DNA of 64,000 nucleotides. Origin: an uncultured Bacilli bacterium (GTDB lineage Bacteria > Bacillota_I > Bacilli_A > RF39 > UBA660). The DNA is taken from NCBI GenBank assembly GCA_934099115.1, contig CAKOPK010000006.1, positions 372-64,371 on the forward strand, read 5' to 3'. A program made the translations under genes and the position numbers. The notes beneath the pieces were generated by a model. That model was not told the origin of the DNA. It did not search any database and was given only the letters and a program-made list of their open reading frames with translations. Shown here piece by piece: positions 1-64,000 of the stretch (positions are counted from its first letter, which is position 1; the number at the start of each line of letters is the position of its first letter).

Positions 1-1080
1 AGCGTAATGCCCGATTATTTTTCTTCTTATACATAGGCCTATTTCTAATAGTGGTCTATGCATGTTATCATATAACCATTTCTTTGCAATTTCAAACTTT
101 TGCTTTAGCTTATTCTTGTTGGTCTTGATATTAGGTCTATATTTTCTTGGAATTGTGGTTCCATTTGAGAATGTAAAACCCAAAAATGAAAATTCTTCTT
201 TTGTGCCTTTGAAGCGACCAAAAGGGAGTATCCTTGTTTTATCTTCTGCTAGCTCAAGTTTAAACTTTCGCATTCTCTCAATTAACAGATTATAAAATCT
301 TCTTGCTTCATTTTCATATTGAAACATTACTACAAAGTCATCAGCATATCTTATTAGATAAGCTTCACCTTTAAATTGCTTCTTAATTGCATTGAACCAA
401 GTATCTAGTACATAATGTAAATATACATTTGCAAGTACTGGTGATATTAATCCGCCTTGTGGCGTTCCTTTATCACTATCTTGATACTTGTAGTCTTCCA
501 AAACGCCTGCTTTCAAGAACCTTTCAATATATCTTAGAAAGTTCTTATCAGCTATTTCATGCTCTAAGAACATCATAAGTATATCGTGGTCTATGTTATC
601 AAAGAAAGCTTTGATGTCTGCATCAAGAATGTAGTTTACTTTCTTTGTCATTAATAGCCAGTTTATTTGACTTATAACTTGGTGACAATTCCTATTTGGC
701 CTGAAACCGTACGAACAATTTAGAAATATATTCTCATATATTTCATTCAGTATATCAGCCATTGCTCCTTGCACTAGCTTGTCTTCATAACAGGGTATCC
801 CCAATCCCCTTAGCTTTCCATTGGCTTTGGGAATGTATGTTTTCCTTACTGGCTTTGGTCTGTACGAAAAGTTCTTCATTCTTGTTAATAGCGATGTAAT
901 GTTATTTTCCAAGTCTTTAGAATACTCTTCCTTAGTTATACCGTCTATTCCACTTGCTTTGCCTTCCTGTTGTTTATCGTGTTGTTTTAGTAGTGTCTCT
1001 TTATTTACATAGTGCATTATCGTTTGAAGCTTGTATCCTTGTTGTAATTGGTATTTTATATCTTTTCGTTTTGTTTCCAT
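1..1080 (-). CDS. Group II intron-encoded reverse transcriptase/maturase (N-terminal ~360 aa; the C-terminus is cut by the window edge)
   Basis: Own translation of the minus strand from the ATG at 1080-1078, with a GGAGG RBS upstream: METKRKDIKYQL...GIDGITKEEY...RPKPVRKTYIPKANGKLRGLGIP...GFRPNRNCHQ...GTPQGGLISPVLANVYLH...LIRYADDFVV. These are the canonical RT motifs, including YADD. The ORF is absent from the supplied track because it is open at position 1. Confidence 0.93.
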   Translation of the reverse strand, partial: METKRKDIKYQLQQGYKLQTIMHYVNKETLLKQHDKQQEGKASGIDGITKEEYSKDLENNITSLLTRMKNFSYRPKPVRKTYIPKANGKLRGLGIPCYEDKLVQGAMADILNEIYENIFLNCSYGFRPNRNCHQVISQINWLLMTKKVNYILDADIKAFFDNIDHDILMMFLEHEIADKNFLRYIERFLKAGVLEDYKYQDSDKGTPQGGLISPVLANVYLHYVLDTWFNAIKKQFKGEAYLIRYADDFVVMFQYENEARRFYNLLIERMRKFKLELAEDKTRILPFGRFKGTKEEFSFLGFTFSNGTTIPRKYRPNIKTNKNKLKQKFEIAKKWLYDNMHRPLLEIGLCIRRKIIGHYA

Positions 1081-1600
1081 GTTTTATACCTCCTCTAGTG
1101 ATTACATGTGTCCCTAAAGAAACAACTATATGCTAGTCCCTTTGCTCCACGGTCATTACTCGCTTCATTGCTACTATGAACTAGTCCGACTACTCATAAA
1201 TCGTTTATCTAACTTAGATTACAAATCCTCGCTTCGATATACTTCTCACATCGATATATTAAACCTCTGATATTAAAGAACTTATGAGTTCTCCCAGGTA
1301 TGCCTAACATAACACTGATATACTCGCCATGCTCTAAAGACCCCGGTGGCACTTTCACAATATCTCGCATTAACGATATTGCCATTATTGTCTGCTGTGT
1401 AAGGAAGCACATCGACTACCACTATTTATCTTTGACGAGGCTGAATTGCTTCACGATTTCTCATTATGGCTCGTATTCTTGCTTGCCTACGCTTAAACCT
1501 AATCTCACGACTTCGGCTCCAAGGCTAGCTAATGGCTCTTTGCTAAAGATTACCATACCGGATTTCCACCGGTTATATGTTAAACACCGAACTGGCGCAC
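1..1600 (-). mobile_element. Group II intron, 5' portion (5' splice site through domains I-III into the domain IV ORF). The 3' end lies beyond the window start.
   Basis: The reverse complement of 1595-1600 reads GTGCGC, matching the group II 5' consensus GUGYG. About 520 nt of stop-rich, GC-richer non-coding sequence follows before the RT/maturase ORF, which starts at 1080. Confidence 0.85.
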
Positions 1601-1810
1601 TCCTTTACTTTTCTAGATTATAATACATATATAATATATTTTCATTATGTTCGACAAAACTTGTCAAAACTTATATATACATAAATAGGCTCTAACATAT
1701 ATAAAAAATAAATATCATATACTTATCTATGTTATATTTCTACTATACAATATTATTTAGTTTTTTTCAAGAATTTTGTTACTATTTGCGTACTTATTTT
1801 TAATCACTTA

Positions 1811-1840
1811 AAAATCACACTTTTATAATTGTGTGATTTT
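1811..1840 (-). terminator. Rho-independent terminator after the AAA ATPase gene
   Basis: Perfect 10-bp stem AAAATCACAC (1811-1820) / GTGTGATTTT (1831-1840), directly after the stop codon at 1842-1844. The stem is U-rich on the minus strand. Confidence 0.6.
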
Positions 1841-1841
1841 C

Positions 1842-3083
1842 TTATAATTCTAAACTATTCTTCTTTAATAAAAATTCTCTTATACCTATAATCAAGATAC
1901 CATCTTCATTATGCCATAAATTTATATCTTCTCTTACTACAATAATCTTTTTAAAATTATCTCCTACAGAATTTAAAGGTCGTGACTCTTGATAATTTTT
2001 TTCTGGAGTATCTATATTTAATGCTGATTGTATATAATATCTATTACTAGCCATATTACATACAAAATCTATTTCATAATAAGTTCTTCCCTCATTATTT
2101 CTTAATTCTACTACTCCAACATCAACACTATAACCTCTAATTAATAATTCATTATAAATGATATTTTCCATAATATGATTTTCTTCTTGTTGTCTAAAAT
2201 TTAATCTAACATTTCTTAAACCTAAATCAGTAAAATAATACTTAAAAGGAGTTCTAATATACTTTCTACCTTTAACATCATATCTCTCAGCCTTATTAAT
2301 TAAAAAAGCATTTTCTAAATATTCTATATAAGCTGTAATAGTATTTAAAGCAATATGTTTACCATTAAATGAAATATATGTTTTATAAATATTCATAGGG
2401 TTTGTTAAAGAACCAATAGAAGAAGCTAATATATTTACTATTGCATCTAATACATCTTTTCTTTTAATATCATTTCTTTCAATAATATCTTTTAAATAAG
2501 TATTCTCAAATAAATTTAATAAATATTCTCTTTTTTGTTTTTCATTATTTTGAAGTACTACTGGTGGTAATCCTCCATATAAAACATACTCTTTCCAAGC
2601 CATATCTAAAGAAATATCTTTTATTTCTACAAATTCTTTAAAAGATAAAGGATATATTCTTATCTCAGTACTTCTACCTCTAAATTCTGTTACAATATCA
2701 CTAGATAAAAATTTTGAATTTGACCCAGTTACATATACATCTAAATTAGGTTTCTTCAAAAAACTATTTAATACTTCTTCAAAATTTTTAACTAACTGAA
2801 TTTCATCTAAAAGAATATAATACATCTCTGTATCTTTAATCTTATTCATAACATAGTTAAATAGTTCCATAGGGTCTCTATACTTACTATTTTCTATTAA
2901 ATCTAAATCTAATTTTATAATATGATCCTCATTCACCCCATTAGTTATTAAATAATTCTTAAAAATTGGGTCTAATAAATAAGATTTCCCACATCTTCTA
3001 ATTCCTGTAATAACTTTAATTAATTTATTTTCCTTAGCAGATATTAACTCATTTAAGTATTGTTCTCTTTTAATTTCTTTCAT
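1842..3083 (-). CDS. AAA-family ATPase (AAA_14 N-terminal domain plus DUF4143-like C-terminal region)
   Basis: Walker A motif GIRRCGKSYLL and Walker B-like motif ILLDEIQ. The length and layout are typical of the AAA_14/DUF4143 family. The ORF in the track extends to 3098, but the ATG at 3083 has an AGGA RBS, so it is the preferred start. Confidence 0.75.
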   Translation of the reverse strand: MKEIKREQYLNELISAKENKLIKVITGIRRCGKSYLLDPIFKNYLITNGVNEDHIIKLDLDLIENSKYRDPMELFNYVMNKIKDTEMYYILLDEIQLVKNFEEVLNSFLKKPNLDVYVTGSNSKFLSSDIVTEFRGRSTEIRIYPLSFKEFVEIKDISLDMAWKEYVLYGGLPPVVLQNNEKQKREYLLNLFENTYLKDIIERNDIKRKDVLDAIVNILASSIGSLTNPMNIYKTYISFNGKHIALNTITAYIEYLENAFLINKAERYDVKGRKYIRTPFKYYFTDLGLRNVRLNFRQQEENHIMENIIYNELLIRGYSVDVGVVELRNNEGRTYYEIDFVCNMASNRYYIQSALNIDTPEKNYQESRPLNSVGDNFKKIIVVREDINLWHNEDGILIIGIREFLLKKNSLEL

Positions 3084-3098
3084 AATATTCCTTTCCAT

Positions 3099-3290
3099 TG
3101 AAATTTAGCGTCACTAGTGACAGTTAATTTCAATGACATAGAACATAAGTTAAATTTCTAACGAAATTTAACGCTTATGATATCTCACGATATCATTTTT
3201 CTGCTTCACAGAAACCTAAGGCTCTCCACAGACCAACTTCGGATGGTCGCCACCCTACTAATTTTTGCTTTTTATTTTATATTAAATTTT
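3099..3290 (-). ncRNA. Putative TnpB-associated omega-RNA (reRNA) / IS right-end region
   Basis: It lies immediately 3' of, and overlapping, the tnpB stop, where omega-RNAs are encoded. It is unusually GC-rich for an intergenic region in this window. It contains several perfect stems: 3149-3158/3163-3172 (10 bp), 3179-3184/3189-3194 (6 bp), 3231-3235/3244-3248 (5 bp), and 3096-3105/3126-3135 enclosing the palindrome GTCACTAGTGAC. Confidence 0.55.
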
Positions 3291-4425
3291 CTTTTATATA
3301 TTTTGTTAATCCTTCAAACATTATATTTATACTAGCATTTATATCTCTATCATGAACACATTCGCAATTTTTACAAGTCCAACTTCTTACACTTAAATCC
3401 TTTACTTTTATTTCTTTATAATTACATCTATTACATATTTGACTACTTGGATAATACTTATTTATTTCTATTACTTTCTTACCCAGCCATTCTGCTTTAT
3501 ATTTAAGTATTCGCAAGAACTCTCCCATTGGAACTTGGTTTAAATATTTTGCTACTTTATGTACTTGATACATTTTAGAAATATCTAATGACTCTACTGC
3601 GATAATATCATTATCTTTTAATATCCTATTTGTAACAGTATGAATCATATGCTTTCTTGCATTTCTTATTTTTAAATATAATCTTTGAATTTTTAACTTC
3701 ATTTTATTATAGTTTTTACTTCCAGGAACACATCTAGATAAACCTTTTTGTAATCCCTTTAATCTTTTCTCATTCATTTTTACTTCATTCTTTATTTTTT
3801 CTCCATCAGAAGTAACGATAAAATCTTTTATACCTAAATCTAAGCCAACAACATTATTTAAATCAATTACTGGTTTAGTAAATGGTACTTCTACTAGAAC
3901 ACTTACATAATATTTACCTGCATCTTTTGCTACGGTTGCAGACTTAACCTCACCAGGTATAACTTTTAAATTTCTATAACCCTTAATTTTAACTTCTTTT
4001 AGTTTAGGTAATGTAATAAATTTATTATTTAAATCAATACGGATACTTTCGTAGTTAGTACCTTTATAAGTACTTCTAGTATTATTAGTTCTATAACTAT
4101 CATGAACATTTTTCTTTTTAAATCTTGGATATCCATAACCATTAAAAAATCTTACAAAAGCATCATCTAAATTAAATGTAGCTGTTTGTAATGCACATGA
4201 ATCAGTTTCTTTTAACCATTCATATTCTTTTTTTAATACAGTTAATTCTTTTAATTGATCATATTTGTTTATTTTTGTTTTATTTAATTCATATTTATTT
4301 TTTCTCTCAGCTAGAAAAGTATTATATATAAATCTTGTGCTGCCAAAAGTTTTCTCAATAAGTGTTCTTTGAGAATCAGTTGGATATAATCTAAATTTAT
4401 ATGCCTTATATGTATTCATTTCCAA
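3277..4425 (-). CDS. tnpB: RNA-guided endonuclease TnpB (IS200/IS605 family OrfB, IS1341-like)
   Basis: The N-terminus MNTYKAYKFRLYPTDSQ is typical of OrfB_IS605. RuvC-I Asp lies in VGLDLGIKDF and RuvC-II Glu in IIAVESLDI. The zinc ribbon is CNRC...CKNC, and RuvC-III Asp lies in HDRDINASINI. Confidence 0.92.
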   Translation of the reverse strand: MEMNTYKAYKFRLYPTDSQRTLIEKTFGSTRFIYNTFLAERKNKYELNKTKINKYDQLKELTVLKKEYEWLKETDSCALQTATFNLDDAFVRFFNGYGYPRFKKKNVHDSYRTNNTRSTYKGTNYESIRIDLNNKFITLPKLKEVKIKGYRNLKVIPGEVKSATVAKDAGKYYVSVLVEVPFTKPVIDLNNVVGLDLGIKDFIVTSDGEKIKNEVKMNEKRLKGLQKGLSRCVPGSKNYNKMKLKIQRLYLKIRNARKHMIHTVTNRILKDNDIIAVESLDISKMYQVHKVAKYLNQVPMGEFLRILKYKAEWLGKKVIEINKYYPSSQICNRCNYKEIKVKDLSVRSWTCKNCECVHDRDINASINIMFEGLTKYIKENLI

Positions 4426-4524
4426 TTACCCCCTCGGATAATATAATTATAACATATGTTCGTTAACACGTAAATGATTTTTATGAACTTTTGCACCTAC
4501 GTTGCTTTTTATTTGACATTCTAA

Positions 4525-4917
4525 GATTTTATATTATTTTGGTTTCAAAGACACGAAGATGATCTTTATGTCGTTGAAAGAATACATATTTTTGAATTTA
4601 TTGCTAGATTAATTAGGCATATTCCTGAACCACAATTTAAAACTATTCGTTATTATGGTTTTTATGCTTCTAGAAAACATAAACTATATAGTTCTTGTAA
4701 AATGTTAATAGACAAATTAAAGATACCTTTTTATAAATCTATGATTAAATGGAGAATGCTATTAATTACTTCTTTTAAAACTGATCCAATTATATATAAT
4801 AATTGTAATACTACTATGGAATTTTTTATGAATTTACTTAACAGAAAAGTCCAGACAAGATTGAATTTATTTGTCCGGTATACAAAACGAGAGAAAGGAT
4901 TTCACGTAAGGTTGTAG
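4525..4917 (+). pseudogene. IS91-family (Y2/rolling-circle) transposase, C-terminal remnant only
   Basis: The frame is open from 4525 and reads ...QRHEDDLYVVERIHIFEFIARLIRHIPEPQFKTIRYYGFYASRKHK.... This matches the conserved C-terminal FI.RL..HIP...F..IRYYG block of IS91-type transposases (from memory). There is no N-terminal catalytic region and no start codon with an RBS. Confidence 0.65.
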
Positions 4918-5046
4918 AATTTCTAGATGAAGCAGATCAAATTTTTAAAAATATAATTTAAAATATTTTTTGTGTGCAATAATTTAAAAATCATTGTACT
5001 TTTTTCTTTTTATATAAATATGAACTTTCCTATAAGATAAAAAACG

Positions 5047-6460
<1,414 letters not shown>

Positions 6461-6539
6461 CTAAATAATTATATCTTTTTTCTAATAAAATAGCAATAAA
6501 AATAGCACTTCTTAAAAAGTACTATTTAAAATTCTAAAA

Positions 6540-6633
6540 TGGCGGAGCAGAGAGGATTTGAACCTCCGCGCCAGCATTCGCCGACCTAGATCCTTAGCAG
6601 GGACCCCTCTTCAGCCTCTTGAGTACTGCTCCA
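6540..6633 (-). tRNA. tRNA-Ser (anticodon GCU), long variable arm, encoded CCA
   Basis: Manual fold of the reverse complement: GGAGCAG...GGTCC CT-GCT-AA GGATC, a long extra arm, the T-arm GGAGGTTCAAATCCTCT, then ...CTCCGCCA. Confidence 0.9.
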
Positions 6634-6734
6634 TAAGTACTCTTAAATTTTACAATAAAAATACATGTAAGTCAAGCTAAAATCGAGGTATAGAACCTAA
6701 AATTTTGACTTATACTATATTTAGGTGGTAAATC

Positions 6735-8168
6735 ATGGAAAATAAAATAATTAAAAGAATTCAAAAAGAATTTAAAGAAACTCCCGATTTAATTATTAAA
6801 AAAGTAAAATTATCTTTATTTGATACTATCTTTATTGTCTATTTAGAAACCGTAAGTTCTAGTGATAAAGTAAATGATTATATTCTAAAAAATCTAACTA
6901 ATATTAGTAGTAATAAATCTAAAAAAATAGTAAACACTGACAGTATTTTACCAGGTCCAAACACTAAAAAAATCCATGATTTTGATGAAATAGAATTCTA
7001 TATCACGAGTGGTTTTACAATTATTATTCGTAATGAAGATATTTTAGCCATTGAAACAAAAGCAGATATCAACCGTGCCGTCAGTAATTCTGATAGTGAA
7101 GCAGCCATAAATGGTCCTAAAGATGCTTTTACAGAAAACTATCAAATTAATTTAGGTTTAATTAAAAGAAGATTAAAATCTAGTACTTTAAAAACCAAAG
7201 AATACATTGTTGGAAGAAAAACAAATACCAGTGTAGGTGTCTTATACTTTGATGATATCGCCGATACTGATTTATTAAATCTAGTAACTGAAAGAATAGA
7301 AAAAATAGATATCGATGGTATTATTGATTCTAGTAATATTGGTCAATTATTAATTGATGAACAAAAAATTCATTTTCCAACTTATATCTTAACCGAAAGA
7401 CCAGATAATGTTGCCAAAGCTTTATTAGATGGCAAAATAGTAATTATGGTAGATACATCTCCCTTTGCAATTATACTCCCTGCTTTCTTTATTGATTTTA
7501 TCAATCCAGGAGTAGACACTTATAATAAAAGTAAAAACGTTAATTTCTTAAAAATCATCCGTCTAGCTTGCTTCTTTCTATCTATGATTGTTCCCGCTAT
7601 TTACATTGCCCTAATTAATTATAATCAAGAAACAATACCTACTAATCTATTAGTAAACTTTAGTGTTCAAAGAGACGGTGTCCCCTTTCCTGCTTTTGTT
7701 GAAGCTTTAGGTATGTTATTCATTTGTGAAATGTTAAGAGAAAGTGATTTAAGATTTCCCAATACCTATGGAAGTGCTATATCCATATTAGGAGCACTAG
7801 TCTTAGGAGATGCTGCTGTATCCGCCGGTATTGTAAGTCCCATCATGATTATTGTTATATCTCTAACCTTTATGGCTAGTCTAATCTTTACCGAAGCAGA
7901 AATAGTAAATGCCCTAAGACATTTAAGATTTCTCTTTATCATTCTAGCATCTTTCTATGGTATCTTAGGTATAGTTTTTGGAACAATTTATTTTCTAATC
8001 AAAATGAACAATATTTATTCTTTTGGTAATCCCTATTTTTATCCTTTTGTTCCCTTTGATAAACCATATTTCTTTAAAACAGTATTAAAAGGTTCCTTAA
8101 AAAAAGAAACCAAAAGAAGTAATTTACTAGCTAGTAAAAATAAAACAAAACAAGGAGAAAATATATGA
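6735..8168 (+). CDS. Spore germination protein, GerA (A-subunit) family
   Basis: The INGPKDAFTENYQINLGLIKRRLK motif and a C-terminal multi-TM region, as in GerAA/GerKA. Confidence 0.9.
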   Translation: MENKIIKRIQKEFKETPDLIIKKVKLSLFDTIFIVYLETVSSSDKVNDYILKNLTNISSNKSKKIVNTDSILPGPNTKKIHDFDEIEFYITSGFTIIIRNEDILAIETKADINRAVSNSDSEAAINGPKDAFTENYQINLGLIKRRLKSSTLKTKEYIVGRKTNTSVGVLYFDDIADTDLLNLVTERIEKIDIDGIIDSSNIGQLLIDEQKIHFPTYILTERPDNVAKALLDGKIVIMVDTSPFAIILPAFFIDFINPGVDTYNKSKNVNFLKIIRLACFFLSMIVPAIYIALINYNQETIPTNLLVNFSVQRDGVPFPAFVEALGMLFICEMLRESDLRFPNTYGSAISILGALVLGDAAVSAGIVSPIMIIVISLTFMASLIFTEAEIVNALRHLRFLFIILASFYGILGIVFGTIYFLIKMNNIYSFGNPYFYPFVPFDKPYFFKTVLKGSLKKETKRSNLLASKNKTKQGENI

Positions 8169-9235
8169 AAAAGTTATTATTAATCATTATTCCTTTCTTA
8201 TTATGTGGTTGTTATGATTATAACGAATTAAATGATTTAGCCATCATCTCTGGAGTTGCTATCGATTATATAAATGAAGAATATGTAGTAACATTTGAAG
8301 TATTGCTTACTAAAAAGCAAGGAGAAGAACAATCTAGTACTGGTTCTTATACAATAAGTAGTAAAGCAAATACTGTTTATGAAGCTTTTGCTAAAAATGG
8401 TAAAAGCATTGAAAAAGTACCCTATTTTGACCATATAGAAACTGTAATTATTAGTGAAGATATAGCAAGAAATCACCTAGAAGAAGTAAGTGAATATCTA
8501 ATTAGAAGTTCTAAATTTCGTAATGAATTTTACATAGTAATAAGTACTACAGAAGCTAAAGATTTACTAAATAATACTAGTGAAGAAGTAAATGTTGTAT
8601 CTTCCTATATTGTAGGATTACTAGAGAACAATAATAGAACCTTAAGTGCAGCTTACTATGCTCCTTTTGTAGAAGTATTAAGTAATATATTGTCAAAAAG
8701 AGAAGATGCTATTCTATCTACTTTTAGTCTAGATGATGATAAAATAATTTTATCAGGTATGGGATTACTTCACAATTATGAATTAAAAGAAATATTAAAC
8801 TTAGAAGATGCTTCGATCATAAACTTATTAAATAATTTTCATGCCAATACTACTTCTTTTGTAAGTACTTGTGATAAAGGAAAGACTGTTATTACAGTTT
8901 ATGATTCTAAATTTGATGTTTTAGAAGAAAAAGACAAAATATCTGTAAAAGCAAGTATTAATGCCCGTATTCAAGAAGATAATTGTGATTATAATCTAAA
9001 AGATATAAATTCTTATCAAGAATTACAAAAAAAATTCCAAAAAATTATGGAAAATAGAATAAATCATGTAATAAAAATATTACAAGATAATAAAACAGAT
9101 GTTTTAAAACTAAGATCTAAGTTTTATAAAAAATATCGCTATGATGATAATGATGCATGGCTAAATAAAAACATAGATTATAATATCGATTTAAAAATAA
9201 ATAAAAAAGGATTAATCTTTGATTTAGAAGAATAG
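8165..9235 (+). CDS. Ger(x)C-family germination lipoprotein (C-subunit)
   Basis: Lipobox LLCGC followed by YDYNELNDLAIISGVAIDY, typical of GerAC. Overlaps the A-subunit stop by 4 nt. Confidence 0.88.
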   Translation: MKKLLLIIIPFLLCGCYDYNELNDLAIISGVAIDYINEEYVVTFEVLLTKKQGEEQSSTGSYTISSKANTVYEAFAKNGKSIEKVPYFDHIETVIISEDIARNHLEEVSEYLIRSSKFRNEFYIVISTTEAKDLLNNTSEEVNVVSSYIVGLLENNNRTLSAAYYAPFVEVLSNILSKREDAILSTFSLDDDKIILSGMGLLHNYELKEILNLEDASIINLLNNFHANTTSFVSTCDKGKTVITVYDSKFDVLEEKDKISVKASINARIQEDNCDYNLKDINSYQELQKKFQKIMENRINHVIKILQDNKTDVLKLRSKFYKKYRYDDNDAWLNKNIDYNIDLKINKKGLIFDLEE

Positions 9236-9245
9236 GAGGCTTCAT

Positions 9246-10265
9246 ATGTTAAAAGAAAATAATTCTAGTATTGCATTCTTTCTAACTCGTAGTTTATTTT
9301 TAGGTTTTGGAGTAGCCCTAATGTTCCAAAACGCTAATAAAGATGCTTATATAGGAGCAATACTAGGTACTATCTTAGGTTTTGGTATTATCTTAATATA
9401 TAGTTATCTATTAAGTAAAAAACAAGAATTTACACTAAAAGAACTATGTTTAAAAAATAAAATAATTGGTACTCTAACCAGAGCTTTATTTCTACTTACA
9501 AGTTTTTTAATATTAATATATACTGTAATTATTTTTAAAATATTTATTGTAAGTTTTATGCTTGTAAATACTCCTGAACTCTTAATTACTATACCTTTTC
9601 TTATTATTAGTGCTTATGCTGCTTTTAAAGGCTTAAAAGTAATAGGAAGAGTAGCTCGTTCTCTATTTCCTCTTAGTATTGTCTCAATTATCTTTACAGT
9701 ATTTAGTCTAGCAGGTTATATTCAGTTTGAACACTTCTTCCCCATTCTAGATGTTGGCGCATTAAATATTTTTAAATCAACAATTATATTTACTAGTATA
9801 AGTGTTTTCCCTAATATTCTTTTATTTCACTTGAAAACTCCTAAAAGAATAGCCCTTAATTATTTAATAGGAGCTATATCTATTATCTTTGCTTTATTTA
9901 TTGTAAATGGTATCTTTGGTAGTGAATTAATAACTATCTTTCGTTTTTCAGAATATATGGTATTAAAACAATTAAAACTCTTAAATTTCATTGAAAAAGT
10001 AGAAAACATCTTATCTATAGTCTGGTTATTTGATTTATTTATAACTTCTATGATGTCTATTTATTCCATAAAAGAAATGCTTCCTGATAAACATAATAAA
10101 ATAACTACTTCTCTTGTATTACTAATTGTCTTAATATTAATAGATAAAGTATTTGCTTTTAACTATGTAAATGAATTAATAAGCTATTACTATCTTCCTA
10201 TAATAGGCCTAGCTCTATCTATCTTAATTATTATAAATATGTTTTGTCTAATTAAGAAGCAGTAA
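9246..10265 (+). CDS. Spore germination permease (GerAB/B-subunit, APC superfamily)
   Basis: About 10 predicted TM segments and the third gene of the ger operon. The N-terminus SSIAFFLTRSLFLG resembles GerAB. Confidence 0.82.
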   Translation: MLKENNSSIAFFLTRSLFLGFGVALMFQNANKDAYIGAILGTILGFGIILIYSYLLSKKQEFTLKELCLKNKIIGTLTRALFLLTSFLILIYTVIIFKIFIVSFMLVNTPELLITIPFLIISAYAAFKGLKVIGRVARSLFPLSIVSIIFTVFSLAGYIQFEHFFPILDVGALNIFKSTIIFTSISVFPNILLFHLKTPKRIALNYLIGAISIIFALFIVNGIFGSELITIFRFSEYMVLKQLKLLNFIEKVENILSIVWLFDLFITSMMSIYSIKEMLPDKHNKITTSLVLLIVLILIDKVFAFNYVNELISYYYLPIIGLALSILIIINMFCLIKKQ

Positions 10266-10848
10266 TAGTATCTACTATATAATAAACATCTTTATAAATA
10301 TATTTATCTTTCTTAGTTAATCCATATATAAAAACTTCTAAATTTAGTTTCTTTAACTCTTTTATTATATGTGCATTAGCAATCGGATAAAGTATTCCTA
10401 TAAAATCAAAAGGATAATAATTAGTACTATTTAATATATAATTTAATACTCCAACTTTAAAAGGTTGGTCTTTTAATTTCCTTATAACACTTGTAAAAAA
10501 ACTCATAACATATATATTTTTATCTTGATATTGATTTAATAAATGAGCTAATAAAGAAACATCTATATTAATATCTTTTATTTCTATTAAAATAATCTTA
10601 TCTGTATCTATTTTTAATACCTCTTCTAAACTAGTTAAACCCTTCTTTTTTAATTCTTCTAAAGTATACTTCTTTATATATTTCCCCTCTAAAAAAGCAT
10701 CATGATGGACAATAAACTGTTTATCTTGTGTCATATATATATCTAGTTCAAAACCAGCATAAAGATGAGAAGAACAAGCATTTTTAAATGCTTCTAAAGT
10801 ATTTTCTTTTAAGTTATTTAGAACAAGTCCTCGGTGGGCTATAAACAT
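10252..10848 (-). CDS. Glycerophosphodiester phosphodiesterase family protein
   Basis: GDPD motifs HRG...ENTLEAF...ELDI...HHD at the N-terminus. Confidence 0.8.
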   Translation of the reverse strand: MFIAHRGLVLNNLKENTLEAFKNACSSHLYAGFELDIYMTQDKQFIVHHDAFLEGKYIKKYTLEELKKKGLTSLEEVLKIDTDKIILIEIKDINIDVSLLAHLLNQYQDKNIYVMSFFTSVIRKLKDQPFKVGVLNYILNSTNYYPFDFIGILYPIANAHIIKELKKLNLEVFIYGLTKKDKYIYKDVYYIVDTITAS

Positions 10849-10883
10849 AATATCACCATTTTATTATATGAAAAAAGGAGATT

Positions 10884-11732
10884 TTAATCTCCTAATTTTA
10901 ACATAACATAAGGAATATAACTATCTTTATCTCTTTGATAGATAGCAACCTCTTCTAAATCTTTCTTTAATAAAATAATTTCTTCCTCTATCTCTAAAGA
11001 AATAGAATTTCCATTAATAACTTTCTTATATTCTAAAGATGATAATTGATAAGTAGGAAGATTAAGTATTTCTTCAATATGATAAACATGATAATCTCCT
11101 CTTTTAATATCTTCTAAAGAAGAAGCCATATCTATAGTAAATTCCCCTTGTTTAGTTCTATCAAGTGATCTCATAGTCCCAATAATATTTAAACTATGAC
11201 AAAAATCTCTAATAAAACTCCTAATATAAGTACCCTTAGATACTTTTATCTTTAATTTTATAACATCATCTTTAAAATCTAAAAGTTCTAAAGCTTTAAT
11301 TTCTACTTCTTTTATTGGTAATTCCACTTCTTCCTTCTGTCTTGCATATTGATAAAGCTTCTTACCATTTACTTTTACAGCTGAATAAATAGGCACCTCC
11401 ATTTTATATAGACCTATCCATTTTCTTAAAGCCTCTTCTATTTCTTCTCTAGTAATAAAAACTTTCTCTTCTTTTAATACTTCACCTGTAATATCCAAAG
11501 TATCTGTTTCTATTCCTAATTTAATCTCTGCAATATATTCTTTATCAAGAGAGGTAAGCATGTCTACTAATTTAGTATAGCGATTAAAACAAACTACTAA
11601 AACACCCGTAGCCATCGGATCTAAGGTTCCTGTATGTCCTACTTTCTTTGTCTTTAATAATTTACTTATAATATTTACAACATCTCTTGAAGTATAACCA
11701 GCTTCCTTGTTAACAACAATTAAACCATTCAT
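10884..11732 (-). CDS. truB: tRNA pseudouridine(55) synthase
   Basis: GHTGTLDPMATGVL catalytic motif. It sits downstream of rbfA in the conserved operon. Confidence 0.95.
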   Translation of the reverse strand: MNGLIVVNKEAGYTSRDVVNIISKLLKTKKVGHTGTLDPMATGVLVVCFNRYTKLVDMLTSLDKEYIAEIKLGIETDTLDITGEVLKEEKVFITREEIEEALRKWIGLYKMEVPIYSAVKVNGKKLYQYARQKEEVELPIKEVEIKALELLDFKDDVIKLKIKVSKGTYIRSFIRDFCHSLNIIGTMRSLDRTKQGEFTIDMASSLEDIKRGDYHVYHIEEILNLPTYQLSSLEYKKVINGNSISLEIEEEIILLKKDLEEVAIYQRDKDSYIPYVMLKLGD

Positions 11733-12127
11733 CTTGTCCTTCCAGTTACTGAAAATCCTGCTCTATCAAAAGTCATATCAATTTCTATAATAAATTTATC
11801 AGGGTCATAATAAATATTATTAACTGGAAAAGGAATACCCATAGAATTCTTAATTTCTTCATCAAATCTTCTAATAAACGGAAATAAATATTCATTGTCT
11901 CCCCAATAAACAATATCCTCTATTGCTACATCTTGATTTTCAATTCCATTATGGCCTAAAAAGATAACTCCATAACCAACTAACTTATCATTTTGATAAA
12001 ACTTCTTAATAACAAAATAATTTGCTTCATTATAAACATTTAAATAATAGTTATCTCCTACTTGTGGTTTACTATTATAAGCCTCTTTTAATTCTTCTTG
12101 CTCTAGTTTTCCTGTCTTAATTTTCAT
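11729..12127 (-). CDS. Hypothetical protein between rbfA and truB
   Basis: ORF with no recognised motif. The track ORF runs to 12175, but that part overlaps rbfA, so the internal start MKIKTGK is more plausible. Confidence 0.5.
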   Translation of the reverse strand: MKIKTGKLEQEELKEAYNSKPQVGDNYYLNVYNEANYFVIKKFYQNDKLVGYGVIFLGHNGIENQDVAIEDIVYWGDNEYLFPFIRRFDEEIKNSMGIPFPVNNIYYDPDKFIIEIDMTFDRAGFSVTGRTR

Positions 12128-12470
12128 TACTTTCCTCATTGATTTCTTTAATAATATGCTCGATACGATTACCATATTCTATAGAATCATCATATACAAA
12201 TTCTAAAATTGGTGTATGTCTTAAATCTATTTTAGCAGATACTTTTCCTCTTATAAAAGGAGCAGCTTCATTAACTTCTTTTACAAGAGTCTTTTTATCT
12301 AAAGAAGACATAGATGTAAAGTATACTTTCGCATAACTTAAATCTCTAGATACTTTACATCCTGTAATAGTTATTGTTTTTAATAACTCATCCCTAGCTT
12401 CATCAAATAATATCTCACTAATTACTCTGCTTAAATCAGCAGATATCTTGGCAATTTTATGACTAGGCAT
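12117..12470 (-). CDS. rbfA: Ribosome-binding factor A
   Basis: The sequence (ITITGCKVSRDLSYAKVYFT, PILEFVYDDS) and the position after infB. Confidence 0.93.
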   Translation of the reverse strand: MPSHKIAKISADLSRVISEILFDEARDELLKTITITGCKVSRDLSYAKVYFTSMSSLDKKTLVKEVNEAAPFIRGKVSAKIDLRHTPILEFVYDDSIEYGNRIEHIIKEINEESNEN

Positions 12471-14587
12471 TATTTAGTGCCCCCATTTTTAACTTCTACC
12501 ATTTCATAACATTCAATCGTATCCATTTCTCTAATATCACTATAATTTTCTAGAGTTATACCACATTCATATCCTTTTTTAACTTCTTTAACACTATCTT
12601 TTTCTCTTTGAATAGATGCAATTTTACCATCATAAATAATTACACCATCACGTATTAAACGAGCCTTAGCATTATTCTTAATAATACCATCTGTTACATA
12701 AGAACCAGCAATATTTCCTACTTTAGAAAACTTAAATATTCTTCTAATCTCTGCTGTTCCTAATACTTTTTCTTCAAATTCTGGGTCTAATAAACCTTTC
12801 ATAGCAAGTTCTATTTCTTCAATACATTTATAAATAATCGTATATAAACGAATATCTACCCCGTATTCTTTAGCCATTTCTTTCGTATTATTGCTTGGAC
12901 TAACATTAAAACCAATAATAATAGCATTTGATGCATTAGCAAGTATAACATCACTCTCTGTAATAGTTCCAATACCAGAACGAATAATGTTTATTTTAAC
13001 TCCTTCAACATCTATTTTTAATAAACTATTCTTAACAGCTTCTTCACTACCACGAACATCAGTTTTTAAAACAATATTAATCTCTTTTTGACCCTCTTTA
13101 ATCTTATTAAACAAATCATCTAAAGATATAGTATCTTTTTTAAACTTATTCTCTTTCTTATGAATTTCTCTCTTAAGAGCTACTTCTTTTGCTTCTTTTT
13201 CTGTCTCAAAAGCCATAAACTTATCTCCAGCACTTGGATTATCATTTAAACCTGTAATTTCTACTGGAGTACCAGGTAAAGCTTGTGTAATTGGTTCTCC
13301 TAAATCATTTTTCATCGTTCTAACACGTCCATAAGTAGTTCCAACTACAATTGGGTCTCCAATACGTAAAGTACCATTTAATATTAAAAGACTTGCTACT
13401 CCTCCAATATTTTTATCTTGACGAGACTCAATTACAGAACCAACAGCATAACGATTAGGGTTAGCTTTTAATTCTTTCATCTCACTAATTGCTAAAATTG
13501 TTTCTAATAATTTATCAATACCTTCTCCAGTATGAGCAGAAATATTAATAAATGGATATTCTCCTCCCCAAACTTCTGGAGTAATTCCTATCTCGGCCAT
13601 TTCTGTCATAATACGATCTGGATTAGCTTCTGGTTTATCAATCTTATTAACTGCTACAATAATTGGTACTTTGGCACTTAAAGCATGATCTACTGCTTCT
13701 TTGGTTTGAGGCATTACTCCATCATCAGCCGCTACAATAATAATAACAATATCCGTTACACTAGCTCCTCTAGCACGCATTTCAGTAAAAGCCGCATGTC
13801 CAGGAGTATCAATAAATGTAATCTTATTACCATGATTAACAATCTGATAAGCTCCAATCGCTTGAGTAATTCCTCCAAATTCTGTATCTACAACATGTGA
13901 ATTACGAATATAATCTAAAAGTGTTGTTTTTCCATGATCAACATGACCCATAATTGTAACAATCGGAGGACGTACTTCTAAATCCTCTTCTTTATCAATA
14001 ATTTCATATTCTTCAAAATTAGATACATCTTGAGTTTCTTCTCTTTTTAGAGTTTTATTATATTCTAAAGCTATAATCTCCGCATTTTCAAAATCAATTG
14101 TTTGATTTAATGATAACATTAAACCAAAAGCCATTAACTTCTTAATAATGTCAGTTCCACTTATTTCTAATAAAGAAGCTAAATCTCCTACTGTCATTCC
14201 ATCTTTAAATAAAATAACATTCTCTTGTTCCTTATTCTTCATTAATTTATTCTTATTTTTATACATTTCTTTTCTTAATTTAGAATAATCTTTTGCATCT
14301 GTCTGGTCTTTCTTCTTCTTTAATTTTTGTTTTTTATCCGTAGTATTAATTGTTTTAGCCATATTACTGCTTTCTACAATTGCATCTACTACTTCATCAA
14401 TTGTGTCTTCTTCTTCAAAAGAATCCTCTTCAACACCAATTAAATTAATAGCATTATCTAATGATATAATATCCTCATCACTTAAATAATCATCACCAGT
14501 CTTTACTTCTATCCCTAAATCTATACATTTTTTAAGAATTTCTGCAACACTTAAATTGACATCATTTGCGTATTCTTTGATAGTCAT
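12470..14587 (-). CDS. infB: Translation initiation factor IF-2
   Basis: GTPase motifs [20 protein letters not shown] and NKID, plus the conserved C-terminal domains. Confidence 0.97.
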
Positions 14588-14613
14588 ATAAACACTCCTT
14601 TCTTTTTTAATTA

Positions 14614-15039
14614 TTATCTATTCTTTGTTAAACCTTTAATATCTTCATAAACTGCAATCTTAATATTATCTTCTGTTAATGCTGGTTCAGCACTTAAATA
14701 ATCTTTTAGGCGATTTACAGCAAAATTTTCTACTTCGTCTCCTTCAATTAAACTATCTGGAGTTAAATTTAAAACGTCTTCTTTATCAAAAGAATCTAAT
14801 GTCTTTCCACATACTAAACATGTACATTCCATTTTACCATCTTGATATAAATCAGTAGAACCTAATAAATAAGGATGTGTACACTCACTTTGTGTTTTAA
14901 TCATACCACTTAGTATTCTTTTTAAAACCTTTCTTTGCTCTTTTGGATTGGCAATTGTAGTTGCCTTTCCATAATTATTTAATAATTCATCTGTTCTATT
15001 AATAAATGCTAAAGCTTGTTTATTATGCATATTCCTCAA
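14614..15039 (-). CDS. Hypothetical Cys-motif protein occupying the slot usually held by ylxQ (L7Ae-like)
   Basis: Contains ECTHP...CTCLVCGK (a possible zinc ribbon). No L7Ae-like sequence is recognisable. Confidence 0.5.
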   Translation of the reverse strand: MRNMHNKQALAFINRTDELLNNYGKATTIANPKEQRKVLKRILSGMIKTQSECTHPYLLGSTDLYQDGKMECTCLVCGKTLDSFDKEDVLNLTPDSLIEGDEVENFAVNRLKDYLSAEPALTEDNIKIAVYEDIKGLTKNR

Positions 15040-15042
15040 CTC

Positions 15043-15306
15043 CTATTCTTTACATAACTTTCTTGCTTCTTCATAAATTCCTGCAGGAATACTTACTTCT
15101 AATATTCTTTCTATTATTTTAGTTTTTTCTGCTTTATTTATGACATCAATTTCTTTTTTTAAATAAGCCCCACGGCCATTTTGTTTCCCCGTTTGGTCTA
15201 TTACAACATTTCCTTCTGGCGTTCTTAATATTCTTAATAAATCTCTTTTTTCATATTTTTCTTTTGTAACAACACAAGAACGCATCGGTATTTTTTTTTG
15301 TTTCAT
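15043..15306 (-). CDS. ylxR: YlxR/RnpM family RNA-binding protein (DUF448)
   Basis: The MRSCVVTKEKYEKRDLLRI...GRGAYL motif, immediately downstream of nusA. Confidence 0.9.
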   Translation of the reverse strand: MKQKKIPMRSCVVTKEKYEKRDLLRILRTPEGNVVIDQTGKQNGRGAYLKKEIDVINKAEKTKIIERILEVSIPAGIYEEARKLCKE

Positions 15307-16427
15307 TAACGATTACCCTCATCATTAATTTCTTTCATTGTTTTAATATTAATCTTATACTTTGTTAATCTACTAGCAAGCTTAATATTATTTCCACCCT
15401 TACCAATTGCTAAGGCAAGTTCACTCTCATCAACAACTGCTAGAGCTTCTTTCTTAATTGCATCAGTAATACTAACAATAGCATTCTTAGCAGGACTTAA
15501 TGCACTCTTAATATATTCTTCTGGATTTTCAGAATATAGAATTACATCAACTTTCTCACCATTTAATTCTTTTAAGATTGCTGCTATTCTGCATCCTCTT
15601 TCTCCAATACAAGTACCAATTGGGTCTACACGATCACTAGTAGAAGAAACTGCTACTTTACTTCTAATACCAGGCTCTCTTACACAAGCATGCATTAAAA
15701 GTGTTCCATCTTGTAATTCTGGTACTTCTAATTCAAATAAACGTTTTACAAAGCCATAATGTTTTCTTGATAATAAAATAAGTGGACCCTTATTACCATT
15801 CTCTATTTTAGTAACATAAACACGAATACTAGACCCCATCTTAATAGTTTCTCCTGGAATAATCTCACTCTTGGGTAAAATACCTCTTGTTCTTCCTAAA
15901 TCAATATAATAATTTCTAGCATCTTCCATAGCTACTAAGCCAAGTAACATTTCATTTTCTTTATCTTGAAATTCTTCAATAATACTATTCTTCTCTGCTT
16001 CTCTAATCTTTTGAGTTAAAACTTGTTTCGCAGTAGCGGCCGCTACACGTCCAAAATCTTTTGGTGTTACTTCATATTCAATAGTTTCTCCTACTTTAAT
16101 GCCAGGCACTAATTCTTCTGCTTGTTCCAAAATAATTTGTGCATCAATATTAATCTCTGGAGCAACCTTAATAACATTCCCTTCTTCGTCTATCTCTTCA
16201 TGTCCATAATCAACATCATCTACAACGATTAAATAAGTAAAAACTTTGATTTCTCCTGTTTTACGATCAATATCCACACGAACGTTGGTCCTAGAATCAA
16301 AATTCTTTTTATAGGCTGTAGTTAAAGCTTGTTCCATTCCTTCAAATACAACGTCTTCACTAATTCCCTTTTCTTTTACGATATTTTTAACTGCTTTAAT
16401 GAATTCCTCATTATTCATTTTTATCAC
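15306..16427 (-). CDS. nusA: Transcription termination/antitermination factor NusA
   Basis: NusA N-terminal, S1 and two KH regions (GERGCRI, AIGKGGNNIKLASRLT). Confidence 0.96.
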   Translation of the reverse strand: MIKMNNEEFIKAVKNIVKEKGISEDVVFEGMEQALTTAYKKNFDSRTNVRVDIDRKTGEIKVFTYLIVVDDVDYGHEEIDEEGNVIKVAPEINIDAQIILEQAEELVPGIKVGETIEYEVTPKDFGRVAAATAKQVLTQKIREAEKNSIIEEFQDKENEMLLGLVAMEDARNYYIDLGRTRGILPKSEIIPGETIKMGSSIRVYVTKIENGNKGPLILLSRKHYGFVKRLFELEVPELQDGTLLMHACVREPGIRSKVAVSSTSDRVDPIGTCIGERGCRIAAILKELNGEKVDVILYSENPEEYIKSALSPAKNAIVSITDAIKKEALAVVDESELALAIGKGGNNIKLASRLTKYKINIKTMKEINDEGNR

Positions 16428-16677
16428 CTCTTTCTTTCGAAACTACATCTAAAATATAAGAATCATCAGTAAAATCATAATCATCTACAATTGGATTAAT
16501 AATATTTGTCGCATACACAATTGTATCTAAATCTATTCCTCCAACTTTATCTAAAACAATTGATAAAACATTATAATTACCACTGTTTTTCTCATAAGTT
16601 ACACTATCAACAATGATATTATCTTTTTCTAATGTTTCTTTTATCTTATTCTCTAGTTCCTCTAACGTTTTCTTCAA
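16411..16677 (-). CDS. rimP: Ribosome maturation factor RimP, short form (N-terminal domain only)
   Basis: It sits directly upstream of nusA. The likely start is the TTG at 16677, 8-9 nt after GGAGGGTG. The sequence resembles the RimP N-domain, and the ORF stops inside the nusA start region after about 88 aa. Confidence 0.65.
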   Translation of the reverse strand: MKKTLEELENKIKETLEKDNIIVDSVTYEKNSGNYNVLSIVLDKVGGIDLDTIVYATNIINPIVDDYDFTDDSYILDVVSKERGDKNE

Positions 16678-16758
16678 AATTTCACACCCTCCTATATAAA
16701 TAAAAGTGGGATTTTTCTGCCCCACTTAATTAGTCAATATAATTATATCATACTTTTG

Positions 16759-17001
16759 CTATTTGTCAAATTTTTTACCTAATTCTTCCATTTTACAAGT
16801 AAGCCTACTTTCTATAAACCATCTCTTATAAGAACAAACACAAGTATCTTTTACACACTGACAAGCATACGCGTTCTTACAATCTTTTTTAGAAGGCATA
16901 TATTCTCCAGTAATCATCGGTCTAATAGTTAAAAAATAGATTAAATAGACAAATAAAGTTATTATAATAATTATAAAAGAATTTCGAATTATTTTATTCA
17001 T
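16759..17001 (-). CDS. Small Cys-rich membrane-anchored hypothetical protein
   Basis: N-terminal TM segment (FIIIIITLFVYLIYFL) followed by 7 Cys residues. The start overlaps the stop of the upstream gene by 4 nt. Confidence 0.45.
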   Translation of the reverse strand: MNKIIRNSFIIIIITLFVYLIYFLTIRPMITGEYMPSKKDCKNAYACQCVKDTCVCSYKRWFIESRLTCKMEELGKKFDK

Positions 17002-18116
17002 AAACTAACTCTTATAGTAACATCACTATCAGGATAACTAATACATGGATGAATATAATCATTAAGAGCTAAATCTCTTGGCATGGAAGAACCAATCATT
17101 TTAACATGGCCCTCTAATAAAATACTCTTACAAAATCCACAAGTGCCAACTCTACATAAAGATGGTGCTTTAAATCCTGCTTCTTCCATAGCAACTAGTA
17201 ATGTTTTATTACTATTACAAGGTATAATCTTAGTAGTATCTTCTGTTATAATTTTAAGTTCAAAATTTCTTTCTTCTTTTGGTTCATAAAAATTATAATA
17301 ATTCTCAAAATGAACATTCTTTCTTGGAATTTCAAAATAAGTTAAAATCTCATTCATACTCTTATATAAACCAACTGGCCCACACATAAAGAAAGTATTA
17401 AACTCTTTTATATATGGTTCTATCATCTCTTTTTTAATATGGCCATATAAATATCCAGGTTTTTCTTCTCTTGTTAAAATAACTTGAAAATTAACTTTTT
17501 TACTTCTTTTTAATTTTTCAATTTCTTTTCTTAAAATAATATCTTCTTCTGTTCTAACACTATAAAAAACAGTTAAATGGCAATTTGTATTTCCATCAAT
17601 AATATCTTTTGCTAAAGAAATAAATGGAGTAATACCACTACCACCAGCAACACCTATAACATTTTCTTCATCTCTTATACTAGAATAATGAAAATCTCCT
17701 ACAGGATTAGATATAGTAAGTCCATCTCCCACTTTTAAATGGTCTAGTAATAAATTACTAATTAATCCATTTTGAACTCTCTTAATAGTAATACGATAAA
17801 ATCCTTGTAAAGCTTCTTTAGGACTAGAAGATAAAGTATATGCTCTAGTAGTATAAGTTTCATCTGCAAACATTTTTAAACTAATATATTGTCCTGGAAT
17901 AAACATTTTTAATTTACTAGTACCCTTCTTTATATCTGGTACTAAAATAAATGATTTTGTATCTTTTGTCTCGGTAATAATTTCTTTAATAGTTACATAC
18001 TGTAAATCATTAGTCTTTGCTAACTTATCAATCATCGTATCTTCTGGCTTTTTAGAACTAAATCCATGAATAATAGAGTCTCTCTCTTCTTTTAATTTTT
18101 CTATTTTATCGTTCAT
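16998..18116 (-). CDS. Ferredoxin-NAD(P) reductase-like flavoprotein with a C-terminal 2Fe-2S ferredoxin domain
   Basis: RAYTLSS (FAD binding), GVAGGSGITPF (NAD binding) and C-terminal CRVGTCGFC. The start is moved to MNDKIEKL, directly after the upstream stop. Confidence 0.8.
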   Translation of the reverse strand: MNDKIEKLKEERDSIIHGFSSKKPEDTMIDKLAKTNDLQYVTIKEIITETKDTKSFILVPDIKKGTSKLKMFIPGQYISLKMFADETYTTRAYTLSSSPKEALQGFYRITIKRVQNGLISNLLLDHLKVGDGLTISNPVGDFHYSSIRDEENVIGVAGGSGITPFISLAKDIIDGNTNCHLTVFYSVRTEEDIILRKEIEKLKRSKKVNFQVILTREEKPGYLYGHIKKEMIEPYIKEFNTFFMCGPVGLYKSMNEILTYFEIPRKNVHFENYYNFYEPKEERNFELKIITEDTTKIIPCNSNKTLLVAMEEAGFKAPSLCRVGTCGFCKSILLEGHVKMIGSSMPRDLALNDYIHPCISYPDSDVTIRVSL

Positions 18117-18117
18117 C

Positions 18118-19572
18118 TTAATCCTCTTTCCTTGTAATCTCTTTAGCAACAAGAGTTCCATTTAAAATAGTATTATGAATTCCTCCTCCAAGGTAAGAAT
18201 CTGCTCCTACAAAATAAATTCTATCATTATTTTCTTTATCTAAAACTCGATTTATTACATTATCATAACCAATACGCATAGAACCCATAATTGTGCCATT
18301 AACACTATTAGAATATCTACTAATAGTAAGAGGACTAGCTATCTCTATCTCTTCAATATATTCTTTAACATCTATCTTAAAAGTCTCTTCAAATTCCTGA
18401 ATGATATGACTTGCTATTTGTTCTTTTAAAATTGCATAATCTTTTTCTGTAACTTTATTCCAAGCATCACTATTAAAACTAATCTTAAAAGTCATAATAG
18501 TAGTTCCTTTAGGACTCGCATATTCCTGAATAACATTCGGAACATAAGCTTCCCAATTAGAATGAAATAAATTATTCATATCTTTATAAACTTTATTACT
18601 ATTAGAATTCATATGAATATAATGATAATTATTAAAACCAATTGTTTGATAGTCTTTATTAAGACCTAAGAAAACCATAAATGCACTAGGACTATATGTC
18701 TTCGCATTACATAATGGATATTTTTCTTTATCATCTATTAATTCTTTATATACATAACGGATTGGTAAGTCACAAATTACTTTACTAGCCCTATATGTCT
18801 TATTATTAGTAATTACCTCTATATATTGCTCTTTATCTTCTATTTTAGTTACTTTACTCTCATACTCTATTTTACCATCATTAGCTTTATATTCTTTTAG
18901 TAATTGAAATATAAAATTTAAATTTTTATCAGTTGAAATAACTACTTTCTTAAAAATATAAGTATATAAGAAACACGCTAAATCTATAAAAGATAACTTT
19001 TTAAGAGGACTGCCTAAATATAAACATACATAACTAATACGGTCTATTGTCTCCTTAGGTATTTTTAAATCTATTAAAGCATCACTAGCATTATAAGTTA
19101 AATATTTCATAAAAGAAGGATAATCTTCTTCTAAAAAATCATTATTTAATAACGCATCTTGAGCCTCTTTAATTTCTTTAACTACTTTTAATAAATCTCT
19201 CAAAGGTTCTATAGAACCACTTTTTCTACTTTCTAACTCTAAAAATAAATCTTCTATATTTTCTTTAATTTCTAAAAATTCCTTGGTATCTTCATAATAA
19301 ATTTTTGTATTAAGAGCAAGACTAGTATGAAAATCTACATGAAAATCATTTAATATATCTTGTAAAGCTCCAACGTGTTCACTAGTACCATAATCATATA
19401 ATTCATACATAGAAGTATCAAATTCATATCTTCCAACTTTAAAAGTAGTAACTAATCCCCCTGAGATATTATTTTTCTCTAAAATTAATACTTTCTTTCC
19501 TTGTTTAGCTAAACAAATACCCGCGGATAATCCTCCTAAACCAGAACCAACAATAATTATATCATAAGTCAT
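18118..19572 (-). CDS. FAD-dependent oxidoreductase, phytoene-desaturase (CrtI)-like family
   Basis: N-terminal dinucleotide fold YDIIIVGSGLGGLSAG...LEKN, and a length of about 480 aa. Confidence 0.75.
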   Translation of the reverse strand: MTYDIIIVGSGLGGLSAGICLAKQGKKVLILEKNNISGGLVTTFKVGRYEFDTSMYELYDYGTSEHVGALQDILNDFHVDFHTSLALNTKIYYEDTKEFLEIKENIEDLFLELESRKSGSIEPLRDLLKVVKEIKEAQDALLNNDFLEEDYPSFMKYLTYNASDALIDLKIPKETIDRISYVCLYLGSPLKKLSFIDLACFLYTYIFKKVVISTDKNLNFIFQLLKEYKANDGKIEYESKVTKIEDKEQYIEVITNNKTYRASKVICDLPIRYVYKELIDDKEKYPLCNAKTYSPSAFMVFLGLNKDYQTIGFNNYHYIHMNSNSNKVYKDMNNLFHSNWEAYVPNVIQEYASPKGTTIMTFKISFNSDAWNKVTEKDYAILKEQIASHIIQEFEETFKIDVKEYIEEIEIASPLTISRYSNSVNGTIMGSMRIGYDNVINRVLDKENNDRIYFVGADSYLGGGIHNTILNGTLVAKEITRKED

Positions 19573-19583
19573 TCTAATACCTC

Positions 19584-21911
19584 CTAAAATTGAAATTCTG
19601 TAATTTCTGGCATATCAATACCATTTTCTCTTATATATTTTTTATGTTTATCAAGCATTAAATCACAATAATCCCTTAGTTTATTTGCTTCAATAGAATT
19701 TAATTCTAAATAATTTAAAGCACTAATTACTAAATGATAACGATCTATTTCATTAATAACACGCATATCAAAAGGAGTTGTAATAGCACCCTCTTCTTTA
19801 TAACCTCTTACATGTAAATTTTGATTTTTACGATTATGTGTTAATTCATGAATTAAATTAGCGTATCCATGGAAAGCAAATAAAATAGGTTTATCAGTAG
19901 TAAATAAATAATCATAATCTTGTTCACTAAGTCCATGAGGATGCTCTTTATCACTTACAAGACGCATTAAATCAATAACACATACAACTCTCACTTTTAT
20001 ATTTGGAATATAATTTCTTAAAAGAATAGAAGCAGCAATAACTTCAAGAGTTGGTGTATCTCCGGCACAAGCAAGTACAATATCCGGTTCTCCCAAATCA
20101 TTACTAGCAAAATCTAAAATACCTACTCCCTTCGTACATATCTTAATTGCTTTCTCTTTATTTAACCATTGTAAAGATAAATGCTTACTAGCCACTACTA
20201 CATTTACATAATCTTTAGACTTTGTAATATGATTAAAAGTCGATATTAAAGTATTTGTATCTATTGGTAAATATACCCTTACAATATCTGCCTTCTTAGT
20301 TACAATATGATTTAAGAATCCCGGATCTTGATGAGTATATCCATTATGATCCTGTTGCCATACATGGCTTGTTAAAATAATATTTAAACTAGAAATAGAT
20401 TTACGCCATGCTAACTCTTTGCATATTTTAAGCCATTTAGCATGTTGACTAACCATAGAATCTATAATTCTACTAAAAGACTCATAAGTATGAATAAATC
20501 CATGTCTACCAGTTAAAAGATACCCTTCTAATAAGCCTTCACATACATGTTCTGATAAAATAGAATCTATAATAGCCCCATTAGTATTTAAGTATTCATC
20601 ACCCGAAATAGTCTCTCCATTCCACTTTCTGTTAGTAACTTCAAAAACATAATTTAAGCGATTCGATAAAGCTTCATCCGGACCAAATATCTTATAATTA
20701 TCAGGATTTCTTTTTACAATATCCCGAATAAATTTCCCTAATTCCATCATATCACTAGCTTTTTTAACTCCAGGAGCCTCTACTTCAAGCATATAATCTT
20801 TAAAATAAGGAATATCTAACTCTTTTAAAAGTAAACCACCATTCGCATGTTTATTAGCACTCATCGTATGTTCGGGAATTAATTCTTGTAATCCTCTTTT
20901 TAAAACACCAAACTCATCAAATAATTCTTCAGGATGGTAACTCTTTAACCAATCCTCTAATATTTTTAAATTTTCCATATGTTCTTTTGAAACATCAAGA
21001 GGAACTTGATGAGAGCGAAAAGTACCTTCAACAATTTTCTCTTCTACTACTTTAGGACCAGTCCATCCTTTTGGTGTCTTTAAAATAAGCATAGGCCATA
21101 AAGGTCTATTACTAGACTTAGAATTTTTAATATGATAAATGGCATCAACAATACTTTCTAAAGCACTAGCCATATCTTCATGAACTTGTTCCATATCTTG
21201 ATATTCTACATAAAAAGGAAGATAACCCATTCCTTTAAAATAATCTAATAATTCTTCTTTACTAATTCTTGCTAAAACTGTAGGATTTGCTATCTTATAT
21301 CCATTTAAATGTAAAATAGGAATAACTACTCCATCCGTCTTTGGATTAATAAACTTATTAATTTGCCAACTAGCAGCTAGTGGACCTGTCTCTGCTTCTC
21401 CATCACCAATTACACAAGCAACCCATAAATCCGGATTATCTAAAACTGCCCCAAAAGCATGAGCAAGACTATATCCTAATTCTCCTCCTTCATGAATACT
21501 GCCAGGCATCTCAGGTGCTACATGACTAGATGTTCCTCCAGGAAAACTAAATTGTTTCATTAGTTTTTTCATTCCATCTAAATCATAAGAAACACTTGGA
21601 TAAATCTCACTATAAGTTTTCTCTAAATAGCAATTGGAATAAAAAGCACCTCCCCCATGGCCAGGACCAGCCACATAAAGCATATCTAAATCATATTTTT
21701 TTATAATACGATTTAAATGAGCATATATAAAATTCTGACCAGGAGTTGTTCCCCAGTGTCCTACTAATTTTTGTTTTATATGTTCTATTTTTAATGGCTC
21801 TTTTAATAAAGGATTATCTTTTAAATATAATTCCGCCGCTGCTAAATAATTACTCGCACGAAAATAAGCATCTATTTTTCCTAATTCTTCTGTACTTAAT
21901 ATTTTCCCCAT
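19584..21911 (-). CDS. xfp: Phosphoketolase (xylulose-5-P/fructose-6-P)
   Basis: KIDAYFRASNYLAAAELYLKDNPLL, the GHWGTTPGQNF and EGGELGY signatures, and a length of about 775 aa. Confidence 0.95.
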   Translation of the reverse strand: MGKILSTEELGKIDAYFRASNYLAAAELYLKDNPLLKEPLKIEHIKQKLVGHWGTTPGQNFIYAHLNRIIKKYDLDMLYVAGPGHGGGAFYSNCYLEKTYSEIYPSVSYDLDGMKKLMKQFSFPGGTSSHVAPEMPGSIHEGGELGYSLAHAFGAVLDNPDLWVACVIGDGEAETGPLAASWQINKFINPKTDGVVIPILHLNGYKIANPTVLARISKEELLDYFKGMGYLPFYVEYQDMEQVHEDMASALESIVDAIYHIKNSKSSNRPLWPMLILKTPKGWTGPKVVEEKIVEGTFRSHQVPLDVSKEHMENLKILEDWLKSYHPEELFDEFGVLKRGLQELIPEHTMSANKHANGGLLLKELDIPYFKDYMLEVEAPGVKKASDMMELGKFIRDIVKRNPDNYKIFGPDEALSNRLNYVFEVTNRKWNGETISGDEYLNTNGAIIDSILSEHVCEGLLEGYLLTGRHGFIHTYESFSRIIDSMVSQHAKWLKICKELAWRKSISSLNIILTSHVWQQDHNGYTHQDPGFLNHIVTKKADIVRVYLPIDTNTLISTFNHITKSKDYVNVVVASKHLSLQWLNKEKAIKICTKGVGILDFASNDLGEPDIVLACAGDTPTLEVIAASILLRNYIPNIKVRVVCVIDLMRLVSDKEHPHGLSEQDYDYLFTTDKPILFAFHGYANLIHELTHNRKNQNLHVRGYKEEGAITTPFDMRVINEIDRYHLVISALNYLELNSIEANKLRDYCDLMLDKHKKYIRENGIDMPEITEFQF

Positions 21912-21967
21912 TCTTATCACTCTACCTTAATATTTATTATATCAGATATAAATATAAAAAACCATAA

Positions 21968-22879
21968 TTAACTTATGGATTTTTGTGCAAAATGTAAAAT
22001 ATCTTCATAAACTTGTTCTTTATTCAATTCATTTAAAAGTTCATGCCTCATATCAGGATACAATTTGTTAGTTATATTCTGATATCCAATTTTCTTTAAA
22101 AATTCTTGAGCTTCTCTCCACTTACTTGTATTCATTATTACCGGGTCTTTTTCTCCTGCTAAAAATAAGATTGGCAACCCCGAATTTTTTACTTGATATC
22201 CTTCTTCTTGATAAATATCTTCCATTAGAGAAAATAAATTATAAAACCCATTTAAAGTAAATATATACCCACATAAAGGATCAGTATCATATTCTTTAAC
22301 AGTTACATCATCACTTGTCAGCCAAGAATTAGAAGAATTACTCTCAAAATCTTTATTATAGTTATGAAAAGCTAAATAATTAATAAACTTACTTCTATAA
22401 GTATCTTTATGAAATAATTCCATAAATTTAATAAGAGAAAGTGCTACTTTAGCTCCATTATTCTTACTTGGAGAACCACAAACTATTAAAGCATTTATAT
22501 CTTTATCATAATCTTTTAAATAGGCTCTAACTACCATCGAACCCATACTATGTCCAAACAAGATAATTGGTAATTTAGGATACTTATCTTTAATATAAAG
22601 TGTTACTTGATGTAAATCTTCTACAATCATTTTCTTCGTATCATAAAAATATCCTAAGTCTTCTTTATTCTTAATACTCTCTCCATGTCCTCTATGGTCA
22701 TGAATAACACTAACAAAACCAGCATTTGCCATATAATTCATAAAAGGAATATATCTTTCTTTATGTTCTGCCATTCCATGAGATATTTGTATAATTCCTT
22801 TTATTTCTTTTTTAGGTTCCATATAAAAACCACTTAATTCTAAACCATCATAATTAGATTTAATTTTAAACTTTTTCAT
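21968..22879 (-). CDS. Alpha/beta hydrolase (lysophospholipase/monoacylglycerol lipase-like)
   Basis: GHSMGS nucleophile elbow and HGMAEH. The start is set at MKKFKIKS. Confidence 0.8.
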   Translation of the reverse strand: MKKFKIKSNYDGLELSGFYMEPKKEIKGIIQISHGMAEHKERYIPFMNYMANAGFVSVIHDHRGHGESIKNKEDLGYFYDTKKMIVEDLHQVTLYIKDKYPKLPIILFGHSMGSMVVRAYLKDYDKDINALIVCGSPSKNNGAKVALSLIKFMELFHKDTYRSKFINYLAFHNYNKDFESNSSNSWLTSDDVTVKEYDTDPLCGYIFTLNGFYNLFSLMEDIYQEEGYQVKNSGLPILFLAGEKDPVIMNTSKWREAQEFLKKIGYQNITNKLYPDMRHELLNELNKEQVYEDILHFAQKSIS

Positions 22880-23105
22880 TTTCTTCTCCTTTATATCTTT
22901 TAAATAATAAAATAAATAATAAAAACAAAATAACAATATGAAGAATATCTACACTTTCAAATATAGAAACAATTATATATACCACTATAATTCCTATTTT
23001 TATAAAACTAGCTAGTAATCCTTTTTCTTTAGTCTTAGCTACTAAATAAGCCAAGAATGGTGATATAAATGCAAAAACAGTCCAAAACTTTATAAAAGAA
23101 ACCAC
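22866..23105 (-). CDS. Hypothetical membrane protein (3' part of a TAG-interrupted reading frame)
   Basis: Hydrophobic ORF with a GTG start, in the same frame as 23136-23381 with only one stop codon between them. Confidence 0.4.
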   Translation of the reverse strand: MVSFIKFWTVFAFISPFLAYLVAKTKEKGLLASFIKIGIIVVYIIVSIFESVDILHIVILFLLFILLFKRYKGEENEKV

Positions 23106-23135
23106 ATAAACTGAATGCGTAATCTTAGCAATACC

Positions 23136-23381
23136 CTAATAAGTGAATAATAACCCAATACAGAATAAAAATATATTAAGCATCGCATACCTCTTATTCT
23201 TACTATATAAACTAATAATAACTCCAATAAGTATATAAATTGCCATATCTGAAAAAATATCACTTAAAGACATTCTAAAATGTTGAACGTAAAAATAAAT
23301 ATCAAATAATTTAGCAAGTATCCCTAAAATAAGTCCAATAATAAAATACTTATAGGATTTATTATCTTTTTCATAAATCAC
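23136..23381 (-). CDS. Hypothetical membrane protein (5' part of a TAG-interrupted reading frame)
   Basis: Hydrophobic ORF ending at the TAG at 23136-23138. The frame continues open downstream (…LLFTY*GIAKITHSVYVVSFIKFW…). Confidence 0.45.
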   Translation of the reverse strand: MIYEKDNKSYKYFIIGLILGILAKLFDIYFYVQHFRMSLSDIFSDMAIYILIGVIISLYSKNKRYAMLNIFLFCIGLLFTY

Positions 23382-23433
23382 CCATTTTTAATATATCACA
23401 ATCTATTAAAAAAACCAGACTGTTTCAAGCCTG

Positions 23434-24222
23434 CTAATCAATATTTACACCTTTATTTAATAAATATTTGCTTATTATGCCAATAATAATATTATATATT
23501 ATATATATACCTGTAGTACATATCATAATGCTTTTTATCGCTCCATCATTCATATCTAAGCTTTTAAATATAGACATAATATCTTGATTAAATAAGCCAA
23601 TAATATAAAGAATTATAACTATTAAACAAGAAAATACTATATAAATTTGTATTCCTCTAATAATAGACTTCATAATCTTATAATTATTCTTCTTATTACC
23701 CATAATAATACCTAAATAACCAGTAAGTAACATAAATAATAATTCTAAAAAAATAAGTAAAGTTATCAAACTTAAGAAAACTGGTAAAGAACAATGAAAG
23801 TAAAGCGAAGTATTTTTAAAATATTCTACAAAATTTAACCAAGATGTTTGGTCCATAAAACAAATATTAAAACAAAGAACAATAACTACAAGAGAAGTAA
23901 ATAAAGTAATTATTCCTGTTAATACTCTAGATAAATAAATTTCATTCTTACTAACTGGTAAAGTATGAGTTAAATATGCTTCGTCTTTATAAATATTTCT
24001 TAGAAATCTAACCCAATTTCGCATCATACAGTTCATTATAATACTGATAAACATTGAAATTGCCATAAATAAAGATACTTCTCCTACAATAAGAGTAAAA
24101 AAAGATGAAGGCATATAATCTACAATTCTTGCCAATACTGAAAAAATAAAAGCTAATGCATAAAACACAATTAAAGGCTTATAGCACCATTTTAAATCAT
24201 ATTTTAATAATTTTCCTAACAT
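23434..24222 (-). CDS. ABC-2-type transporter membrane protein
   Basis: About 6 TM segments. It is translationally coupled to the upstream ABC ATPase within a GntR-ABC operon. Confidence 0.65.
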   Translation of the reverse strand: MLGKLLKYDLKWCYKPLIVFYALAFIFSVLARIVDYMPSSFFTLIVGEVSLFMAISMFISIIMNCMMRNWVRFLRNIYKDEAYLTHTLPVSKNEIYLSRVLTGIITLFTSLVVIVLCFNICFMDQTSWLNFVEYFKNTSLYFHCSLPVFLSLITLLIFLELLFMLLTGYLGIIMGNKKNNYKIMKSIIRGIQIYIVFSCLIVIILYIIGLFNQDIMSIFKSLDMNDGAIKSIMICTTGIYIIYNIIIGIISKYLLNKGVNID

Positions 24223-24911
24223 TTAAACCATCTCCTAAAAATCTCATCAATTGATGCATTCTCTCTTGTTCTAAGCGTATCTGCATCTTCATCTAATAAA
24301 ATAGTTCCATCATCTATAAAAATAACTTCATCTAATATTCTTTCAATATCACTAATTAAGTGAGTTGATATAAGAATACTAGCATCTTTATCAAAGTTAG
24401 TAAGAATTGTATTTAAGATATAATCTCTCGTCGCTGGGTCAACTCCCCCTAAAGGTTCATCTAAAATATAAAGTTCTGCTTTTCTACTCATAACAAGAAT
24501 TAATTGTAGTTTTTCTTGCATTCCTTTAGACATATGGCCAACCTTTAAGTTTGAATCTAACTTTAAATCTTTTAATAATCCAAGCGCTATCTCTCTATTA
24601 AAATCTTCATAAAATTCTTCAAAAAATTTAAGAATTTGAGAAATAGTCATATCTCTATCTAGATAAGTCCTCTCTGGTAAATAAGATATTATTTTTTTAG
24701 ACGAAATCCCAGGCATTTCTCCATTAATAAGTATGATCCCCCTAGTAGGCGTTAACAAATCATTAATTAATTTAATAAGAGTTGTTTTGCCTGCTCCATT
24801 TTTTCCTAAAAGACCTATAATCTTTCCTCTAGGAATAGTTAAATTAACATCTTTTAGAATTTCTTTTCCATCTATACTCTTACATAGATGATTACATTTT
24901 ACTAGTTCCAT
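24216..24911 (-). CDS. ABC transporter ATP-binding protein
   Basis: Walker A GKNGAGKTT, signature MSKGMQ, Walker B LYILDEP. Confidence 0.93.
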   Translation of the reverse strand: MELVKCNHLCKSIDGKEILKDVNLTIPRGKIIGLLGKNGAGKTTLIKLINDLLTPTRGIILINGEMPGISSKKIISYLPERTYLDRDMTISQILKFFEEFYEDFNREIALGLLKDLKLDSNLKVGHMSKGMQEKLQLILVMSRKAELYILDEPLGGVDPATRDYILNTILTNFDKDASILISTHLISDIERILDEVIFIDDGTILLDEDADTLRTRENASIDEIFRRWFKC

Positions 24912-25266
24912 TTTTTCCTCCTTGCAAGTACTTAATTACTTCTTCTTTAGTAATTCCAATATTACCCATTTGATTAAGATAATTATTTGTTATTTTTTTA
25001 GCCAATTGTTCTTTCGCATCTAAAATTATTTTTTTATCAGTCGTTACAAATTTCCCATTAGTTCTTTCCGTATAAATTAGTTTCTCATTTTCTAACTCTT
25101 GCAATGCTTTTTGCATAGTATTTGGATTTACTTTCATAATAAGTGCTAATTCCCTAACAGATGGCATTCTCTCTCCCTTTTGATACTTTCCTGAAACAAT
25201 ATCCATTCGAATAATTTCTACTAATTGAACATAGATAGGTCTTTCATTATCAAAACTATAATTCAT
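24892..25266 (-). CDS. GntR-family transcriptional regulator (YtrA-like short subfamily)
   Basis: PIYVQLVEIIRMDIVSGKYQKGERMPSVRELALIMKVNPNTMQKA is a GntR winged HTH. The protein is about 124 aa, and the gene is first in the ABC operon. Confidence 0.9.
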   Translation of the reverse strand: MNYSFDNERPIYVQLVEIIRMDIVSGKYQKGERMPSVRELALIMKVNPNTMQKALQELENEKLIYTERTNGKFVTTDKKIILDAKEQLAKKITNNYLNQMGNIGITKEEVIKYLQGGKNGTSKM

Positions 25267-25282
25267 AATTATCTCCTTTCTA

Positions 25283-25306
25283 ATTGTATTACTTGCTTAA
25301 TACAAT
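25283..25306. promoter_or_regulatory. Candidate operator for the GntR regulator
   Basis: Perfect 9-bp inverted repeat ATTGTATTA-N6-TAATACAAT, 17-40 bp upstream of the GntR start codon. Confidence 0.5.
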
Positions 25307-25388
25307 AATACTATTAATATATTCATTTGTCAATAAAAATTGTCAGTTGCTTCTATTTGTTATATAATATTTTTAAGAAAGGATAACT

Positions 25389-25739
25389 ATGGAGAACGTT
25401 AAAATAAACTTAAGTTTTTCAACCAATTTAAACTACATATTATTAAATTTAAAAAAAGCTATAGAAGAAGCAAATAGTTTAGAAAACCAAACATATTTAG
25501 AATTATCTAAAGCTCAAATAATTGAATATTTAAATGATATCTACTTAAAACTATTACCATGGCAAGACAATTATAATACTCAAAACTATGAAATAATTAT
25601 TAAAAATTATAAAGAAATAGAAGTTACCATTTCTCAGTTAGAACTATGTCTAGCAGACTATGATAGTATATTTCATATAGAAGGTATATCTTATTCACTA
25701 TTTCAAATAGGAAAGATTTTATCTATCTACAATAAATAA
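25389..25739 (+). CDS. Hypothetical protein
   Basis: The ORF has an RBS (AAGAAAGGA) and a downstream terminator. No recognisable domain. Confidence 0.55.
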   Translation: MENVKINLSFSTNLNYILLNLKKAIEEANSLENQTYLELSKAQIIEYLNDIYLKLLPWQDNYNTQNYEIIIKNYKEIEVTISQLELCLADYDSIFHIEGISYSLFQIGKILSIYNK

Positions 25740-25765
25740 GCAAAAAATTGTGCAAAGAATATTTC

Positions 25766-25789
25766 AAACATTTTTATGTTTGTTTTTTA
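25766..25789 (+). terminator. Rho-independent terminator
   Basis: Stem CAAACA / TGTTTG with a 6-nt loop, followed by TTTTTT. Confidence 0.6.
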
Positions 25790-25810
25790 TATCCTAACTT
25801 TCTATAAAAT

Positions 25811-25833
25811 AAAAAAACTCCGAATTAACGGAG
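25811..25833 (-). terminator. Rho-independent terminator downstream of tRNA-Ala
   Basis: Stem CTCCG / CGGAG with loop AATTAA, followed on the minus strand by a 7-nt T-run. Confidence 0.65.
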
Positions 25834-25845
25834 TAATTAACAATC

Positions 25846-25922
25846 TGGTGGAGGACGTGGGACTCGAACCCGCGACCCTCTGCGTGCAGGGCAGATGCTC
25901 TAGCCAACTGAGCTAGTCCCCC
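25846..25922 (-). tRNA. tRNA-Ala (anticodon UGC) with a non-canonical anticodon loop (C33)
   Basis: Manual cloverleaf: GGGGGAC-TA-GCTC-AGTTGGCTA-GAGC-A-TCTGC-CCTGCAC-GCAGA-GGGTC-GCGGG-TTCGAGT-CCCAC-GTCCTCC-ACCA. The G3:U70 Ala identity pair is present. Confidence 0.75.
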
Positions 25923-25973
25923 AAGAGAACATAACCATCTTAACATATAAGATAGCTAAAATCAAGTCTTTTT

Positions 25974-26177
25974 TTAATTTTTTTGAATAATTTTTACAAA
26001 ACCTTTCTCAATTTCTTCTAAAGCACGTCCTAATTCCTTTTTATTTACATATTCTTTTTCTTTCATTTGAAAATGTTTATTCTCTAGCATCTGTTTACTT
26101 CTCATTGAAGAAACATGAACAAGAATATACTTAGAATCTACGATGTTTAAAAGTTTATCAATTGAAGGATATAACAT
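25974..26177 (-). CDS. rpoZ: DNA-directed RNA polymerase subunit omega
   Basis: MLYPSIDKLLNIVDSKYILVHVSSMRSKQM matches the conserved RpoZ N-terminus; 67 aa. Confidence 0.88.
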   Translation of the reverse strand: MLYPSIDKLLNIVDSKYILVHVSSMRSKQMLENKHFQMKEKEYVNKKELGRALEEIEKGFVKIIQKN

Positions 26178-26257
26178 ATAATCCCCTCCCTTTACAATAA
26201 TATAATACTAAATATTACTTCCTTTATGAAGAAAATACTAACAAATTTTACATTTTT

Positions 26258-26968
26258 TTACATATGAAATAAATTCATTTGTCCTTCTAATTCTTTATCA
26301 ATCTTTTTTTCATTCCATTCTTCTAACTTTTCTCTTTCACTTCCACTTAAACGTTGAGGCTTTATCTCCGTTATGGTTTCTTTTACTTGTTTCCTTCGTG
26401 GATTTAAAAGATAATAAGTTATCATCGCAACATCATATAATGAACGATACTTTGGTGTTTTTTTGCCTTTATTCATATAATAACAATAACTATTTAAAAA
26501 AGCAGTTACACGGTCAAAAAAAATATAATCAGGAACACTATTATTATAAGCACTTCTAAGTTCATAGTATGCTTCCGGATTATAATTTCTGTTATTTAAA
26601 TAAGATAAAAAGCCTCTCATAAACTTATCATTATTCTGATTCTTAGTTATAATACTTGCTAAATTACTAATCTTAAAATAAGTCTCATAACCTCTAGTAG
26701 GCACATTAATATCTTTTATAAAACCATTTCTTAAATAAATAATCTTTAATTCTAAATCCTTTTGTTCTTTTTTTAAAACATCCTGATGAATTAAAAATTC
26801 TTTTAAAGTTTGTATATCTTGAAAACTCATAGTAAAAGTGCATAATTCTCTTAAATTATTATCTTTAATTAAAGAATTATGAATGTTTTTTAATTCTATA
26901 TAATTAAATCTCACACTATTCCTATAAATATTCCCTTTATCAACTGCTAAATAATACTTCATAACCAT
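26258..26968 (-). CDS. Hypothetical protein (unknown family); the C-terminus ends ...EGQMNLFHM
   Basis: Long ORF that overlaps the upstream gene by 10 nt. No domain recognised. Confidence 0.6.
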   Translation of the reverse strand: MVMKYYLAVDKGNIYRNSVRFNYIELKNIHNSLIKDNNLRELCTFTMSFQDIQTLKEFLIHQDVLKKEQKDLELKIIYLRNGFIKDINVPTRGYETYFKISNLASIITKNQNNDKFMRGFLSYLNNRNYNPEAYYELRSAYNNSVPDYIFFDRVTAFLNSYCYYMNKGKKTPKYRSLYDVAMITYYLLNPRRKQVKETITEIKPQRLSGSEREKLEEWNEKKIDKELEGQMNLFHM

Positions 26969-27570
26969 CCCTCTTGCTTATTATATCCCGTTTCATCAAG
27001 TTTATCAATCCATAATGCTTTTAAGACTGCTTGCTCTTTTAAATCATGAGTTATTTCACTAAGCTTTTTTAAATATTCTAACTTAAAATTATCTGTTTCT
27101 AAATAAGTTATAATAATATTCTTTAAAAATAAAGTTTCATCAAAATATAAAGAACATTCTTGATTTCCCATTTTTAATACCCAATTTATAAATAAATCTG
27201 CATCTTCTAAAGTTCCAAGAGAATTTCTAAATAAATAATAAACAATAGAATTTAACTCATAAATATTAAATACTTCTTGTAAAATAATCTTTCTAACAGA
27301 AGAATTAACCTTCTTTATGTATTTATCCAAAAATAAATACCCTTCTTTCCTTAAAATATCCTCTGGATAGTTTTTTAAAAGAAAAGTAAAATCAATATTA
27401 TTTCTTAAATCTAATATAGAAGTTTCATTTAAAATCTGAACCCATATAGTAATACCTTTTTTAGAATTAAGTTTCTTTAATAAAGAATAGATAGCTTCTA
27501 CATCACTATCATATTCTATATTATATCTTATATTTTCTAGCAAATTTAATACATAATTCTCTAATTGCAT
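26959..27570 (-). CDS. Hypothetical protein (unknown family)
   Basis: Long ORF. The start is moved to MQLENYVL, because the track extension to 27645 is hydrophobic junk without an RBS. No domain recognised. Confidence 0.55.
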   Translation of the reverse strand: MQLENYVLNLLENIRYNIEYDSDVEAIYSLLKKLNSKKGITIWVQILNETSILDLRNNIDFTFLLKNYPEDILRKEGYLFLDKYIKKVNSSVRKIILQEVFNIYELNSIVYYLFRNSLGTLEDADLFINWVLKMGNQECSLYFDETLFLKNIIITYLETDNFKLEYLKKLSEITHDLKEQAVLKALWIDKLDETGYNKQEGWL

Positions 27571-27690
27571 ACGTCTATCACCTACCACAATTTTATCATA
27601 TATAGGCACAAATGTAAAATAATATGCATATAAACTCCAAAACACTTATACAATACATTTTTTTGAGAAAATTAATAAAGGTGAGTAAAT

Positions 27691-28143
27691 ATGCAGTTCA
27701 AAAGAATGAAAGAACTAAGAGAAGAAGCAGGTTTAAAACAAAAAGAAGTCGCAGACGCTATGGGTGTTACAAAAGGTTCTTATAGTATGTGGGAATGTGG
27801 TACAGACACTATCCCTCTAAGAAGATTAAATCAATTTTGTAACTATTTTGGTGTATCAATCGATTACGTAGTAGGGCTTAGTGATAAGAAGAAGTATGCG
27901 AATGCAAAACCAGATATAAAATTAAAAATAACTGGAGAAAATTTAAAGAAAATCAGAAATAAGAAAAACTTAACTCAAGTAGCTATCTCTGATACTTTAA
28001 ATATTAATCAACCTACATGGAATAGATACGAAAAAAGTAGAACTCTAATATTAACTGTAACTTTAGTAGAACTTGCTCGTAAATATCATTATTCTATTGA
28101 TAAAATCTTAGGCAAAGATAAAGAAAACGATAGTAAAGATTAA
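27691..28143 (+). CDS. XRE-family transcriptional regulator with two tandem HTH_3 domains
   Basis: The HTH pattern appears twice: LKQKEVADAMGVTKGSYSMWECG and LTQVAISDTLNINQPTWNRYEKS. It is divergent from the two unknown genes. Confidence 0.88.
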   Translation: MQFKRMKELREEAGLKQKEVADAMGVTKGSYSMWECGTDTIPLRRLNQFCNYFGVSIDYVVGLSDKKKYANAKPDIKLKITGENLKKIRNKKNLTQVAISDTLNINQPTWNRYEKSRTLILTVTLVELARKYHYSIDKILGKDKENDSKD

Positions 28144-28213
28144 TTTCTTTACTATTTTTATGTTCATATTTTTATCATTTTTTAAACAAAAAAACTATTA
28201 ATTTCTTAATAGC

Positions 28214-29626
28214 TTAATATTGACGTCCAAAGTAAAGACGATATTTTGCTTTTTTGCCACATATAGCACAAGTCTCTCCTACTTCTTCATCATTAATTAA
28301 ACAGCGACTTTTCATACTAAAATCATCTTTTACTTTATTCTCACAAGCAACATCTCCACACCAATTAGCTTTTATAAATCCTGGCTTATTAGTTGCTATA
28401 TCACGAAACTCTTCATAATTATGAGCTTCATAAATCATTTTATTTCTTCTTTCCAAAGCCCTATTATACATATCAGTCTGCATAACTAAAAGCATAGTTT
28501 CTAATTCTTTTAAAGTATCTTTAACAGATACTTTTTTCTCTTCTAAAGTATCACGTCTAACAAGAGTTATTTGGTCATTTAATAAATCTCTTTCCCCTAC
28601 TACAATACGTACAGGATATCCTTTTACTTCTGCATCTGCAAATTTATAACCTGGTGTTTTATCACTTAAATCTACCTTATAGGTAATTCCTTTATCTTTT
28701 AGTTCACTTTCTAATTTATCTATAGTTTCTCCTACATTTCCAATTGGAATAATAACTGTTTTAAATGGAGCTATTTTTGGTGGTAAAACAAGTCCTCTGT
28801 CATCACTATGAACCATAATTAAAGCTCCAATCATTCTTGTTGTAGTACCCCAACTTGTTTGAAAAGGAGTTACTAATTTATTTTCTTTATTTAAATATTG
28901 AATACCAAAAGCTTTAGCAAATCCATCTCCAAAATAATGACTAGTACCATTTTGTAAAGCAACACCATCATACATCATTGCTTCTAAGCTATAAGTCTCT
29001 AAAGCTCCTGCAAATTTTTCTTTTTCAGTCTTTCTTCCTACAATAACCGGAATAGCTAAATAATTTCTTTGAAAATCTTCATAAACATGTAACATTCTAA
29101 GAGTTTCTTCTCTTGCTTCTTCTGCAGTTGCATGCATAGTATGTCCTTCTTGCCATAATATTTCTCTACTACGTAAGAAAGGCTTTGTAGTCTTCTCCCA
29201 TCTTACAATTGTACACCACTGATTATATAATTTAGGTAAATCTCGGTAAGACTTAATAATTTTTTTATAATAATCACAAAATAAAGTCTCACTAGTAGGA
29301 CGAACACATAATCTTTCTTCTAATTTTTCTAACCCACCATAAGTAACCCATGCTACTTCTGGAGCAAATCCCTCAACATGTTCTTTTTCTACATTAAGTA
29401 AAGATTCAGGAATAAACATTGGCATCTGTACATTTTGATGCCCTGTAGCTTTAAACATACCATCTAATGTATGAACCATCTCTTCCCATATTGCATAGCC
29501 CAAAGGAGCAATAATCATACTTCCCTTTACACTAGAATAATCTACTAATCCCGCTTTTGTTACAATATCACTATACCATTTACCAAAATCAACATCACGA
29601 CTAGTTATATCTTTATTAACGCTCAT
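28214..29626 (-). CDS. proS: Proline--tRNA ligase (archaeal/eukaryote-like type, no editing insertion)
   Basis: The N-terminus DFGKWYSDIVTKAGLVDYSSVKGSMIIAPLGYAIWE, class II motifs, and a C-terminal Zn motif ending ...YFGRQY. Confidence 0.95.
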   Translation of the reverse strand: MSVNKDITSRDVDFGKWYSDIVTKAGLVDYSSVKGSMIIAPLGYAIWEEMVHTLDGMFKATGHQNVQMPMFIPESLLNVEKEHVEGFAPEVAWVTYGGLEKLEERLCVRPTSETLFCDYYKKIIKSYRDLPKLYNQWCTIVRWEKTTKPFLRSREILWQEGHTMHATAEEAREETLRMLHVYEDFQRNYLAIPVIVGRKTEKEKFAGALETYSLEAMMYDGVALQNGTSHYFGDGFAKAFGIQYLNKENKLVTPFQTSWGTTTRMIGALIMVHSDDRGLVLPPKIAPFKTVIIPIGNVGETIDKLESELKDKGITYKVDLSDKTPGYKFADAEVKGYPVRIVVGERDLLNDQITLVRRDTLEEKKVSVKDTLKELETMLLVMQTDMYNRALERRNKMIYEAHNYEEFRDIATNKPGFIKANWCGDVACENKVKDDFSMKSRCLINDEEVGETCAICGKKAKYRLYFGRQY

Positions 29627-29628
29627 AA

Positions 29629-29853
29629 TTACTCCTTATTATCTACTTCAAAATCTACTAACTCTTTATTTTCTGTTAAAATCTTATTAACTTTATCTGT
29701 AGCATTATTTAACTTTTCACTACAATATTTTGCTAACTTCATCGCTTCTGTATATTTATCTATTGCACTATCTAACTCTACATTTCCACTTTCTAATTCT
29801 TTTACAATCGCTTCTAATTCTTTTAAAGCATCTTCAAATGATTTTTCCATCAT
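29629..29853 (-). CDS. xseB: Exodeoxyribonuclease VII small subunit
   Basis: SFEDALKELEAIVKELESGNVELDSAIDKYTEAMKL is a typical XseB sequence, and the gene follows xseA. Confidence 0.93.
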   Translation of the reverse strand: MMEKSFEDALKELEAIVKELESGNVELDSAIDKYTEAMKLAKYCSEKLNNATDKVNKILTENKELVDFEVDNKE

Positions 29854-29865
29854 ATTTCTCCTCTC

Positions 29866-31203
29866 TTAATCTATAATCTTACTTACTTGTGCATCTACAC
29901 TACCATCATGTAAACGAACATGTATAACATCATTTACTTTTAAATCTTGACTACTTTTAATAAGTTTATCATCCACTGTTACTAAAGAATAACCTTTTTC
30001 TAATATACCTAAAGGATTTACTAATTTCAATGTATTAACAAGTATCTTATAATTATGATCATTCTCCATAATAATTCTCTTAATATTTTGATATAAGTTA
30101 TTCTTTGATAATACTAATTTTTCCTGTTTCATATTAAATAATTGAAATGGATTTTTTAAAATATAGGAATTTCTTAAATTAAGTAATTGTAACTGATAAT
30201 TATCTAATCTTTTAGTTATATTATTATTTAAAGTTTCCATTAAATTATCCAATTTTTGTTCCTTTAATTCATATAAAGAAATTGGATTTTTTAAGATATA
30301 AGAACTACTAGCATTCTCTAATCTTAACCTTGCTTTATGTAAATAATTACTCATAAATTCATTCATTCTAATTTTATAAGTATCTAACATATGAACAATT
30401 TCATTTACTGTAGGAACTGCCATCTCTGCTGCTCCTGTTGGCGTTGGAGCTCTAAGGTCTGCTACAAAATCTGCAATTGTATAATCTATTTCATGACCAA
30501 CAGCACTTATAATAGGTACATTTGCTTCATAAATAGCTCTCGCTACTACTTCTTCATTAAAAGCCCACAAGTCTTCAATAGAACCTCCCCCACGTCCTAC
30601 AATTAAGACATCTAAGTTATACTTACCACTATCCGCTTCTTTTATTTGTTTTACAATATCTAAAGCCGCATTCTCTCCTTGCACTAACGCTGGAAATAAA
30701 ACAGTTTCACAAATAGGAAATCTTCTCTTAACAGTAGAAATAATATCTCTAATCGCTGCTCCTGTTGGAGCCGTTATAATTCCTATCCTTTTTGGTATTT
30801 TAGGTATTTTTTTCTTATGTTCATCATTAAATAATCCCTCTAAAGCTAGTTTTTTCTTTAATTTTTCATATTCTACATATAAATTACCTAATCCGTCAGG
30901 TTCCATACTATCTACATAAATTTGATAAGTTCCTTGAGCTGGATAACAAGATATTCTTCCGCTTACAAGCACATTCATTCCATCTTCTGGAGCAAACTTT
31001 AAAGTAACCGCACTAGAATAAAACATAACCGCACTTATTCTAGAAGCATCGTCTTTTAAAGTAAAATATAAATGTCCTCTCGTATGATTTTTAAAATTAG
31101 AAATTTCTCCTCGTAAATAAACTCTTCTTAAATGAACGTTTTCATCAAACATATTCTTAATATAAGTATTTAAATCACTAATCTTAATATATTCTTTATC
31201 CAT
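29866..31203 (-). CDS. xseA: Exodeoxyribonuclease VII large subunit
   Basis: OB-fold N-terminus (VYLRGEISNFKNHTRGHLYFTLKD), and GRGGGSIEDLWAFNEE. Confidence 0.95.
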   Translation of the reverse strand: MDKEYIKISDLNTYIKNMFDENVHLRRVYLRGEISNFKNHTRGHLYFTLKDDASRISAVMFYSSAVTLKFAPEDGMNVLVSGRISCYPAQGTYQIYVDSMEPDGLGNLYVEYEKLKKKLALEGLFNDEHKKKIPKIPKRIGIITAPTGAAIRDIISTVKRRFPICETVLFPALVQGENAALDIVKQIKEADSGKYNLDVLIVGRGGGSIEDLWAFNEEVVARAIYEANVPIISAVGHEIDYTIADFVADLRAPTPTGAAEMAVPTVNEIVHMLDTYKIRMNEFMSNYLHKARLRLENASSSYILKNPISLYELKEQKLDNLMETLNNNITKRLDNYQLQLLNLRNSYILKNPFQLFNMKQEKLVLSKNNLYQNIKRIIMENDHNYKILVNTLKLVNPLGILEKGYSLVTVDDKLIKSSQDLKVNDVIHVRLHDGSVDAQVSKIID

Positions 31204-31601
31204 TAAGCTTCCTCTTTAATATATTTATCTAATACCGCATTAATAATCTTACGTACAGAATCATCACTATATTTTTTAGCAAGTTCAATCGCCTCATTAA
31301 TAACAACAACATTAGGAGTATCTGTATATTTAAGTTCATAAAGAGCTAAACGTAATATAGCAGCTCCAGTCTTATCTATACGCTGAATATCCCAGTCAAT
31401 CATCTTACTATTTGCTATTTTATCCAATTCATCTTGATAAGTAACAACCCCATATACCATATCCTTAACAAAATCATTTAGCACATCCATATTATCTTTC
31501 ATAATTGTTTCTAAATCACAAGCAATATGATTACTATTCATTAAATCATATTGATATAAAATAATCATTATTTTTTCTCTTAATTCACTACGAGTAGCCA
31601 T
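31203..31601 (-). CDS. nusB: Transcription antitermination factor NusB
   Basis: RSELREKIMIILYQ...ILRLALYELKY...NEAIELAK. Confidence 0.93.
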   Translation of the reverse strand: MATRSELREKIMIILYQYDLMNSNHIACDLETIMKDNMDVLNDFVKDMVYGVVTYQDELDKIANSKMIDWDIQRIDKTGAAILRLALYELKYTDTPNVVVINEAIELAKKYSDDSVRKIINAVLDKYIKEEA

Positions 31602-31671
31602 AAATAAATCACCTTTTATAATTATATTATAAATTCAAGATAAATGCTAGACTTTTTATAAATTTGATCCA

Positions 31672-31697
31672 GAAAAAAGAAGACCATCTAGTCTTCT
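31672..31697 (-). terminator. Rho-independent terminator overlapping the stop codon of the lipoprotein gene
   Basis: Stem AGAAGAC (31678-31684) / GTCTTCT (31691-31697), followed by a T-run on the minus strand. Confidence 0.6.
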
Positions 31698-32238
31698 AAT
31701 CAGCTTTATAATTATAAATACCATGAATTTTTTCTAAAGTAACTTCATCTGGTTGTTCTACTTGCCATTTTCCATTTGTTTTAACTACTTTAAATACTAT
31801 ATTATAAGATACAGTATCTTTCATATTCTTCATTTGTTCTAATCTATAATCTAAATATTTCTTCTTATCATAATTTCCTTCTGTTAGAAATTCATCTTTA
31901 TGATTATTTAAATAATCAGTAGCATCTTTATCTACTTTATATAAATCATATACAGTAATTTTAACAGTTACATTCGCTTCATCACCATTATAAGATTCAT
32001 CTAATATTGTATAAGTCATATCTTTATATTGTCTTTTCATAACTTCTCTATAAGCATCTTTTTGTTTATCTTCTAATTCTTCTTTATTTACAATATCATC
32101 AATATCACTTAATACTTGGTCGCTTAAACCTTTATAATTATTTAAATATTTCTCAACTGCATCCGAAGCTTTATCCCCTTGACAAGCACAACCAACTGCT
32201 CCTATTAAACAAATAAATCCAATTAAAAACTTTTTCAA
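31696..32238 (-). CDS. Putative lipoprotein of unknown function
   Basis: Signal peptide with lipobox (LIGAVGC). Confidence 0.65.
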   Translation of the reverse strand: MKKFLIGFICLIGAVGCACQGDKASDAVEKYLNNYKGLSDQVLSDIDDIVNKEELEDKQKDAYREVMKRQYKDMTYTILDESYNGDEANVTVKITVYDLYKVDKDATDYLNNHKDEFLTEGNYDKKKYLDYRLEQMKNMKDTVSYNIVFKVVKTNGKWQVEQPDEVTLEKIHGIYNYKAD

Positions 32239-32322
32239 AATATCTATAAATCCACCTTTCTATTCATATTATGAACATTAAATCTTGGAATATACAAATT
32301 TTTATAGTATAATATATACAGG

Positions 32323-32649
32323 GTGATAATAGTGGACACATGGTTACAATATTTAATTATTGGCGTATCTATTCTTTTAATACTCTTAATTGTATTAAAA
32401 TTATCTAAAAGAGATTTTAGAATAGAAGCAAATAAACTAATCGGCTATCTAGGTGGTAAAGATAATATCATCAGTGCTGAATGTAATATGAGTAGATTTA
32501 AAGTTATTTTAAAAGATGTATCTTTAGTAGATAAAGAAGCTATTGAAAAATTAGGAGCTAAAGGCATTGTAGAAATTGATAATCAATTAAAAATAATATT
32601 TGGTGCTTCTGCTACTCAATTAAAAAGATATATAGATGATATCATTTAA
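32323..32649 (+). CDS. Membrane-anchored PTS EIIB-like domain protein (orphan)
   Basis: An N-terminal TM segment, then LGGKDNIISAECNMSRFKVILKD, which resembles the glucose-family EIIB Cys-loop (C[IA]TRLR). The GTG start lies very close to a TATAAT box, so the transcript may be leaderless. Confidence 0.55.
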   Translation: MIIVDTWLQYLIIGVSILLILLIVLKLSKRDFRIEANKLIGYLGGKDNIISAECNMSRFKVILKDVSLVDKEAIEKLGAKGIVEIDNQLKIIFGASATQLKRYIDDII

Positions 32650-32674
32650 AAAGGTTCTAACAAAAAGAACCTTT

Positions 32675-33799
32675 TTAATTTAACTTATTATATTCACTTA
32701 AAAAGTAATCATCAGTCATACCAGCTATATAATCAATAACTATTCTATATATAGTATTATTTTCTTTATAAGTAGTACTCATATTCTTTAAATAAGAAGA
32801 AACAATATTAGAATCTATATTATTAGTTTCTAAATCTTTTACATACTGTTGAAATAACTTACGGAACATAATTTCTAATTGTTCTTTATTTCTAGCAGAC
32901 TCTGATTTATTATATATATGCGTATAATTAAATTGTTTTAACTCTTTTATCGCTTTAAATACATCATCGCTTAATAAAATATAATTTTTACCATAACTAT
33001 TCTTTAAAATATCTAAAACACAAGTTCCTACAATTTCTTTAGTAGTAGAACCTAATACATTAGTAATAGACCTAGGTATATCTTCTTTCTTTAATAAATT
33101 TAAACGTATAGCATCATCTATATCTCTTCCTAAATAAGCAATTAAATCACTAACTCGTACAACACAACCTTCTAAAGTCATAGGTTTTAATTCTAAAATA
33201 GTTTTTTTATCTTGATAACTTTTAAAATATTCATTTAAAAATTCTTCTTTAGTTTTTGGCCTTGGTTCATATTTTCCTAAAGCAAATTCTCCATTATGAC
33301 ACATAATAGTATCTAAAACTTGTAAAGATATATTAAGCCCATTCCCATAGTTTTCTATATTCATTAAAGCACGCACACTCTCAATATTATGATTAAAATA
33401 ACCTTCGTTATATTCTAAACTAATCTTACTTAAAATACTCTCTCCCACGTGACCATATGGAACATGACCTAAATCATGTCCTAGACTAGCAGCTTCAATT
33501 AAATCTTCATTTAAACCTAAACCTCTTCCAATAGTTCTAGCAATTTTACTTACAAACTGAACGTGAATCATTCTTCTAGATATATGATCATGCTCCTGAT
33601 TAGAAAACACTTGTGTTTTGTTCTGATAACGAATAAAAGCTAATGAATAAATAATTCTATCAGTATCTCTAAAAAAAGGTGAACGTATGTCTTCTGTATT
33701 TTCCTGAAAATAAATAGCCTCACTATCAGGACAAGCATAAGCACTTAATAAATGATTATGTTTTAGCATTTCTTTTTCTATAAATTCTTTATTTCTCAT
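32675..33799 (-). CDS. dGTP triphosphohydrolase-like HD-domain protein
   Basis: HD motif RMIHVQ...GHDLGHVPYGH, and C-terminal DYIAGMTDDY. Confidence 0.85.
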   Translation of the reverse strand: MRNKEFIEKEMLKHNHLLSAYACPDSEAIYFQENTEDIRSPFFRDTDRIIYSLAFIRYQNKTQVFSNQEHDHISRRMIHVQFVSKIARTIGRGLGLNEDLIEAASLGHDLGHVPYGHVGESILSKISLEYNEGYFNHNIESVRALMNIENYGNGLNISLQVLDTIMCHNGEFALGKYEPRPKTKEEFLNEYFKSYQDKKTILELKPMTLEGCVVRVSDLIAYLGRDIDDAIRLNLLKKEDIPRSITNVLGSTTKEIVGTCVLDILKNSYGKNYILLSDDVFKAIKELKQFNYTHIYNKSESARNKEQLEIMFRKLFQQYVKDLETNNIDSNIVSSYLKNMSTTYKENNTIYRIVIDYIAGMTDDYFLSEYNKLN

Positions 33800-34541
33800 C
33801 AAATAAAACACTTCCTTTACCAACATCTAACTTTTTTAAAAAAGCCTTACTTTTTAAATATAATCCTGTATATCTCTCATAATAAACATCTAAAAAATGA
33901 TTAATCTCATCCCTTACTTTTTCACTAATTTTTAACTTTGTAATACTTTTAATATCTACATAATAATACATTCTTAATAACTCAATCGACTTAGACTCTA
34001 CTAACACTTCATTCTGATAGCAATTTTTACAGACATACCCTCCTCTATCTCCATCAATAGTAACAATATCTGTCTTACTTCCACATTGAATACAACCATC
34101 TAAGTGTAGTCCTACTCCTAAATAATCAAGATATTTAATTTCTAAAATATTACAAATAATTAATGGGTCAAGTCCTTCATTTATCTTAAAAACTCCCGTA
34201 ATATAATCCTCATATATATTATCACTAGTTTGTTTAACTACCTGTTCTGTTAACTCTGTCAAATAATTAAGATAACTTAACTTTATTATATCTGTCATAA
34301 TTAAGCGAAAAGAATTCTTTACATCAACACTCTTTAATGTAGATAACTTGCCTTCTTTATAATAAATATTAAACACTCCATAAGTAAACTTTAAAGTAGT
34401 TGCTCTTAACGTACTCTTTAGACTTCTAGCACCCTTACACATAATCCCTAAAATACCATCTTTCGTATATACATGAATAATCTTCGATGTTTCTCCATAA
34501 GGAATCTCTCTAATAATAATACCTTCTATTTCTCTTAACAT
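33789..34541 (-). CDS. recO: DNA repair protein RecO
   Basis: MLREIEGIIIREIPYGETSKIIHVYTKDG (OB-fold N-terminus), and the zinc motif CIQCGS...CKNC. Confidence 0.9.
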   Translation of the reverse strand: MLREIEGIIIREIPYGETSKIIHVYTKDGILGIMCKGARSLKSTLRATTLKFTYGVFNIYYKEGKLSTLKSVDVKNSFRLIMTDIIKLSYLNYLTELTEQVVKQTSDNIYEDYITGVFKINEGLDPLIICNILEIKYLDYLGVGLHLDGCIQCGSKTDIVTIDGDRGGYVCKNCYQNEVLVESKSIELLRMYYYVDIKSITKLKISEKVRDEINHFLDVYYERYTGLYLKSKAFLKKLDVGKGSVLFDEK

Positions 34542-34867
34542 AATATCAATTCTTTCTTTAACATTATAACCTAAATTAATAAAAAAGAATATCATATTTT
34601 TATTATATTCGCTACTTTTTGGCTGTAAAAGCTGAAAATAACAGTTTTTTTATCTTTTAAGCAGCTTATTGTTTAAATGTGTTCACCAATCGTTTGTTCT
34701 CTTAAAAAGAAAAAAGAAAAGCTAGATTTCAAAATTTTATTTTCTAGCCTATTTTTTAAGTCCCAATTTTAAGATTGCTCTATGGCTGGGTTCACCGCTT
34801 TCTATCAAATAAACTTAATTTATTTGTAATAGCAATATACCATATTGGATTACGCTTGTCAAATTTC

Positions 34868-35284
34868 TTAATCTTCGTTTTTCAAAATATACTTTGCCTC
34901 AAAATTCCAAATATTTAATCTTCCTCTAGCTAATATTGGATAAATTGGTTCAACATCTTCTAAAATCCAAGCATATCTTCCCAGTTGATAGTCTCCTAAA
35001 TTATACTCTTGCAAATCTTCTGCTATATTTTTCAAAAAATCTACATTCATATAAATACAATCAATTAAATTACACCTACAAATAATACTACCATAACTCA
35101 TATCTAAATTTTTAACGATTTTTTTTAAATACTTATTTTCTAAAGTTTGCTTACTTATACTTTTACAACTAGCATGAATAAATAATTCCCCACGATAATT
35201 AGTTTTCCAACTTCGCGTTTCAATTCTCTTAAACCCTTCAGCTATCAATGTTGCATATGGCTCTCTAATACTAATTACTTTCAC
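34868..35284 (-). CDS. ASCH domain-containing protein
   Basis: MKVISIREPYATLIAEGFKRIETRSWKTNYRGELFIHA is typical of the ASCH/PUA-like family. Confidence 0.8.
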   Translation of the reverse strand: MKVISIREPYATLIAEGFKRIETRSWKTNYRGELFIHASCKSISKQTLENKYLKKIVKNLDMSYGSIICRCNLIDCIYMNVDFLKNIAEDLQEYNLGDYQLGRYAWILEDVEPIYPILARGRLNIWNFEAKYILKNED

Positions 35285-35344
35285 TTTTTATACCTCCAAA
35301 TACACTAAAATTATAACATACTCTCAAAAATTTTTTTGCTATTT

Positions 35345-35421
35345 CACAAAATTCCAGTCATTTCAACCAACATCTACACAAAATTCCAGCTTTTTTTACT
35401 CATTTTTACACATTTTTCCAG
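35345..35421. repeat. Three phased 13-bp direct repeats CACA(A/T)3TTCCAG with exactly 32-bp spacing
   Basis: Copies lie at 35345-35357, 35377-35389 and 35409-35421. The first two are identical, and the third differs at 3 A/T positions. Confidence 0.7.
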
Positions 35422-35422
35422 C

Positions 35423-35449
35423 TAAAAAGAGAATACTTAAATATTCTCT
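35423..35449 (-). terminator. Rho-independent terminator of the ABC transporter operon
   Basis: 8-bp stem AGAGAATA / TATTCTCT whose loop contains the permease stop codon, followed by a T-run on the minus strand. Confidence 0.65.
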
Positions 35450-37935
35450 TCTCTTAAAGACTCTAAAATATTATCATTCTTTATTCTTTTAGAAGCATAA
35501 TACATTGTAATAAGAATAATAATAAAGACGCCCACAATTGTAATAGCAAAACTCTTAATTGGAAGTCCCCTAACATCTACCACTCTACTAAAAGAACTTT
35601 TAATTAAGATATTAATAGCATAAGAAACAGGTAAACCATATAGTAAAGATTTTAATCCAAAGAATAAGCTTTCAAAGAATAACAATTTATTAAATCCTCT
35701 TGGAGTTAAACCTACACTACGAAGCATAGCAAATTCTTTTCTTCTTAATTGCATACTTGTATGAATAGTATTAATAACACTAGTAACACCTATCAATGTA
35801 ACTAAAGCAATAAATCCATAAAATAATATTTTTAAAGCTAAAATAACATTTCTAGTATTTTGATTTTCCATCGCAGGACTAACCACTTCATAATCAGAAT
35901 TCAAAGTTATCTTTTTATCTTTAATATCTTTATTAATCTTTTGATATTCTTTAGTATTAAAAATATATCTAGACTCATATTCTGTATTAATTTGTAATTT
36001 ATTATAAACACTTTCTTTTGTAACTATTATAGGAGTTGGCAAATATGTATAAGTTTTAAGTCCCCATACTACATCATTATAAACTTTAGCAGTAAAAGTA
36101 TATTCTTTATCTTGTATATTTAATTTTAAATCATAACTATCTTTTATAAAAGTATTCATAGAAACAGTTTTTCTACCATCTTCTGAATATAAATTATAAT
36201 ATTTAGGGTTCATAATAAAGACATCATCTTTACTATACTTATTATATTCTTTATCTATTAACACAATTAATGTAGCATCAACACTATTATAATTATCACT
36301 GCCTTGATACTTTCTAAAGTCTTTACTAAAATCATCTTTACTTAAATTAATAATATCTACAGGAACAGTATTAACAATTATTAAATCTTTACTTATAGAA
36401 TAATTATTAGCAATTGTTTTAATATCTTCTTCTATAATAGAATAATCTTTATTATATAATTGAAATCTAACATCAAAATCTGTATAAGAAATATTACTAG
36501 AACCTTCCTCAATATAATCTAAATAAGTAGTAAAAGTATTAAACATAACAATACTAATAAATAAACTAATAATAGTAATACGATATTTCTTTTTATTTCT
36601 CTTAATATTTTTATAAGCAATAACTCCTTCCATGCCAAATAGTTTAGCTATAAATCTAGGTGTTTTTACTTCTTTTTTAGATATTTTAATATCATCATTA
36701 CCTCTTATAGCTTCAATCGGAGTAACTTTACTTGCTCTTAAAGCTGGCAAATAAGCACTAATTAAAATAACTAAAACCATAAATATTAAAGGAATAATAA
36801 TATATAAAGGCTTTACATAAAATACTAAATCAAAAGTAGGAATTCCCTGTAATAAATGTTTTAATAATAAGATAACTACATAAATACCTATAAATCCTCC
36901 AAGTATACCTAATAAAATACCTATAAGTCCTACTATAAAAGCTTCAAATAAAACTGTTTTTTTAAGTTGTTTATTAGTAGCTCCAATAGAAGAATATAAT
37001 CCAAAGCTCTTCTTTCTCTCACTTGTAGATATAGCAAATGAATTATATATAACTGTAATACATCCCACACTTATAACAGATAAAGCAATAATAATTAAGG
37101 GTAAGAATGCCTTATTAACATTATCATATTTACTAGCTCCAAAAAAATATAAATAATTTTGATTAATAACATAATCATCATTACTAATATTTAAATTACT
37201 TGCAATATCACTCGTTAATTGATAAGTATCTTTTGGTTTTTTATATTCTACAAATAAATTATATTTACCATTTAATTCATTATCTAAAGTAAAAGTCATA
37301 TAACCTGCAGCATTATATTCTTCATATACACTAGATTCTATAATGCCTACTATCTTATAAGTTTTAGTAGTTATTTCTTGAAATTTCTCTGGTATAATCT
37401 CATAATTATCATCATAACTTAAACCTTCATCGATATTCAAATTTAGAAGTGTATCATCTACAATTCTATTCCCTATTTGTAAAGTAACAGTATCTCCTAC
37501 TTTAAATTTTGCTTTTTCTTCTTTAATTAAAGAATTACTAATAACTATTTCTTCATTAGTTTTTGGTAATCTTCCTTCCACTAATTTTAAAGTATCTAAA
37601 AAATTTTGGTTAGCACTAGCAATATATAAATATGGTTTTGAAATAATTCCATTTTCTATTTTAGCATATCCAACACCCTTATACCAATAACTATTATCTA
37701 TATTAATATTCTTTCTAATTGTATTTAAAGTATCAGTATTAACATTCTTAAATTCTACATGATAAGTTCCATATTCACTCTCTACTTCTAATAACATAGT
37801 TTTATATAGACTAGAAATTAAAAGTCCAATACCTACCATTAAAGCTGTAGATAAAAGAATACCAATAATAGTTACTAAAGTTCTCTTTTTATTCATTTTA
37901 AGATGTTTAATAGTAAGTTTATTTAAAATATTCAT
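35437..37935 (-). CDS. ABC transporter permease with two FtsX-type modules (MacB/BceB-like)
   Basis: 832 aa. It has an N-terminal TM segment, large extracytoplasmic regions and two 3-4-TM FtsX-like blocks. The start overlaps the ATPase stop by 4 nt. Confidence 0.85.
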   Translation of the reverse strand: MNILNKLTIKHLKMNKKRTLVTIIGILLSTALMVGIGLLISSLYKTMLLEVESEYGTYHVEFKNVNTDTLNTIRKNINIDNSYWYKGVGYAKIENGIISKPYLYIASANQNFLDTLKLVEGRLPKTNEEIVISNSLIKEEKAKFKVGDTVTLQIGNRIVDDTLLNLNIDEGLSYDDNYEIIPEKFQEITTKTYKIVGIIESSVYEEYNAAGYMTFTLDNELNGKYNLFVEYKKPKDTYQLTSDIASNLNISNDDYVINQNYLYFFGASKYDNVNKAFLPLIIIALSVISVGCITVIYNSFAISTSERKKSFGLYSSIGATNKQLKKTVLFEAFIVGLIGILLGILGGFIGIYVVILLLKHLLQGIPTFDLVFYVKPLYIIIPLIFMVLVILISAYLPALRASKVTPIEAIRGNDDIKISKKEVKTPRFIAKLFGMEGVIAYKNIKRNKKKYRITIISLFISIVMFNTFTTYLDYIEEGSSNISYTDFDVRFQLYNKDYSIIEEDIKTIANNYSISKDLIIVNTVPVDIINLSKDDFSKDFRKYQGSDNYNSVDATLIVLIDKEYNKYSKDDVFIMNPKYYNLYSEDGRKTVSMNTFIKDSYDLKLNIQDKEYTFTAKVYNDVVWGLKTYTYLPTPIIVTKESVYNKLQINTEYESRYIFNTKEYQKINKDIKDKKITLNSDYEVVSPAMENQNTRNVILALKILFYGFIALVTLIGVTSVINTIHTSMQLRRKEFAMLRSVGLTPRGFNKLLFFESLFFGLKSLLYGLPVSYAINILIKSSFSRVVDVRGLPIKSFAITIVGVFIIILITMYYASKRIKNDNILESLREENI

Positions 37936-38621
37936 GACTTATCTCCTAAACGCTCATCAGCAATAATATGTCCATCTTCTACAGTAATAATTCTTTTCGC
38001 ATGTAAAGCAAGTTCTCTATCATGAGTAATCATAATAATAGTTTGGCCATATTTTTCATTCGATAATTCTAATAATTCCATAATTTCAGCACTAGACTTA
38101 GAATCCAAATTACCAGTAGGTTCATCGGCTAAAAGTAAAGCAGGATGATTCATTAATGCTCTTCCAATAGATACTCTTTGTTGTTGTCCTCCAGATAGTT
38201 CATTAGGAAGATGGTTTACTCTTTTTGTTAACCCTAAAGTATTTATTAATTCTTCTAAATAGTTTAAATCTGGTTTTTTTCCATCTAATAAAACCGGTAA
38301 AGTTATATTCTCTTTAACATCTAATATTGGTATTAAGTTATAAAATTGATAAATTAACCCTACTTCTCTTCTTCGAAATATAGCTAAATTAGTTTCATTT
38401 AATTTATAAATATCTTTATCATTAATAAAAACTTGTCCACTAGTGGGTCTATCTACACCTCCCAAAATATGTAAAAGAGTTGATTTACCTGAGCCAGACG
38501 CTCCAATAATAGCTACAAAATCCCCCTTTTCAATACTAAAACTTATGTGGTCTAAAGCTTTTACTTCTATATTACCAGTCTTATAAGTCTTACATAAATC
38601 TTTAACTTTTAATATTTCCAT
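37932..38621 (-). CDS. ABC transporter ATP-binding protein (MacB/BceA-like)
   Basis: GASGSGKSTLL, LSGGQQQRVSIGRAL, LLLADEPTGNLD. Confidence 0.95.
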   Translation of the reverse strand: MEILKVKDLCKTYKTGNIEVKALDHISFSIEKGDFVAIIGASGSGKSTLLHILGGVDRPTSGQVFINDKDIYKLNETNLAIFRRREVGLIYQFYNLIPILDVKENITLPVLLDGKKPDLNYLEELINTLGLTKRVNHLPNELSGGQQQRVSIGRALMNHPALLLADEPTGNLDSKSSAEIMELLELSNEKYGQTIIMITHDRELALHAKRIITVEDGHIIADERLGDKS

Positions 38622-38661
38622 AAATATTTCCTTTCTACATATCCCATTCTATTATAAATAA

Positions 38662-38699
38662 GTGACTTTAAAATGACTTTTATATTACAATTTAGTCAC
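38662..38699. promoter_or_regulatory. Candidate response-regulator binding site upstream of the ABC operon
   Basis: Direct repeat TGACTTT-N4-TGACTTT (38663-38680), plus inverted partners GTGACT (38662-38667) / AGTCAC (38694-38699). The site is 40-80 bp upstream of the ATPase start codon. Confidence 0.4.
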
Positions 38700-38730
38700 A
38701 TTTATTATAAACTACAAATTAAAAAAGAGC

Positions 38731-38755
38731 AAAAAAAAGAAGAAAAAATCTTCTT
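38731..38755 (-). terminator. Rho-independent terminator of paralog A
   Basis: Stem AAGAAGA / TCTTCTT overlapping the stop codon, followed by a long T-run on the minus strand. Confidence 0.6.
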
Positions 38756-40091
38756 AAGAAACTATATAGGGATTAGAACTAGTACCAGATCCTCCTGAAA
38801 AAATAGTGTCTGCTTTTAGATTAATTACAGGACGGACCCCCCGCACTCTGTCATCTACAGCACCAGCACCAAAGAGACCAGAAGAATATACAAGAAATTC
38901 ACCTGTTGGAGCTGCTACATTTGGATTAAAGTAAAATGGTGACATAGTCCAGTAATAACCACCTGTATATAAATAATAACCTGAGTTATTTGTTGCATAT
39001 ACTCCTCCTGCATATACAACTTCATCGGCTGTTATTAAGCCTACTGGTGTTGTAAATTTGTCTTCTGTGTCTACACATTTCAGAGTTGGTGTTTTATTAA
39101 ATATTAATCTTACATATGGAGCATAAAATGTTAGGGTATTACCAGTTCCTCCACTTCCGTTTATGTTATGTTCACTAGTACTAGGTGTTCTATCATTACA
39201 GAAATTTGCTCCTCCTCCGGTTGCTATACTACTTGCATAATTACTTAAGGCATTATTATACCAATTGTCCAGTACTTCTTTGATGGTACTATTTGTTCCT
39301 TTCCCATGCACTTGATTATTAGTATATTGGTATCCTACATACATGTTGTTGTTATAACTACTATTAAATGCACTCGTTCCTATTTGTGTGCCTGTTCCAG
39401 TTGTATTGGCGCTGGTTCCTTGATAAATCATTCGGATTGTTCCATCGCCATTGATTCTGATTATTCTCCAATAGAATCCTCCAAACTTTACCCAGTTATC
39501 GCTTGGATTTCCTGCAAAATAATAAGTTTCTCCATAGTCATCATACTGAGTACTATTTAAAGACTTATAAATGACTCCTGTTGTTGTATCAGTCACAATT
39601 GAATCAAAATTAGACCTGGTTTTCCATGTGTTCATGTTTGCCATTATAGCTTCACAAGAGACTCCTTTACATGTATATGGCTTTTTATCAAAATACAAAT
39701 AACACTTCGTTCCTTTAGTAGTTAGATTATCTAATAAAATCTTACCATTACTATAATTAAAAGTAATAGAATAATCTCTATTTCCATTTACTGCACAATA
39801 ACTTTTATCAGAATTTAAATTATAACCACTTTGTGGTACTGTATCTGTTCCTTTATACGTTCCATTATCTTCAATATACATAGATACTAAATTTAAATCT
39901 GGAACTGTATAATTAATAGTTCCTCTAGCTAGTTCAATACTTTGTGTAGTTCTATACTTAGCTCTAGAAGTTAATTGTACTACCGTTACAATTACTGCTA
40001 TAAACACTAATAAAATTCCTCCATACTTCTTTAACTCATTTCTTTTTAATGTTTCTATTTTCATTTCTCTAACCTCTCTTAGAATTCTCAT
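38754..40091 (-). CDS. Membrane-anchored extracytoplasmic protein of unknown function, paralog A
   Basis: N-terminal TM segment (GGILLVFIAVIVTVV). Conserved blocks are SRAKYRTTQSIELARGTINYTVPDLNLVSMYIEDNG, NWVKFGGFYWRIIRINGDGTIRMIY, GLITADE, YWTMSP and GVRPVINL. An alternative start is MKIETL at 40064. Confidence 0.8.
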   Translation of the reverse strand: MRILREVREMKIETLKRNELKKYGGILLVFIAVIVTVVQLTSRAKYRTTQSIELARGTINYTVPDLNLVSMYIEDNGTYKGTDTVPQSGYNLNSDKSYCAVNGNRDYSITFNYSNGKILLDNLTTKGTKCYLYFDKKPYTCKGVSCEAIMANMNTWKTRSNFDSIVTDTTTGVIYKSLNSTQYDDYGETYYFAGNPSDNWVKFGGFYWRIIRINGDGTIRMIYQGTSANTTGTGTQIGTSAFNSSYNNNMYVGYQYTNNQVHGKGTNSTIKEVLDNWYNNALSNYASSIATGGGANFCNDRTPSTSEHNINGSGGTGNTLTFYAPYVRLIFNKTPTLKCVDTEDKFTTPVGLITADEVVYAGGVYATNNSGYYLYTGGYYWTMSPFYFNPNVAAPTGEFLVYSSGLFGAGAVDDRVRGVRPVINLKADTIFSGGSGTSSNPYIVS

Positions 40092-40209
40092 ACCTTATAC
40101 TAAAATTATATTATCAAGAATACTGAAAGTCAAGAAAAATGTCGTATATTTATACCTATTTATAACAATAATATTAATTAATGAGAAAATATGCTCAGGT
40201 GAATAGAAA

Positions 40210-40665
40210 ATGATTTATAATAAACGATTAAAAGAATTAAGAGAAAGATATGGAATTCCCCAAAAAGAACTAGCTAATTTAATTAATGTAAAACGTCCTG
40301 TATATACACAATATGAAAATGAAAATGTAACAATACCTTTAATCCACCTAATAACAATTTGTGATTATTTTAATGTATCTTTAGATTATATATTTAATTT
40401 TACAGAAATAAAAAACTATCCAGAAAGTAAAAAAGAAATAAACAAATTAGAAGCTGGCCAAAACTTAAAAACTTTTCGTAAAGAAAACAAAATTACTCAA
40501 AATCAACTTGCCAATATCTTAAATACTACTCATTCTGTAATAAGTGATTATGAAAGAGGAAGATATTTAATTAATACATCTTTTTTATACGCAATCTGTT
40601 TAAAATATACTATCTCTGCTGATTATCTAATTGGCAGAACTAAAAATATTTCTCCTGAAAAATAA
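40210..40665 (+). CDS. XRE-family regulator with two tandem HTH_3 domains (paralog of 27691-28143)
   Basis: IPQKELANLINVKRPVYTQYENE and ITQNQLANILNTTHSVISDYERG. It has the same 150-aa two-HTH layout as the regulator at 27691. Confidence 0.88.
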   Translation: MIYNKRLKELRERYGIPQKELANLINVKRPVYTQYENENVTIPLIHLITICDYFNVSLDYIFNFTEIKNYPESKKEINKLEAGQNLKTFRKENKITQNQLANILNTTHSVISDYERGRYLINTSFLYAICLKYTISADYLIGRTKNISPEK

Positions 40666-40667
40666 AA

Positions 40668-40696
40668 TCCCTCGAATCAAAATCGAGAGATTTTTT
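40668..40696. terminator. Bidirectional terminator between convergent genes
   Basis: Stem CTCGA / TCGAG (extendable with one mismatch), flanked by an A-run and a T-run. Confidence 0.55.
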
Positions 40697-40701
40697 ATAA
40701 A

Positions 40702-42039
40702 TCAAGTCACTACATAAGGGTCTAATGCAGTACCTAAACCAGTAAACTGAATATCTTTTCTTAAATTAATAACCGGTCTAACACCGTTTCCACCATGTGC
40801 ATAAGGTGCACCTATTGCCCCACTTAAAGTCATATAAAAAACAAGGGCATAACCATAAGTATCAAAAATGCATGGAGACATACTCCAAGAAGTCTTGTTA
40901 TTATACAAATAATAATTTAAATTGTTAATCTGATTGACCCCACCAGCATAAGCCATTTCATCAACTGTAATTAGACCTATGGGAGTATCTATTCTATCAT
41001 TTATATCTACACAATTAAATATTGGATTTTTATAAACATCTAATCTTAAATGGGGAGCATAATAAGTTAAAGTCTTCCCCGTTCCTCCTGTATTATTTAA
41101 AGAACTATCATTTGTAGAGGGTTGTCTGTCATTACAGAAAGTTGCTCCCTCACCAGTTGCTATATAACTTGTATAGCCACTTAAATTGCTACTATACCAA
41201 TTATCAAGCGCTTCTTTAACAGCACTATTTGCTCCTCTACCATGGACTTCTCCATTTGTATATTGAAACCCTACATACATATTATCATTAGCTAAAGCAC
41301 TAGCAAAAGCACTCTCTCCTATTTGAGTAGTCTCTCCTGTTTGATCTGTCGTTGGTCCATTATAAATCATTCTAATAGTACCATCGCCATTTATTCTGAT
41401 AATTCTCCAATAATATCCTCCAAACTTTACCCAATTGTCTGTTGGTGCTCCTGCAAAATAATAAGTTGCTCCATAATCATCATATTGAGTACTATCTAAT
41501 GATTTATAAATAACCCCTGAAGTTGCATCAGTAAGTGCTATTGAAAAGTCATTTCTCGTTTTTATGGTATTGATATTAGCCAAAATTGATTCGCACGAAA
41601 TTCCATTACATTGATAACTATCAAAATATAAATAACATTTTGTTCCTTTTTTACCTAAGCCATATACATTTATTAATTTATTTTCATAGCCAAAAGTTAT
41701 AGAACTATCTTTATTTCCATTTACTGCACAATAACTTTTATCTTGGTTTAATTTATAACCATTTGATGGAACTGTATCACTTGCCTTATATTCTCCATTA
41801 TCTTCAATATACATAGATACTAAATTTAAATCTGGTACTGTATAATTAATTGTTCCTCTTGCTAGTTCAATACTCTGTGTAGTTCTATACTTAGCTCTAG
41901 ATGTATTAAAAATTAATAAGGTAAGAAGCATAACTCCACATATAATTCCTATATAAAAATACTTTTTCTTTTTTTCAAAAGCATAAAATCTTAACTTTTT
42001 CATTCTTAAAACTCCTTCATTTATTCTAATGCAAGCCAC
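40702..42039 (-). CDS. Membrane-anchored extracytoplasmic protein of unknown function, paralog B
   Basis: Same length (445 aa) and same conserved blocks as paralog A. An alternative start is MKKLRF at 42003. Confidence 0.8.
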   Translation of the reverse strand: MACIRINEGVLRMKKLRFYAFEKKKKYFYIGIICGVMLLTLLIFNTSRAKYRTTQSIELARGTINYTVPDLNLVSMYIEDNGEYKASDTVPSNGYKLNQDKSYCAVNGNKDSSITFGYENKLINVYGLGKKGTKCYLYFDSYQCNGISCESILANINTIKTRNDFSIALTDATSGVIYKSLDSTQYDDYGATYYFAGAPTDNWVKFGGYYWRIIRINGDGTIRMIYNGPTTDQTGETTQIGESAFASALANDNMYVGFQYTNGEVHGRGANSAVKEALDNWYSSNLSGYTSYIATGEGATFCNDRQPSTNDSSLNNTGGTGKTLTYYAPHLRLDVYKNPIFNCVDINDRIDTPIGLITVDEMAYAGGVNQINNLNYYLYNNKTSWSMSPCIFDTYGYALVFYMTLSGAIGAPYAHGGNGVRPVINLRKDIQFTGLGTALDPYVVT

Positions 42040-42142
42040 ATTCTAATTGTGATTTAAATATAACACAGAGCAGCCACATTGTCAATGTTGTTTTTAAAAT
42101 AAATTTAATGATTGTTGATATAATGCAAAAGAGGTAAAAGTT

Positions 42143-42364
42143 ATGGAATTTAAAGCAAACAATTATAAACCAAACGATATTTTAAAATTTATACGTCAAA
42201 GTACAGGTAAAACCCAAAAAGAATTTGCTCAAACTATAAATAAATCTGAAAACTGGCAATTTTGCAATGAAAAAGGAATATCTAATTATTACTTTAAAGA
42301 CCTTTTAGATTTAGCAAATTACTACAACATTGAAATTATAATCAAAGAAAAAAATACTAACTAA
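42143..42364 (+). CDS. Small XRE-family HTH protein
   Basis: KTQKEFAQTINKSENWQFCNEKG is an HTH-like segment; 73 aa. It is divergent from paralog B. Confidence 0.65.
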   Translation: MEFKANNYKPNDILKFIRQSTGKTQKEFAQTINKSENWQFCNEKGISNYYFKDLLDLANYYNIEIIIKEKNTN

Positions 42365-43545
42365 ATAGTATCTTTTTTATGCATAAATATAATTTTAAAC
42401 TCTGTATATTCCCCTTCTTTACTAGTAACTTCTATCTTTCCATTTTCTTTTTCAATAATAAGTTTAGCCATATTTAAACCTATACCAAAACTATTTTTTG
42501 AAGAATCAGTTGTATAAAATCTCTTAAATATATTCTTAATTTCTTTCTTAGAAATACCTAATCCATTATCTTTTATAGAAATACTATTATAAATAGGGTT
42601 ACATTCCCCTTCTATAGTAATAACTCCTCCATAATTTACGTGTTCATAAGCATTCTTTAATATATTCATTAAAGCTTCTTTAGTCCATTTAATATCACAA
42701 ATAACATCAAAGTCTAAATGCTTATATTCTAGATAAATATTTTTTAATTCCATTGGTATTAATAAAGATTCCAAAGACTCTTCTATAAGACAACTAGCCT
42801 TTATTCTCTCTTCTTTTAAAAGAATAGAACCACTATCTAATTTACTATATTTTAATAAAGTTGTAATTAACCATTCCATTTTTTCTAATTCTCTAGACTG
42901 TTTATTTAAAAAATCTGTTCTTTCTTCATAAGTTAATTCATTATTCTTTAATATATCATTAATAACCATTAAAGCAGTAAGAGGAGTTTTTAATTGATGT
43001 GAAATATCTTCTAAAGTATTCATCAAATATACTTGTTCTCTTCTTTCATATAAACTTAAATCTTTTAACTTAATTGCTACTTTATAAATATCATTTTTTA
43101 ACACTGATATCTCATCTTCTTGATAATCTTGAAAATTAAGTCCATAGGTCCCACTTAATATTTGATTTAAATATGAATTAATAGTATTTATTTCTTTTTT
43201 TATTTTTCTCTTAGAAATTCCAAAGATAATAAAAAATCCTAATAAAAACATTAAAAATAAACTTAAATTAATAAATATAGTTTTATCTCGAACTTCTCTA
43301 TAATTTTTAAACTCTTTTAAAGTATTTTCATTAATACCATAAGTCTTCAAAAACTTATGATTTTTATTTTCATCTAACAAAGAATCTATAATAATTTCTT
43401 CTGTATCTGGATATTTTTCTAAAATATTTCCTATAATATTTGAATTTGTATCAATAATATATTCTTGATATTGTTTTACAATATATAAATTAGCTAATAA
43501 AACAATAAAAAGAGAACAACATATATAACCAATTATCTTTTTCAT
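42361..43545 (-). CDS. Sensor histidine kinase (two TM segments, about 70-aa extracellular loop)
   Basis: H-box SHQLKTPLTAL, N-box NILKNAYEH, G-box DNGLGI...GIGLNMAK. Confidence 0.92.
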   Translation of the reverse strand: MKKIIGYICCSLFIVLLANLYIVKQYQEYIIDTNSNIIGNILEKYPDTEEIIIDSLLDENKNHKFLKTYGINENTLKEFKNYREVRDKTIFINLSLFLMFLLGFFIIFGISKRKIKKEINTINSYLNQILSGTYGLNFQDYQEDEISVLKNDIYKVAIKLKDLSLYERREQVYLMNTLEDISHQLKTPLTALMVINDILKNNELTYEERTDFLNKQSRELEKMEWLITTLLKYSKLDSGSILLKEERIKASCLIEESLESLLIPMELKNIYLEYKHLDFDVICDIKWTKEALMNILKNAYEHVNYGGVITIEGECNPIYNSISIKDNGLGISKKEIKNIFKRFYTTDSSKNSFGIGLNMAKLIIEKENGKIEVTSKEGEYTEFKIIFMHKKDTI

Positions 43546-44213
43546 AACACTAATTTATAACCCATTCCTCTAACTGTTAAAATAACTTTCGGATTACTAG
43601 GGTCATCCTCTATTTTTTCTCTAATTCTCTTCATATAAACTGTAAGAGTATTATCATTAACATAAGCTTCTTCTGTATCCCAAATACTTGCTAAAATGTT
43701 TTCTCTTGTAAATACTTTATTAGGATTTTGAAATAAAATTAATAATATCTTATATTCTAATGCTGTTAATAGTATTTTCTCCTCATTTTTATATACACTA
43801 GCATCTTTAGTATTTAAACGAATATTTTGTACTTGTAAAATATCACTATTAAAAGAATTACTTCTTCTTAAAACAGAATGAATACGAGAAATCAATTCTC
43901 TAATTTTAAATGGTTTTGTAATATAATCATCCGCTCCCAATTCTAAAGCTTCTACAATACTAGCTTCTAAATCATTAGCAGTCAAAAATATAGTAGGAAT
44001 ATCTCTTTCTTGTCTAATTTCTTTAAATAATTGAGTTCCATTAATATCAGGCAAATTAATATCTAAAATCATCAAATGAACCGTATTATCTTTTAATATT
44101 TCTAAAGCTTTATTCCCTGATGAAGCACATAATATTTGATACCCTTCTTTTTCTAAACAAAACTTTAATCCATCTAAAATAATATCCTCATCTTCTACTA
44201 AAAGTAAAGTCAT
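43542..44213 (-). CDS. OmpR-family response regulator
   Basis: MTLLLVEDEDI...DINLPDING receiver domain, and the winged-helix C-terminus TVRGMGYKLV. Confidence 0.93.
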   Translation of the reverse strand: MTLLLVEDEDIILDGLKFCLEKEGYQILCASSGNKALEILKDNTVHLMILDINLPDINGTQLFKEIRQERDIPTIFLTANDLEASIVEALELGADDYITKPFKIRELISRIHSVLRRSNSFNSDILQVQNIRLNTKDASVYKNEEKILLTALEYKILLILFQNPNKVFTRENILASIWDTEEAYVNDNTLTVYMKRIREKIEDDPSNPKVILTVRGMGYKLVL

Positions 44214-44265
44214 AAAAACCTCCAAAAAAAGTATATCACGAAACAAAAGAATATTCTATTACAAT

Positions 44266-45219
44266 TTAGTCATAATCTTTTACTCTAACAAGTCTCTTTG
44301 CTTGCTCTAAATCTATATTACCTAAAATATTATTAATATGTTCTATTAATTTTTTATAAACTAAAATATCTTCTCCTTTATAAAATAACTTATGAATATA
44401 AGGATATATATTTTCTATATCTTCTTTATTTACTATTTCATAAAATAAACGGTCATTCTTTGTAATTAATGAATAAAGTATGACATCTTTAAAAGCATAA
44501 TAAAAATATTCAATAATATAATCATCTATTTGATAAGAATTAATAATAGAAAATCTTCTTAAAGAATAAGGAATAACTCCCCCTATTCGTTTATACTCTT
44601 TATAAACAATTTGCGATATATAATCATTAACTAGTTCTTCCGTAAGAGTATCTGCAAATAAAGAATTAGTAATAATTGTATCATCTTTTATAGCAAGAGC
44701 ATCTATACTTAAAGCATGATTAAACTCATGAATAATAGTATTTAAATCAATTGCAAAAATAGGCAATAACACAAATTTAGAAACCTTCTCGTTTATTAAT
44801 CCAAAAGTAAAACAAGGACAATCACTTTCTAAAGCATCCATTAAAGTATAATCAAAATCCTCTGCTTTAAAAGGACTCTTTAATAAGAATTTAGATAGTA
44901 AAAATTGAATATCCTTCTCTTCTGAAACACTTCTATTAATAAAATAAAGTTTTTCTAAATATTTAAGATAATATTCTATAACATATCTATCATGTTTTCT
45001 AATATCTTTACTATAAGTTAAAATAACTTGAAATAATTTTTCTGGAATAAAGAAAATAAAATTTAAATGATTGAGAGTATAAGTAATATATTCTCTAAAT
45101 CTATTATCATATACATTTACAAAAGCTTCTATTAAGGTAGGCATAATTATTTTTAAGCTATCATTTAACTCTTTTGTATACTTTTTATTATATTGTTTTA
45201 TATAATGAAAATCTTCCAT
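44266..45219 (-). CDS. Hypothetical protein with an HExxH motif (possible metallopeptidase)
   Basis: An IHEFNHAL motif mid-protein, with no other recognisable features. It lies directly upstream of the two-component genes on the same strand. Confidence 0.5.
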   Translation of the reverse strand: MEDFHYIKQYNKKYTKELNDSLKIIMPTLIEAFVNVYDNRFREYITYTLNHLNFIFFIPEKLFQVILTYSKDIRKHDRYVIEYYLKYLEKLYFINRSVSEEKDIQFLLSKFLLKSPFKAEDFDYTLMDALESDCPCFTFGLINEKVSKFVLLPIFAIDLNTIIHEFNHALSIDALAIKDDTIITNSLFADTLTEELVNDYISQIVYKEYKRIGGVIPYSLRRFSIINSYQIDDYIIEYFYYAFKDVILYSLITKNDRLFYEIVNKEDIENIYPYIHKLFYKGEDILVYKKLIEHINNILGNIDLEQAKRLVRVKDYD

Positions 45220-45239
45220 AAATCCCCCTAAAAAAAGCT

Positions 45240-45782
45240 TTAGTTTTGAACCAAAGCTGCTCTCTTACAATATTGATAAACATAATTAGTAGTCTTACAA
45301 TCATCTATACTTCTATGAGAACCATAATCTAAGCGAAAAAACTTCTTTAATGTTTCTAACTTATGATTATAAGCTTTAAGTATATAAATTTTTGCTAATT
45401 CCAAAGTATCTATATTCTTATTATATGGTATAGACATATTTAATTTTTTTAATGTTTCTTCAATAAAACCTAAATCAAAATTAGAATTATGAGCTACTAA
45501 TGCATAATCTCCTATAAAATCAAGAAATTTAGGCATAATACTCTCAATACTTTCTTCATTTTTTACAAGATTATCATCTATTCCAGTTATTTTAGTAATA
45601 ATTTCTGGAATAGAATTCTTTGGCTTAATTAAAACACTAAATTCATCTACTAATTCATTATTCTTATATTTTAAAGCTCCGATCTCAATTATTTCACACG
45701 TAGAAGCCTCTAAACCTGTTGTTTCTAAATCAAAAACAACATAATCATCAACCATTTCATTTTCTTTATTTAAAAACATCAT
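45240..45782 (-). CDS. DEDDh 3'-5' exonuclease (DnaQ/PolC-exonuclease-like)
   Basis: ExoI VVFDLETTGL, ExoII AHNSNFDLGFI, ExoIII HRSIDDC. Confidence 0.88.
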   Translation of the reverse strand: MMFLNKENEMVDDYVVFDLETTGLEASTCEIIEIGALKYKNNELVDEFSVLIKPKNSIPEIITKITGIDDNLVKNEESIESIMPKFLDFIGDYALVAHNSNFDLGFIEETLKKLNMSIPYNKNIDTLELAKIYILKAYNHKLETLKKFFRLDYGSHRSIDDCKTTNYVYQYCKRAALVQN

Positions 45783-46360
45783 ATCAATTCCTCTATAATT
45801 TTATAAACATCTTCTTTACCCCTCTTAGTAACGGTAGAAAATGTTATAAATTCTTCTTTCTCATTTAATTTTAAAGTATCACGAATAAGTTTATTCTGTT
45901 TTTCTCGACTATTCTTTCCTACTTTATCAAATTTAGTAGCAACTATCTTAACAGATAAATTATAATATTTAAGAAAATTATACATCAAGCAGTCATCTTC
46001 TGTAGGTTTATGACGATAATCTATAAGTAAGAAAACACACTTTAAATTTTCTCTAGCCTTTAAATACTCTTCAATCATAACCCCAAATTTTCTCTGACGG
46101 TCTTTACTAACGCTCGCATATCCATAACCAGGAACATCTACAAAATAAAACTTTTTATTAATTAAGTAAAAATTTAAAGTCTGGGTTTTTCCTGGTTTAC
46201 TTGAAGTATAAGCAAAATTCTTTCTATTAATAAGCGTATTAATAAAACTAGATTTCCCTACATTACTTCTCCCAACCAATAAAAATTCAGGTAATTTATC
46301 TTCTGGGTACTGACTCGTTCGAACAGCCATACTCATTAATTCAACTTGATTTATTTCCAT
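45779..46360 (-). CDS. engB: Ribosome biogenesis GTPase YsxC/EngB
   Basis: GRSNVGKSSFINTL, DVPGYGYA, TKFDK. The start is set at MEINQVEL. Confidence 0.92.
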   Translation of the reverse strand: MEINQVELMSMAVRTSQYPEDKLPEFLLVGRSNVGKSSFINTLINRKNFAYTSSKPGKTQTLNFYLINKKFYFVDVPGYGYASVSKDRQRKFGVMIEEYLKARENLKCVFLLIDYRHKPTEDDCLMYNFLKYYNLSVKIVATKFDKVGKNSREKQNKLIRDTLKLNEKEEFITFSTVTKRGKEDVYKIIEELI

Positions 46361-46450
46361 CAATATCACCACAACCATTATATAGTAAAAAAAGAAAAAT
46401 TGCAAATAAATAAATGCTTCTAAAAATAAACTTTAATAGGAGGCCTACTT

Positions 46451-46822
46451 ATGGATAAAAATAAACATAATACAAATTTTCCTCCTAATATTGACCCTCA
46501 TGTATTTTCTCTTCTAGCAGTCGCAGTAGGTTATGCTTGTGTCGGAGACTATAATGCCAATGAGCAAAACTCAATCGGAAACTGGTTAATTTTAGTAGGC
46601 CAATATATTCTTACTCATGCTGCTCAGCAACAATTAATAGAAACTAGAATAGAAAATAATAACATAAATATCAACTCTAAAAAATATAAAAGTGGCAAAG
46701 GAGGCCCCTATACAGATAATGAAAATAACAAAAGTAATCAAAATCAAAGAGAAGAAGTAGATTTTCTCTTAGACGTAATAAAAAAAATGAGAGAAGAATT
46801 ATTAAATCAAAAAGAAAAATAA
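46451..46822 (+). CDS. Hypothetical protein (hydrophobic core, Asn/Gln-rich tail)
   Basis: ORF with a GGAGG RBS. No recognisable domain. Confidence 0.55.
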   Translation: MDKNKHNTNFPPNIDPHVFSLLAVAVGYACVGDYNANEQNSIGNWLILVGQYILTHAAQQQLIETRIENNNININSKKYKSGKGGPYTDNENNKSNQNQREEVDFLLDVIKKMREELLNQKEK

Positions 46823-46823
46823 A

Positions 46824-47300
46824 TTATTGATTTATAAAATAAGAAAAGGTCCTATCATTAATAATCTTAACAAGAATTTCTGGTTTAAATTTATTATTTA
46901 TTAAATCCTCTTTATCCATCCAAATAAACTTTAAATGTCCTTTATGCCACTCCTCTGTACAAGGTATAGACTCCAAAGTATATAAATCCGAATTTACAAA
47001 TCTAATTTCTTGAATCACTAAAATTTCATGATATTTTTTACCATTAAAAGAAGACACAAAAAAATTTTCTATCATTCCAAGTGCCTTTACAAATTCACAA
47101 GAAATTCCAGTCTCTTCCTGAAATTCTCTAATTGCAGTAAAAATTGTATTTTCTCCTAAAAGAACACGTCCACCAGGCAAAGTTACATGAGTTACTCGGT
47201 CATCTTTTTGTACTAATATTTTATCTTTATTTCGAATAACTATAGCAACCCGAAAATTAAAAACTACATTTTCTTTTTCAAAATTGATATCTAAATTCAT
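46824..47300 (-). CDS. NUDIX hydrolase
   Basis: Nudix box GGRVLLGENTIFTAIREFQEETGI. Confidence 0.88.
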   Translation of the reverse strand: MNLDINFEKENVVFNFRVAIVIRNKDKILVQKDDRVTHVTLPGGRVLLGENTIFTAIREFQEETGISCEFVKALGMIENFFVSSFNGKKYHEILVIQEIRFVNSDLYTLESIPCTEEWHKGHLKFIWMDKEDLINNKFKPEILVKIINDRTFSYFINQ

Positions 47301-47370
47301 ACTTCCTCCAAACTAACTAAAGTATAAAACTTAAAATCTAAAAACACAAGGAAAAAGAATGACTAAATAC

Positions 47371-47550
47371 TCATTCTTCTTTTCTTAAAACTCTAGAGTG
47401 ACTAGTTTTAATTATTTTATCTATATTATACTTTTCTTTACTACTATAATCTATATTATATCCAAAATCATTTAATACCCCATGTTTAAAATAATCCAAA
47501 TGTTCTTCTGTTCCACTAAATCCACAATAATAACTATCTTTTTCTTTCAC
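47371..47550 (-). CDS. Possible small hypothetical protein (59 aa, GTG start)
   Basis: Own translation: VKEKDSYYCGFSGTEEHLDYFKHGVLNDFGYNIDYSSKEKYNIDKIIKTSHSRVLRKEE. A weak GGGTGA RBS lies upstream. It is not in the supplied track. Confidence 0.25.
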   Translation of the reverse strand: MKEKDSYYCGFSGTEEHLDYFKHGVLNDFGYNIDYSSKEKYNIDKIIKTSHSRVLRKEE

Positions 47551-47590
47551 AAAAAATCACCCATTTATAATATGGATGATTATCAAAATA

Positions 47591-49696
47591 TTATGTATTA
47601 CTAAGAGTTACTTCTAAGGTCTTACTTAAATCAATAACTTCCCCTTCTGGAATAGAAGCCTGGGTAACAACGCCATAACCATTAAAGCTAAAATTTAACC
47701 CGACTAAATTACAGAAATTCATAACTTCACTACTACTCCAACCTACCATATTAGGCATTAATACTTCTGTTCCATCTGTAAGCAAGAATATTTTACTTCC
47801 TTCTAAAACTTGTGTTTTATTAAGTGGATATTGATTAACAATATTTTTTCCATTACCAATCGTATAGACTTTTAATTTTAAATTACTTAATATTTCTTTA
47901 GTAGTATCTAAATCACTACTAATATAATTATTAAGAGTTATAATCTTAGAACTATCTCCAGTATTCTTAGTATTAGTAATATTTGCATAATTAGCAATAC
48001 TTTCTACTGTTTTACGAACAACAGAAGCAAGAGCACTAGAACCTCCATCAATTTGTTTTACAGAAGCATATATAATATATTCTGGGTCTTCATAAGGAAA
48101 AACCCCTGCAAAAGAACGAATATAATTAGTAGAGCCAGTTAAATAACCACCATTTGGACTAGCTATTTGAGCAGTTCCCGTCTTACCCATCAAAGTAACA
48201 TTATTAGGTTGCCATATCTTAGATAAACCATTATAAACCATGTTATACATTAATTCTTTAATTTTCTTTATAGATTCTTTAGATACTTTTTGTCCTAAAG
48301 AATTTCTTCCTCCCTGATAAGTAATATTACCACTTTGGTCAATAATCTTATCTACAATATAAGGCTTAATCATCTCTCCACCATTAGCAATAATACTCAA
48401 AGCTTGTAAAGTTTGAATTGGTGTTGTAGTAATACCTTGTCCATAAGAAGCAGTTGCAATCTCTGATTGATAGTTCGGATTAACAATACCACTTTCTTCT
48501 CCCGGAAGTTCAATACCCGTCTTAGAACCAAAGCCTAAAGATTTATAAAAAGATTTTAATTTACCCTTCTCTTTTTCTTCTACTTTTAAAGCCAAATAAG
48601 TAGCTCCTACATTAGAAGAATAAGCAAAACCAGTATCATAATTAATAAGACCCCAACCAGAATTATTAAAGTCTCTAATGGTTGCATCTGCAACTACAAC
48701 ACTACCAGACATATACTCTTCACTACCATTATATACTCCAGACTCCATAGCAGCTAACCAAGAAAATATCTTCATAGTACTACCAGGTTCATAAGTATAA
48801 CCAACAAGAGGATTCACATAATTGGATAAACCTTCTAAAGTATTCGGATTAAAATTAGGACTAGTAGCACTTCCAACAATAGCACCTGTATTAGCATTCA
48901 TAACACTAATCGTAAACCAAGAAAAAGTATTATTTTCTTCTAAAGTATGAACTGCATCCTCTAAAATAAGCTGTATTTGAGTATCTAAAGTTAAATATAT
49001 ATCACTACCATTAATGGGTTCTATAGTATAAGCTTCTCCTACTTGATATCCTAAAGCACTCTGATACTCCGTATAACCATCTGTTCCCTTTAAAATATCA
49101 TTATAATAACTCTCTACTCCCATTTCTCCAACAATTTCTCCATCTTCATTTTGTTTCGCATAACCAACAATATAAGAAGCCATCTTAGATTTTTTATAAT
49201 ATCTTTTACTACCAGCAGTAAAAGATATTCCTGGTAAAGCAAGAGCATCTATCTCTTGTTTTTTATTCTCACTTAAATTTCTTCCCTTTGTTCCAAACTC
49301 TACTTGATAAGCTCCTTTAACATTTAATCTTCCTAAAACATAATTATAGTCCATATTTAAAACTTCTGCTAAAGCTTTAGCTGTACCTTCTTTATCCACA
49401 ACATGATTAGGTTTATCAGGATTAGTAGTTCTAGATTCACTTAAATAAGCAATTAAAGTATAAGAGTTTACATTTTGAGCAATAGCATCCCCATTTACAT
49501 CATATATATTTCCTCTAGACGCATATAAAGTCTTTTTAGTAGTATTTCTATTACTAACAAACTCTTTTAAATTAGTTCCATCTACATTTGTTACAATAGC
49601 AACATATTCTAACTTTATAATAGCAGCTATAAAAGCACAAAAAAAGGCCAAGACAATAATTTTATTTATTTTAACACATGACCTTTTTTTCTTCAT
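47591..49696 (-). CDS. Penicillin-binding protein 2B / FtsI-type transpeptidase with C-terminal PASTA domains
   Basis: Motifs SxxK (GSTMK), SxN (SSN) and KTG (GKTGTA), plus an N-terminal TM anchor. It follows ftsL in the dcw cluster. Confidence 0.93.
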   Translation of the reverse strand: MKKKRSCVKINKIIVLAFFCAFIAAIIKLEYVAIVTNVDGTNLKEFVSNRNTTKKTLYASRGNIYDVNGDAIAQNVNSYTLIAYLSESRTTNPDKPNHVVDKEGTAKALAEVLNMDYNYVLGRLNVKGAYQVEFGTKGRNLSENKKQEIDALALPGISFTAGSKRYYKKSKMASYIVGYAKQNEDGEIVGEMGVESYYNDILKGTDGYTEYQSALGYQVGEAYTIEPINGSDIYLTLDTQIQLILEDAVHTLEENNTFSWFTISVMNANTGAIVGSATSPNFNPNTLEGLSNYVNPLVGYTYEPGSTMKIFSWLAAMESGVYNGSEEYMSGSVVVADATIRDFNNSGWGLINYDTGFAYSSNVGATYLALKVEEKEKGKLKSFYKSLGFGSKTGIELPGEESGIVNPNYQSEIATASYGQGITTTPIQTLQALSIIANGGEMIKPYIVDKIIDQSGNITYQGGRNSLGQKVSKESIKKIKELMYNMVYNGLSKIWQPNNVTLMGKTGTAQIASPNGGYLTGSTNYIRSFAGVFPYEDPEYIIYASVKQIDGGSSALASVVRKTVESIANYANITNTKNTGDSSKIITLNNYISSDLDTTKEILSNLKLKVYTIGNGKNIVNQYPLNKTQVLEGSKIFLLTDGTEVLMPNMVGWSSSEVMNFCNLVGLNFSFNGYGVVTQASIPEGEVIDLSKTLEVTLSNT

Positions 49697-49707
49697 TTAT
49701 AGCTCTC

Positions 49708-50007
49708 CTATTCATCAATTGTTTTAATATTACTATTATTATAACTTAAACCACTTATAGATGCAATATTTTGAATATTATCAATACTAGCAAGTTCATC
49801 AATCTGCATACCTAAAGCTTCATTAGCATCTGTTTGTTTACTAATCTTTGATTTTACACGTTCAAGTTCAATATTTGTCTCAGATAATAGTGCTTTTGTA
49901 TATACCCAAGAAGATGGCATAATGACAAATCCAAATAATACAAGTAAGAAAAACATAAATTTTTCTCCCTTTAACAACTTAATTCTTTTTACTCTTTTAG
50001 TTCTCAT
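49708..50007 (-). CDS. ftsL: Cell division protein FtsL
   Basis: A small bitopic protein with a coiled-coil region, located between rsmH and the PBP gene. Confidence 0.8.
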   Translation of the reverse strand: MRTKRVKRIKLLKGEKFMFFLLVLFGFVIMPSSWVYTKALLSETNIELERVKSKISKQTDANEALGMQIDELASIDNIQNIASISGLSYNNSNIKTIDE

Positions 50008-50009
50008 TA

Positions 50010-50939
50010 TTAGACCCTTTCTATTACTCTCATTTTAGCACTTTTACTACGACTATTCTCTTTTAATTCTTCTTCACTCGGTAAAATAGGTTTCTTATTA
50101 ACTAAACGAATAAGAGGTTTATATTCTTGAGGAATATCTTTTTCAGGTAACCCTTTTACCATTTCATTAACTTCACTATATTTCTTAAAAATATTCTTAA
50201 CTAAGCGATCTTCTAAAGAATGAAAAGTAATAACTACAATTCTTCCACCCTTTTTTAACTTTAAAATAGCATCAGTTAAGGCAATTTCTACTGCTTTTAA
50301 TTCTTGATTTACTTCAATTCGAATCGCTTGAAAAATAACTCTTTCTGGATGATTTTTATAAAAATAATTAGCTCCCACACTCTTTTTAATAATTTCTACT
50401 AACTCTAAAGTATGAGTAATTTCTTTTACTTTCCTAGCCTCTACAATATTTTTAGCAATAATCTTACTTCTAGGCTCTTCACCATATTGAAAGAATATAT
50501 GAACAAGTTCTTCTTCACTATAATGATTAATCACTTCTTTAGCATCCATTCTAGATTCTTTATTCATTCTCATGTCTAAAACACCATCTTGCATAAAACT
50601 AAAACCACGACTTGCATCATCAATCTCTGGACTAGATAAACCTAAATCAAATAAGAATCCATCTACTAAATCTATATTTTCTTTGTCAAGTCCCTCTTTT
50701 AAATGCATAAAATTATCATGAATAATAGTAAAATTAGAACGAATACCAAATAACAATTGACGCGAATAGTTAATCGCTTCACTATCCGCATCAAAGGCGA
50801 ATAATCTCCCTTTACTTATTCTTTTTAAAATTTCACTACTGTGACCAGCATATCCGAGTGTGGCATCTACGTATATACCATCTTCTTTTATATTCAAATT
50901 TTGTATTGCTAAATCTCGCATAACACTATAATGTTTCAT
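50010..50939 (-). CDS. rsmH: 16S rRNA (cytosine1402-N4)-methyltransferase
   Basis: HYSVM..., VDATLGYAGHS, DLGLSSPEID, ITFHSLEDR. Confidence 0.95.
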   Translation of the reverse strand: MKHYSVMRDLAIQNLNIKEDGIYVDATLGYAGHSSEILKRISKGRLFAFDADSEAINYSRQLLFGIRSNFTIIHDNFMHLKEGLDKENIDLVDGFLFDLGLSSPEIDDASRGFSFMQDGVLDMRMNKESRMDAKEVINHYSEEELVHIFFQYGEEPRSKIIAKNIVEARKVKEITHTLELVEIIKKSVGANYFYKNHPERVIFQAIRIEVNQELKAVEIALTDAILKLKKGGRIVVITFHSLEDRLVKNIFKKYSEVNEMVKGLPEKDIPQEYKPLIRLVNKKPILPSEEELKENSRSKSAKMRVIERV

Positions 50940-51372
50940 AAGATACCTCATCTTGAAATAAGTGTTCTGCTACTTCTTCAAGAACATCACTATAATCATT
51001 ATTAAATTGTTCCCAATTCTCTTTAGACCATATCTCAAGCCTATCACAAGCCCCAATAATTACACATTCTTTAGTAATATTAGCATAAGCAACCTGTCCA
51101 GCCGAAATATTAATACGTCCTTGTCGGTCAAGATTACAACTAGCAGCAGCCGAAAAGAAAGATCGAATGAATACACGAGCATCTTTTTTTGTAAAAGGTA
51201 AGCTTGCTAACTTCTTTACAATTTTATTCCATTCAGATTCGGTGTAGATATACAAGCATTTTTCTAATCCCCTAGTAATAATGAAGTTTTCTCCAAGACT
51301 ACTGCGGTAATTAGAAGGTATTACTAATCTGCTTTTTTCATCAATATTATGATGATGCTCGCCCATAAACAT
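50926..51372 (-). CDS. mraZ: Division/cell wall cluster transcriptional regulator MraZ
   Basis: MFMGEHHHNIDEKSRLVIP, with a duplicated SpoVT/AbrB-like module (DRQGRINI). Confidence 0.93.
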   Translation of the reverse strand: MFMGEHHHNIDEKSRLVIPSNYRSSLGENFIITRGLEKCLYIYTESEWNKIVKKLASLPFTKKDARVFIRSFFSAAASCNLDRQGRINISAGQVAYANITKECVIIGACDRLEIWSKENWEQFNNDYSDVLEEVAEHLFQDEVSYETL

Positions 51373-51498
51373 TGCAATCCCCCACTTTCTACCACAATGT
51401 ACCACTGCCTACCATAATATTATCAATTATTAGAGTTTTTGTAAAGAATGAGTTGTTCGCTTTTTTAAGAATATTCTTATATTTACGCAAAATTGACA

Positions 51499-51524
51499 GA
51501 AAAAAAGAGGTGCCCCTCTTTTTG
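51499..51524. terminator. Bidirectional rho-independent terminator
   Basis: Stem AAGAGG / CCTCTT with loop TGCC, flanked by an A-run and a T-run. Confidence 0.6.
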
Positions 51525-51538
51525 CATATTTTTGTATC

Positions 51539-51661
51539 CTAATAATATAGAATACCTCCTAGAATGATTGCTAATAAAATATATAATACGATAATTAAAA
51601 ATGCACTATTTTGAAGTCCAAACCCACTTTTAGTAGTAGACTTATCTTTGCAACATCCCAT
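51539..51661 (-). CDS. YjcZ-like small sporulation membrane peptide (40 aa)
   Basis: Own translation: MGCCKDKSTTKSGFGLQNSAFLIIVLYILLAIILGGILYY, with a GGAGGTG RBS 8 nt upstream. It resembles the YjcZ family (a Gly/Cys-rich head plus the FALIVVLFILLIIVG-type helix). It is not in the supplied track. Confidence 0.6.
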   Translation of the reverse strand: MGCCKDKSTTKSGFGLQNSAFLIIVLYILLAIILGGILYY

Positions 51662-51697
51662 AAAGATGCTCACACCTCCTTAAAAAATTTTAAAAGA

Positions 51698-51787
51698 CTA
51701 AATGAATGCTCCTACGATAATGATTAATAAGATAAATAATACTAATATGATAGCAGCTCCAAGTCCGTTGCCAGTTCCACAATTCAT
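51698..51787 (-). CDS. YjcZ-like small sporulation membrane peptide (29 aa)
   Basis: Own translation: MNCGTGNGLGAAIILVLFILLIIIVGAFI, with a GGAGGAATG RBS. It closely resembles the YjcZ-family core. It is not in the supplied track. Confidence 0.65.
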   Translation of the reverse strand: MNCGTGNGLGAAIILVLFILLIIIVGAFI

Positions 51788-51941
51788 AAATCATTCCTCC
51801 TTTATTTGTCTTTTCACTTATATATTACGTAAAAATTTTATTTTGGTGCTGGGCAAATGAACTTGTTAGAGAATTTATGCAAAAACCTTGTATTTTAAGC
51901 TAAGTATTGTTATAATTAATCTCAGTAGGAGGAAAATATTA

Positions 51942-52967
51942 ATGAAGAAAAAATTATTTATTTTAGGAGTATCTACTCTATTATTATGTGGATGTGGAAA
52001 AATTCCTAAGTTATCAAATGGTGATGAAGCAGTAATAACCTTCAAAGATGGAGAAAAAATAAGTGTCAATGATTTCTATGATGAAATTAAAAATGGCTAT
52101 GGATTACAAGTATTAGTAAATATGATGGATAAACATATTTATGAACTAGAATTTAAAGACAAAGTAAGTGATGCTAAAACTTATAGTGAAGCCGTTGTAA
52201 AACAATTTAAAGCAAACTATGACGATGAAGAAAAAGCGTTAAGTATGTTACAAACCTATTATGGATATCAAACTTTTGATGCTTATAAAAATGCCGCTTA
52301 TATCAATTACTTACAAAATGAAGCAATTGAAACTTATGTAAAAAATAATATTACAGAAGATGAATTAAAAGATTATTATGAAAAAAGTGTTTATCCAAAC
52401 ATGACAATATCTCATATTCTAATTACTTCTGATGCAAGCAGTAGTGCTACAGACGAAGAAAAAGAAGCAGCAGAGAAAAAAGCTAAAGCTAAAGTTAAAG
52501 AAGTTATTGATAAATTAAACACTGCTAAAAAAGAAAATAAAAACATCACCGAAACATTTACAAGTCTTGCTAAAGAATATTCTGAAGATGAAAGCACTAA
52601 AAATAAAGGTGGTTCCCTAGGAGAAATTAACATTGGTAGTCTAGATAGCAAATATGACGAATTAGTCTCTAGTGCAGCTAAATTACAAGATGGTGAATAT
52701 AGTACTGATATTATTACAACAGAACTTGGTTACCATGTAATTCTAAAAACTGCTACTGGTAAAAAAGCAAGTTATGATGACTCTGTAGATAGTATGAAAG
52801 AAAAAATAATGACTAACAAATTAAATGATAATAAATCTTTAATGGTTGATGCTGTTAAATATTATCGTGATAAATATGAACTTAATATTGTAGATAGTGA
52901 ATTAAATTCTCAATATTCTAAATATATGAATAATCTAATTAATACTTACAAAAATAGTTCAAACTAA
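51942..52967 (+). CDS. prsA: Foldase lipoprotein PrsA (parvulin-type peptidyl-prolyl isomerase)
   Basis: Lipobox LLLCGC at the MKKKLFILG start, and a parvulin core (ISHILI...GGSLGEI...GYHVI). Confidence 0.88.
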   Translation: MKKKLFILGVSTLLLCGCGKIPKLSNGDEAVITFKDGEKISVNDFYDEIKNGYGLQVLVNMMDKHIYELEFKDKVSDAKTYSEAVVKQFKANYDDEEKALSMLQTYYGYQTFDAYKNAAYINYLQNEAIETYVKNNITEDELKDYYEKSVYPNMTISHILITSDASSSATDEEKEAAEKKAKAKVKEVIDKLNTAKKENKNITETFTSLAKEYSEDESTKNKGGSLGEINIGSLDSKYDELVSSAAKLQDGEYSTDIITTELGYHVILKTATGKKASYDDSVDSMKEKIMTNKLNDNKSLMVDAVKYYRDKYELNIVDSELNSQYSKYMNNLINTYKNSSN

Positions 52968-52976
52968 AAAGCTTCC

Positions 52977-53744
52977 CTAGAAGCTTTTTTCAATGATAGC
53001 ATCAATATCTACATTAGAATATCCCTTACTATATAAATAGCTTTTAATCTTAATCTTAGTCGTATATAAATCATACTTTGTTATATATTTACGATATAAT
53101 TTTAAAACTATCTTTTCTATTTCATTCGTATTTTCTTGAAGAGAAAGTGAATCTAAATATGTTAATACATCTTCTTTAGAGAATCCTTTATGAATTAATT
53201 CTTCCAAAGTCTTACGCTTAAATTCTTGAATACTCTTCTTATTTACTTTCACTTTTTTATCTACATATTTCTTAATTTTTTCATGATAAATATTAACATC
53301 TATCTTCTCTAAATAAGGTAAAACCTCTTCATAAGTAAAACCCAAATCTATTAAATCAGAACAAATCTTACTTTCCCCCACTAAATAAAGAGTAAGCATA
53401 TCATGAATATAAGCTTCTATATACATTTTATGATTTAAATAACCCTCTTTATTTAATCTTAAAACTGTATCTTCTATATCTTCTAAAGAATATCCCTTCT
53501 TCTTTAAAAAAGTTCTTATTTCCTTCTCTGTTTTTATTCTTTTATTAATTTCTTTTAAAGCTTCATAATACCCCTTTAGCTTATTATTTTCTTTTTTTAT
53601 TTGTACTAATTCATTTTTAGTAATTTCTTTTTTTAACAAAAGTTCATATTGAATAATAATATCATCATATAAAGTAATTTCTTCTTCATCAGTTATAAGA
53701 ATATATTCATTCTTTTTTGTTTTTTTATATTTTAAAATTTTCAT
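52977..53744 (-). CDS. recX: Regulatory protein RecX
   Basis: Repeated three-helix modules (KEIRTFLKKKGYSLEDIEDTVLRLNKEGYLN, ...LIHKGFSKEDV..., ...LYSKGYSNVDI). Confidence 0.8.
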   Translation of the reverse strand: MKILKYKKTKKNEYILITDEEEITLYDDIIIQYELLLKKEITKNELVQIKKENNKLKGYYEALKEINKRIKTEKEIRTFLKKKGYSLEDIEDTVLRLNKEGYLNHKMYIEAYIHDMLTLYLVGESKICSDLIDLGFTYEEVLPYLEKIDVNIYHEKIKKYVDKKVKVNKKSIQEFKRKTLEELIHKGFSKEDVLTYLDSLSLQENTNEIEKIVLKLYRKYITKYDLYTTKIKIKSYLYSKGYSNVDIDAIIEKSF

Positions 53745-53866
53745 TCTGACATCCTCCAAAAACATTCTATCACAAAAGAAATAGAATAGAAAGATAATCT
53801 ACCATTTATTGCCACTTGATTTATACATAAGTTCGTTTTATAATGATAGCAGAAAGGAAAGATAGC

Positions 53867-55129
53867 ATGGAAAATATCTATTTACATCGTAATTTTTTAT
53901 GTATTGATTTAAAAAGTTTCTTTGCTAGTTGTGAATGTATAGAAAGAGGTTTAAACCCTTTTCAAGTGCCATTAGTAGTTGCTAACCCCAATCAAGGAAA
54001 TGGTGCCATAACCCTAGCAGTTACTCCTTATTTAAAAGATAAAGGCGTAAAATCTCGTGGAAGATTATATGAAATACCAAGAAATATAAAATACAAAATA
54101 GCTCCTCCTAGAATGAGTTTATATATAAAAAAATCAAAAGAAGTAGTAAGTATTTATTTAAAGTATGTAGCTAAAGAAGATTTACACATCTATTCTATTG
54201 ATGAATGCTTTCTAGATGTAACAGACTATTTAAAAATGTATCAAAAAACCGATATAGAACTAGCTAAAGATATATTAAATGATATTAGAAAATCTACAGG
54301 GCTTTATGCCACCTGTGGAATCGGTCCTAACATGTTGCTAGCAAAAGTTTCTATGGATATAGAAGCAAAACATAACAAAGACTTTATTGCCAAATGGGAC
54401 TATGAAGATATTCCTAATAAACTATGGAAGATATCTCCCCTATCTAATATGTGGGGTATAGGAAAAAGAATGGAAAAAAAATTAAATGATTTAGGTATTT
54501 ATTCCATTGAAGAGCTAGCCTACTATGACCGTAATAAATTAAAAGCAAAATTTGGAATTATGGGTGCAGAATTATGGAACCATGCAAATGGAATTGATTT
54601 AAGTCGTATTGGAGACTTAAAAAAAGGAGCAGATAAATCTTATTCTCATAGTCAAATACTCTTTAAAGACTACAATGGTCAAAACATTAAATTAATTATC
54701 GAAGAAATGGTAGAAGTTATCACTACTAGATTAAGAAACAATCATAAAACATGTTCTACCATCGGTTTTGGAATTGGCTACTCTAAAAGTATCGGTGGAG
54801 GCTTCTATCACAGTATTAAACTAGAAAACCCTACTGATCAAGACACTATTATTGCAAATATTTGTCTAATTATCTTTGATAAATTTTATCAAGAAAATAT
54901 GCCCATTCGTAAAGTAACTATCTCCTGTGGAAATTTATTCGAAAAAGCAGGTGTTCAATTAGATATTTTCCATACAATTGAAGATAGAGTTGAAAAAGAA
55001 AACATAGATAAGACTATAGATTTAATCAAAAATCGTTTTGGAAAGAACTCTCTTTTAAAAGCATCTAGCCTATTATCAGATTCTACTATTAAAGAAAGAA
55101 ACAAAAAAATCGGAGGCCATAACGCATGA
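53867..55129 (+). CDS. Y-family DNA polymerase (UvrX/YqjW/UmuC-like)
   Basis: LCIDLKSFFASCECIERG, YSIDECFLDVT, and the HhH region GIGKRMEKKLNDLGI. Confidence 0.9.
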   Translation: MENIYLHRNFLCIDLKSFFASCECIERGLNPFQVPLVVANPNQGNGAITLAVTPYLKDKGVKSRGRLYEIPRNIKYKIAPPRMSLYIKKSKEVVSIYLKYVAKEDLHIYSIDECFLDVTDYLKMYQKTDIELAKDILNDIRKSTGLYATCGIGPNMLLAKVSMDIEAKHNKDFIAKWDYEDIPNKLWKISPLSNMWGIGKRMEKKLNDLGIYSIEELAYYDRNKLKAKFGIMGAELWNHANGIDLSRIGDLKKGADKSYSHSQILFKDYNGQNIKLIIEEMVEVITTRLRNNHKTCSTIGFGIGYSKSIGGGFYHSIKLENPTDQDTIIANICLIIFDKFYQENMPIRKVTISCGNLFEKAGVQLDIFHTIEDRVEKENIDKTIDLIKNRFGKNSLLKASSLLSDSTIKERNKKIGGHNA

Positions 55130-55446
55130 TTGATAGAGGCTTTATTAAATGGCAACCATTTGAATCTGTTTTAAACAGTAAAGAAGTAATAAAAGAGTTA
55201 GAACAAAAAGAAGATAAAAAACCCATTTTATTTCCCGAAGAATTAGAAATTTTAAATGAACAAATAAAAGAGGCTTACTTCTCCCAAAATAAAATCATAT
55301 TAACCTTCTATTCCCAAAATAAAATCCAAAATTTAGAAACTTATATCTATAAAATATTTCCTACCACGAATCTTTTAGAAATCAAAAACCATCAAATAAT
55401 TTCTTTTAAACAAATTATTCATATAAAAAATTGCTATCCAGAGTAG
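55126..55446 (+). CDS. YolD-like protein (accessory partner of the Y-family polymerase)
   Basis: The DRGFIKWQPF motif, and the start overlaps the polymerase stop by 4 nt. Confidence 0.8.
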   Translation: MIDRGFIKWQPFESVLNSKEVIKELEQKEDKKPILFPEELEILNEQIKEAYFSQNKIILTFYSQNKIQNLETYIYKIFPTTNLLEIKNHQIISFKQIIHIKNCYPE

Positions 55447-55452
55447 CAATTT

Positions 55453-56325
55453 TTATTTATATACATAATAATAAACCCAATTATGATAAAGCAAATTAGA
55501 ATGTGCATGCCATCTATATACAGGAGTAAGTAAAGGATCATCATTTTTATAATAATTTTTAGGTGGTAAAATATCTAATCCTCTATTAATATCTCTTCGA
55601 TATTCTTTATCCAAAGTCCATAAATCATATTCAGCATGACCAGTTAAAAATATCTTAGAGCCATCTAAACTCTCAACTATATAAACTCCAGATTCATTAG
55701 ATTTACTAACTAATTTTAATTCTTTTCTTTTGATAATATCTTCTTCAATTAAACTACAATATCTAGATTGAGGAATATAAAAAGTATCATCAAACCCTGT
55801 AACTAAATTACTAGGACTTACTATATAATGTTCATATAAACCAGATACTTTCTCTGGTAAATTATAACGATTTACCCCATAAAAATATTGTAACGCAGCT
55901 TGTGAAGCCCAACATAAATAAATTGTAGAACGAACATTATTCTTTGTATATTTAAAGAACTCCCATAATTCATTAATATAATCTATCCCTGAAAATGGAA
56001 TATGTTCTAAAGGAGCCCCAGTAATAATCATTCCATCATATTTAGTACCTTTAATATCTTGAAAAGATAAATAATATTTTTGATAATAAGCTAATTTCTC
56101 ATCATCAACCTTTTTGGTATTTAAATAAATAAAATCTAATTCAATTTGAACAATTGGATTATCAAGAGCAATCATAAGTTGTCTTTCTGTATCTTCTAAA
56201 GTAGGCATAATATTTAAAATACCTATTTTTACACTAGGCTTACTATTATCTAATTCATTTATAAAATGAATTTGATCATTTAAACTTTTTTTAGCTTCTA
56301 AATCTTTCTTTAAATAAATAGCCAT
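55453..56325 (-). CDS. metA: Homoserine O-acyltransferase MetA
   Basis: VKIGILNIMPTLEDTERQ, GMIITGAP, and the catalytic LCWASQA. Confidence 0.92.
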   Translation of the reverse strand: MAIYLKKDLEAKKSLNDQIHFINELDNSKPSVKIGILNIMPTLEDTERQLMIALDNPIVQIELDFIYLNTKKVDDEKLAYYQKYYLSFQDIKGTKYDGMIITGAPLEHIPFSGIDYINELWEFFKYTKNNVRSTIYLCWASQAALQYFYGVNRYNLPEKVSGLYEHYIVSPSNLVTGFDDTFYIPQSRYCSLIEEDIIKRKELKLVSKSNESGVYIVESLDGSKIFLTGHAEYDLWTLDKEYRRDINRGLDILPPKNYYKNDDPLLTPVYRWHAHSNLLYHNWVYYYVYK

Positions 56326-56383
56326 TAAATCACCTCATTATTAAAATATATTTTAATTTTATGAATTCTATTATATCATCTTT

Positions 56384-56698
56384 TTATGCTTTAGAACTCA
56401 TTATTTGTAAAATTAAATCATAATTGTCGTCAAGTGCAGCCTTATTTCTTTTTATTTCTCCACATTTATCACATTTATAAACAATCTTCCAAGTATCTTT
56501 CGTACCCCTAACAACCTCTATAGGTCTTAAAACACCATGACAAGCATTTGCTCTATCCCCAGGATTACAATCAACATGTTTACTGCATAAACAATAAGGA
56601 CAATGGTCTCTTGCAGTATAACTTAAATGTTTTACTTCTCTTCCACATACAAAACATACAAAGTCTTCATCAATCATTTTAAAACGTTTTTCTTCCAT
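56384..56698 (-). CDS. RNHCP domain-containing protein
   Basis: FVCFVCGREV...ARDHCPYCLCSKHVD...CHG...CDKCG is the Cys/His pattern of the RNHCP family. Confidence 0.8.
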   Translation of the reverse strand: MEEKRFKMIDEDFVCFVCGREVKHLSYTARDHCPYCLCSKHVDCNPGDRANACHGVLRPIEVVRGTKDTWKIVYKCDKCGEIKRNKAALDDNYDLILQIMSSKA

Positions 56699-57216
56699 AA
56701 TTTTCTTCTTTCTTTCTTAAACTGATGCACTGCTAAAAGCATTTCTCTTTCAATTAAACGATTAATCTTTTGCTTCTCTTGAGTTTCTTCTAAAACTTTC
56801 TTAATATCTTTTAAAGGCACATACGTTAAAGTAAAATCTCCTATTCTTTCTTGATCATCTAAATTTCTTTTTTCTAAATGATATTTTTCATCAGTAAATA
56901 AACAAAAATAATATAACTCAATAGAACGATTATTTCCTAAGACAGGATAATCTTTTAAATAATATTTTATAGCAAAGAATGGTTCATATTCTCTAAAAGG
57001 AAGAGTTATTCCTGTTTCTTCTTTAATCTCGCGAATTAAAGTCTCGCTTAAAGTCTCTTTCTCTTCTTGATGACCTCCAGGAAACTGATAAGTTCCAAAA
57101 GCATTACCGAGTAATATTTCTTCTTGGCTATTAATCATCAAAGCTTTTACTCGAATAATACTATCATTAACATCTTTCTCTTTTATTCTATCATAATTAT
57201 ATTTCTTAATCTTCAC
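56674..57216 (-). CDS. NUDIX hydrolase
   Basis: Nudix box FPGGHQEEKETLSETLIREIKEETGI. Confidence 0.88.
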   Translation of the reverse strand: MKIKKYNYDRIKEKDVNDSIIRVKALMINSQEEILLGNAFGTYQFPGGHQEEKETLSETLIREIKEETGITLPFREYEPFFAIKYYLKDYPVLGNNRSIELYYFCLFTDEKYHLEKRNLDDQERIGDFTLTYVPLKDIKKVLEETQEKQKINRLIEREMLLAVHQFKKERRKLWKKNVLK

Positions 57217-57283
57217 AGTAATTCACCTATTCTATTTTAACGAATAAGCACTAAATTTACTAGTCTTTTTCTAAAGCTTGACA

Positions 57284-58252
57284 CTATTTGCGCTTTAAAA
57301 TTAAAGCATCACTAACAGTATTAGAAGTTTTTGAAACCTCTATATGAGGAAAAGAAATAATTTCCTCATTCTCCAAATCATTTAAAGTAAGACTAGAAGT
57401 TATAATTAAATGATTTAAATAAGATTGTGTTCTATTAATAAATATTCGGTAAAGATATGCTAAAGCAAGTACCCCATCTTCCCTAACATGTTTTTCCATG
57501 TTTTTAGAATATTCTCTTAACTCTTCATACTTCCACATATAACCCCAAGACTTATAAAAATAATCTGCAATATTAGACAGTAGTACTAAATCATATTCTT
57601 TTTTTAAATGTGTAGGTAAAGAAAAACAATTAATATTTGCAAAACTAATTTTAGCTTTTAATAAATTAATACGAACTTGATTATAAGTCTCTTCGTTTTC
57701 TAAATATTTATTTTTATGAATAATTTGATATAGACTAGGTCTATTTATTGTAGTCATTTGAAATAAAGGCAAATAAGTATGTGTTAATTTCACTTCTCGA
57801 TAATAAAAATCTCTAATAGAAAGCCAATAAATACGATATTTTAAATCCATATTAGGTAATAATACTGTAATATAATCCATAACTTTCTCAAATGAAGTTT
57901 CTTTACTAACTAAATCCGTCATAAATTCTAAATATTCTATATATGAAAAAGTCCGTATCGCCGCTGCTTTTAAACCAAAAGCAAAATATTCTGTAAGTTT
58001 ATTTGTATCAAAAGTATCAATATCAAGTATTCCATACGCTAAAAGATTAAAAACTTGATCTCCACTACCTAAAACAGTTAAAGCCTGTTTATAAGTAGAT
58101 TTTACAATACCAGCTAAACTACTATCTAAATTTTCGTTTGTTAAAGAATATACTTTCTGATATTCACTAAATGAATCATCAAAATTATATACTTTTCCCG
58201 CTTCTAACTGTTTTGCTATTAATTTTTTAGTATTAATAATTGCTTCTTTCAT
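57284..58252 (-). CDS. Hypothetical protein, possibly DUF3419/BtaA-like SAM-dependent enzyme
   Basis: The pattern LTVLGSGDQVFNLL...IDTFDTNKLTEYFAFGLKAAAIRTFSYIEYLEF resembles the N-terminal half of DUF3419 proteins (from memory). Confidence 0.45.
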   Translation of the reverse strand: MKEAIINTKKLIAKQLEAGKVYNFDDSFSEYQKVYSLTNENLDSSLAGIVKSTYKQALTVLGSGDQVFNLLAYGILDIDTFDTNKLTEYFAFGLKAAAIRTFSYIEYLEFMTDLVSKETSFEKVMDYITVLLPNMDLKYRIYWLSIRDFYYREVKLTHTYLPLFQMTTINRPSLYQIIHKNKYLENEETYNQVRINLLKAKISFANINCFSLPTHLKKEYDLVLLSNIADYFYKSWGYMWKYEELREYSKNMEKHVREDGVLALAYLYRIFINRTQSYLNHLIITSSLTLNDLENEEIISFPHIEVSKTSNTVSDALILKRK

Positions 58253-58344
58253 CTCAAAACCCCTTTTTTATAGGTATATACTCTAACACAAAAGAAAGAA
58301 AAAAGCAAATTAAAACTCAGTTTTCACTGAGTATAATTCAAAAA

Positions 58345-58420
58345 TGGTGATCTGTATGGGATTTGAACCCATGAATGTTGCCTTGAGAGGGCAATGTGTT
58401 AACCATTTCACCAACAGACC
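58345..58420 (-). tRNA. tRNA-Glu (anticodon CUC), encoded CCA
   Basis: Manual fold: GGTCTGT-TG-GTG...CAC-A-TTGCC-CTCTCAA-GGCAA-CATTC-ATGGG-TTCAAAT-CCCAT-ACAGATC-ACCA. It has the 3-bp D-stem typical of tRNA-Glu. Confidence 0.85.
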
Positions 58421-58475
58421 ATTAAGTAATATCTTTTCAAAAAGATATTACTATCATATCATTATTTTTAGATTT

Positions 58476-60137
58476 TTACAAGTTTTTATTTTTAAAAATT
58501 TCTACTCTTTTTAACATTCTTTCTTTTCCTAAAATTTGCATTATATCATACAAATTAGGAGTAACTGAACTAGTAGTTAATACAACTCTCATTGCACACG
58601 TAAAATCTGCAATACTACCCTTATAAGCCTCTTTATTTTCTTTATAAGCCTTCATATCACTCGCATACCCTAGTTGTTCACATAATTCTTTAATCTTTTG
58701 AAACCATACATCTTGAGTATCATTAGAATCATAATAAGCATCTAAATATTGATTCATAATATTTAAAATTTCTTCTTTATCTTGAATTAAGCCAAAATCA
58801 TAAGTTAAATCTTTATTCCATTCTTCATCATATAAATACCATATTTTAGCAAAAATAGAAGAATAATTTTCATAATCTTTCCTTGGTTTCTTACATTCTC
58901 TTTCAATATTTAAGAATGCAATAGTATCCTCCTTATGATTAACTAATAAACTAGCTACTGCCTCATCATACTTCTTAGCCCAAACAAGATATTCTTGATA
59001 TAAGTCCACAGCTTTCATCTTAGAAATATAATTTTTAGATATATTATCTAATTTATCTAAGTCAAATAAAGCACCACTAGAACTCATTTTTTTAGGACTA
59101 AAAGGAAATTCATAAAAAGGAGTATCAGGATGATTAGTTCTCCATTCTTCATAATTAGAATTAGCAATAGTAAGCACTGCATCTATAACAGCTAATATTG
59201 GATATCCTTTTTCTTCATAAAAGAACATCAATGCCTCTGGATCTTTTCTCTTACTAATCTTACGAATAGTATCTCCATCTTTCTTTAATATTAAAGATGT
59301 ATGAATATATTTAGGCATCTTATAACCAAAAGCTTTAAATAACTCATAATGAAGAGGAACACTACTCATCCATTCTTCTCCACGCACAACATGAGTAGTG
59401 CGCATTAAATGGTCATCTACTAAATGGGCAAAATGATAAGTTGGAAGTAAATTTTCACTCTTCATAATAGGAACATCAATATCATTCTCTGGAAATTCAA
59501 TTTTACCTTTTGTTAAATCTTCAAAAACAAATTTTTTATTAAAATCCCCTTCAGATTTAAAACGAATAACAAACTTTTCTCCAGCCTCTATCTTTTTAGC
59601 AGCCTCATCCGGTGTTAAATAACGATACTTTGCATAACGTCCATAAATACCAATTCTTTTTTTACTTTTAGCTTGATACTCTCTAATCTCTGTCAATTCT
59701 TCTGGAGTTAAAAAACAAGGATACGCTCTTCCAATAGAAATTAAATGTTTAATAAAAGCATGATAAATTTCCATTCTCTCACTTTGAATATATGGTCCAT
59801 AATTTCCAACCGTTTTACCATCATATTCATATTCATCAGGAGCAATATGATAATAATTTAAAATATGATGAATAAAAGGAACTGCCCCTTCTACACTTCT
59901 TTCTTGGTCTGTATCTTCATTCCTTAAAAAAAATACCCCTTTACTATTTTTAGCTAAAACATAATTAATAGTAGCACTCATCATATTTCCAATATGCATA
60001 AAACCTGTAGGACTTGGAGCAAAACGCGTAACTTTAGCCCCTTCTCCTAAATTTCTTTCTGGATAAATCTTCTCATAATCTTCTGGTGTTTTATGAATAT
60101 TAGGAAATATTAAATTTGCTAAATCTTGATATGTCAT
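58476..60137 (-). CDS. gltX: Glutamate--tRNA ligase (long clostridial-type form)
   Basis: RFAPSPTGFMHIGN (HIGH region), LRNEDTD, and a KMSKS-like KISKRK. The start is set at MTYQDLANLIFP. Confidence 0.9.
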   Translation of the reverse strand: MTYQDLANLIFPNIHKTPEDYEKIYPERNLGEGAKVTRFAPSPTGFMHIGNMMSATINYVLAKNSKGVFFLRNEDTDQERSVEGAVPFIHHILNYYHIAPDEYEYDGKTVGNYGPYIQSERMEIYHAFIKHLISIGRAYPCFLTPEELTEIREYQAKSKKRIGIYGRYAKYRYLTPDEAAKKIEAGEKFVIRFKSEGDFNKKFVFEDLTKGKIEFPENDIDVPIMKSENLLPTYHFAHLVDDHLMRTTHVVRGEEWMSSVPLHYELFKAFGYKMPKYIHTSLILKKDGDTIRKISKRKDPEALMFFYEEKGYPILAVIDAVLTIANSNYEEWRTNHPDTPFYEFPFSPKKMSSSGALFDLDKLDNISKNYISKMKAVDLYQEYLVWAKKYDEAVASLLVNHKEDTIAFLNIERECKKPRKDYENYSSIFAKIWYLYDEEWNKDLTYDFGLIQDKEEILNIMNQYLDAYYDSNDTQDVWFQKIKELCEQLGYASDMKAYKENKEAYKGSIADFTCAMRVVLTTSSVTPNLYDIMQILGKERMLKRVEIFKNKNL

Positions 60138-60192
60138 AAAATGTCCTTCTTTCGTACTACTATTATAACAAAACAAGACTCATTTAACAAGA

Positions 60193-60465
60193 TTAAGATA
60201 ATTTAAAAGGTTCTATTTCATATTCAATTGAATGAGCATATTCATGTTCATTTAATTTAAATAAAACATATTGATAAGCTTTTTCTAAACATATAATCGG
60301 TGTTAAATTATTTGTCTTATATTCACTAGATCGCATAATATAAGAAAATAAAAGATTATAATTATCGGGATTAACTAATATAAAATCAATAACCTCCTTT
60401 TGTTTATACTTATCTTGATAATCATAATTCATTAATAAATAAAATATATCTTTTTTTAAATCCAT
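60193..60465 (-). CDS. Hypothetical protein
   Basis: A 90-aa ORF directly downstream of the sigK 3' segment. No recognisable domain. Confidence 0.45.
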   Translation of the reverse strand: MDLKKDIFYLLMNYDYQDKYKQKEVIDFILVNPDNYNLLFSYIMRSSEYKTNNLTPIICLEKAYQYVLFKLNEHEYAHSIEYEIEPFKLS

Positions 60466-60473
60466 AAATCCCC

Positions 60474-60857
60474 CTATAAACTTTGATTATGTTTAATAAA
60501 TTCTCTTAATACTTTAGTAAGAGCTCTTTTCTCTATTCTAGAAACATAGCTTCTGGATATATGTAAGTTCTTAGCAATCTCTTTTTGTGTTTGTTCTTCT
60601 TCATTTAATAAGCCATATCTTTTTACTAATATTTCTTTTTCTCTACTAGTAAGAACTTTCAAATATTCTTTTAATCTTCCAATATTTTCCTGATTATGAA
60701 TTAAATCAGAAACATCTAATCCATCATCTTTAATAACTTCCATCAAACTAATCTCATTACCATCTTTATCATAACCAATAGAATCATTTAAACTAACGGT
60801 AATTCCACTTTTCTTATTACTACGAAAATACATCAAAATTTCATTTGCAATTGTCAC
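60474..60857 (-). CDS. sigK: 3' segment of split sigK (spoIIIC equivalent): sigma-K regions 3-4 only
   Basis: ...IANEILMYFRSNKKSGITVSLNDSIGYDKDGNEISLMEVIK...SREKEILVKRYGL...EQTQKEIAKNLHISRSYVSRIEKRALTKVLREF aligns, from memory, with B. subtilis SigK from ...CIENEILMHLRALKK to the C-terminus. An in-frame TAG lies immediately upstream. There is no RBS and no region 1-2. Confidence 0.85.
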   Translation of the reverse strand: MTIANEILMYFRSNKKSGITVSLNDSIGYDKDGNEISLMEVIKDDGLDVSDLIHNQENIGRLKEYLKVLTSREKEILVKRYGLLNEEEQTQKEIAKNLHISRSYVSRIEKRALTKVLREFIKHNQSL

Positions 60858-62526
60858 CTAATGGAAACTCAGTCATCTTAGCAGATTCTCTTGTTCCAGT
60901 AAGATTAAGTATCAAGTTTTCACCATCACTGTATGCAGATGATATTACTAATTTTATAAGCGTCCTTTTTTGTAATAAATCTAATTTGTTAAATTTATTG
61001 AAATATGAGTCAATTATATCAAGAACTATTTTAGCGTTTTCTGTATCGTCAATAATTGATGTTTTATCAATATTTAATTTTTTTACTTGTTCTTCAAGTT
61101 CAACATTAGCACCTTTAAGTTTTTGTATTTCCTTTGCTAAATCTGGTACTATATTTGCAGGAACCATTTTAATTTTATCAATTAGTGAAGCAATGTCTTT
61201 TTCGTTGTTTTTAATTTTCTTAGTTAAAGTATATAATTCATTTGACTTGGTATCTAATTTATTTAATTTACCACTTGCTAGGTCTTTTAATGCTTGATAG
61301 TATTCTCCTTTTGGATTTGCTAAACTTTTAATTACTTCTACTACTTTTTTATCGGCTTTATTTCCATTAAGGTTTTTATGATCACATTTGGTTCTTCTAC
61401 TTTTATCTTTTAATTCACATAAGTAAGAGAATCTTAATTCACCATCAACTTCACTTTGATATAGTTTAGGTCTCATAAAACTACCACAGTAACTACATTT
61501 AAGGATTCCGGATAATAATGCATTATTAACGGCTGGTTTTCTAAATCTTTTATTAGCACCTGATGCAAGTAAATTTTGTACTTCAACGTATTCTTTGCCA
61601 GTCCAGAATCCTTTATGTTTTCCAATAGCAACAATCCATTCGGAAATGGGATTATCATTTCTTCCTTTTTTTGTTATTTGGTTTGTTTTATTATATACCA
61701 TTAATCCGAATTTTCCGTTGTAATCTTTTTTATCTCCAACTACTAATGCTCCTTTTTCGGTGAAATAATCATAAGCATCAGAATCAGCCATTGAATAAAC
61801 TGGATTAGATAATATATTAACTAATGACCATCTAGTGAATATTCTGCCATTTTTAGTTTTTATATTATTTTGAATAGTATATGTTTCAAGCCCAGTTTGT
61901 GATTTTATTTCTAAATATTTGTCTTTAAGTAGATTTACAATTAATTTTTCTTCTGGAAGTTCTTTTAATTTGAAAAGTTTCTTTTTTTTGCCATCAATGG
62001 ATAAATTTTGTACTTCTTGAGATTTAAATCCAGTAGGAGGAGTACCTCCAAGCCATCTTCCGGTTTTTGCAAGTTCCATCATATTGTCTCTTATTCTTTC
62101 GGCTATAGTATCTCTCTCAAGTTGTGCAAATACCGAACATATTAGCATCATTGCTTTTCCCATGGGTGAGGTAGTATCAAAATCTTCTCTTATTGAAACA
62201 AATCCAACATTAAATGCTTGTAATTCATTTATTAAATTACAAAAGTCGCCAACATTTCTACTAACTCTATCTAATCTGTAGCAAGTAACTGAAGCAACTT
62301 TGTTTTCTCTGATTAAGTTCATCATCTTTTGAAAATCAGGTCTATTTGTATTAGCACCTGTAAATCCTTCGTCTGTAAAAACTTTAATATCTTCCTCTTT
62401 CAAATCAGGATATTTAGCTAATAGTTTTTGTTTGCACAAATCAACTTGATTTTCAACACTTTCTCCTTTTCCGGTGTACTTTGATTTACGACTATAAATA
62501 ATATGCCATCTATTTAATTCTTTCAT
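60841..62526 (-). CDS. Large serine recombinase (SpoIVCA-like, presumed sigK-element excisionase/integrase)
   Basis: N-terminal resolvase domain (IIYSRKSKYTGKGESVENQ, VTCYRLDRVSRN), a recombinase domain, a zinc ribbon (CSYCGSF...C...C) and a coiled-coil tail. Its stop codon lies inside the sigK junction. Confidence 0.92.
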   Translation of the reverse strand: MKELNRWHIIYSRKSKYTGKGESVENQVDLCKQKLLAKYPDLKEEDIKVFTDEGFTGANTNRPDFQKMMNLIRENKVASVTCYRLDRVSRNVGDFCNLINELQAFNVGFVSIREDFDTTSPMGKAMMLICSVFAQLERDTIAERIRDNMMELAKTGRWLGGTPPTGFKSQEVQNLSIDGKKKKLFKLKELPEEKLIVNLLKDKYLEIKSQTGLETYTIQNNIKTKNGRIFTRWSLVNILSNPVYSMADSDAYDYFTEKGALVVGDKKDYNGKFGLMVYNKTNQITKKGRNDNPISEWIVAIGKHKGFWTGKEYVEVQNLLASGANKRFRKPAVNNALLSGILKCSYCGSFMRPKLYQSEVDGELRFSYLCELKDKSRRTKCDHKNLNGNKADKKVVEVIKSLANPKGEYYQALKDLASGKLNKLDTKSNELYTLTKKIKNNEKDIASLIDKIKMVPANIVPDLAKEIQKLKGANVELEEQVKKLNIDKTSIIDDTENAKIVLDIIDSYFNKFNKLDLLQKRTLIKLVISSAYSDGENLILNLTGTRESAKMTEFPLGDNCK

Positions 62527-62554
62527 TATTTTCCTCCCATAGATTTATAAATAG

Positions 62555-62583
62555 TATGTGATACAATAATAATATATCACATA
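62555..62583. promoter_or_regulatory. Inverted repeat in the recombinase promoter region
   Basis: Perfect 9-bp inverted repeat TATGTGATA-N11-TATCACATA, 29-57 bp upstream of the recombinase ATG. On the coding strand the proximal arm contains CATACTAT, which resembles mother-cell sigma (E/K) -10 boxes. Confidence 0.35.
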
Positions 62584-62704
62584 GTGTCTTTATTTGATGA
62601 TGAAATTAAAAACAAAATAAAAAATTAGAACCAACCTTGATTCTAATTTTTCTCTATGTTGTTAAATGCATTTGTTGGATAGAGAGATTTGGAAATTATA
62701 CTGA

Positions 62705-63127
62705 TACTCAAAAGAAAATTATTTAAATGGTTCTTTAGGCAACTTATTACCATTGTCATTAAGTATAAATTTCAAATTACAAAATTATTCTTTTGATGAT
62801 AAAAAACAAGGATTGGATAGAACTAGAGGATATGAAAATGGTTCTCATTCTGAAATGCAAGTTGCTAAATGTTTGGAATGGACACCAGAAGAGATTCTAA
62901 ATCGTGGGTTAACAATGATTTCTTTTATGGAAAAACGATATGATTTCATTATTCCTAATAAAGCAGAAAGAATCAAAATGCTTGGATTAGATTTTATGAT
63001 AAAAGATGATGATAATGAAATTGATGTTACTATTCCTGAAAATAAAGAAATTGAAAATTCATCATTAAGGGAAGTAATATATGATGAAAATCAATTTAAT
63101 AAAATATCAAAAAAACACAAATGCTGA
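62705..63127 (+). pseudogene. Remnant of a DUF1524/GmrSD-type (HNH) nuclease gene, C-terminal part only
   Basis: The frame opens after the TGA at 62702 and reads ...GSLGNLLPLSLSINFKLQNYSFDDKKQG...GYENGSHSEMQVAKCLEWTPEEILNRGLTMISFMEKRY. This matches the C-terminal LGNL.LL...N..L.N..F..K block of DUF1524 proteins (from memory). No N-terminal DUF262 part is present. Confidence 0.55.
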
Positions 63128-63261
63128 AATTATGAATGTTTATAATGAATTGGATAATTATGTTATGTCATTAAATAGTGATATAAAGAAAAACACTACT
63201 TTTTTCATAAATATCCCCGAATAAAGATTATGAACAAATACATTAAAATACTACTAAATTA

Positions 63262-63294
63262 TCAAAAGAAAAAGAATCATTATACAAATGATTC
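63262..63294 (-). terminator. Rho-independent terminator after the 216-aa ORF
   Basis: Stem GAATCATT / AATGATTC with a 5-nt loop, followed by TTTTTCTTTT on the minus strand. Confidence 0.6.
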
Positions 63295-63310
63295 CTTTAT
63301 AATACCAAAA

Positions 63311-63961
63311 TTATCTAGTTCTAACTAAAGTATTAGCTTTTCTTGAACTTGAAAGTGCGTAACAATACATATCGTTTTCTGTGACATAATCTTCAGAATA
63401 ATTATCATCATTAAAACCTTTTTTAAATTCCTTAAGTTCACTTATTTTTTGACTTATATCCTTATCATAAATACTACCAAATATGCCAACAGTTATATTT
63501 TGTCCCTTATTATGTAATTGTTCCCAATTTTTAATATAAGATATATCATAAGGATTTTGCGTAATAAATCTATTAATAAATGACGTATCAAGAAACTCTA
63601 AATTATTAACACCATTTTTATTTTTCACTACAACAGGTATTCCTTCATAAACAGTAAAAGCAGCTTTAATCAAATCTCCTTTTGCCTTATTTACTCCATC
63701 AGGATATGGTGTTATCATAGTCATATTTGAATCTAATGCTATAGAGTCAAACACACCTTTATCAACTTCTACAGTTTTACCATTAATTTTAGGATATACA
63801 TCCATATACTCAATAAAAGAATTATAATGATTTCTCAAATTTTTACGAGCTATAATCCACTCACTAAACTCTCTTATAAATTCTTCTGAATTAATGTCAA
63901 CATGATTTACACCTGTAGCACTTTTAAATTGTTCAATTAATTTACTTAAATATTCTCCCAT
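63311..63961 (-). CDS. Hypothetical protein (cargo of the sigK element)
   Basis: A 216-aa ORF with an RBS (GGGGG) and a terminator. No recognisable domain. Confidence 0.55.
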   Translation of the reverse strand: MGEYLSKLIEQFKSATGVNHVDINSEEFIREFSEWIIARKNLRNHYNSFIEYMDVYPKINGKTVEVDKGVFDSIALDSNMTMITPYPDGVNKAKGDLIKAAFTVYEGIPVVVKNKNGVNNLEFLDTSFINRFITQNPYDISYIKNWEQLHNKGQNITVGIFGSIYDKDISQKISELKEFKKGFNDDNYSEDYVTENDMYCYALSSSRKANTLVRTR

Positions 63962-64000
63962 ATATAAAACCCCCTAAATTTTAAATTAATATTAATTGAT

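Follow-up and report, generated by a model that had tools for sequence, protein, structure and literature searches.

The tandem genes A and B (Table 1) are, in what we consider the probable reading, repressor-gated, recombining cassettes for a variable ligand-binding protein that is exported and lectin-like. The first-pass annotation of the window (the whole stretch of DNA analysed, 64,000 nucleotides long) had put these paralogues forward as an undescribed system. They are rather two members of a family that numbers over 10,000 clusters and falls within a Pfam superfamily already known, though uncharacterised, for which the structure of one relative has been solved. At E <= 1e-3 this family, which carries no name, comprises 10,686 representative clusters (50% identity), with at least 9-11 genes per MAG in uncultured gut Bacilli.

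DUF6273 is among the commonest diversified binding domains of the gut virome, without a known ligand. In uncultured gut Bacilli of low GC content, the family of A and B forms a cellular branch of DUF6273 that is very large. Few surface proteins are recognised in these bacteria, and two of their orders lack sortases (PMC10868615). The private-repressor architecture, the DGR-targeted hairpin of one relative and the replacement of alleles between near-identical strains make the branch tractable by experiment, and together these three features point to an interface, be it with the host, with other microbes or with phages, that is actively diversifying. [quoted passage not shown]

Table 1. Positions of the A and B modules and their elements in the window
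Feature	Position	Strand	Remarks
Gene A (ORF)	38754..40091	minus	445 aa
Hypervariable beta-hairpin of A	38826..38927	minus	residues ~389-422, between YWTMSP and GVRPVINL
Juxtamembrane motif of A	39894..39965	minus	residues 43-66, RAKYRTTQSIELARGTINYTVPDL; near-invariant across the family
Promoter of A	40105..40133	minus	TTGACT-17-TATAAT; near-consensus, within conserved element
Conserved element TTTTTCTTGACTTT	40126-40139		over -35 of A; holds core TTCTTGAC
XRE2, double-HTH regulator	40210..40665	plus	151 aa; divergent from A; two HTH_3 domains, E = 9.6e-25
Bidirectional terminator hairpin	40664..40694		12-bp stem then T-run; between the XRE2 and B stop codons
Gene B (ORF)	40702..42039	minus	445 aa from a GTG
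Promoter of B	42057..42085	minus	TTGACA-17-TATATT, TG extension; near-consensus
Palindrome ACATTG-N-CAATGT	42076..42088		perfect; over -35 of the B promoter
Single-HTH regulator	42143..42364	plus	73 aa; divergent from B

Both open reading frames lie where they had been placed, and on the same strand, and their paralogy is borne out by 60% identity from end to end (E = 6e-176). The identical length that had been ascribed to the two proteins is most likely a coincidence of ORF calling. Given where the promoters and ribosome-binding sites lie and where homologues start, the true start of A is likely M10 at 40064, a start that it shares with homologue P0001 and that gives 436 aa, and the true start of B is likely M13 at 42003, which gives 433 aa. 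The motifs YYFAG..NWVKFGG.YWRIIRINGDGTIRMIY, FCNDR.PS, GLIT.DE and GVRPVINL are shared as described, while YW.MSP, listed with them, is absent from B, where SWSMSP stands in place of the YWTMSP of A. The C-termini read NPYIVS in A and DPYVVT in B.

The resemblance to DUF6273 that had been proposed holds at the level of the family. A and B themselves gave no match to Pfam PF19789 (DUF6273) even at E <= 10 and stayed under every Pfam threshold; of 55 aligned relatives, whose identity to A is 52-79%, 33 matched PF19789 (best E = 1.4e-6), and the top homologues include proteins with precomputed PF19789 matches. The fold agrees with this assignment. [quoted passage not shown] Among viral proteins, the best matches came from gut phages and were DUF6273 proteins (E = 2.5e-5 to 1e-3, probability 1.0). 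These model comparisons show that A and B share a predicted enlarged C-type-lectin-like fold with known DUF6273 domains. DUF6273 has been described as a C-type-lectin-like, DGR-diversified receptor-binding domain (PMC10743442, PMC11792537, bioRxiv 10.1101/2024.10.15.618418). The N-terminal domain of IgAse is a CTLD of double size according to the literature (PMC12237041); it is dispensable for catalysis and has no known function (PMC12237041, PMC12402451). Models of enzymes, adhesins and defence systems found no match in A or B, nor was any enzyme family matched by fold, in agreement with the earlier reading that A and B contain no enzyme motif.

In protein A a basic N-terminal head is followed by one hydrophobic helix (residues 19-42 in the AlphaFold model) and the conserved juxtamembrane motif; next comes a small beta domain containing a Cys pair, and last a DUF6273-type, C-type-lectin-like head of ~300 aa. 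The basic head and single helix had been recognised from the start. Between A and B the juxtamembrane motif has dN = 0 and dS = 0.28, and AlphaFold models it with low confidence, as unstructured in the monomer. A possible signal-peptidase site, SRA↓KY, lies inside this motif in A. Because T/S-R-A↓K-Y after the helix satisfies the -3/-1 rule of signal peptidase I, cleavage and release are as possible as anchoring, and judged from sequence the helix may equally be a membrane anchor or a cleaved signal peptide. Direct reading upholds the reported absence of a sortase signal and a lipobox: neither protein contains LPXTG, the leader of A has no Cys, and the Cys of B (IICG) stands outside a lipobox context. 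The host has a cell wall, a PBP being encoded in the window, and since it is walled, a membrane-anchored ectodomain of ~400 aa may fall short of the cell exterior.

The two divergent regulators are HTH proteins, as had been proposed, one by its HTH_3 domains and the other by a profile derived from related loci. XRE2 belongs to a family with 48% median identity in which the second HTH domain is conserved. The 73-aa regulator matched Pfam HTH_3 below threshold (E = 0.049) and phrog_8 at E = 0.003, whereas a custom HTH profile, drawn from regulators at related loci, was matched at E = 2.4e-12. The closest relative of this regulator, L020 4883-5218, likewise has a family gene as its partner. Pairing of this kind is widespread: a divergent HTH gene stands beside 65 of 91 family genes but beside only 5 of 638 others (odds ratio 316). 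The association is thus that of a conserved two-gene module, not of chance adjacency, and the pair recurs at four unrelated chromosomal sites. Here the A and B modules are divided from each other by the terminator hairpin.

Elements resembling operators are found at both promoters. The core TTCTTGAC of the conserved element at the A promoter occurs in 36 of 49 double-HTH modules of other genomes; it is unique in the window and 100% identical in the sister strain. The conserved leader palindrome is present in the A module only as a degenerate copy. The perfect palindrome at the B promoter, the sole exact copy in the window, had a chance of 0.04 of finding an equivalent in shuffled sequences and is a candidate operator of the 73-aa regulator. 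Among single-HTH modules, palindromes with arms of >=7 nt were found in 5 of 18, versus 0.6 expected.

Variation in the family is concentrated near the end of the lectin-like domain. Entropy peaks at 2.0-2.4 bits, over residues 391-420, in the beta-hairpin of A, whose strands AlphaFold places at residues 396-401 and 406-411, and which we regard as a putative ligand-contact region. In relative L077 the aligned segment is the VR of a chromosomal DGR, complete with TR, bAvd (E = 5.3e-10) and RT (RVT_1, 4.9e-22), and all 22 of its 22 VR-TR mismatches fall at TR adenines. A DGR is present in only 1 of 80 related loci, and within the 64-kb window neither a TR-like repeat of A or B nor a reverse transcriptase of the DGR type occurs. 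The orthologous locus of the sister strain has flanks that are 99.5-100% identical and an interior of gene A that is 46-74% identical; the sister-strain A is a mosaic allele. The 5' parts of A and B are homogenised. The hypervariable hairpin, its targeting by a DGR in L077 and the mosaic allele lend substance to the idea of a diversifying pair. The diversifying patches that were to be sought by dN/dS did not appear: the ratio exceeds 1 in no segment (0.19-0.54 for A versus B, with synonymous sites of the hairpin saturated), and since it is below 1 everywhere, positive selection is not demonstrated by the pairwise comparison.

According to our proposal, each pair would be a self-contained cassette, made of a small XRE-type repressor gene and a divergent gene for a Sec-exported binding protein. 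The Cys-bridged beta domain would serve as a stalk below the enlarged CTLD-like head, which would bind a ligand through a contact surface that includes the YW.MSP-GVRPVINL hairpin. This surface would be varied by dispersed paralogues, by recombination that makes mosaics and, in at least one relative, by DGR hypermutation. Transcription would start from a near-consensus sigma-A-type promoter and be held off by the neighbouring repressor, bound to operator-like elements lying over the promoter or the start of transcription, and such gating would restrict expression of each copy to certain conditions or to part of the cell population. In this scheme we infer that the protein binds a ligand and is displayed at the surface, that the regulator represses and that expression is heterogeneous; the fold and superfamily, the size and copy number of the family, the conserved pairing, the promoters and palindromes, the site of the variability, the DGR of L077 and the mosaic allele are shown by the analysis.

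Other explanations have to be weighed against this one. The proteins could be released factors, which we find unlikely though by no means far-fetched: the helix would be cleaved at SRA↓KY, and the new N-terminus (KYRTTQS...GTINY) would drive assembly, for example by donor-strand polymerisation of the TasA/camelysin type, or retention by a partner, so that a fibre or matrix would come to carry the lectin-like heads. Signal-peptide proportions are seen in the n, h and c regions, the site fits the -3/-1 rule, and the juxtamembrane motif is under strong purifying selection despite being unstructured in the monomer model. The same position reads TSYAYYEET in L077 and SYAYFSS in P0051, which by eye we take to resemble the 'AYFTD' N-termini of SipW-type proteins. 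However, NCBIfam and Pfam at E <= 10 returned no SipW-signal, TasA or camelysin match for A, B, isolated N-termini or P0051, no SipW-like peptidase gene adjoins any module examined, and double-module relatives lack the juxtamembrane motif entirely.

An anti-phage or exclusion device, that is, an envelope protein acting as a block or decoy against the receptor-binding proteins of phages and switched by an XRE regulator like prophage morons or exclusion genes, is suggested by the use that gut phages make of DUF6273 as a receptor-binding domain. Defence and prophage modules commonly contain XRE regulators, and high allelic turnover is typical of arms-race loci. We nevertheless hold this to be very unlikely, as A and B matched no PADLOC model, the PADLOC matches of the XRE proteins were to generic HTH models, and only one IMG/VR phage contig carries a relative. 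The prophage or ICE context that the first-pass annotation had raised is absent, the modules sitting amid housekeeping genes and not in defence islands. It is more improbable still that the proteins are enzymes or wall- or metal-binding maturation factors, with H262, C298, D300, R301 and C339 as a catalytic or metal site acting on the envelope and the variability incidental. Not only do the enzyme searches speak against this, but the Foldseek list holds no formylglycine-generating enzymes or other catalytic CTLD-like folds, and DGR targeting and a hypervariable hairpin are hallmarks of binding proteins, not enzymes. In its favour, these residues are invariant or nearly so, and the spacing of 36 from H262 to C298 equals that from His to Cys in the IgAse N-terminal domain, an agreement that is suggestive only; that domain holds a structural zinc by Asp, His and Cys (PMC12237041).

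The repressor-gated cassette shares traits with several known systems. With PF19789 proteins, among them the 'tentaclins' of phages and the Mtd-like DGR targets found in gut phages, the family has in common its superfamily (by profile and fold), the same motif logic (W..., LIT.DE, YW.xSP, GVRP), a variable region located C-terminally in the domain, and DGR targeting of at least one member. Unlike the phage proteins, the clade of A and B has its own N-terminal helix, conserved motif and Cys-bridged stalk, and its genes are chromosomal, multi-copy, XRE-paired and outside phage tails. A and the IgAse N-terminal domain are alike in their double-sized, irregularly decorated CTLD cores and in their origin from gut Bacillota of low GC content, but in IgAse the domain is accessory to a sortase-anchored metallopeptidase, whereas it constitutes the whole functional head in A and B. 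TvpA of Treponema denticola and LdtA of Legionella are cellular DGR variable proteins of C-type-lectin fold, lipoproteins and single targets. The likeness to them lies in an exported or surface CLec-fold protein with a diversified C-terminal binding surface and, in L077, a full VR-TR-Avd-RT cassette; in contrast, most copies of our family, including A and B, lack a DGR, vary by paralogy and recombination, and have a private repressor.

The Vsp, Vlp and Vsa proteins of Mycoplasma are families of variable lipoproteins switched by invertible or slippage-prone promoters. They come from a related Bacilli branch and resemble the present family in that a small genome carries many paralogues, alleles are mosaic and exchange is of a gene-conversion-like kind; they differ in showing no kinship of sequence or fold, and the cassettes of A and B have a fixed strong promoter with an adjacent HTH repressor per copy, with no invertase or repeat tract seen. 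It is conceivable, if decidedly unlikely, that the dispersed cassettes form a sortase-independent surface-variation system in uncultured gut Bacilli with reduced genomes, with a dozen or more lectin-like binding proteins per genome, each under its own repressor, of which each cell would express a different subset (bet-hedging or antigenic variation), and with tips swapped by gene conversion or rewritten by a DGR. Such a system, if true, would vary the surface through a network of repressors, in a way distinct from the switching by invertible promoters and slipped strands known in Mycoplasma and Bacteroides. A CTLD-like bacterial adhesin head that binds host glycosaminoglycans has been cited as standing closest, among CTLD-like structures, to the N-terminal domain of IgAse (PMC12237041); its likeness to A is limited to a weak match to DUF1566 among the viral Foldseek results (E = 0.04, not significant), with no sequence kinship.

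Finally, the GC excess noted by eye in the two genes is real relative to their immediate neighbours (0.31-0.33 versus 0.21-0.25; 0.29 in the ABC ATPase gene), but it does not exceed that of the housekeeping genes for ProRS, XFP and PBP. The surplus is mostly at codon position 2 (0.41-0.43), and therefore reflects amino-acid composition.

The family is organised as a conserved cassette of a putative XRE repressor and a predicted exported, variable binding protein, and the finding drawn from A and B, the two paralogous genes of the window, is both real and more general than the first-pass annotation had supposed. The two ORFs lie where they had been placed, and their proteins align over the full length at 60% identity (E = 6e-176). 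The motifs described as shared are present in both, except that B carries SWSMSP in place of the YWTMSP of A. Their equal length of 445 aa turned out to be a coincidence of ORF calling: promoter positions, ribosome-binding sites and the starts of homologues (protein P0001 begins MKIETLK) place the true starts at M10 in A and M13 in B, giving 436 and 433 aa. The GC excess seen by eye is real and resides mostly at codon position 2 (0.41-0.43 in A and B versus 0.22-0.37 in the other genes measured), which reflects amino-acid composition and not foreign origin. Another 445-aa ORF of the window (29866-31203) was ruled out as a paralogue; by synteny it corresponds to the Exonuc_VII_L gene (exonuclease VII large subunit) of L086, the related locus of a sister strain.

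Neither protein received a family assignment from Pfam, NCBIfam, PHROGs, PADLOC or PDB sequences. A homologue search gave at least 6,700 matches; those listed were all unnamed, some having precomputed PF19789 matches. When 55 relatives, 52-79% identical to A, were scanned singly, 33 matched DUF6273 (best E = 1.4e-6), so that the DUF6273 likeness proposed in the earlier reading holds at the superfamily level, in sequence and in fold, though A and B themselves miss the Pfam model. The AlphaFold model, built with the alignment of these 55 relatives, has a pLDDT of 86.2 and a pTM of 0.77. Its sole significant Foldseek match in the PDB is the Thomasclavelia ramosa IgA peptidase (9qa6; 300 columns, E = 3.9e-5, probability 1.0), the portion matched being the DUF6273 N-terminal domain, and its best matches in a viral structure library are gut-phage DUF6273 proteins. 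A PDB-sequence profile search with alignment A1 returned chance Fab matches only and did not reach the IgA peptidase sequence. The peptidase's N-terminal domain, built on a C-type-lectin-like core of double size, contains a structural zinc and is not needed for cleaving IgA (PMC12237041, PMC12402451), and DUF6273 has been described as a C-lectin-like, DGR-diversified receptor-binding domain with its variable region at the C-terminal end (PMC10743442, PMC11792537, bioRxiv 10.1101/2024.10.15.618418). The peptidase domain binds zinc through D78/H90/C126; the invariant H262, C298, D300 and C339 of our family might form a similar metal site.

A and B thus belong to an unnamed and very large cellular clade within the DUF6273 superfamily of C-type-lectin-like proteins. 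At E <= 1e-3 the family profile matched 10,686 clusters (representatives at 50% identity), and at E <= 1e-30 it matched 3,313; some of the proteins contain as many as 12 modules in tandem. Among them are two giant relatives, P0121 and P0122 (3,528 and 4,905 aa), with 8 and 12 copies of a module of ~300 aa. In species-representative genomes, the relatives come almost exclusively from uncultured gut MAGs, labelled 'Mycoplasma sp. CAG:776', 'uncultured Tenericutes' or 'uncultured Bacilli', with at least 9-11 copies per MAG.

Positions of features in the window, in locus L077 and in the AlphaFold model
Context	Feature	Position	Description
Window	A	38754-40091 (-)	family gene
Window	XRE2	40210-40665 (+)	upstream of A, opposite strand; 151 aa, two HTH_3 domains, E = 9.6e-25
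Window	B	40702-42039 (-)	family gene
Window	73-aa regulator	42143-42364 (+)	upstream of B; Pfam HTH_3 E = 0.049 (marginal), PHROGs phrog_8 E = 0.003
Window	A promoter	40133-40105	TTGACT-17-TATAAT, near-consensus, in divergent spacer
Window	B promoter	42085-42057	TTGACA-17-TATATT with TG extension, near-consensus, in divergent spacer
Window	candidate operator region, XRE2 spacer	40092-40209	TTTTTCTTGACTTT or leader
Window	candidate operator region, 73-aa regulator spacer	42040-42142	ACATTGTCAATGT
Window	bidirectional terminator hairpin	40664-40694	separates A and B modules
L077	DGR	10001-13236	housekeeping genes on flanks
L077	VR	11176-11276	101 nt, within 3' end of third family gene
L077	TR	11461-11561	285 nt downstream
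L077	bAvd-like ORF	11757-12119	E = 5.3e-10
L077	RT	12109-13236	RVT_1, E = 4.9e-22
AlphaFold model	helix	19-42	
AlphaFold model	linker	42-66	low confidence
AlphaFold model	small beta domain	69-136	
AlphaFold model	large alpha/beta domain	144-445	mostly pLDDT >90

The divergent pairing with an XRE gene, which had been noted for these two genes, is conserved. In 80 related loci we called ORFs and located family and HTH genes with profiles built here. A first count took the 86 family genes preceded by 700 bp or more of sequence: 62 of them have a divergent HTH neighbour no more than 600 bp away, and none has a same-strand one. In a cleaner gene set, 65/91 family genes had a divergent HTH partner versus 5/638 other genes (odds ratio 316, Fisher p = 5e-65, a p value that is overstated as the loci are not phylogenetically independent, while the effect size is unambiguous). 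Family genes without a partner are mostly the second or third members of same-strand tandems. About two thirds of the module regulators are double-HTH proteins of ~150 aa and one third are single-HTH proteins of 65-111 aa, both types being present in the window, where the 73-aa regulator is well matched by the HTH profile built from regulators of the related loci (E = 2.4e-12). Conservation is higher in the double-HTH regulators than in the proteins they are paired with (median identity 48% versus 34%), above all in the second HTH domain, which fits a DNA target that these regulators would share. A third double-HTH gene of the window (27691-28143), 38% identical to XRE2, has no family-gene partner; it carries a TTGAGAAAAT motif upstream, like the module regulators, and its divergent neighbours are two cytoplasmic ORFs (26959-27645 and 26258-26968), of which the second has no Pfam match.

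The two modules of the window split a BceRS/BceAB-like set (35437-38621 and 42361-44246: response regulator, histidine kinase, ABC ATPase and 832-aa FtsX permease). The ABC gene is preceded by GTGACT...AGTCAC repeats (~38662-38706), a possible response-regulator box. As far as its contig extends, the sister strain is arranged alike, and a metagenome scan with the histidine kinase, asking whether modules split such a unit, yielded no relatives beyond some at 28% identity. Close relatives of A (~70% identity) occur at three other chromosomal sites (ThiF/GpsA; HipA_C-like gene/DnaE; ferredoxin gene/pseudouridine synthase gene), each with a divergent double-HTH gene. Since the pair is kept at all three unrelated sites, it behaves as a unit and its BceRS/BceAB-like neighbours are incidental; any functional connection with the neighbouring ABC transporter and two-component system was accordingly rejected.

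The spacers of the double-HTH modules share one element across many genomes: 36 of 49 contain ATTTTTCTTGACTTT (-35 included), 17 nt, TATAAT and then directly a conserved leader element of three subtypes, e.g. TATAAGTTAGAAATTTCTAATA or TATAAGCTAGG...CATAGCTTATA. In A of the window the promoter element is exact and the leader core degenerate (AGAATTCT). Single-HTH modules have individual palindromes over the promoter, with arms of at least 7 nt in 5/18 versus 0.6 expected from shuffles; that of B, ACATTG-N-CAATGT, lies exactly over the -35 (shuffle chance of an equivalent, 0.04). In exact form, this palindrome occurs just once in the window, as does the A promoter element, on which ground cross-regulation of A and B was rejected. 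Because the leaders of family genes have no Rfam match and, for those of the window, shuffled sequences fold about as well (z = -0.4 and -0.7), we read the elements of A and B as putative DNA operators, and infer repression through them. The TATAAGCTAGG...CATAGCTTATA subtype, found in other genomes, is the sole one with a significant hairpin: these leaders (L001, L004, L006, L009, L012, L013, L023, L064) form a stable 5'-terminal RNA hairpin of variable loop length (-9.7 kcal/mol, z = -5.1), which may serve to stabilise the mRNA instead of acting as an operator. A further motif, ATGAGAAAAT, is conserved 13-30 nt upstream of the regulator start, and is not a start codon since its frame varies between loci. 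Upstream of XRE2 it opens a 10-codon mini-ORF, MRKYAQVNRK (40181-40213), whose stop overlaps the XRE2 start (ATGA), and which is probably incidental given that variation.

Family-wide entropy is highest, at 2.0-2.4 bits, in a beta-hairpin flanked by YW.MSP and GVRPVINL (A residues 391-420), with indel hotspots after residues 237, 348 and 403. L077, a locus of a Hadza-derived Bacilli MAG, has three tandem family genes without XRE and, after them, a full chromosomal DGR. Each of the 22 mismatches between VR and TR is at a TR adenine (A>G 11, A>T 7, A>C 4), and in an alignment the VR (aa 392-426) falls on A residues ~389-422. The family's hypervariable hairpin is therefore exactly what a DGR rewrites, and no other available evidence speaks as strongly for the hairpin as a putative ligand-contact surface. 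The 64 kb of the window contain no TR (template repeat) and no DGR-type reverse transcriptase.

In the window, variation has other sources. Compared with the window, L086 is 99.5% identical in the downstream housekeeping DNA, 98-100% in XRE2 and 100% in the promoter, the conserved A element included, and the last ~240 nt of A, and the interior of A (40095-38996) is only 46-74% identical, with indels; judged by this alignment, the A copy of L086 is a mosaic allele from recombination. Codons 41-100, in the 5' part of the gene, have 80-94% nucleotide identity between A and B and the same codon at 83-91% of identical residues; at the 3' end the codon figure is 23-50%, a pattern that indicates homogenisation of the 5' part. 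In a distance tree, family proteins beside single-HTH and double-HTH regulators interleave, the nearest neighbour being a double-HTH module for 15/18 single-HTH modules, consistent with exchange between copies. A dN/dS check of the paralogues, proposed earlier as a way to find diversifying patches, gave no segment above 1 pairwise, and positive selection was not detected. The two strains also differ in an islet between the permease and RecO (window 34868-35284 versus L086:5721-7058), which holds a 138-aa ASCH-domain gene in the window and a 445-aa AAA_14/DUF4143 ATPase in L086; a similar AAA_14/DUF4143 gene lies at 1842-3098 of the window.

The juxtamembrane motif (residues 43-66) is unstructured in the AlphaFold model and almost invariant in the family, with dN = 0 and dS = 0.28 between A and B. 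The family protein, described earlier as membrane-anchored, may instead be released: T/S-R-A|K-Y satisfies the signal-peptidase rule. TSYAYYEET of L077 and SYAYFSS of the homologue P0051 look by eye like SipW-type TasA/camelysin N-termini. A SipW/TasA-type signal found no support from any profile or model. Two-module forms of ~720 aa are without the conserved juxtamembrane motif.

The mechanism we regard as most likely, and favour with moderate confidence, is that the repressor would gate expression of an exported ligand-binding protein, whose binding tip would vary through paralogy, recombination and, in some genomes, the action of a DGR. For DUF6273, both the fold and the link to DGRs are already known. 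The chromosomal multi-copy layout, the private putative repressors with conserved candidate operators and the stalk/motif architecture appear to be undescribed in the literature searched, where we found no prior description of an XRE-paired family; databases give these proteins no name.

By its gene content, the host is a walled, low-GC member of the Bacilli, not a true mycoplasma, and is probably spore-forming: a PBP carrying a PASTA domain is encoded in the window, and SpoIIGA/sigma-E-like and YunB genes occur on contigs from close relatives. In this region of the tree, the uncultured orders include both walled and wall-less species, and two of the orders are without sortases (PMC10868615). 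A large serine recombinase (Resolvase, Recombinase, Zn_ribbon_recom) with an overlapping HTH ORF occupies 60474-62526, close to the window's end, a region that could mark the border of an integrated element.

Follow-up and report, generated by a model that had tools for sequence, protein, structure and literature searches.

In the C. difficile element skinCd, a large serine recombinase (LSR; CD1231) driven by sigma-A lies beside the 3′ half of sigK, and a directionality factor (CD1234) depends on sigma-E and SpoIIID (PMC5025042). The skin element of B. subtilis has its own directionality factor, Skr, of 64 aa, and attL-int-rdf-attR has been described as the general unit (PMC6957869). Galperin et al. 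[quoted passage not shown] Serrano et al. (2016) described skin elements as an exception in clostridia.

The gin element, which interrupts gerE in Bacillus cereus ATCC 10987, has a serine recombinase, GirC, and GirX, a 42-aa protein with no known motif that came to notice because it is conserved among elements (PMC5595907). The Clostridium perfringens phage phiS63 integrates into sigK at a core, GTAATGAAAT, that contains AATGAAAT. The sites of phiS63, skinCd and skinCt are at a similar position, with this core at nt 427 (PMC3442830).

The window analysed here is a stretch of 64,000 nucleotides from an uncultured gut bacterium of about 26% GC, with relatives that go under the labels Bacilli, 'Mycoplasma sp.' or Tenericutes MAGs. 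The right end of a small sigK-intervening element of the skin type, whose excision would restore sigK, very probably lies in this stretch. The element is a further example of the known skin arrangement and not a new kind of system. The initial annotation had likened the configuration to the sigK intervening elements of B. subtilis (skin/SpoIVCA) and C. difficile. Three features define the junction:

60474..60857, minus strand: sigK 3′ half, a spoIIIC-like ORF of 127 aa (NCBIfam SigK profiles, alignment, attL/attR/attB comparison)
60841..62526, minus strand: large serine recombinase gene, 561 aa (Pfam, PHROG 95, clade alignment)
60845..64000, minus strand: right-hand 3.16 kb of the sigK-intervening element, which runs off the window (collinear with contigs L010/L100, L011 and L013)

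Profile searches identify the 127-aa ORF (60857..60474) as the C-terminal half of SigK. Its product covers profile positions 111–233 of 235 in NF004471 (E 1.6e-45) and 109–226 of 227 in TIGR02846, a domain search finds Sigma70_r4 and no region 2, and the fragment by itself scores 155 bits, under the SigK cut-off of 252. Alignment with full-length SigK relatives opens at ...NEILM, which places the homology break at 60845–60857. Only position 60845 and downstream is derived from sigK; the first four codons of the ORF, GTG ACA ATT GCA (60857–60846), are element DNA. The minus strand reads CAT TAG GTG ACA, with an in-frame TAG immediately 5′ of the GTG at 60857, and no Shine–Dalgarno-like sequence was seen 5′ of this GTG on reading the sequence. 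The fragment had been described in just these terms, as a C-terminal part of SigK that lacks region 2, with a stop upstream, no RBS and a break at 60845–60857 where a 561-aa recombinase gene ends (TGA at 60841–60843); the profiles, the alignment and the coordinates of the ORF list bear this out. A tblastn search of the 64-kb window with a full-length relative as query returned residues 95–220 only, and the 5′ half was not found there.

The LSR gene and the 3′ sigK ORF overlap by 17 nt. The window derives from a short-read metagenome assembly (record k141_220103) in which the contig breaks inside the element, as might be expected if the junction between the two genes were an assembly chimera. 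Against this, the identical junction recurs in 10 or more independent assemblies, made in different studies with different assemblers (contigs from ENA, Logan and NCBI MAGs), the genomes of at least 63 further species have the same layout, and the contig break is accounted for by an IS-like insertion (see below). A chimera is exceedingly improbable and, as far as the assemblies allow, refuted.

The LSR has the catalytic, recombinase and zinc-ribbon domains of a large serine recombinase/serine integrase, namely PF00239 Resolvase at residues 9–158 (E 3.4e-34), PF07508 Recombinase at 191–321 and PF13408 Zn_ribbon_recom at 337–400. It matches the PHROG 95 integrase family (E 2.4e-90) and, in a PDB sequence search, the catalytic domain of TP901-1 integrase; residues Y11, R13 and S15 of the Y-x-R-x-S nucleophile motif are invariant across the 14 clade members aligned. 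On this analysis its role is SpoIVCA/CD1231-like. The recombinase of skinCd has the same three-domain architecture, and there too its gene closes the element and is read in the same direction as the 3′ sigK half, which follows directly (PMC5025042). The initial annotation was correct that the recombinase is co-oriented with, and flush against, the 3′ half. The emphasis that it placed on this arrangement was not warranted, as the layout is that of C. difficile (PMC5025042) and the usual one among the 15 surveyed skin elements (bioRxiv 10.1101/2022.02.25.481979). A close phage relative was considered as the origin of the LSR and rejected: the best phage integrases (from Terrisporobacter phage TPELB_ph1, C. 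perfringens phage CP51 and Clostridium phage HM T) are only 38–44% identical and have no sigK-like core beside int.

Expression of the recombinase may be directed from a short upstream region:

62551..62582, minus strand: putative LSR promoter/operator (read from the sequence; motif enrichment across the clade)

Here, the extended −10-like sequence TGATATATT (62579–62571) lies within an inverted repeat, GTGATA (62580–62575) ... TATCAC (62563–62558), and an RBS, GGGAGG, is found at about 62537–62532. Upstream of the LSR, TGnTAnnnT occurs in 40 of 79 clade members (10.2 ± 3.1 in shuffles) and TGnTATAAT in 16 of 79 (0.5 in shuffles); these promoter-motif enrichment tests, like the one for a small gene given below, took in related, non-independent sequences. 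A generic sigma-70 promoter and terminator scan of 60100–64000 found 27, no excess over the 29.4 expected from shuffles. As a sigma-A-type promoter and inverted repeats are reported for CD1231, the extended −10 and inverted repeat suggest the same type of control here.

The attachment sites could be reconstructed by comparison with conspecific contigs:

60837..60845, minus strand: attR core, 9-bp direct repeat AATGAAATT (identical 9 bp at attL in L010, L011 and L013)
60849..60857, minus strand: element-side half-site GTGACAATT (pairs with AATTGTCAC from the other element end in the reconstructed attP)
Predicted attB junction: ...TGCATTGAGAATGAAATTTTGATG...; longer 60-nt form ACTACTTATGTAGCTAGGTGCATTGAGAATGAAATTTTGATGTATTTTCGTAGTAATAAG
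Predicted attP junction: ...GACAATTGCAAATGAAATTGTCAC...; longer 60-nt form CTGAGTTTCCATTAGGTGACAATTGCAAATGAAATTGTCACATCACGGAAATGAAAGAAA

The 9-bp repeat bounds the element at both junctions in L010, L011 and L013, in keeping with the earlier expectation of a short direct repeat shared by the two. The reconstructed attP, GGTGACAATTGCAAATGAAATTGTCACATC, is laid out as GTGACAATT-GCAAATGA-AATTGTCAC, with imperfect dyad symmetry. The centre of its inverted repeat is the AA at 60845–60844, the predicted crossover dinucleotide, which lies within the Asn codon of ...CIENEILM.... In the relative L003/L007, the core is AAATG and the arms are CCAACAAGTGA / TCACGTGTTGG, centred on the identical AA. The junction of B. 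subtilis skin is presumably also at ...ENEILM....

The half-site GTGACAATT doubles as coding DNA for the last recombinase residues (...GDNCK*, against a clade consensus of PxxDNxK), and the LSR stop TGA (60843–60841) ends the gene 4 nt inside the 9-bp core; the last recombinase codons do overlap the presumed crossover site, as had been proposed. An altered recombinase C-terminus upon excision was considered and is ruled out here, because the TGA is within the 9-bp core common to attR and attP. It is only in the relative L003/L007, with its 5-bp core, that the recombinase C-terminus would change.

By our own mapping, the nt 427 core corresponds to the GNEI codons, approximately 87 nt downstream of the site described here (residue 138 versus 109). 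phiS63 thus uses the GNEI codons and not the ENEI codons, and the window has GTAATGAGAT, unoccupied, at the position of the phiS63 site (60760–60751). phiS63 also differs in being a 33.6-kb active siphovirus with int opposite to sigK.

The missing half of sigK was found in conspecific contigs. L010/L100, L011 and L013 align collinearly with the window at 99.5–99.7% identity, and in L010, L011 and L013 a 116-aa 5′ sigK half containing Sigma70_r2 lies 4.8 kb upstream, in the order 5′ half – element – LSR – 3′ half. The whole element in these sister strains spans 4,824–4,895 bp and has about six ORFs. In the window's own sample, contig k141_251071 (L104) carries the 5′ sigK half and the left end of the element; what links it to the window contig is not continuous sequence but IS ends that match and a target duplication of 14 bp. 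The 5′ half and the rest of the element had been predicted to lie beyond position 64000, and these contigs supply both. The IS-like insertion is additional to the element in this strain, has a length beyond the reach of the contigs and explains why the window contig breaks inside the element. On the evidence of the assemblies, germ-line sigK consists of two co-oriented pieces about 4.8 kb apart, to which this strain adds the insertion. The 5′ half would start approximately 1.65 kb past position 64000, and the part of the element outside the window is short and not a large prophage.

The two halves are co-oriented with foreign DNA between them, and joining them in silico at the 9-bp repeat yields an in-frame, 231-aa pro-SigK in which attB restores the codons ...ARCIENEILMYF.... 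The joined protein passes both curated SigK models, with 317 bits against a cut-off of 252 and 303.3 bits against one of 298.65, and scores 218 and 206 bits on SigE models, under their cut-offs. Together with the contigs that carry the 5′ half, this upholds the original proposal that sigK is split by a skin-like element. Its pro-sequence is B. subtilis-like on our own reading (MFFYLLNIIKDMLFFTGS followed by YSNQVFPEPLS), whereas C. difficile SigK has none. A related species (P0016/L112) has an uninterrupted sigK that is collinear with the reconstructed attB. The neighbourhood of this intact gene (YlbD – phosphatase – GTPase – MutL – two HTH genes – sigK – GltX) is the same at the split locus.

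If the 3′ fragment were a dead duplicate or relic, a separate, intact sigK would do the work. Full-length SigK proteins of 72–77% identity are indeed in the database, and the whole genome is not at hand; a second, intact sigK of this species was not found when sought indirectly through protein databases. However, these nearest full-length matches, at most 77% identical, come from other samples, and P0016/L112 represents the same syntenic locus in a different species. Both halves occupy the orthologous sigK locus, a matching 5′ half is present in the window's own sample and the joined protein scores above an equivalog-level SigK cut-off. Furthermore, the exact 5′ half occurs on 22 contigs, and all 10 of those listed run into the left end of the element. 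A dead duplicate is very unlikely. Four versions of the reconstructed SigK were looked up exactly in a collection of 15 billion proteins and none was present, as is expected if assemblies reflect germ-line DNA.

Within the window, the element carries three further ORFs:

62753..63127, plus strand: cargo ORF, 124 aa (ORF list; in all conspecific copies)
63081–63224: 47-aa ORF overlapping the 124-aa cargo ORF (ORF list)
63311..63961, minus strand: cargo ORF, 216 aa (ORF list)

The exact 216-aa protein is found on 12 contigs, each time within this element, and matches no family in Pfam, NCBIfam, PHROGs or PADLOC. The 124-aa ORF has no family in Pfam, NCBIfam or PADLOC and one weak match to PHROG 20721, a family without functional annotation; these four collections gave nothing useful for the cargo ORFs of 216, 176, 124 and 90 aa. 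In the sister strains, the rest of the element holds either a 176-aa ORF or an N6/N4 methyltransferase, together with a conserved 64-aa ORF, remnants of HTH genes and attL. An element-borne HTH gene starting inside the sigK 5′ half (the MYRKC... ORFs) was not adopted, as the conservation of this N-terminus reflects that of the underlying sigK and att-arm DNA, which is read there in a different frame; in L007 the gene caller puts the start of the HTH gene within the element. FtsK-like and Rep-like genes are present in the element of the relatives L003/L007, and a T4SS coupling protein in that of the same-species variant L109.

Genes of this kind favour another reading, in which the element is an ordinary integrative mobile element that uses sigK as its attachment site, with excision tied to its own transfer or induction, sigK knocked out and the host perhaps non-sporulating. 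Such an element is improbable here, although the family is clearly mobile, with LSRs that are 92–94% identical in hosts whose SigK proteins are only 58–66% identical, and the small gene described below has no sporulation-type promoter motif upstream in this species. Mobility and developmental excision are compatible: SPbeta is both a mobile element and developmentally excised. Both sigK halves retain intact frames in all the copies examined, as they do in dozens of further species with a split gene, and those of a dead gene would not do so. The 4.8-kb form has lost every transfer gene, yet 10 of 10 listed 5′-half contigs enter the element and no intact allele was found. The target is needed only in the terminal mother cell, like those of the proven skin, SPbeta and gin elements (PMC5025042, PMC4191935, PMC5595907).

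In a scan of 185,579 species genomes with the LSR, at least 593 relatives were confirmed, and the best 80 were examined for context. The sigK 3′ half lies directly downstream of the LSR in at least 63 of these 80 best homologous loci (42–94% identity), which come from Bacilli and Clostridia genomes, and the 3′ halves of the clade begin at the same residue as that in the window. Besides the LSR, an unannotated gene of about 60 aa is common to 30 of 31 complete elements, and in this species it is:

L010 8743–8937, minus strand: 64-aa ORF, conserved, next to attL, just outside the window (30 of 31 clade elements)

This ORF lies at the opposite element end from the LSR, is divergently oriented and belongs to no Pfam or PHROG family. 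It was selected by the logic applied to GirX, conservation across elements, and is a candidate recombination directionality factor (RDF). The motif CATAnnnT, the −10 type of mother-cell sigma factors, occurs upstream of the small gene in 15 of 32 cases, against 3.0 ± 1.6 in shuffles, and is missing there both in this species (L010) and in L017, its nearest relative.

Excision here is expected to depend on a small element-encoded factor, as in skinCd, where CD1234 is approximately 15 kDa against the 64 aa of the candidate. skinCd is larger, with 19 genes (PMC5025042) and 14.6 kb (Galperin preprint) against about 4.8 kb and about six ORFs here. B. subtilis skin shares a split sigK for pro-SigK and an LSR, and its 64-aa factor, Skr (PMC6957869), has the length of the candidate. 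It differs in being a 48-kb defective prophage, with an int gene that runs against the direction of sigK (PMC3442830) and a skr gene that overlaps spoIVCA (PMC6957869). In the present element, the recombinase gene lies against the 3′ sigK half, with the candidate factor at the far end in divergent orientation. Similarly, gin is a small, non-phage gene-intervening element with recombination at a 9-bp consensus, a serine recombinase and a tiny factor. Its target is gerE and not sigK, it has three recombinase genes, and its sporulation-specific excision is proven, while that of the present element is a prediction from sequence. The element fits the description of skin elements by Galperin et al. 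(2022), with a host from an uncultured gut lineage outside that set. A further difference is the second shared gene (the ~60-aa ORF, 30 of 31) within this LSR clade.

A mechanism for developmental excision can be drawn from the skin of B. subtilis, the skinCd of C. difficile and the biochemistry of large serine recombinases. The recombinase would pair attL with attR and cut at the central AA of CAAATG within the shared 9-bp AATGAAATT. The element would be released as a circle bearing attP, and the attB left behind would read ...ARCIENEILMYF... and encode the in-frame 231-aa pro-SigK. Control of direction and timing probably follows the pattern of C. difficile: the recombinase would be made from a housekeeping-type extended −10 promoter, and a small element-encoded directionality factor, for which the 64-aa ORF by attL is the candidate, would license excision. 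Excision would take place during sporulation and only in the terminally differentiating mother cell, so that the spore would keep the element. The only signs that the host may sporulate are a sigK of the pro-SigK type, a gene for the coat protein YlbD and a SpoVD-like PBP with a score under its cut-off. Exact scans for the predicted attB in JGI metagenomes, a collection that lacks this species, and for the predicted attP in IMG/VR gave no match. A control scan with an element arm found two contigs only, both from other host species, so the negative attB result is uninformative.

More tentatively, the element may be a near-minimal, horizontally spreading sigK switch cassette that belongs to a single, very large clade of sigK-specific LSRs, whose cognate RDF would be an unrecognised family of about 60 aa at the opposite end, often behind CATAnnnT. 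If so, developmental splitting of sigK would be common and not exceptional in uncultured gut Clostridia and Bacilli, and the clade would offer for study a new LSR/RDF pair whose 9-bp core is defined.

The known principle of sigK excision is unaltered by these findings, and the conserved 64-aa gene provides a concrete candidate directionality factor. The same LSR–sigK layout is present in dozens of uncultured Clostridia and Bacilli species, in contrast with the view of skin elements as an exception in clostridia (Serrano et al. 2016). Annotation of this lineage should treat the sigK halves as one functional gene, and not as pseudogenes or a missing sigK. The findings suggest that these little-studied low-GC gut bacteria, which MAG records often label Mycoplasma or Tenericutes, sporulate, with DNA excision as a checkpoint for late mother-cell expression.

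In this uncultured Bacilli bacterium, sigK is split by a small skin-like element, and both the split and its arrangement, which is of the known skin type, are real and well supported. Two overlapping open reading frames (ORFs), one of them encoding a large serine recombinase (LSR), mark one end of the element in the window.

Features at the sigK–recombinase junction (ORF list)
60474..60857, minus strand: sigK 3′ half ORF, 127 aa, GTG start
60841..62526, minus strand: LSR ORF, 561 aa

The 127-aa product matches positions 111–233 of 235 in NCBIfam model NF004471 (E 1.6e-45) and 109–226 of 227 in TIGR02846, covering only the second half of each model; its SigK match is better than its SigE match. 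A domain search found Sigma70_r4 and no region 2, so the initial annotation was right to describe a sigma-K C-terminal half only. It had also described an in-frame stop and a missing ribosome-binding site (RBS). On the minus strand, the 3′-half frame reads ...CAT TAG GTG ACA ATT GCA AAT GAA ATT TTG ATG..., placing an in-frame TAG immediately 5′ of the GTG start, and no Shine-Dalgarno-like sequence was seen at this GTG on reading the sequence. The recombinase frame reads ...TTT CCA TTA GGT GAC AAT TGC AAA TGA. Its 561-aa product contains the Resolvase, Recombinase and Zn_ribbon_recom domains that make up the LSR set, as had been proposed for the gene adjoining the 3′ half, and also matches PHROG 95, integrase. 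The flush position of the recombinase had been considered notable, but it is the norm in the survey by Galperin et al., in which the recombinase of 15 skin elements (2.6–48 kb) occupied the edge in every case and usually directly preceded the 3′ half (bioRxiv 10.1101/2022.02.25.481979).

Several chromosomal ORFs in the window, two paralogue-sized ORFs of 445 aa among them, gave no family in the libraries used for each, which were drawn from Pfam, NCBIfam, PHROGs and PADLOC: the 90-aa ORF after sigK (60193-60465, minus strand) and minus-strand ORFs at 57284-58252, 38754-40091 and 40702-42039.

Within the 64-kb window there is no 5′ sigK half; tblastn with a full-length relative recovers residues 95–220 only. 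The source contig (ENA ERZ27287262:k141_220103, 64,978 bp) ends 286 nt past the window. Sister contigs were retrieved by look-up of the element's 216-aa protein. Three of them, L010 (ERZ27287018), L011 (NCBI MAG GCA_977044365.1) and L013 (Logan ERR7738239), are 99.5–99.7% identical to the window over 4.9–10.7 kb and carry the complete locus.

Gene order of the complete locus
Left side: MutL, two small HTH genes, 5′ sigK half (116 aa, Sigma70_r2)
Element, left: 54-aa ORF, 64-aa ORF (opposite strand), 176-aa ORF
Element, right: 216-aa ORF, 124/47-aa ORFs, 561-aa LSR
Right side: 3′ sigK half, 90-aa ORF, GltX

In L011, a 273-aa N6/N4 methyltransferase takes the place of the 176-aa ORF. The exact 5′ sigK half occurs on 22 contigs, among them L104 (k141_251071, 11.3 kb) from the window's own sample; the missing half thus lies beyond position 64000, as anticipated. 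Directly upstream of sigK, L100 (5414-5945) and L112 (4306-4837) have a pair of small HTH genes of the XRE type (81 and 75–79 aa), which are host genes outside the element, as they also stand beside the intact sigK of a relative. Two contigs from independent studies, L014 (1-650) and L015 (1-345), match the element at 100% identity starting 95 bp inside its left junction (attL); before that point they have, in place of attL and the 5′ half, an AEC-transporter C-terminus and a Hydrolase_3 N-terminal fragment. They may come from a copy that is rearranged or dead in some strains, or may show the element in a different setting.

L104 and the window contig each end in ~140 nt that have no match in the sister strains. 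The unmatched ends bear imperfect inverted repeats, TATAAAT[A/G]GAAA..TAAGTGTCC, and both are flanked by the same 14 bp.

IS-like insertion ends
L104 7862-8002; L012/L001 1-138; ~64148 in window numbering: 14-bp duplication TTGATAGAAAAAAT

We interpret these ends as an IS-like insertion that separates the 176-aa and 216-aa genes in this strain, which would explain the assembly break at the contig end. L104 is therefore linked to the window by inference and not by continuous sequence. A partial ORF at one end, finishing ...EEWINNYPRAMFDYKSSNELLLSI*, is reminiscent of IS30-family transposases.

Joining the halves in silico at the common core gives an in-frame 231-aa protein, ...TYVARCIENEILMYF..., which scores 317 bits against NF004471 (cut-off 252) and 303.3 bits, end to end, against the equivalog model TIGR02846 (cut-off 298.65), and falls below the SigE cut-offs. 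A good RBS precedes its N-terminus, MFFYLLNIIKDMLFFTGSYSNQVFPEPLS, which we take to resemble the B. subtilis pro-sequence region. A related species (L112) has an uninterrupted 220-aa sigK at the syntenic position, in the order YlbD_coat - YlbE-like - phosphatase - GTPase - MutL - HTH - HTH - sigK - ... - GltX. The DNA at this locus aligns collinearly with the reconstructed attB, and by this comparison it is an empty site. The exact reconstructed SigK is absent from a collection of 15 billion protein sequences, and the nearest full-length SigK hits reach at most 77% identity. Protein look-up and similarity search thus found no allele of this species free of the element and no second sigK, which is evidence of an indirect kind. 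Either half used as a protein query returns mostly half-length proteins (119–135 aa or 105–145 aa) from MAGs labelled Bacilli, with intact SigK proteins in the minority; in an alignment of relatives the break falls invariably at ...ARCI(E/Q)|NEIL....

The element measures 4,824 bp in L010 and L013 and 4,895 bp in L011. Its junctions read ...GCTAGGTGCATTGAGAATGAAATTGTCACATCACGG... (attL) and ...CCATTAGGTGACAATTGCAAATGAAATTTTGATGTATTTT... (attR), and the reconstructed circle and chromosomal joints read ...GGTGACAATTGCAAATGAAATTGTCACATC... (attP) and ...GCTAGGTGCATTGAGAATGAAATTTTGATGTATTTT... (attB). The short direct repeat that the initial annotation expected at both junctions is the 9-bp AATGAAATT. 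The attP inverted repeat, GTGACAATT / AATTGTCAC, centres on the AA of CAAATG. In a more distant relative (L003/L007), in which both halves lie on one 217-kb contig around an element of ~12 kb, the common core is AAATG only, and the midpoint between the attP arms, CCAACAAGTGA / TCACGTGTTGG, is again this AA. From this shared centre, the crossover dinucleotide can be placed at 60845-60844, in the Asn codon of ...CIENEILM.... The '3′ half ORF' opens with four codons (60857-60846) that, like the final codons of the recombinase (…GDNCK*), belong to the element-side arm; this accounts for the 17-nt overlap of the two ORFs, and the recombinase end doubling as an att arm likewise accounts for the conserved PxxDNxK end of the clade's recombinases. 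The B. subtilis skin site may coincide with the site used here.

The Clostridium perfringens phage phiS63 uses a 10-bp core, GTAATGAAAT, at nt 427 of sigK, and the skinCd and skinCt sites are at a similar location (PMC3442830). The phiS63 core maps to the GNEI codons, residue 138 here, whereas the present site is Asn 109 of the reconstructed protein (ENEI). In the window's 3′ half, the GNEI codons (60751-60760, minus strand) read GTAATGAGAT, one mismatch from the phiS63 core; a second known sigK attachment site thus lies unoccupied ~87 nt downstream of the occupied one. A close phage relative of the LSR was sought, and the best phage integrases are 38–44% identical and lack a sigK-like core.

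The element is built as attL - (small gene) - cargo - LSR - attR, and its removal in silico restores sigK in frame. Both halves, the repeat and the 231-aa join fit the skin-type configuration originally proposed; developmental excision itself, and the host's ability to sporulate, we infer. By analogy with characterised systems, excision would restore sigK through the LSR and a small factor. In Clostridioides difficile, the LSR CD1231 is expressed constitutively from a sigma-A promoter, and the sigma-E/SpoIIID-dependent directionality factor CD1234 confines excision to the mother cell (PMC5025042). The factor of the B. subtilis skin is the 64-aa Skr (PMC6957869), and that of the gin element, the 42-aa GirX, was spotted through its conservation across elements (PMC5595907).

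Clustering of all ORFs from 31 complete elements revealed, besides the LSR, exactly one gene family common to nearly all (30/31). It encodes a protein of 51–100 aa (median 60); the gene usually lies close to attL and runs in the opposite direction to sigK. The protein of this species is the 64-aa MRVYVNYPVDKDG..., and no Pfam or PHROG family matches it. This gene is a candidate for the clade's directionality factor. CATAnnnT is the −10 motif typical of sigma-E/sigma-K promoters. As the sequences are mutually related, the following promoter-motif enrichments are suggestive and not proof: CATAnnnT occurs upstream of the small gene in 15/32 distinct sequences (3.0 ± 1.6 in shuffles, 2 in the reverse complement), and the region upstream of the LSR has an extended −10, in the form TGnTAnnnT in 40/79 (10.2 ± 3.1 in shuffles) and TGnTATAAT in 16/79 (0.5 expected). 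CATAnnnT was not found upstream of the small gene in this species and its nearest relative. The extended −10 of the LSR often lies inside an inverted repeat, as in the window.

62579-62571: putative extended −10 of the LSR, TGATATATT, inside GTGATA...TATCAC

This promoter repeat (62558-62580) resembles the att arms (60849-60857), and TGTGATATAAT...ATCACA repeats recur upstream of the LSR in many clade members; that the recombinase might bind its own promoter is pure speculation. After excision, the small gene would stand opposite the LSR gene across attP, the int-attP-rdf arrangement (PMC6957869).

At the left end of the element, L010 has two 54-aa ORFs (8315-8479 and 8522-8686) with GEQIKYYR in common. 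A double-HTH (XRE-type) gene is intact at that position in 16/31 related elements; the two ORFs look like its fragments, and the gene appears to have decayed in this species. In several relatives the longest ORF of this gene (MYRKC...) has its start within the sigK 5′ half, read in a different frame, which we take to be a by-product of conserved att DNA.

One genome per GTDB species was scanned with an alignment of 14 recombinases. At least 593 LSR relatives were confirmed, and the best 80 loci (42–94% identity) were kept. In at least 63 of these 80, the LSR is directly followed by a sigK 3′ half with the same first residue; five are uninformative as the contig ends there, and the other 12 include two that the filter overlooked (L045, L057) and two with sigK on the other strand (L090, L091). 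The window's LSR belongs to a large sigK-specific clade. Hosts among the best 80 include Bacilli, 'Mycoplasma sp.' and Tenericutes MAGs, Oscillospiraceae, Ruminococcaceae, Christensenellaceae, Paenibacillaceae and cultured Lacrimispora. In the 31 loci with both halves inside the fetched flanks, elements span ~3.0 to 15.6 kb.

Loci L017 and L018 have an LSR 93–94% identical to that of this species and SigK halves merely 58–66% identical, and in two JGI contigs an LSR gene 92–93% identical in DNA leads, through the same core, into different sigK 3′ halves. Relatives carry FtsK-like and Rep-like genes. The element is mobile now or was recently. In another sample, L109 (2309-6649) has the identical 5′ sigK half and element left end, then a 663-aa T4SS coupling protein (T4SS-DNA_transf/TraG-D_C), three ORFs of no named function and a methyltransferase; it appears to be an extended, conjugative-type form of the element within this species. 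L010 keeps a methyltransferase remnant, and the 4.8-kb form would be a deletion derivative of an integrative transfer element.

A sigK-intervening element of ~3.0 kb from a rabbit-gut Clostridia MAG (L024, 4509-7541) has three genes only: the 64-aa small gene, the LSR gene and a complete additional gene of the sigma-70 family (223 aa, ~31% identical to SigK). This element thus brings a sigma factor of its own into sigK. In L081 (3863-19476) and L061 (7686-15963), the sigK halves flank two LSR genes together with two small-gene copies, which suggests tandem insertion of two elements at the same site.

The analysis makes three modest additions: it shows how very small and degenerate the element is and how widely this LSR clade occurs among uncultured gut Firmicutes, and it names a concrete candidate directionality factor for the clade.
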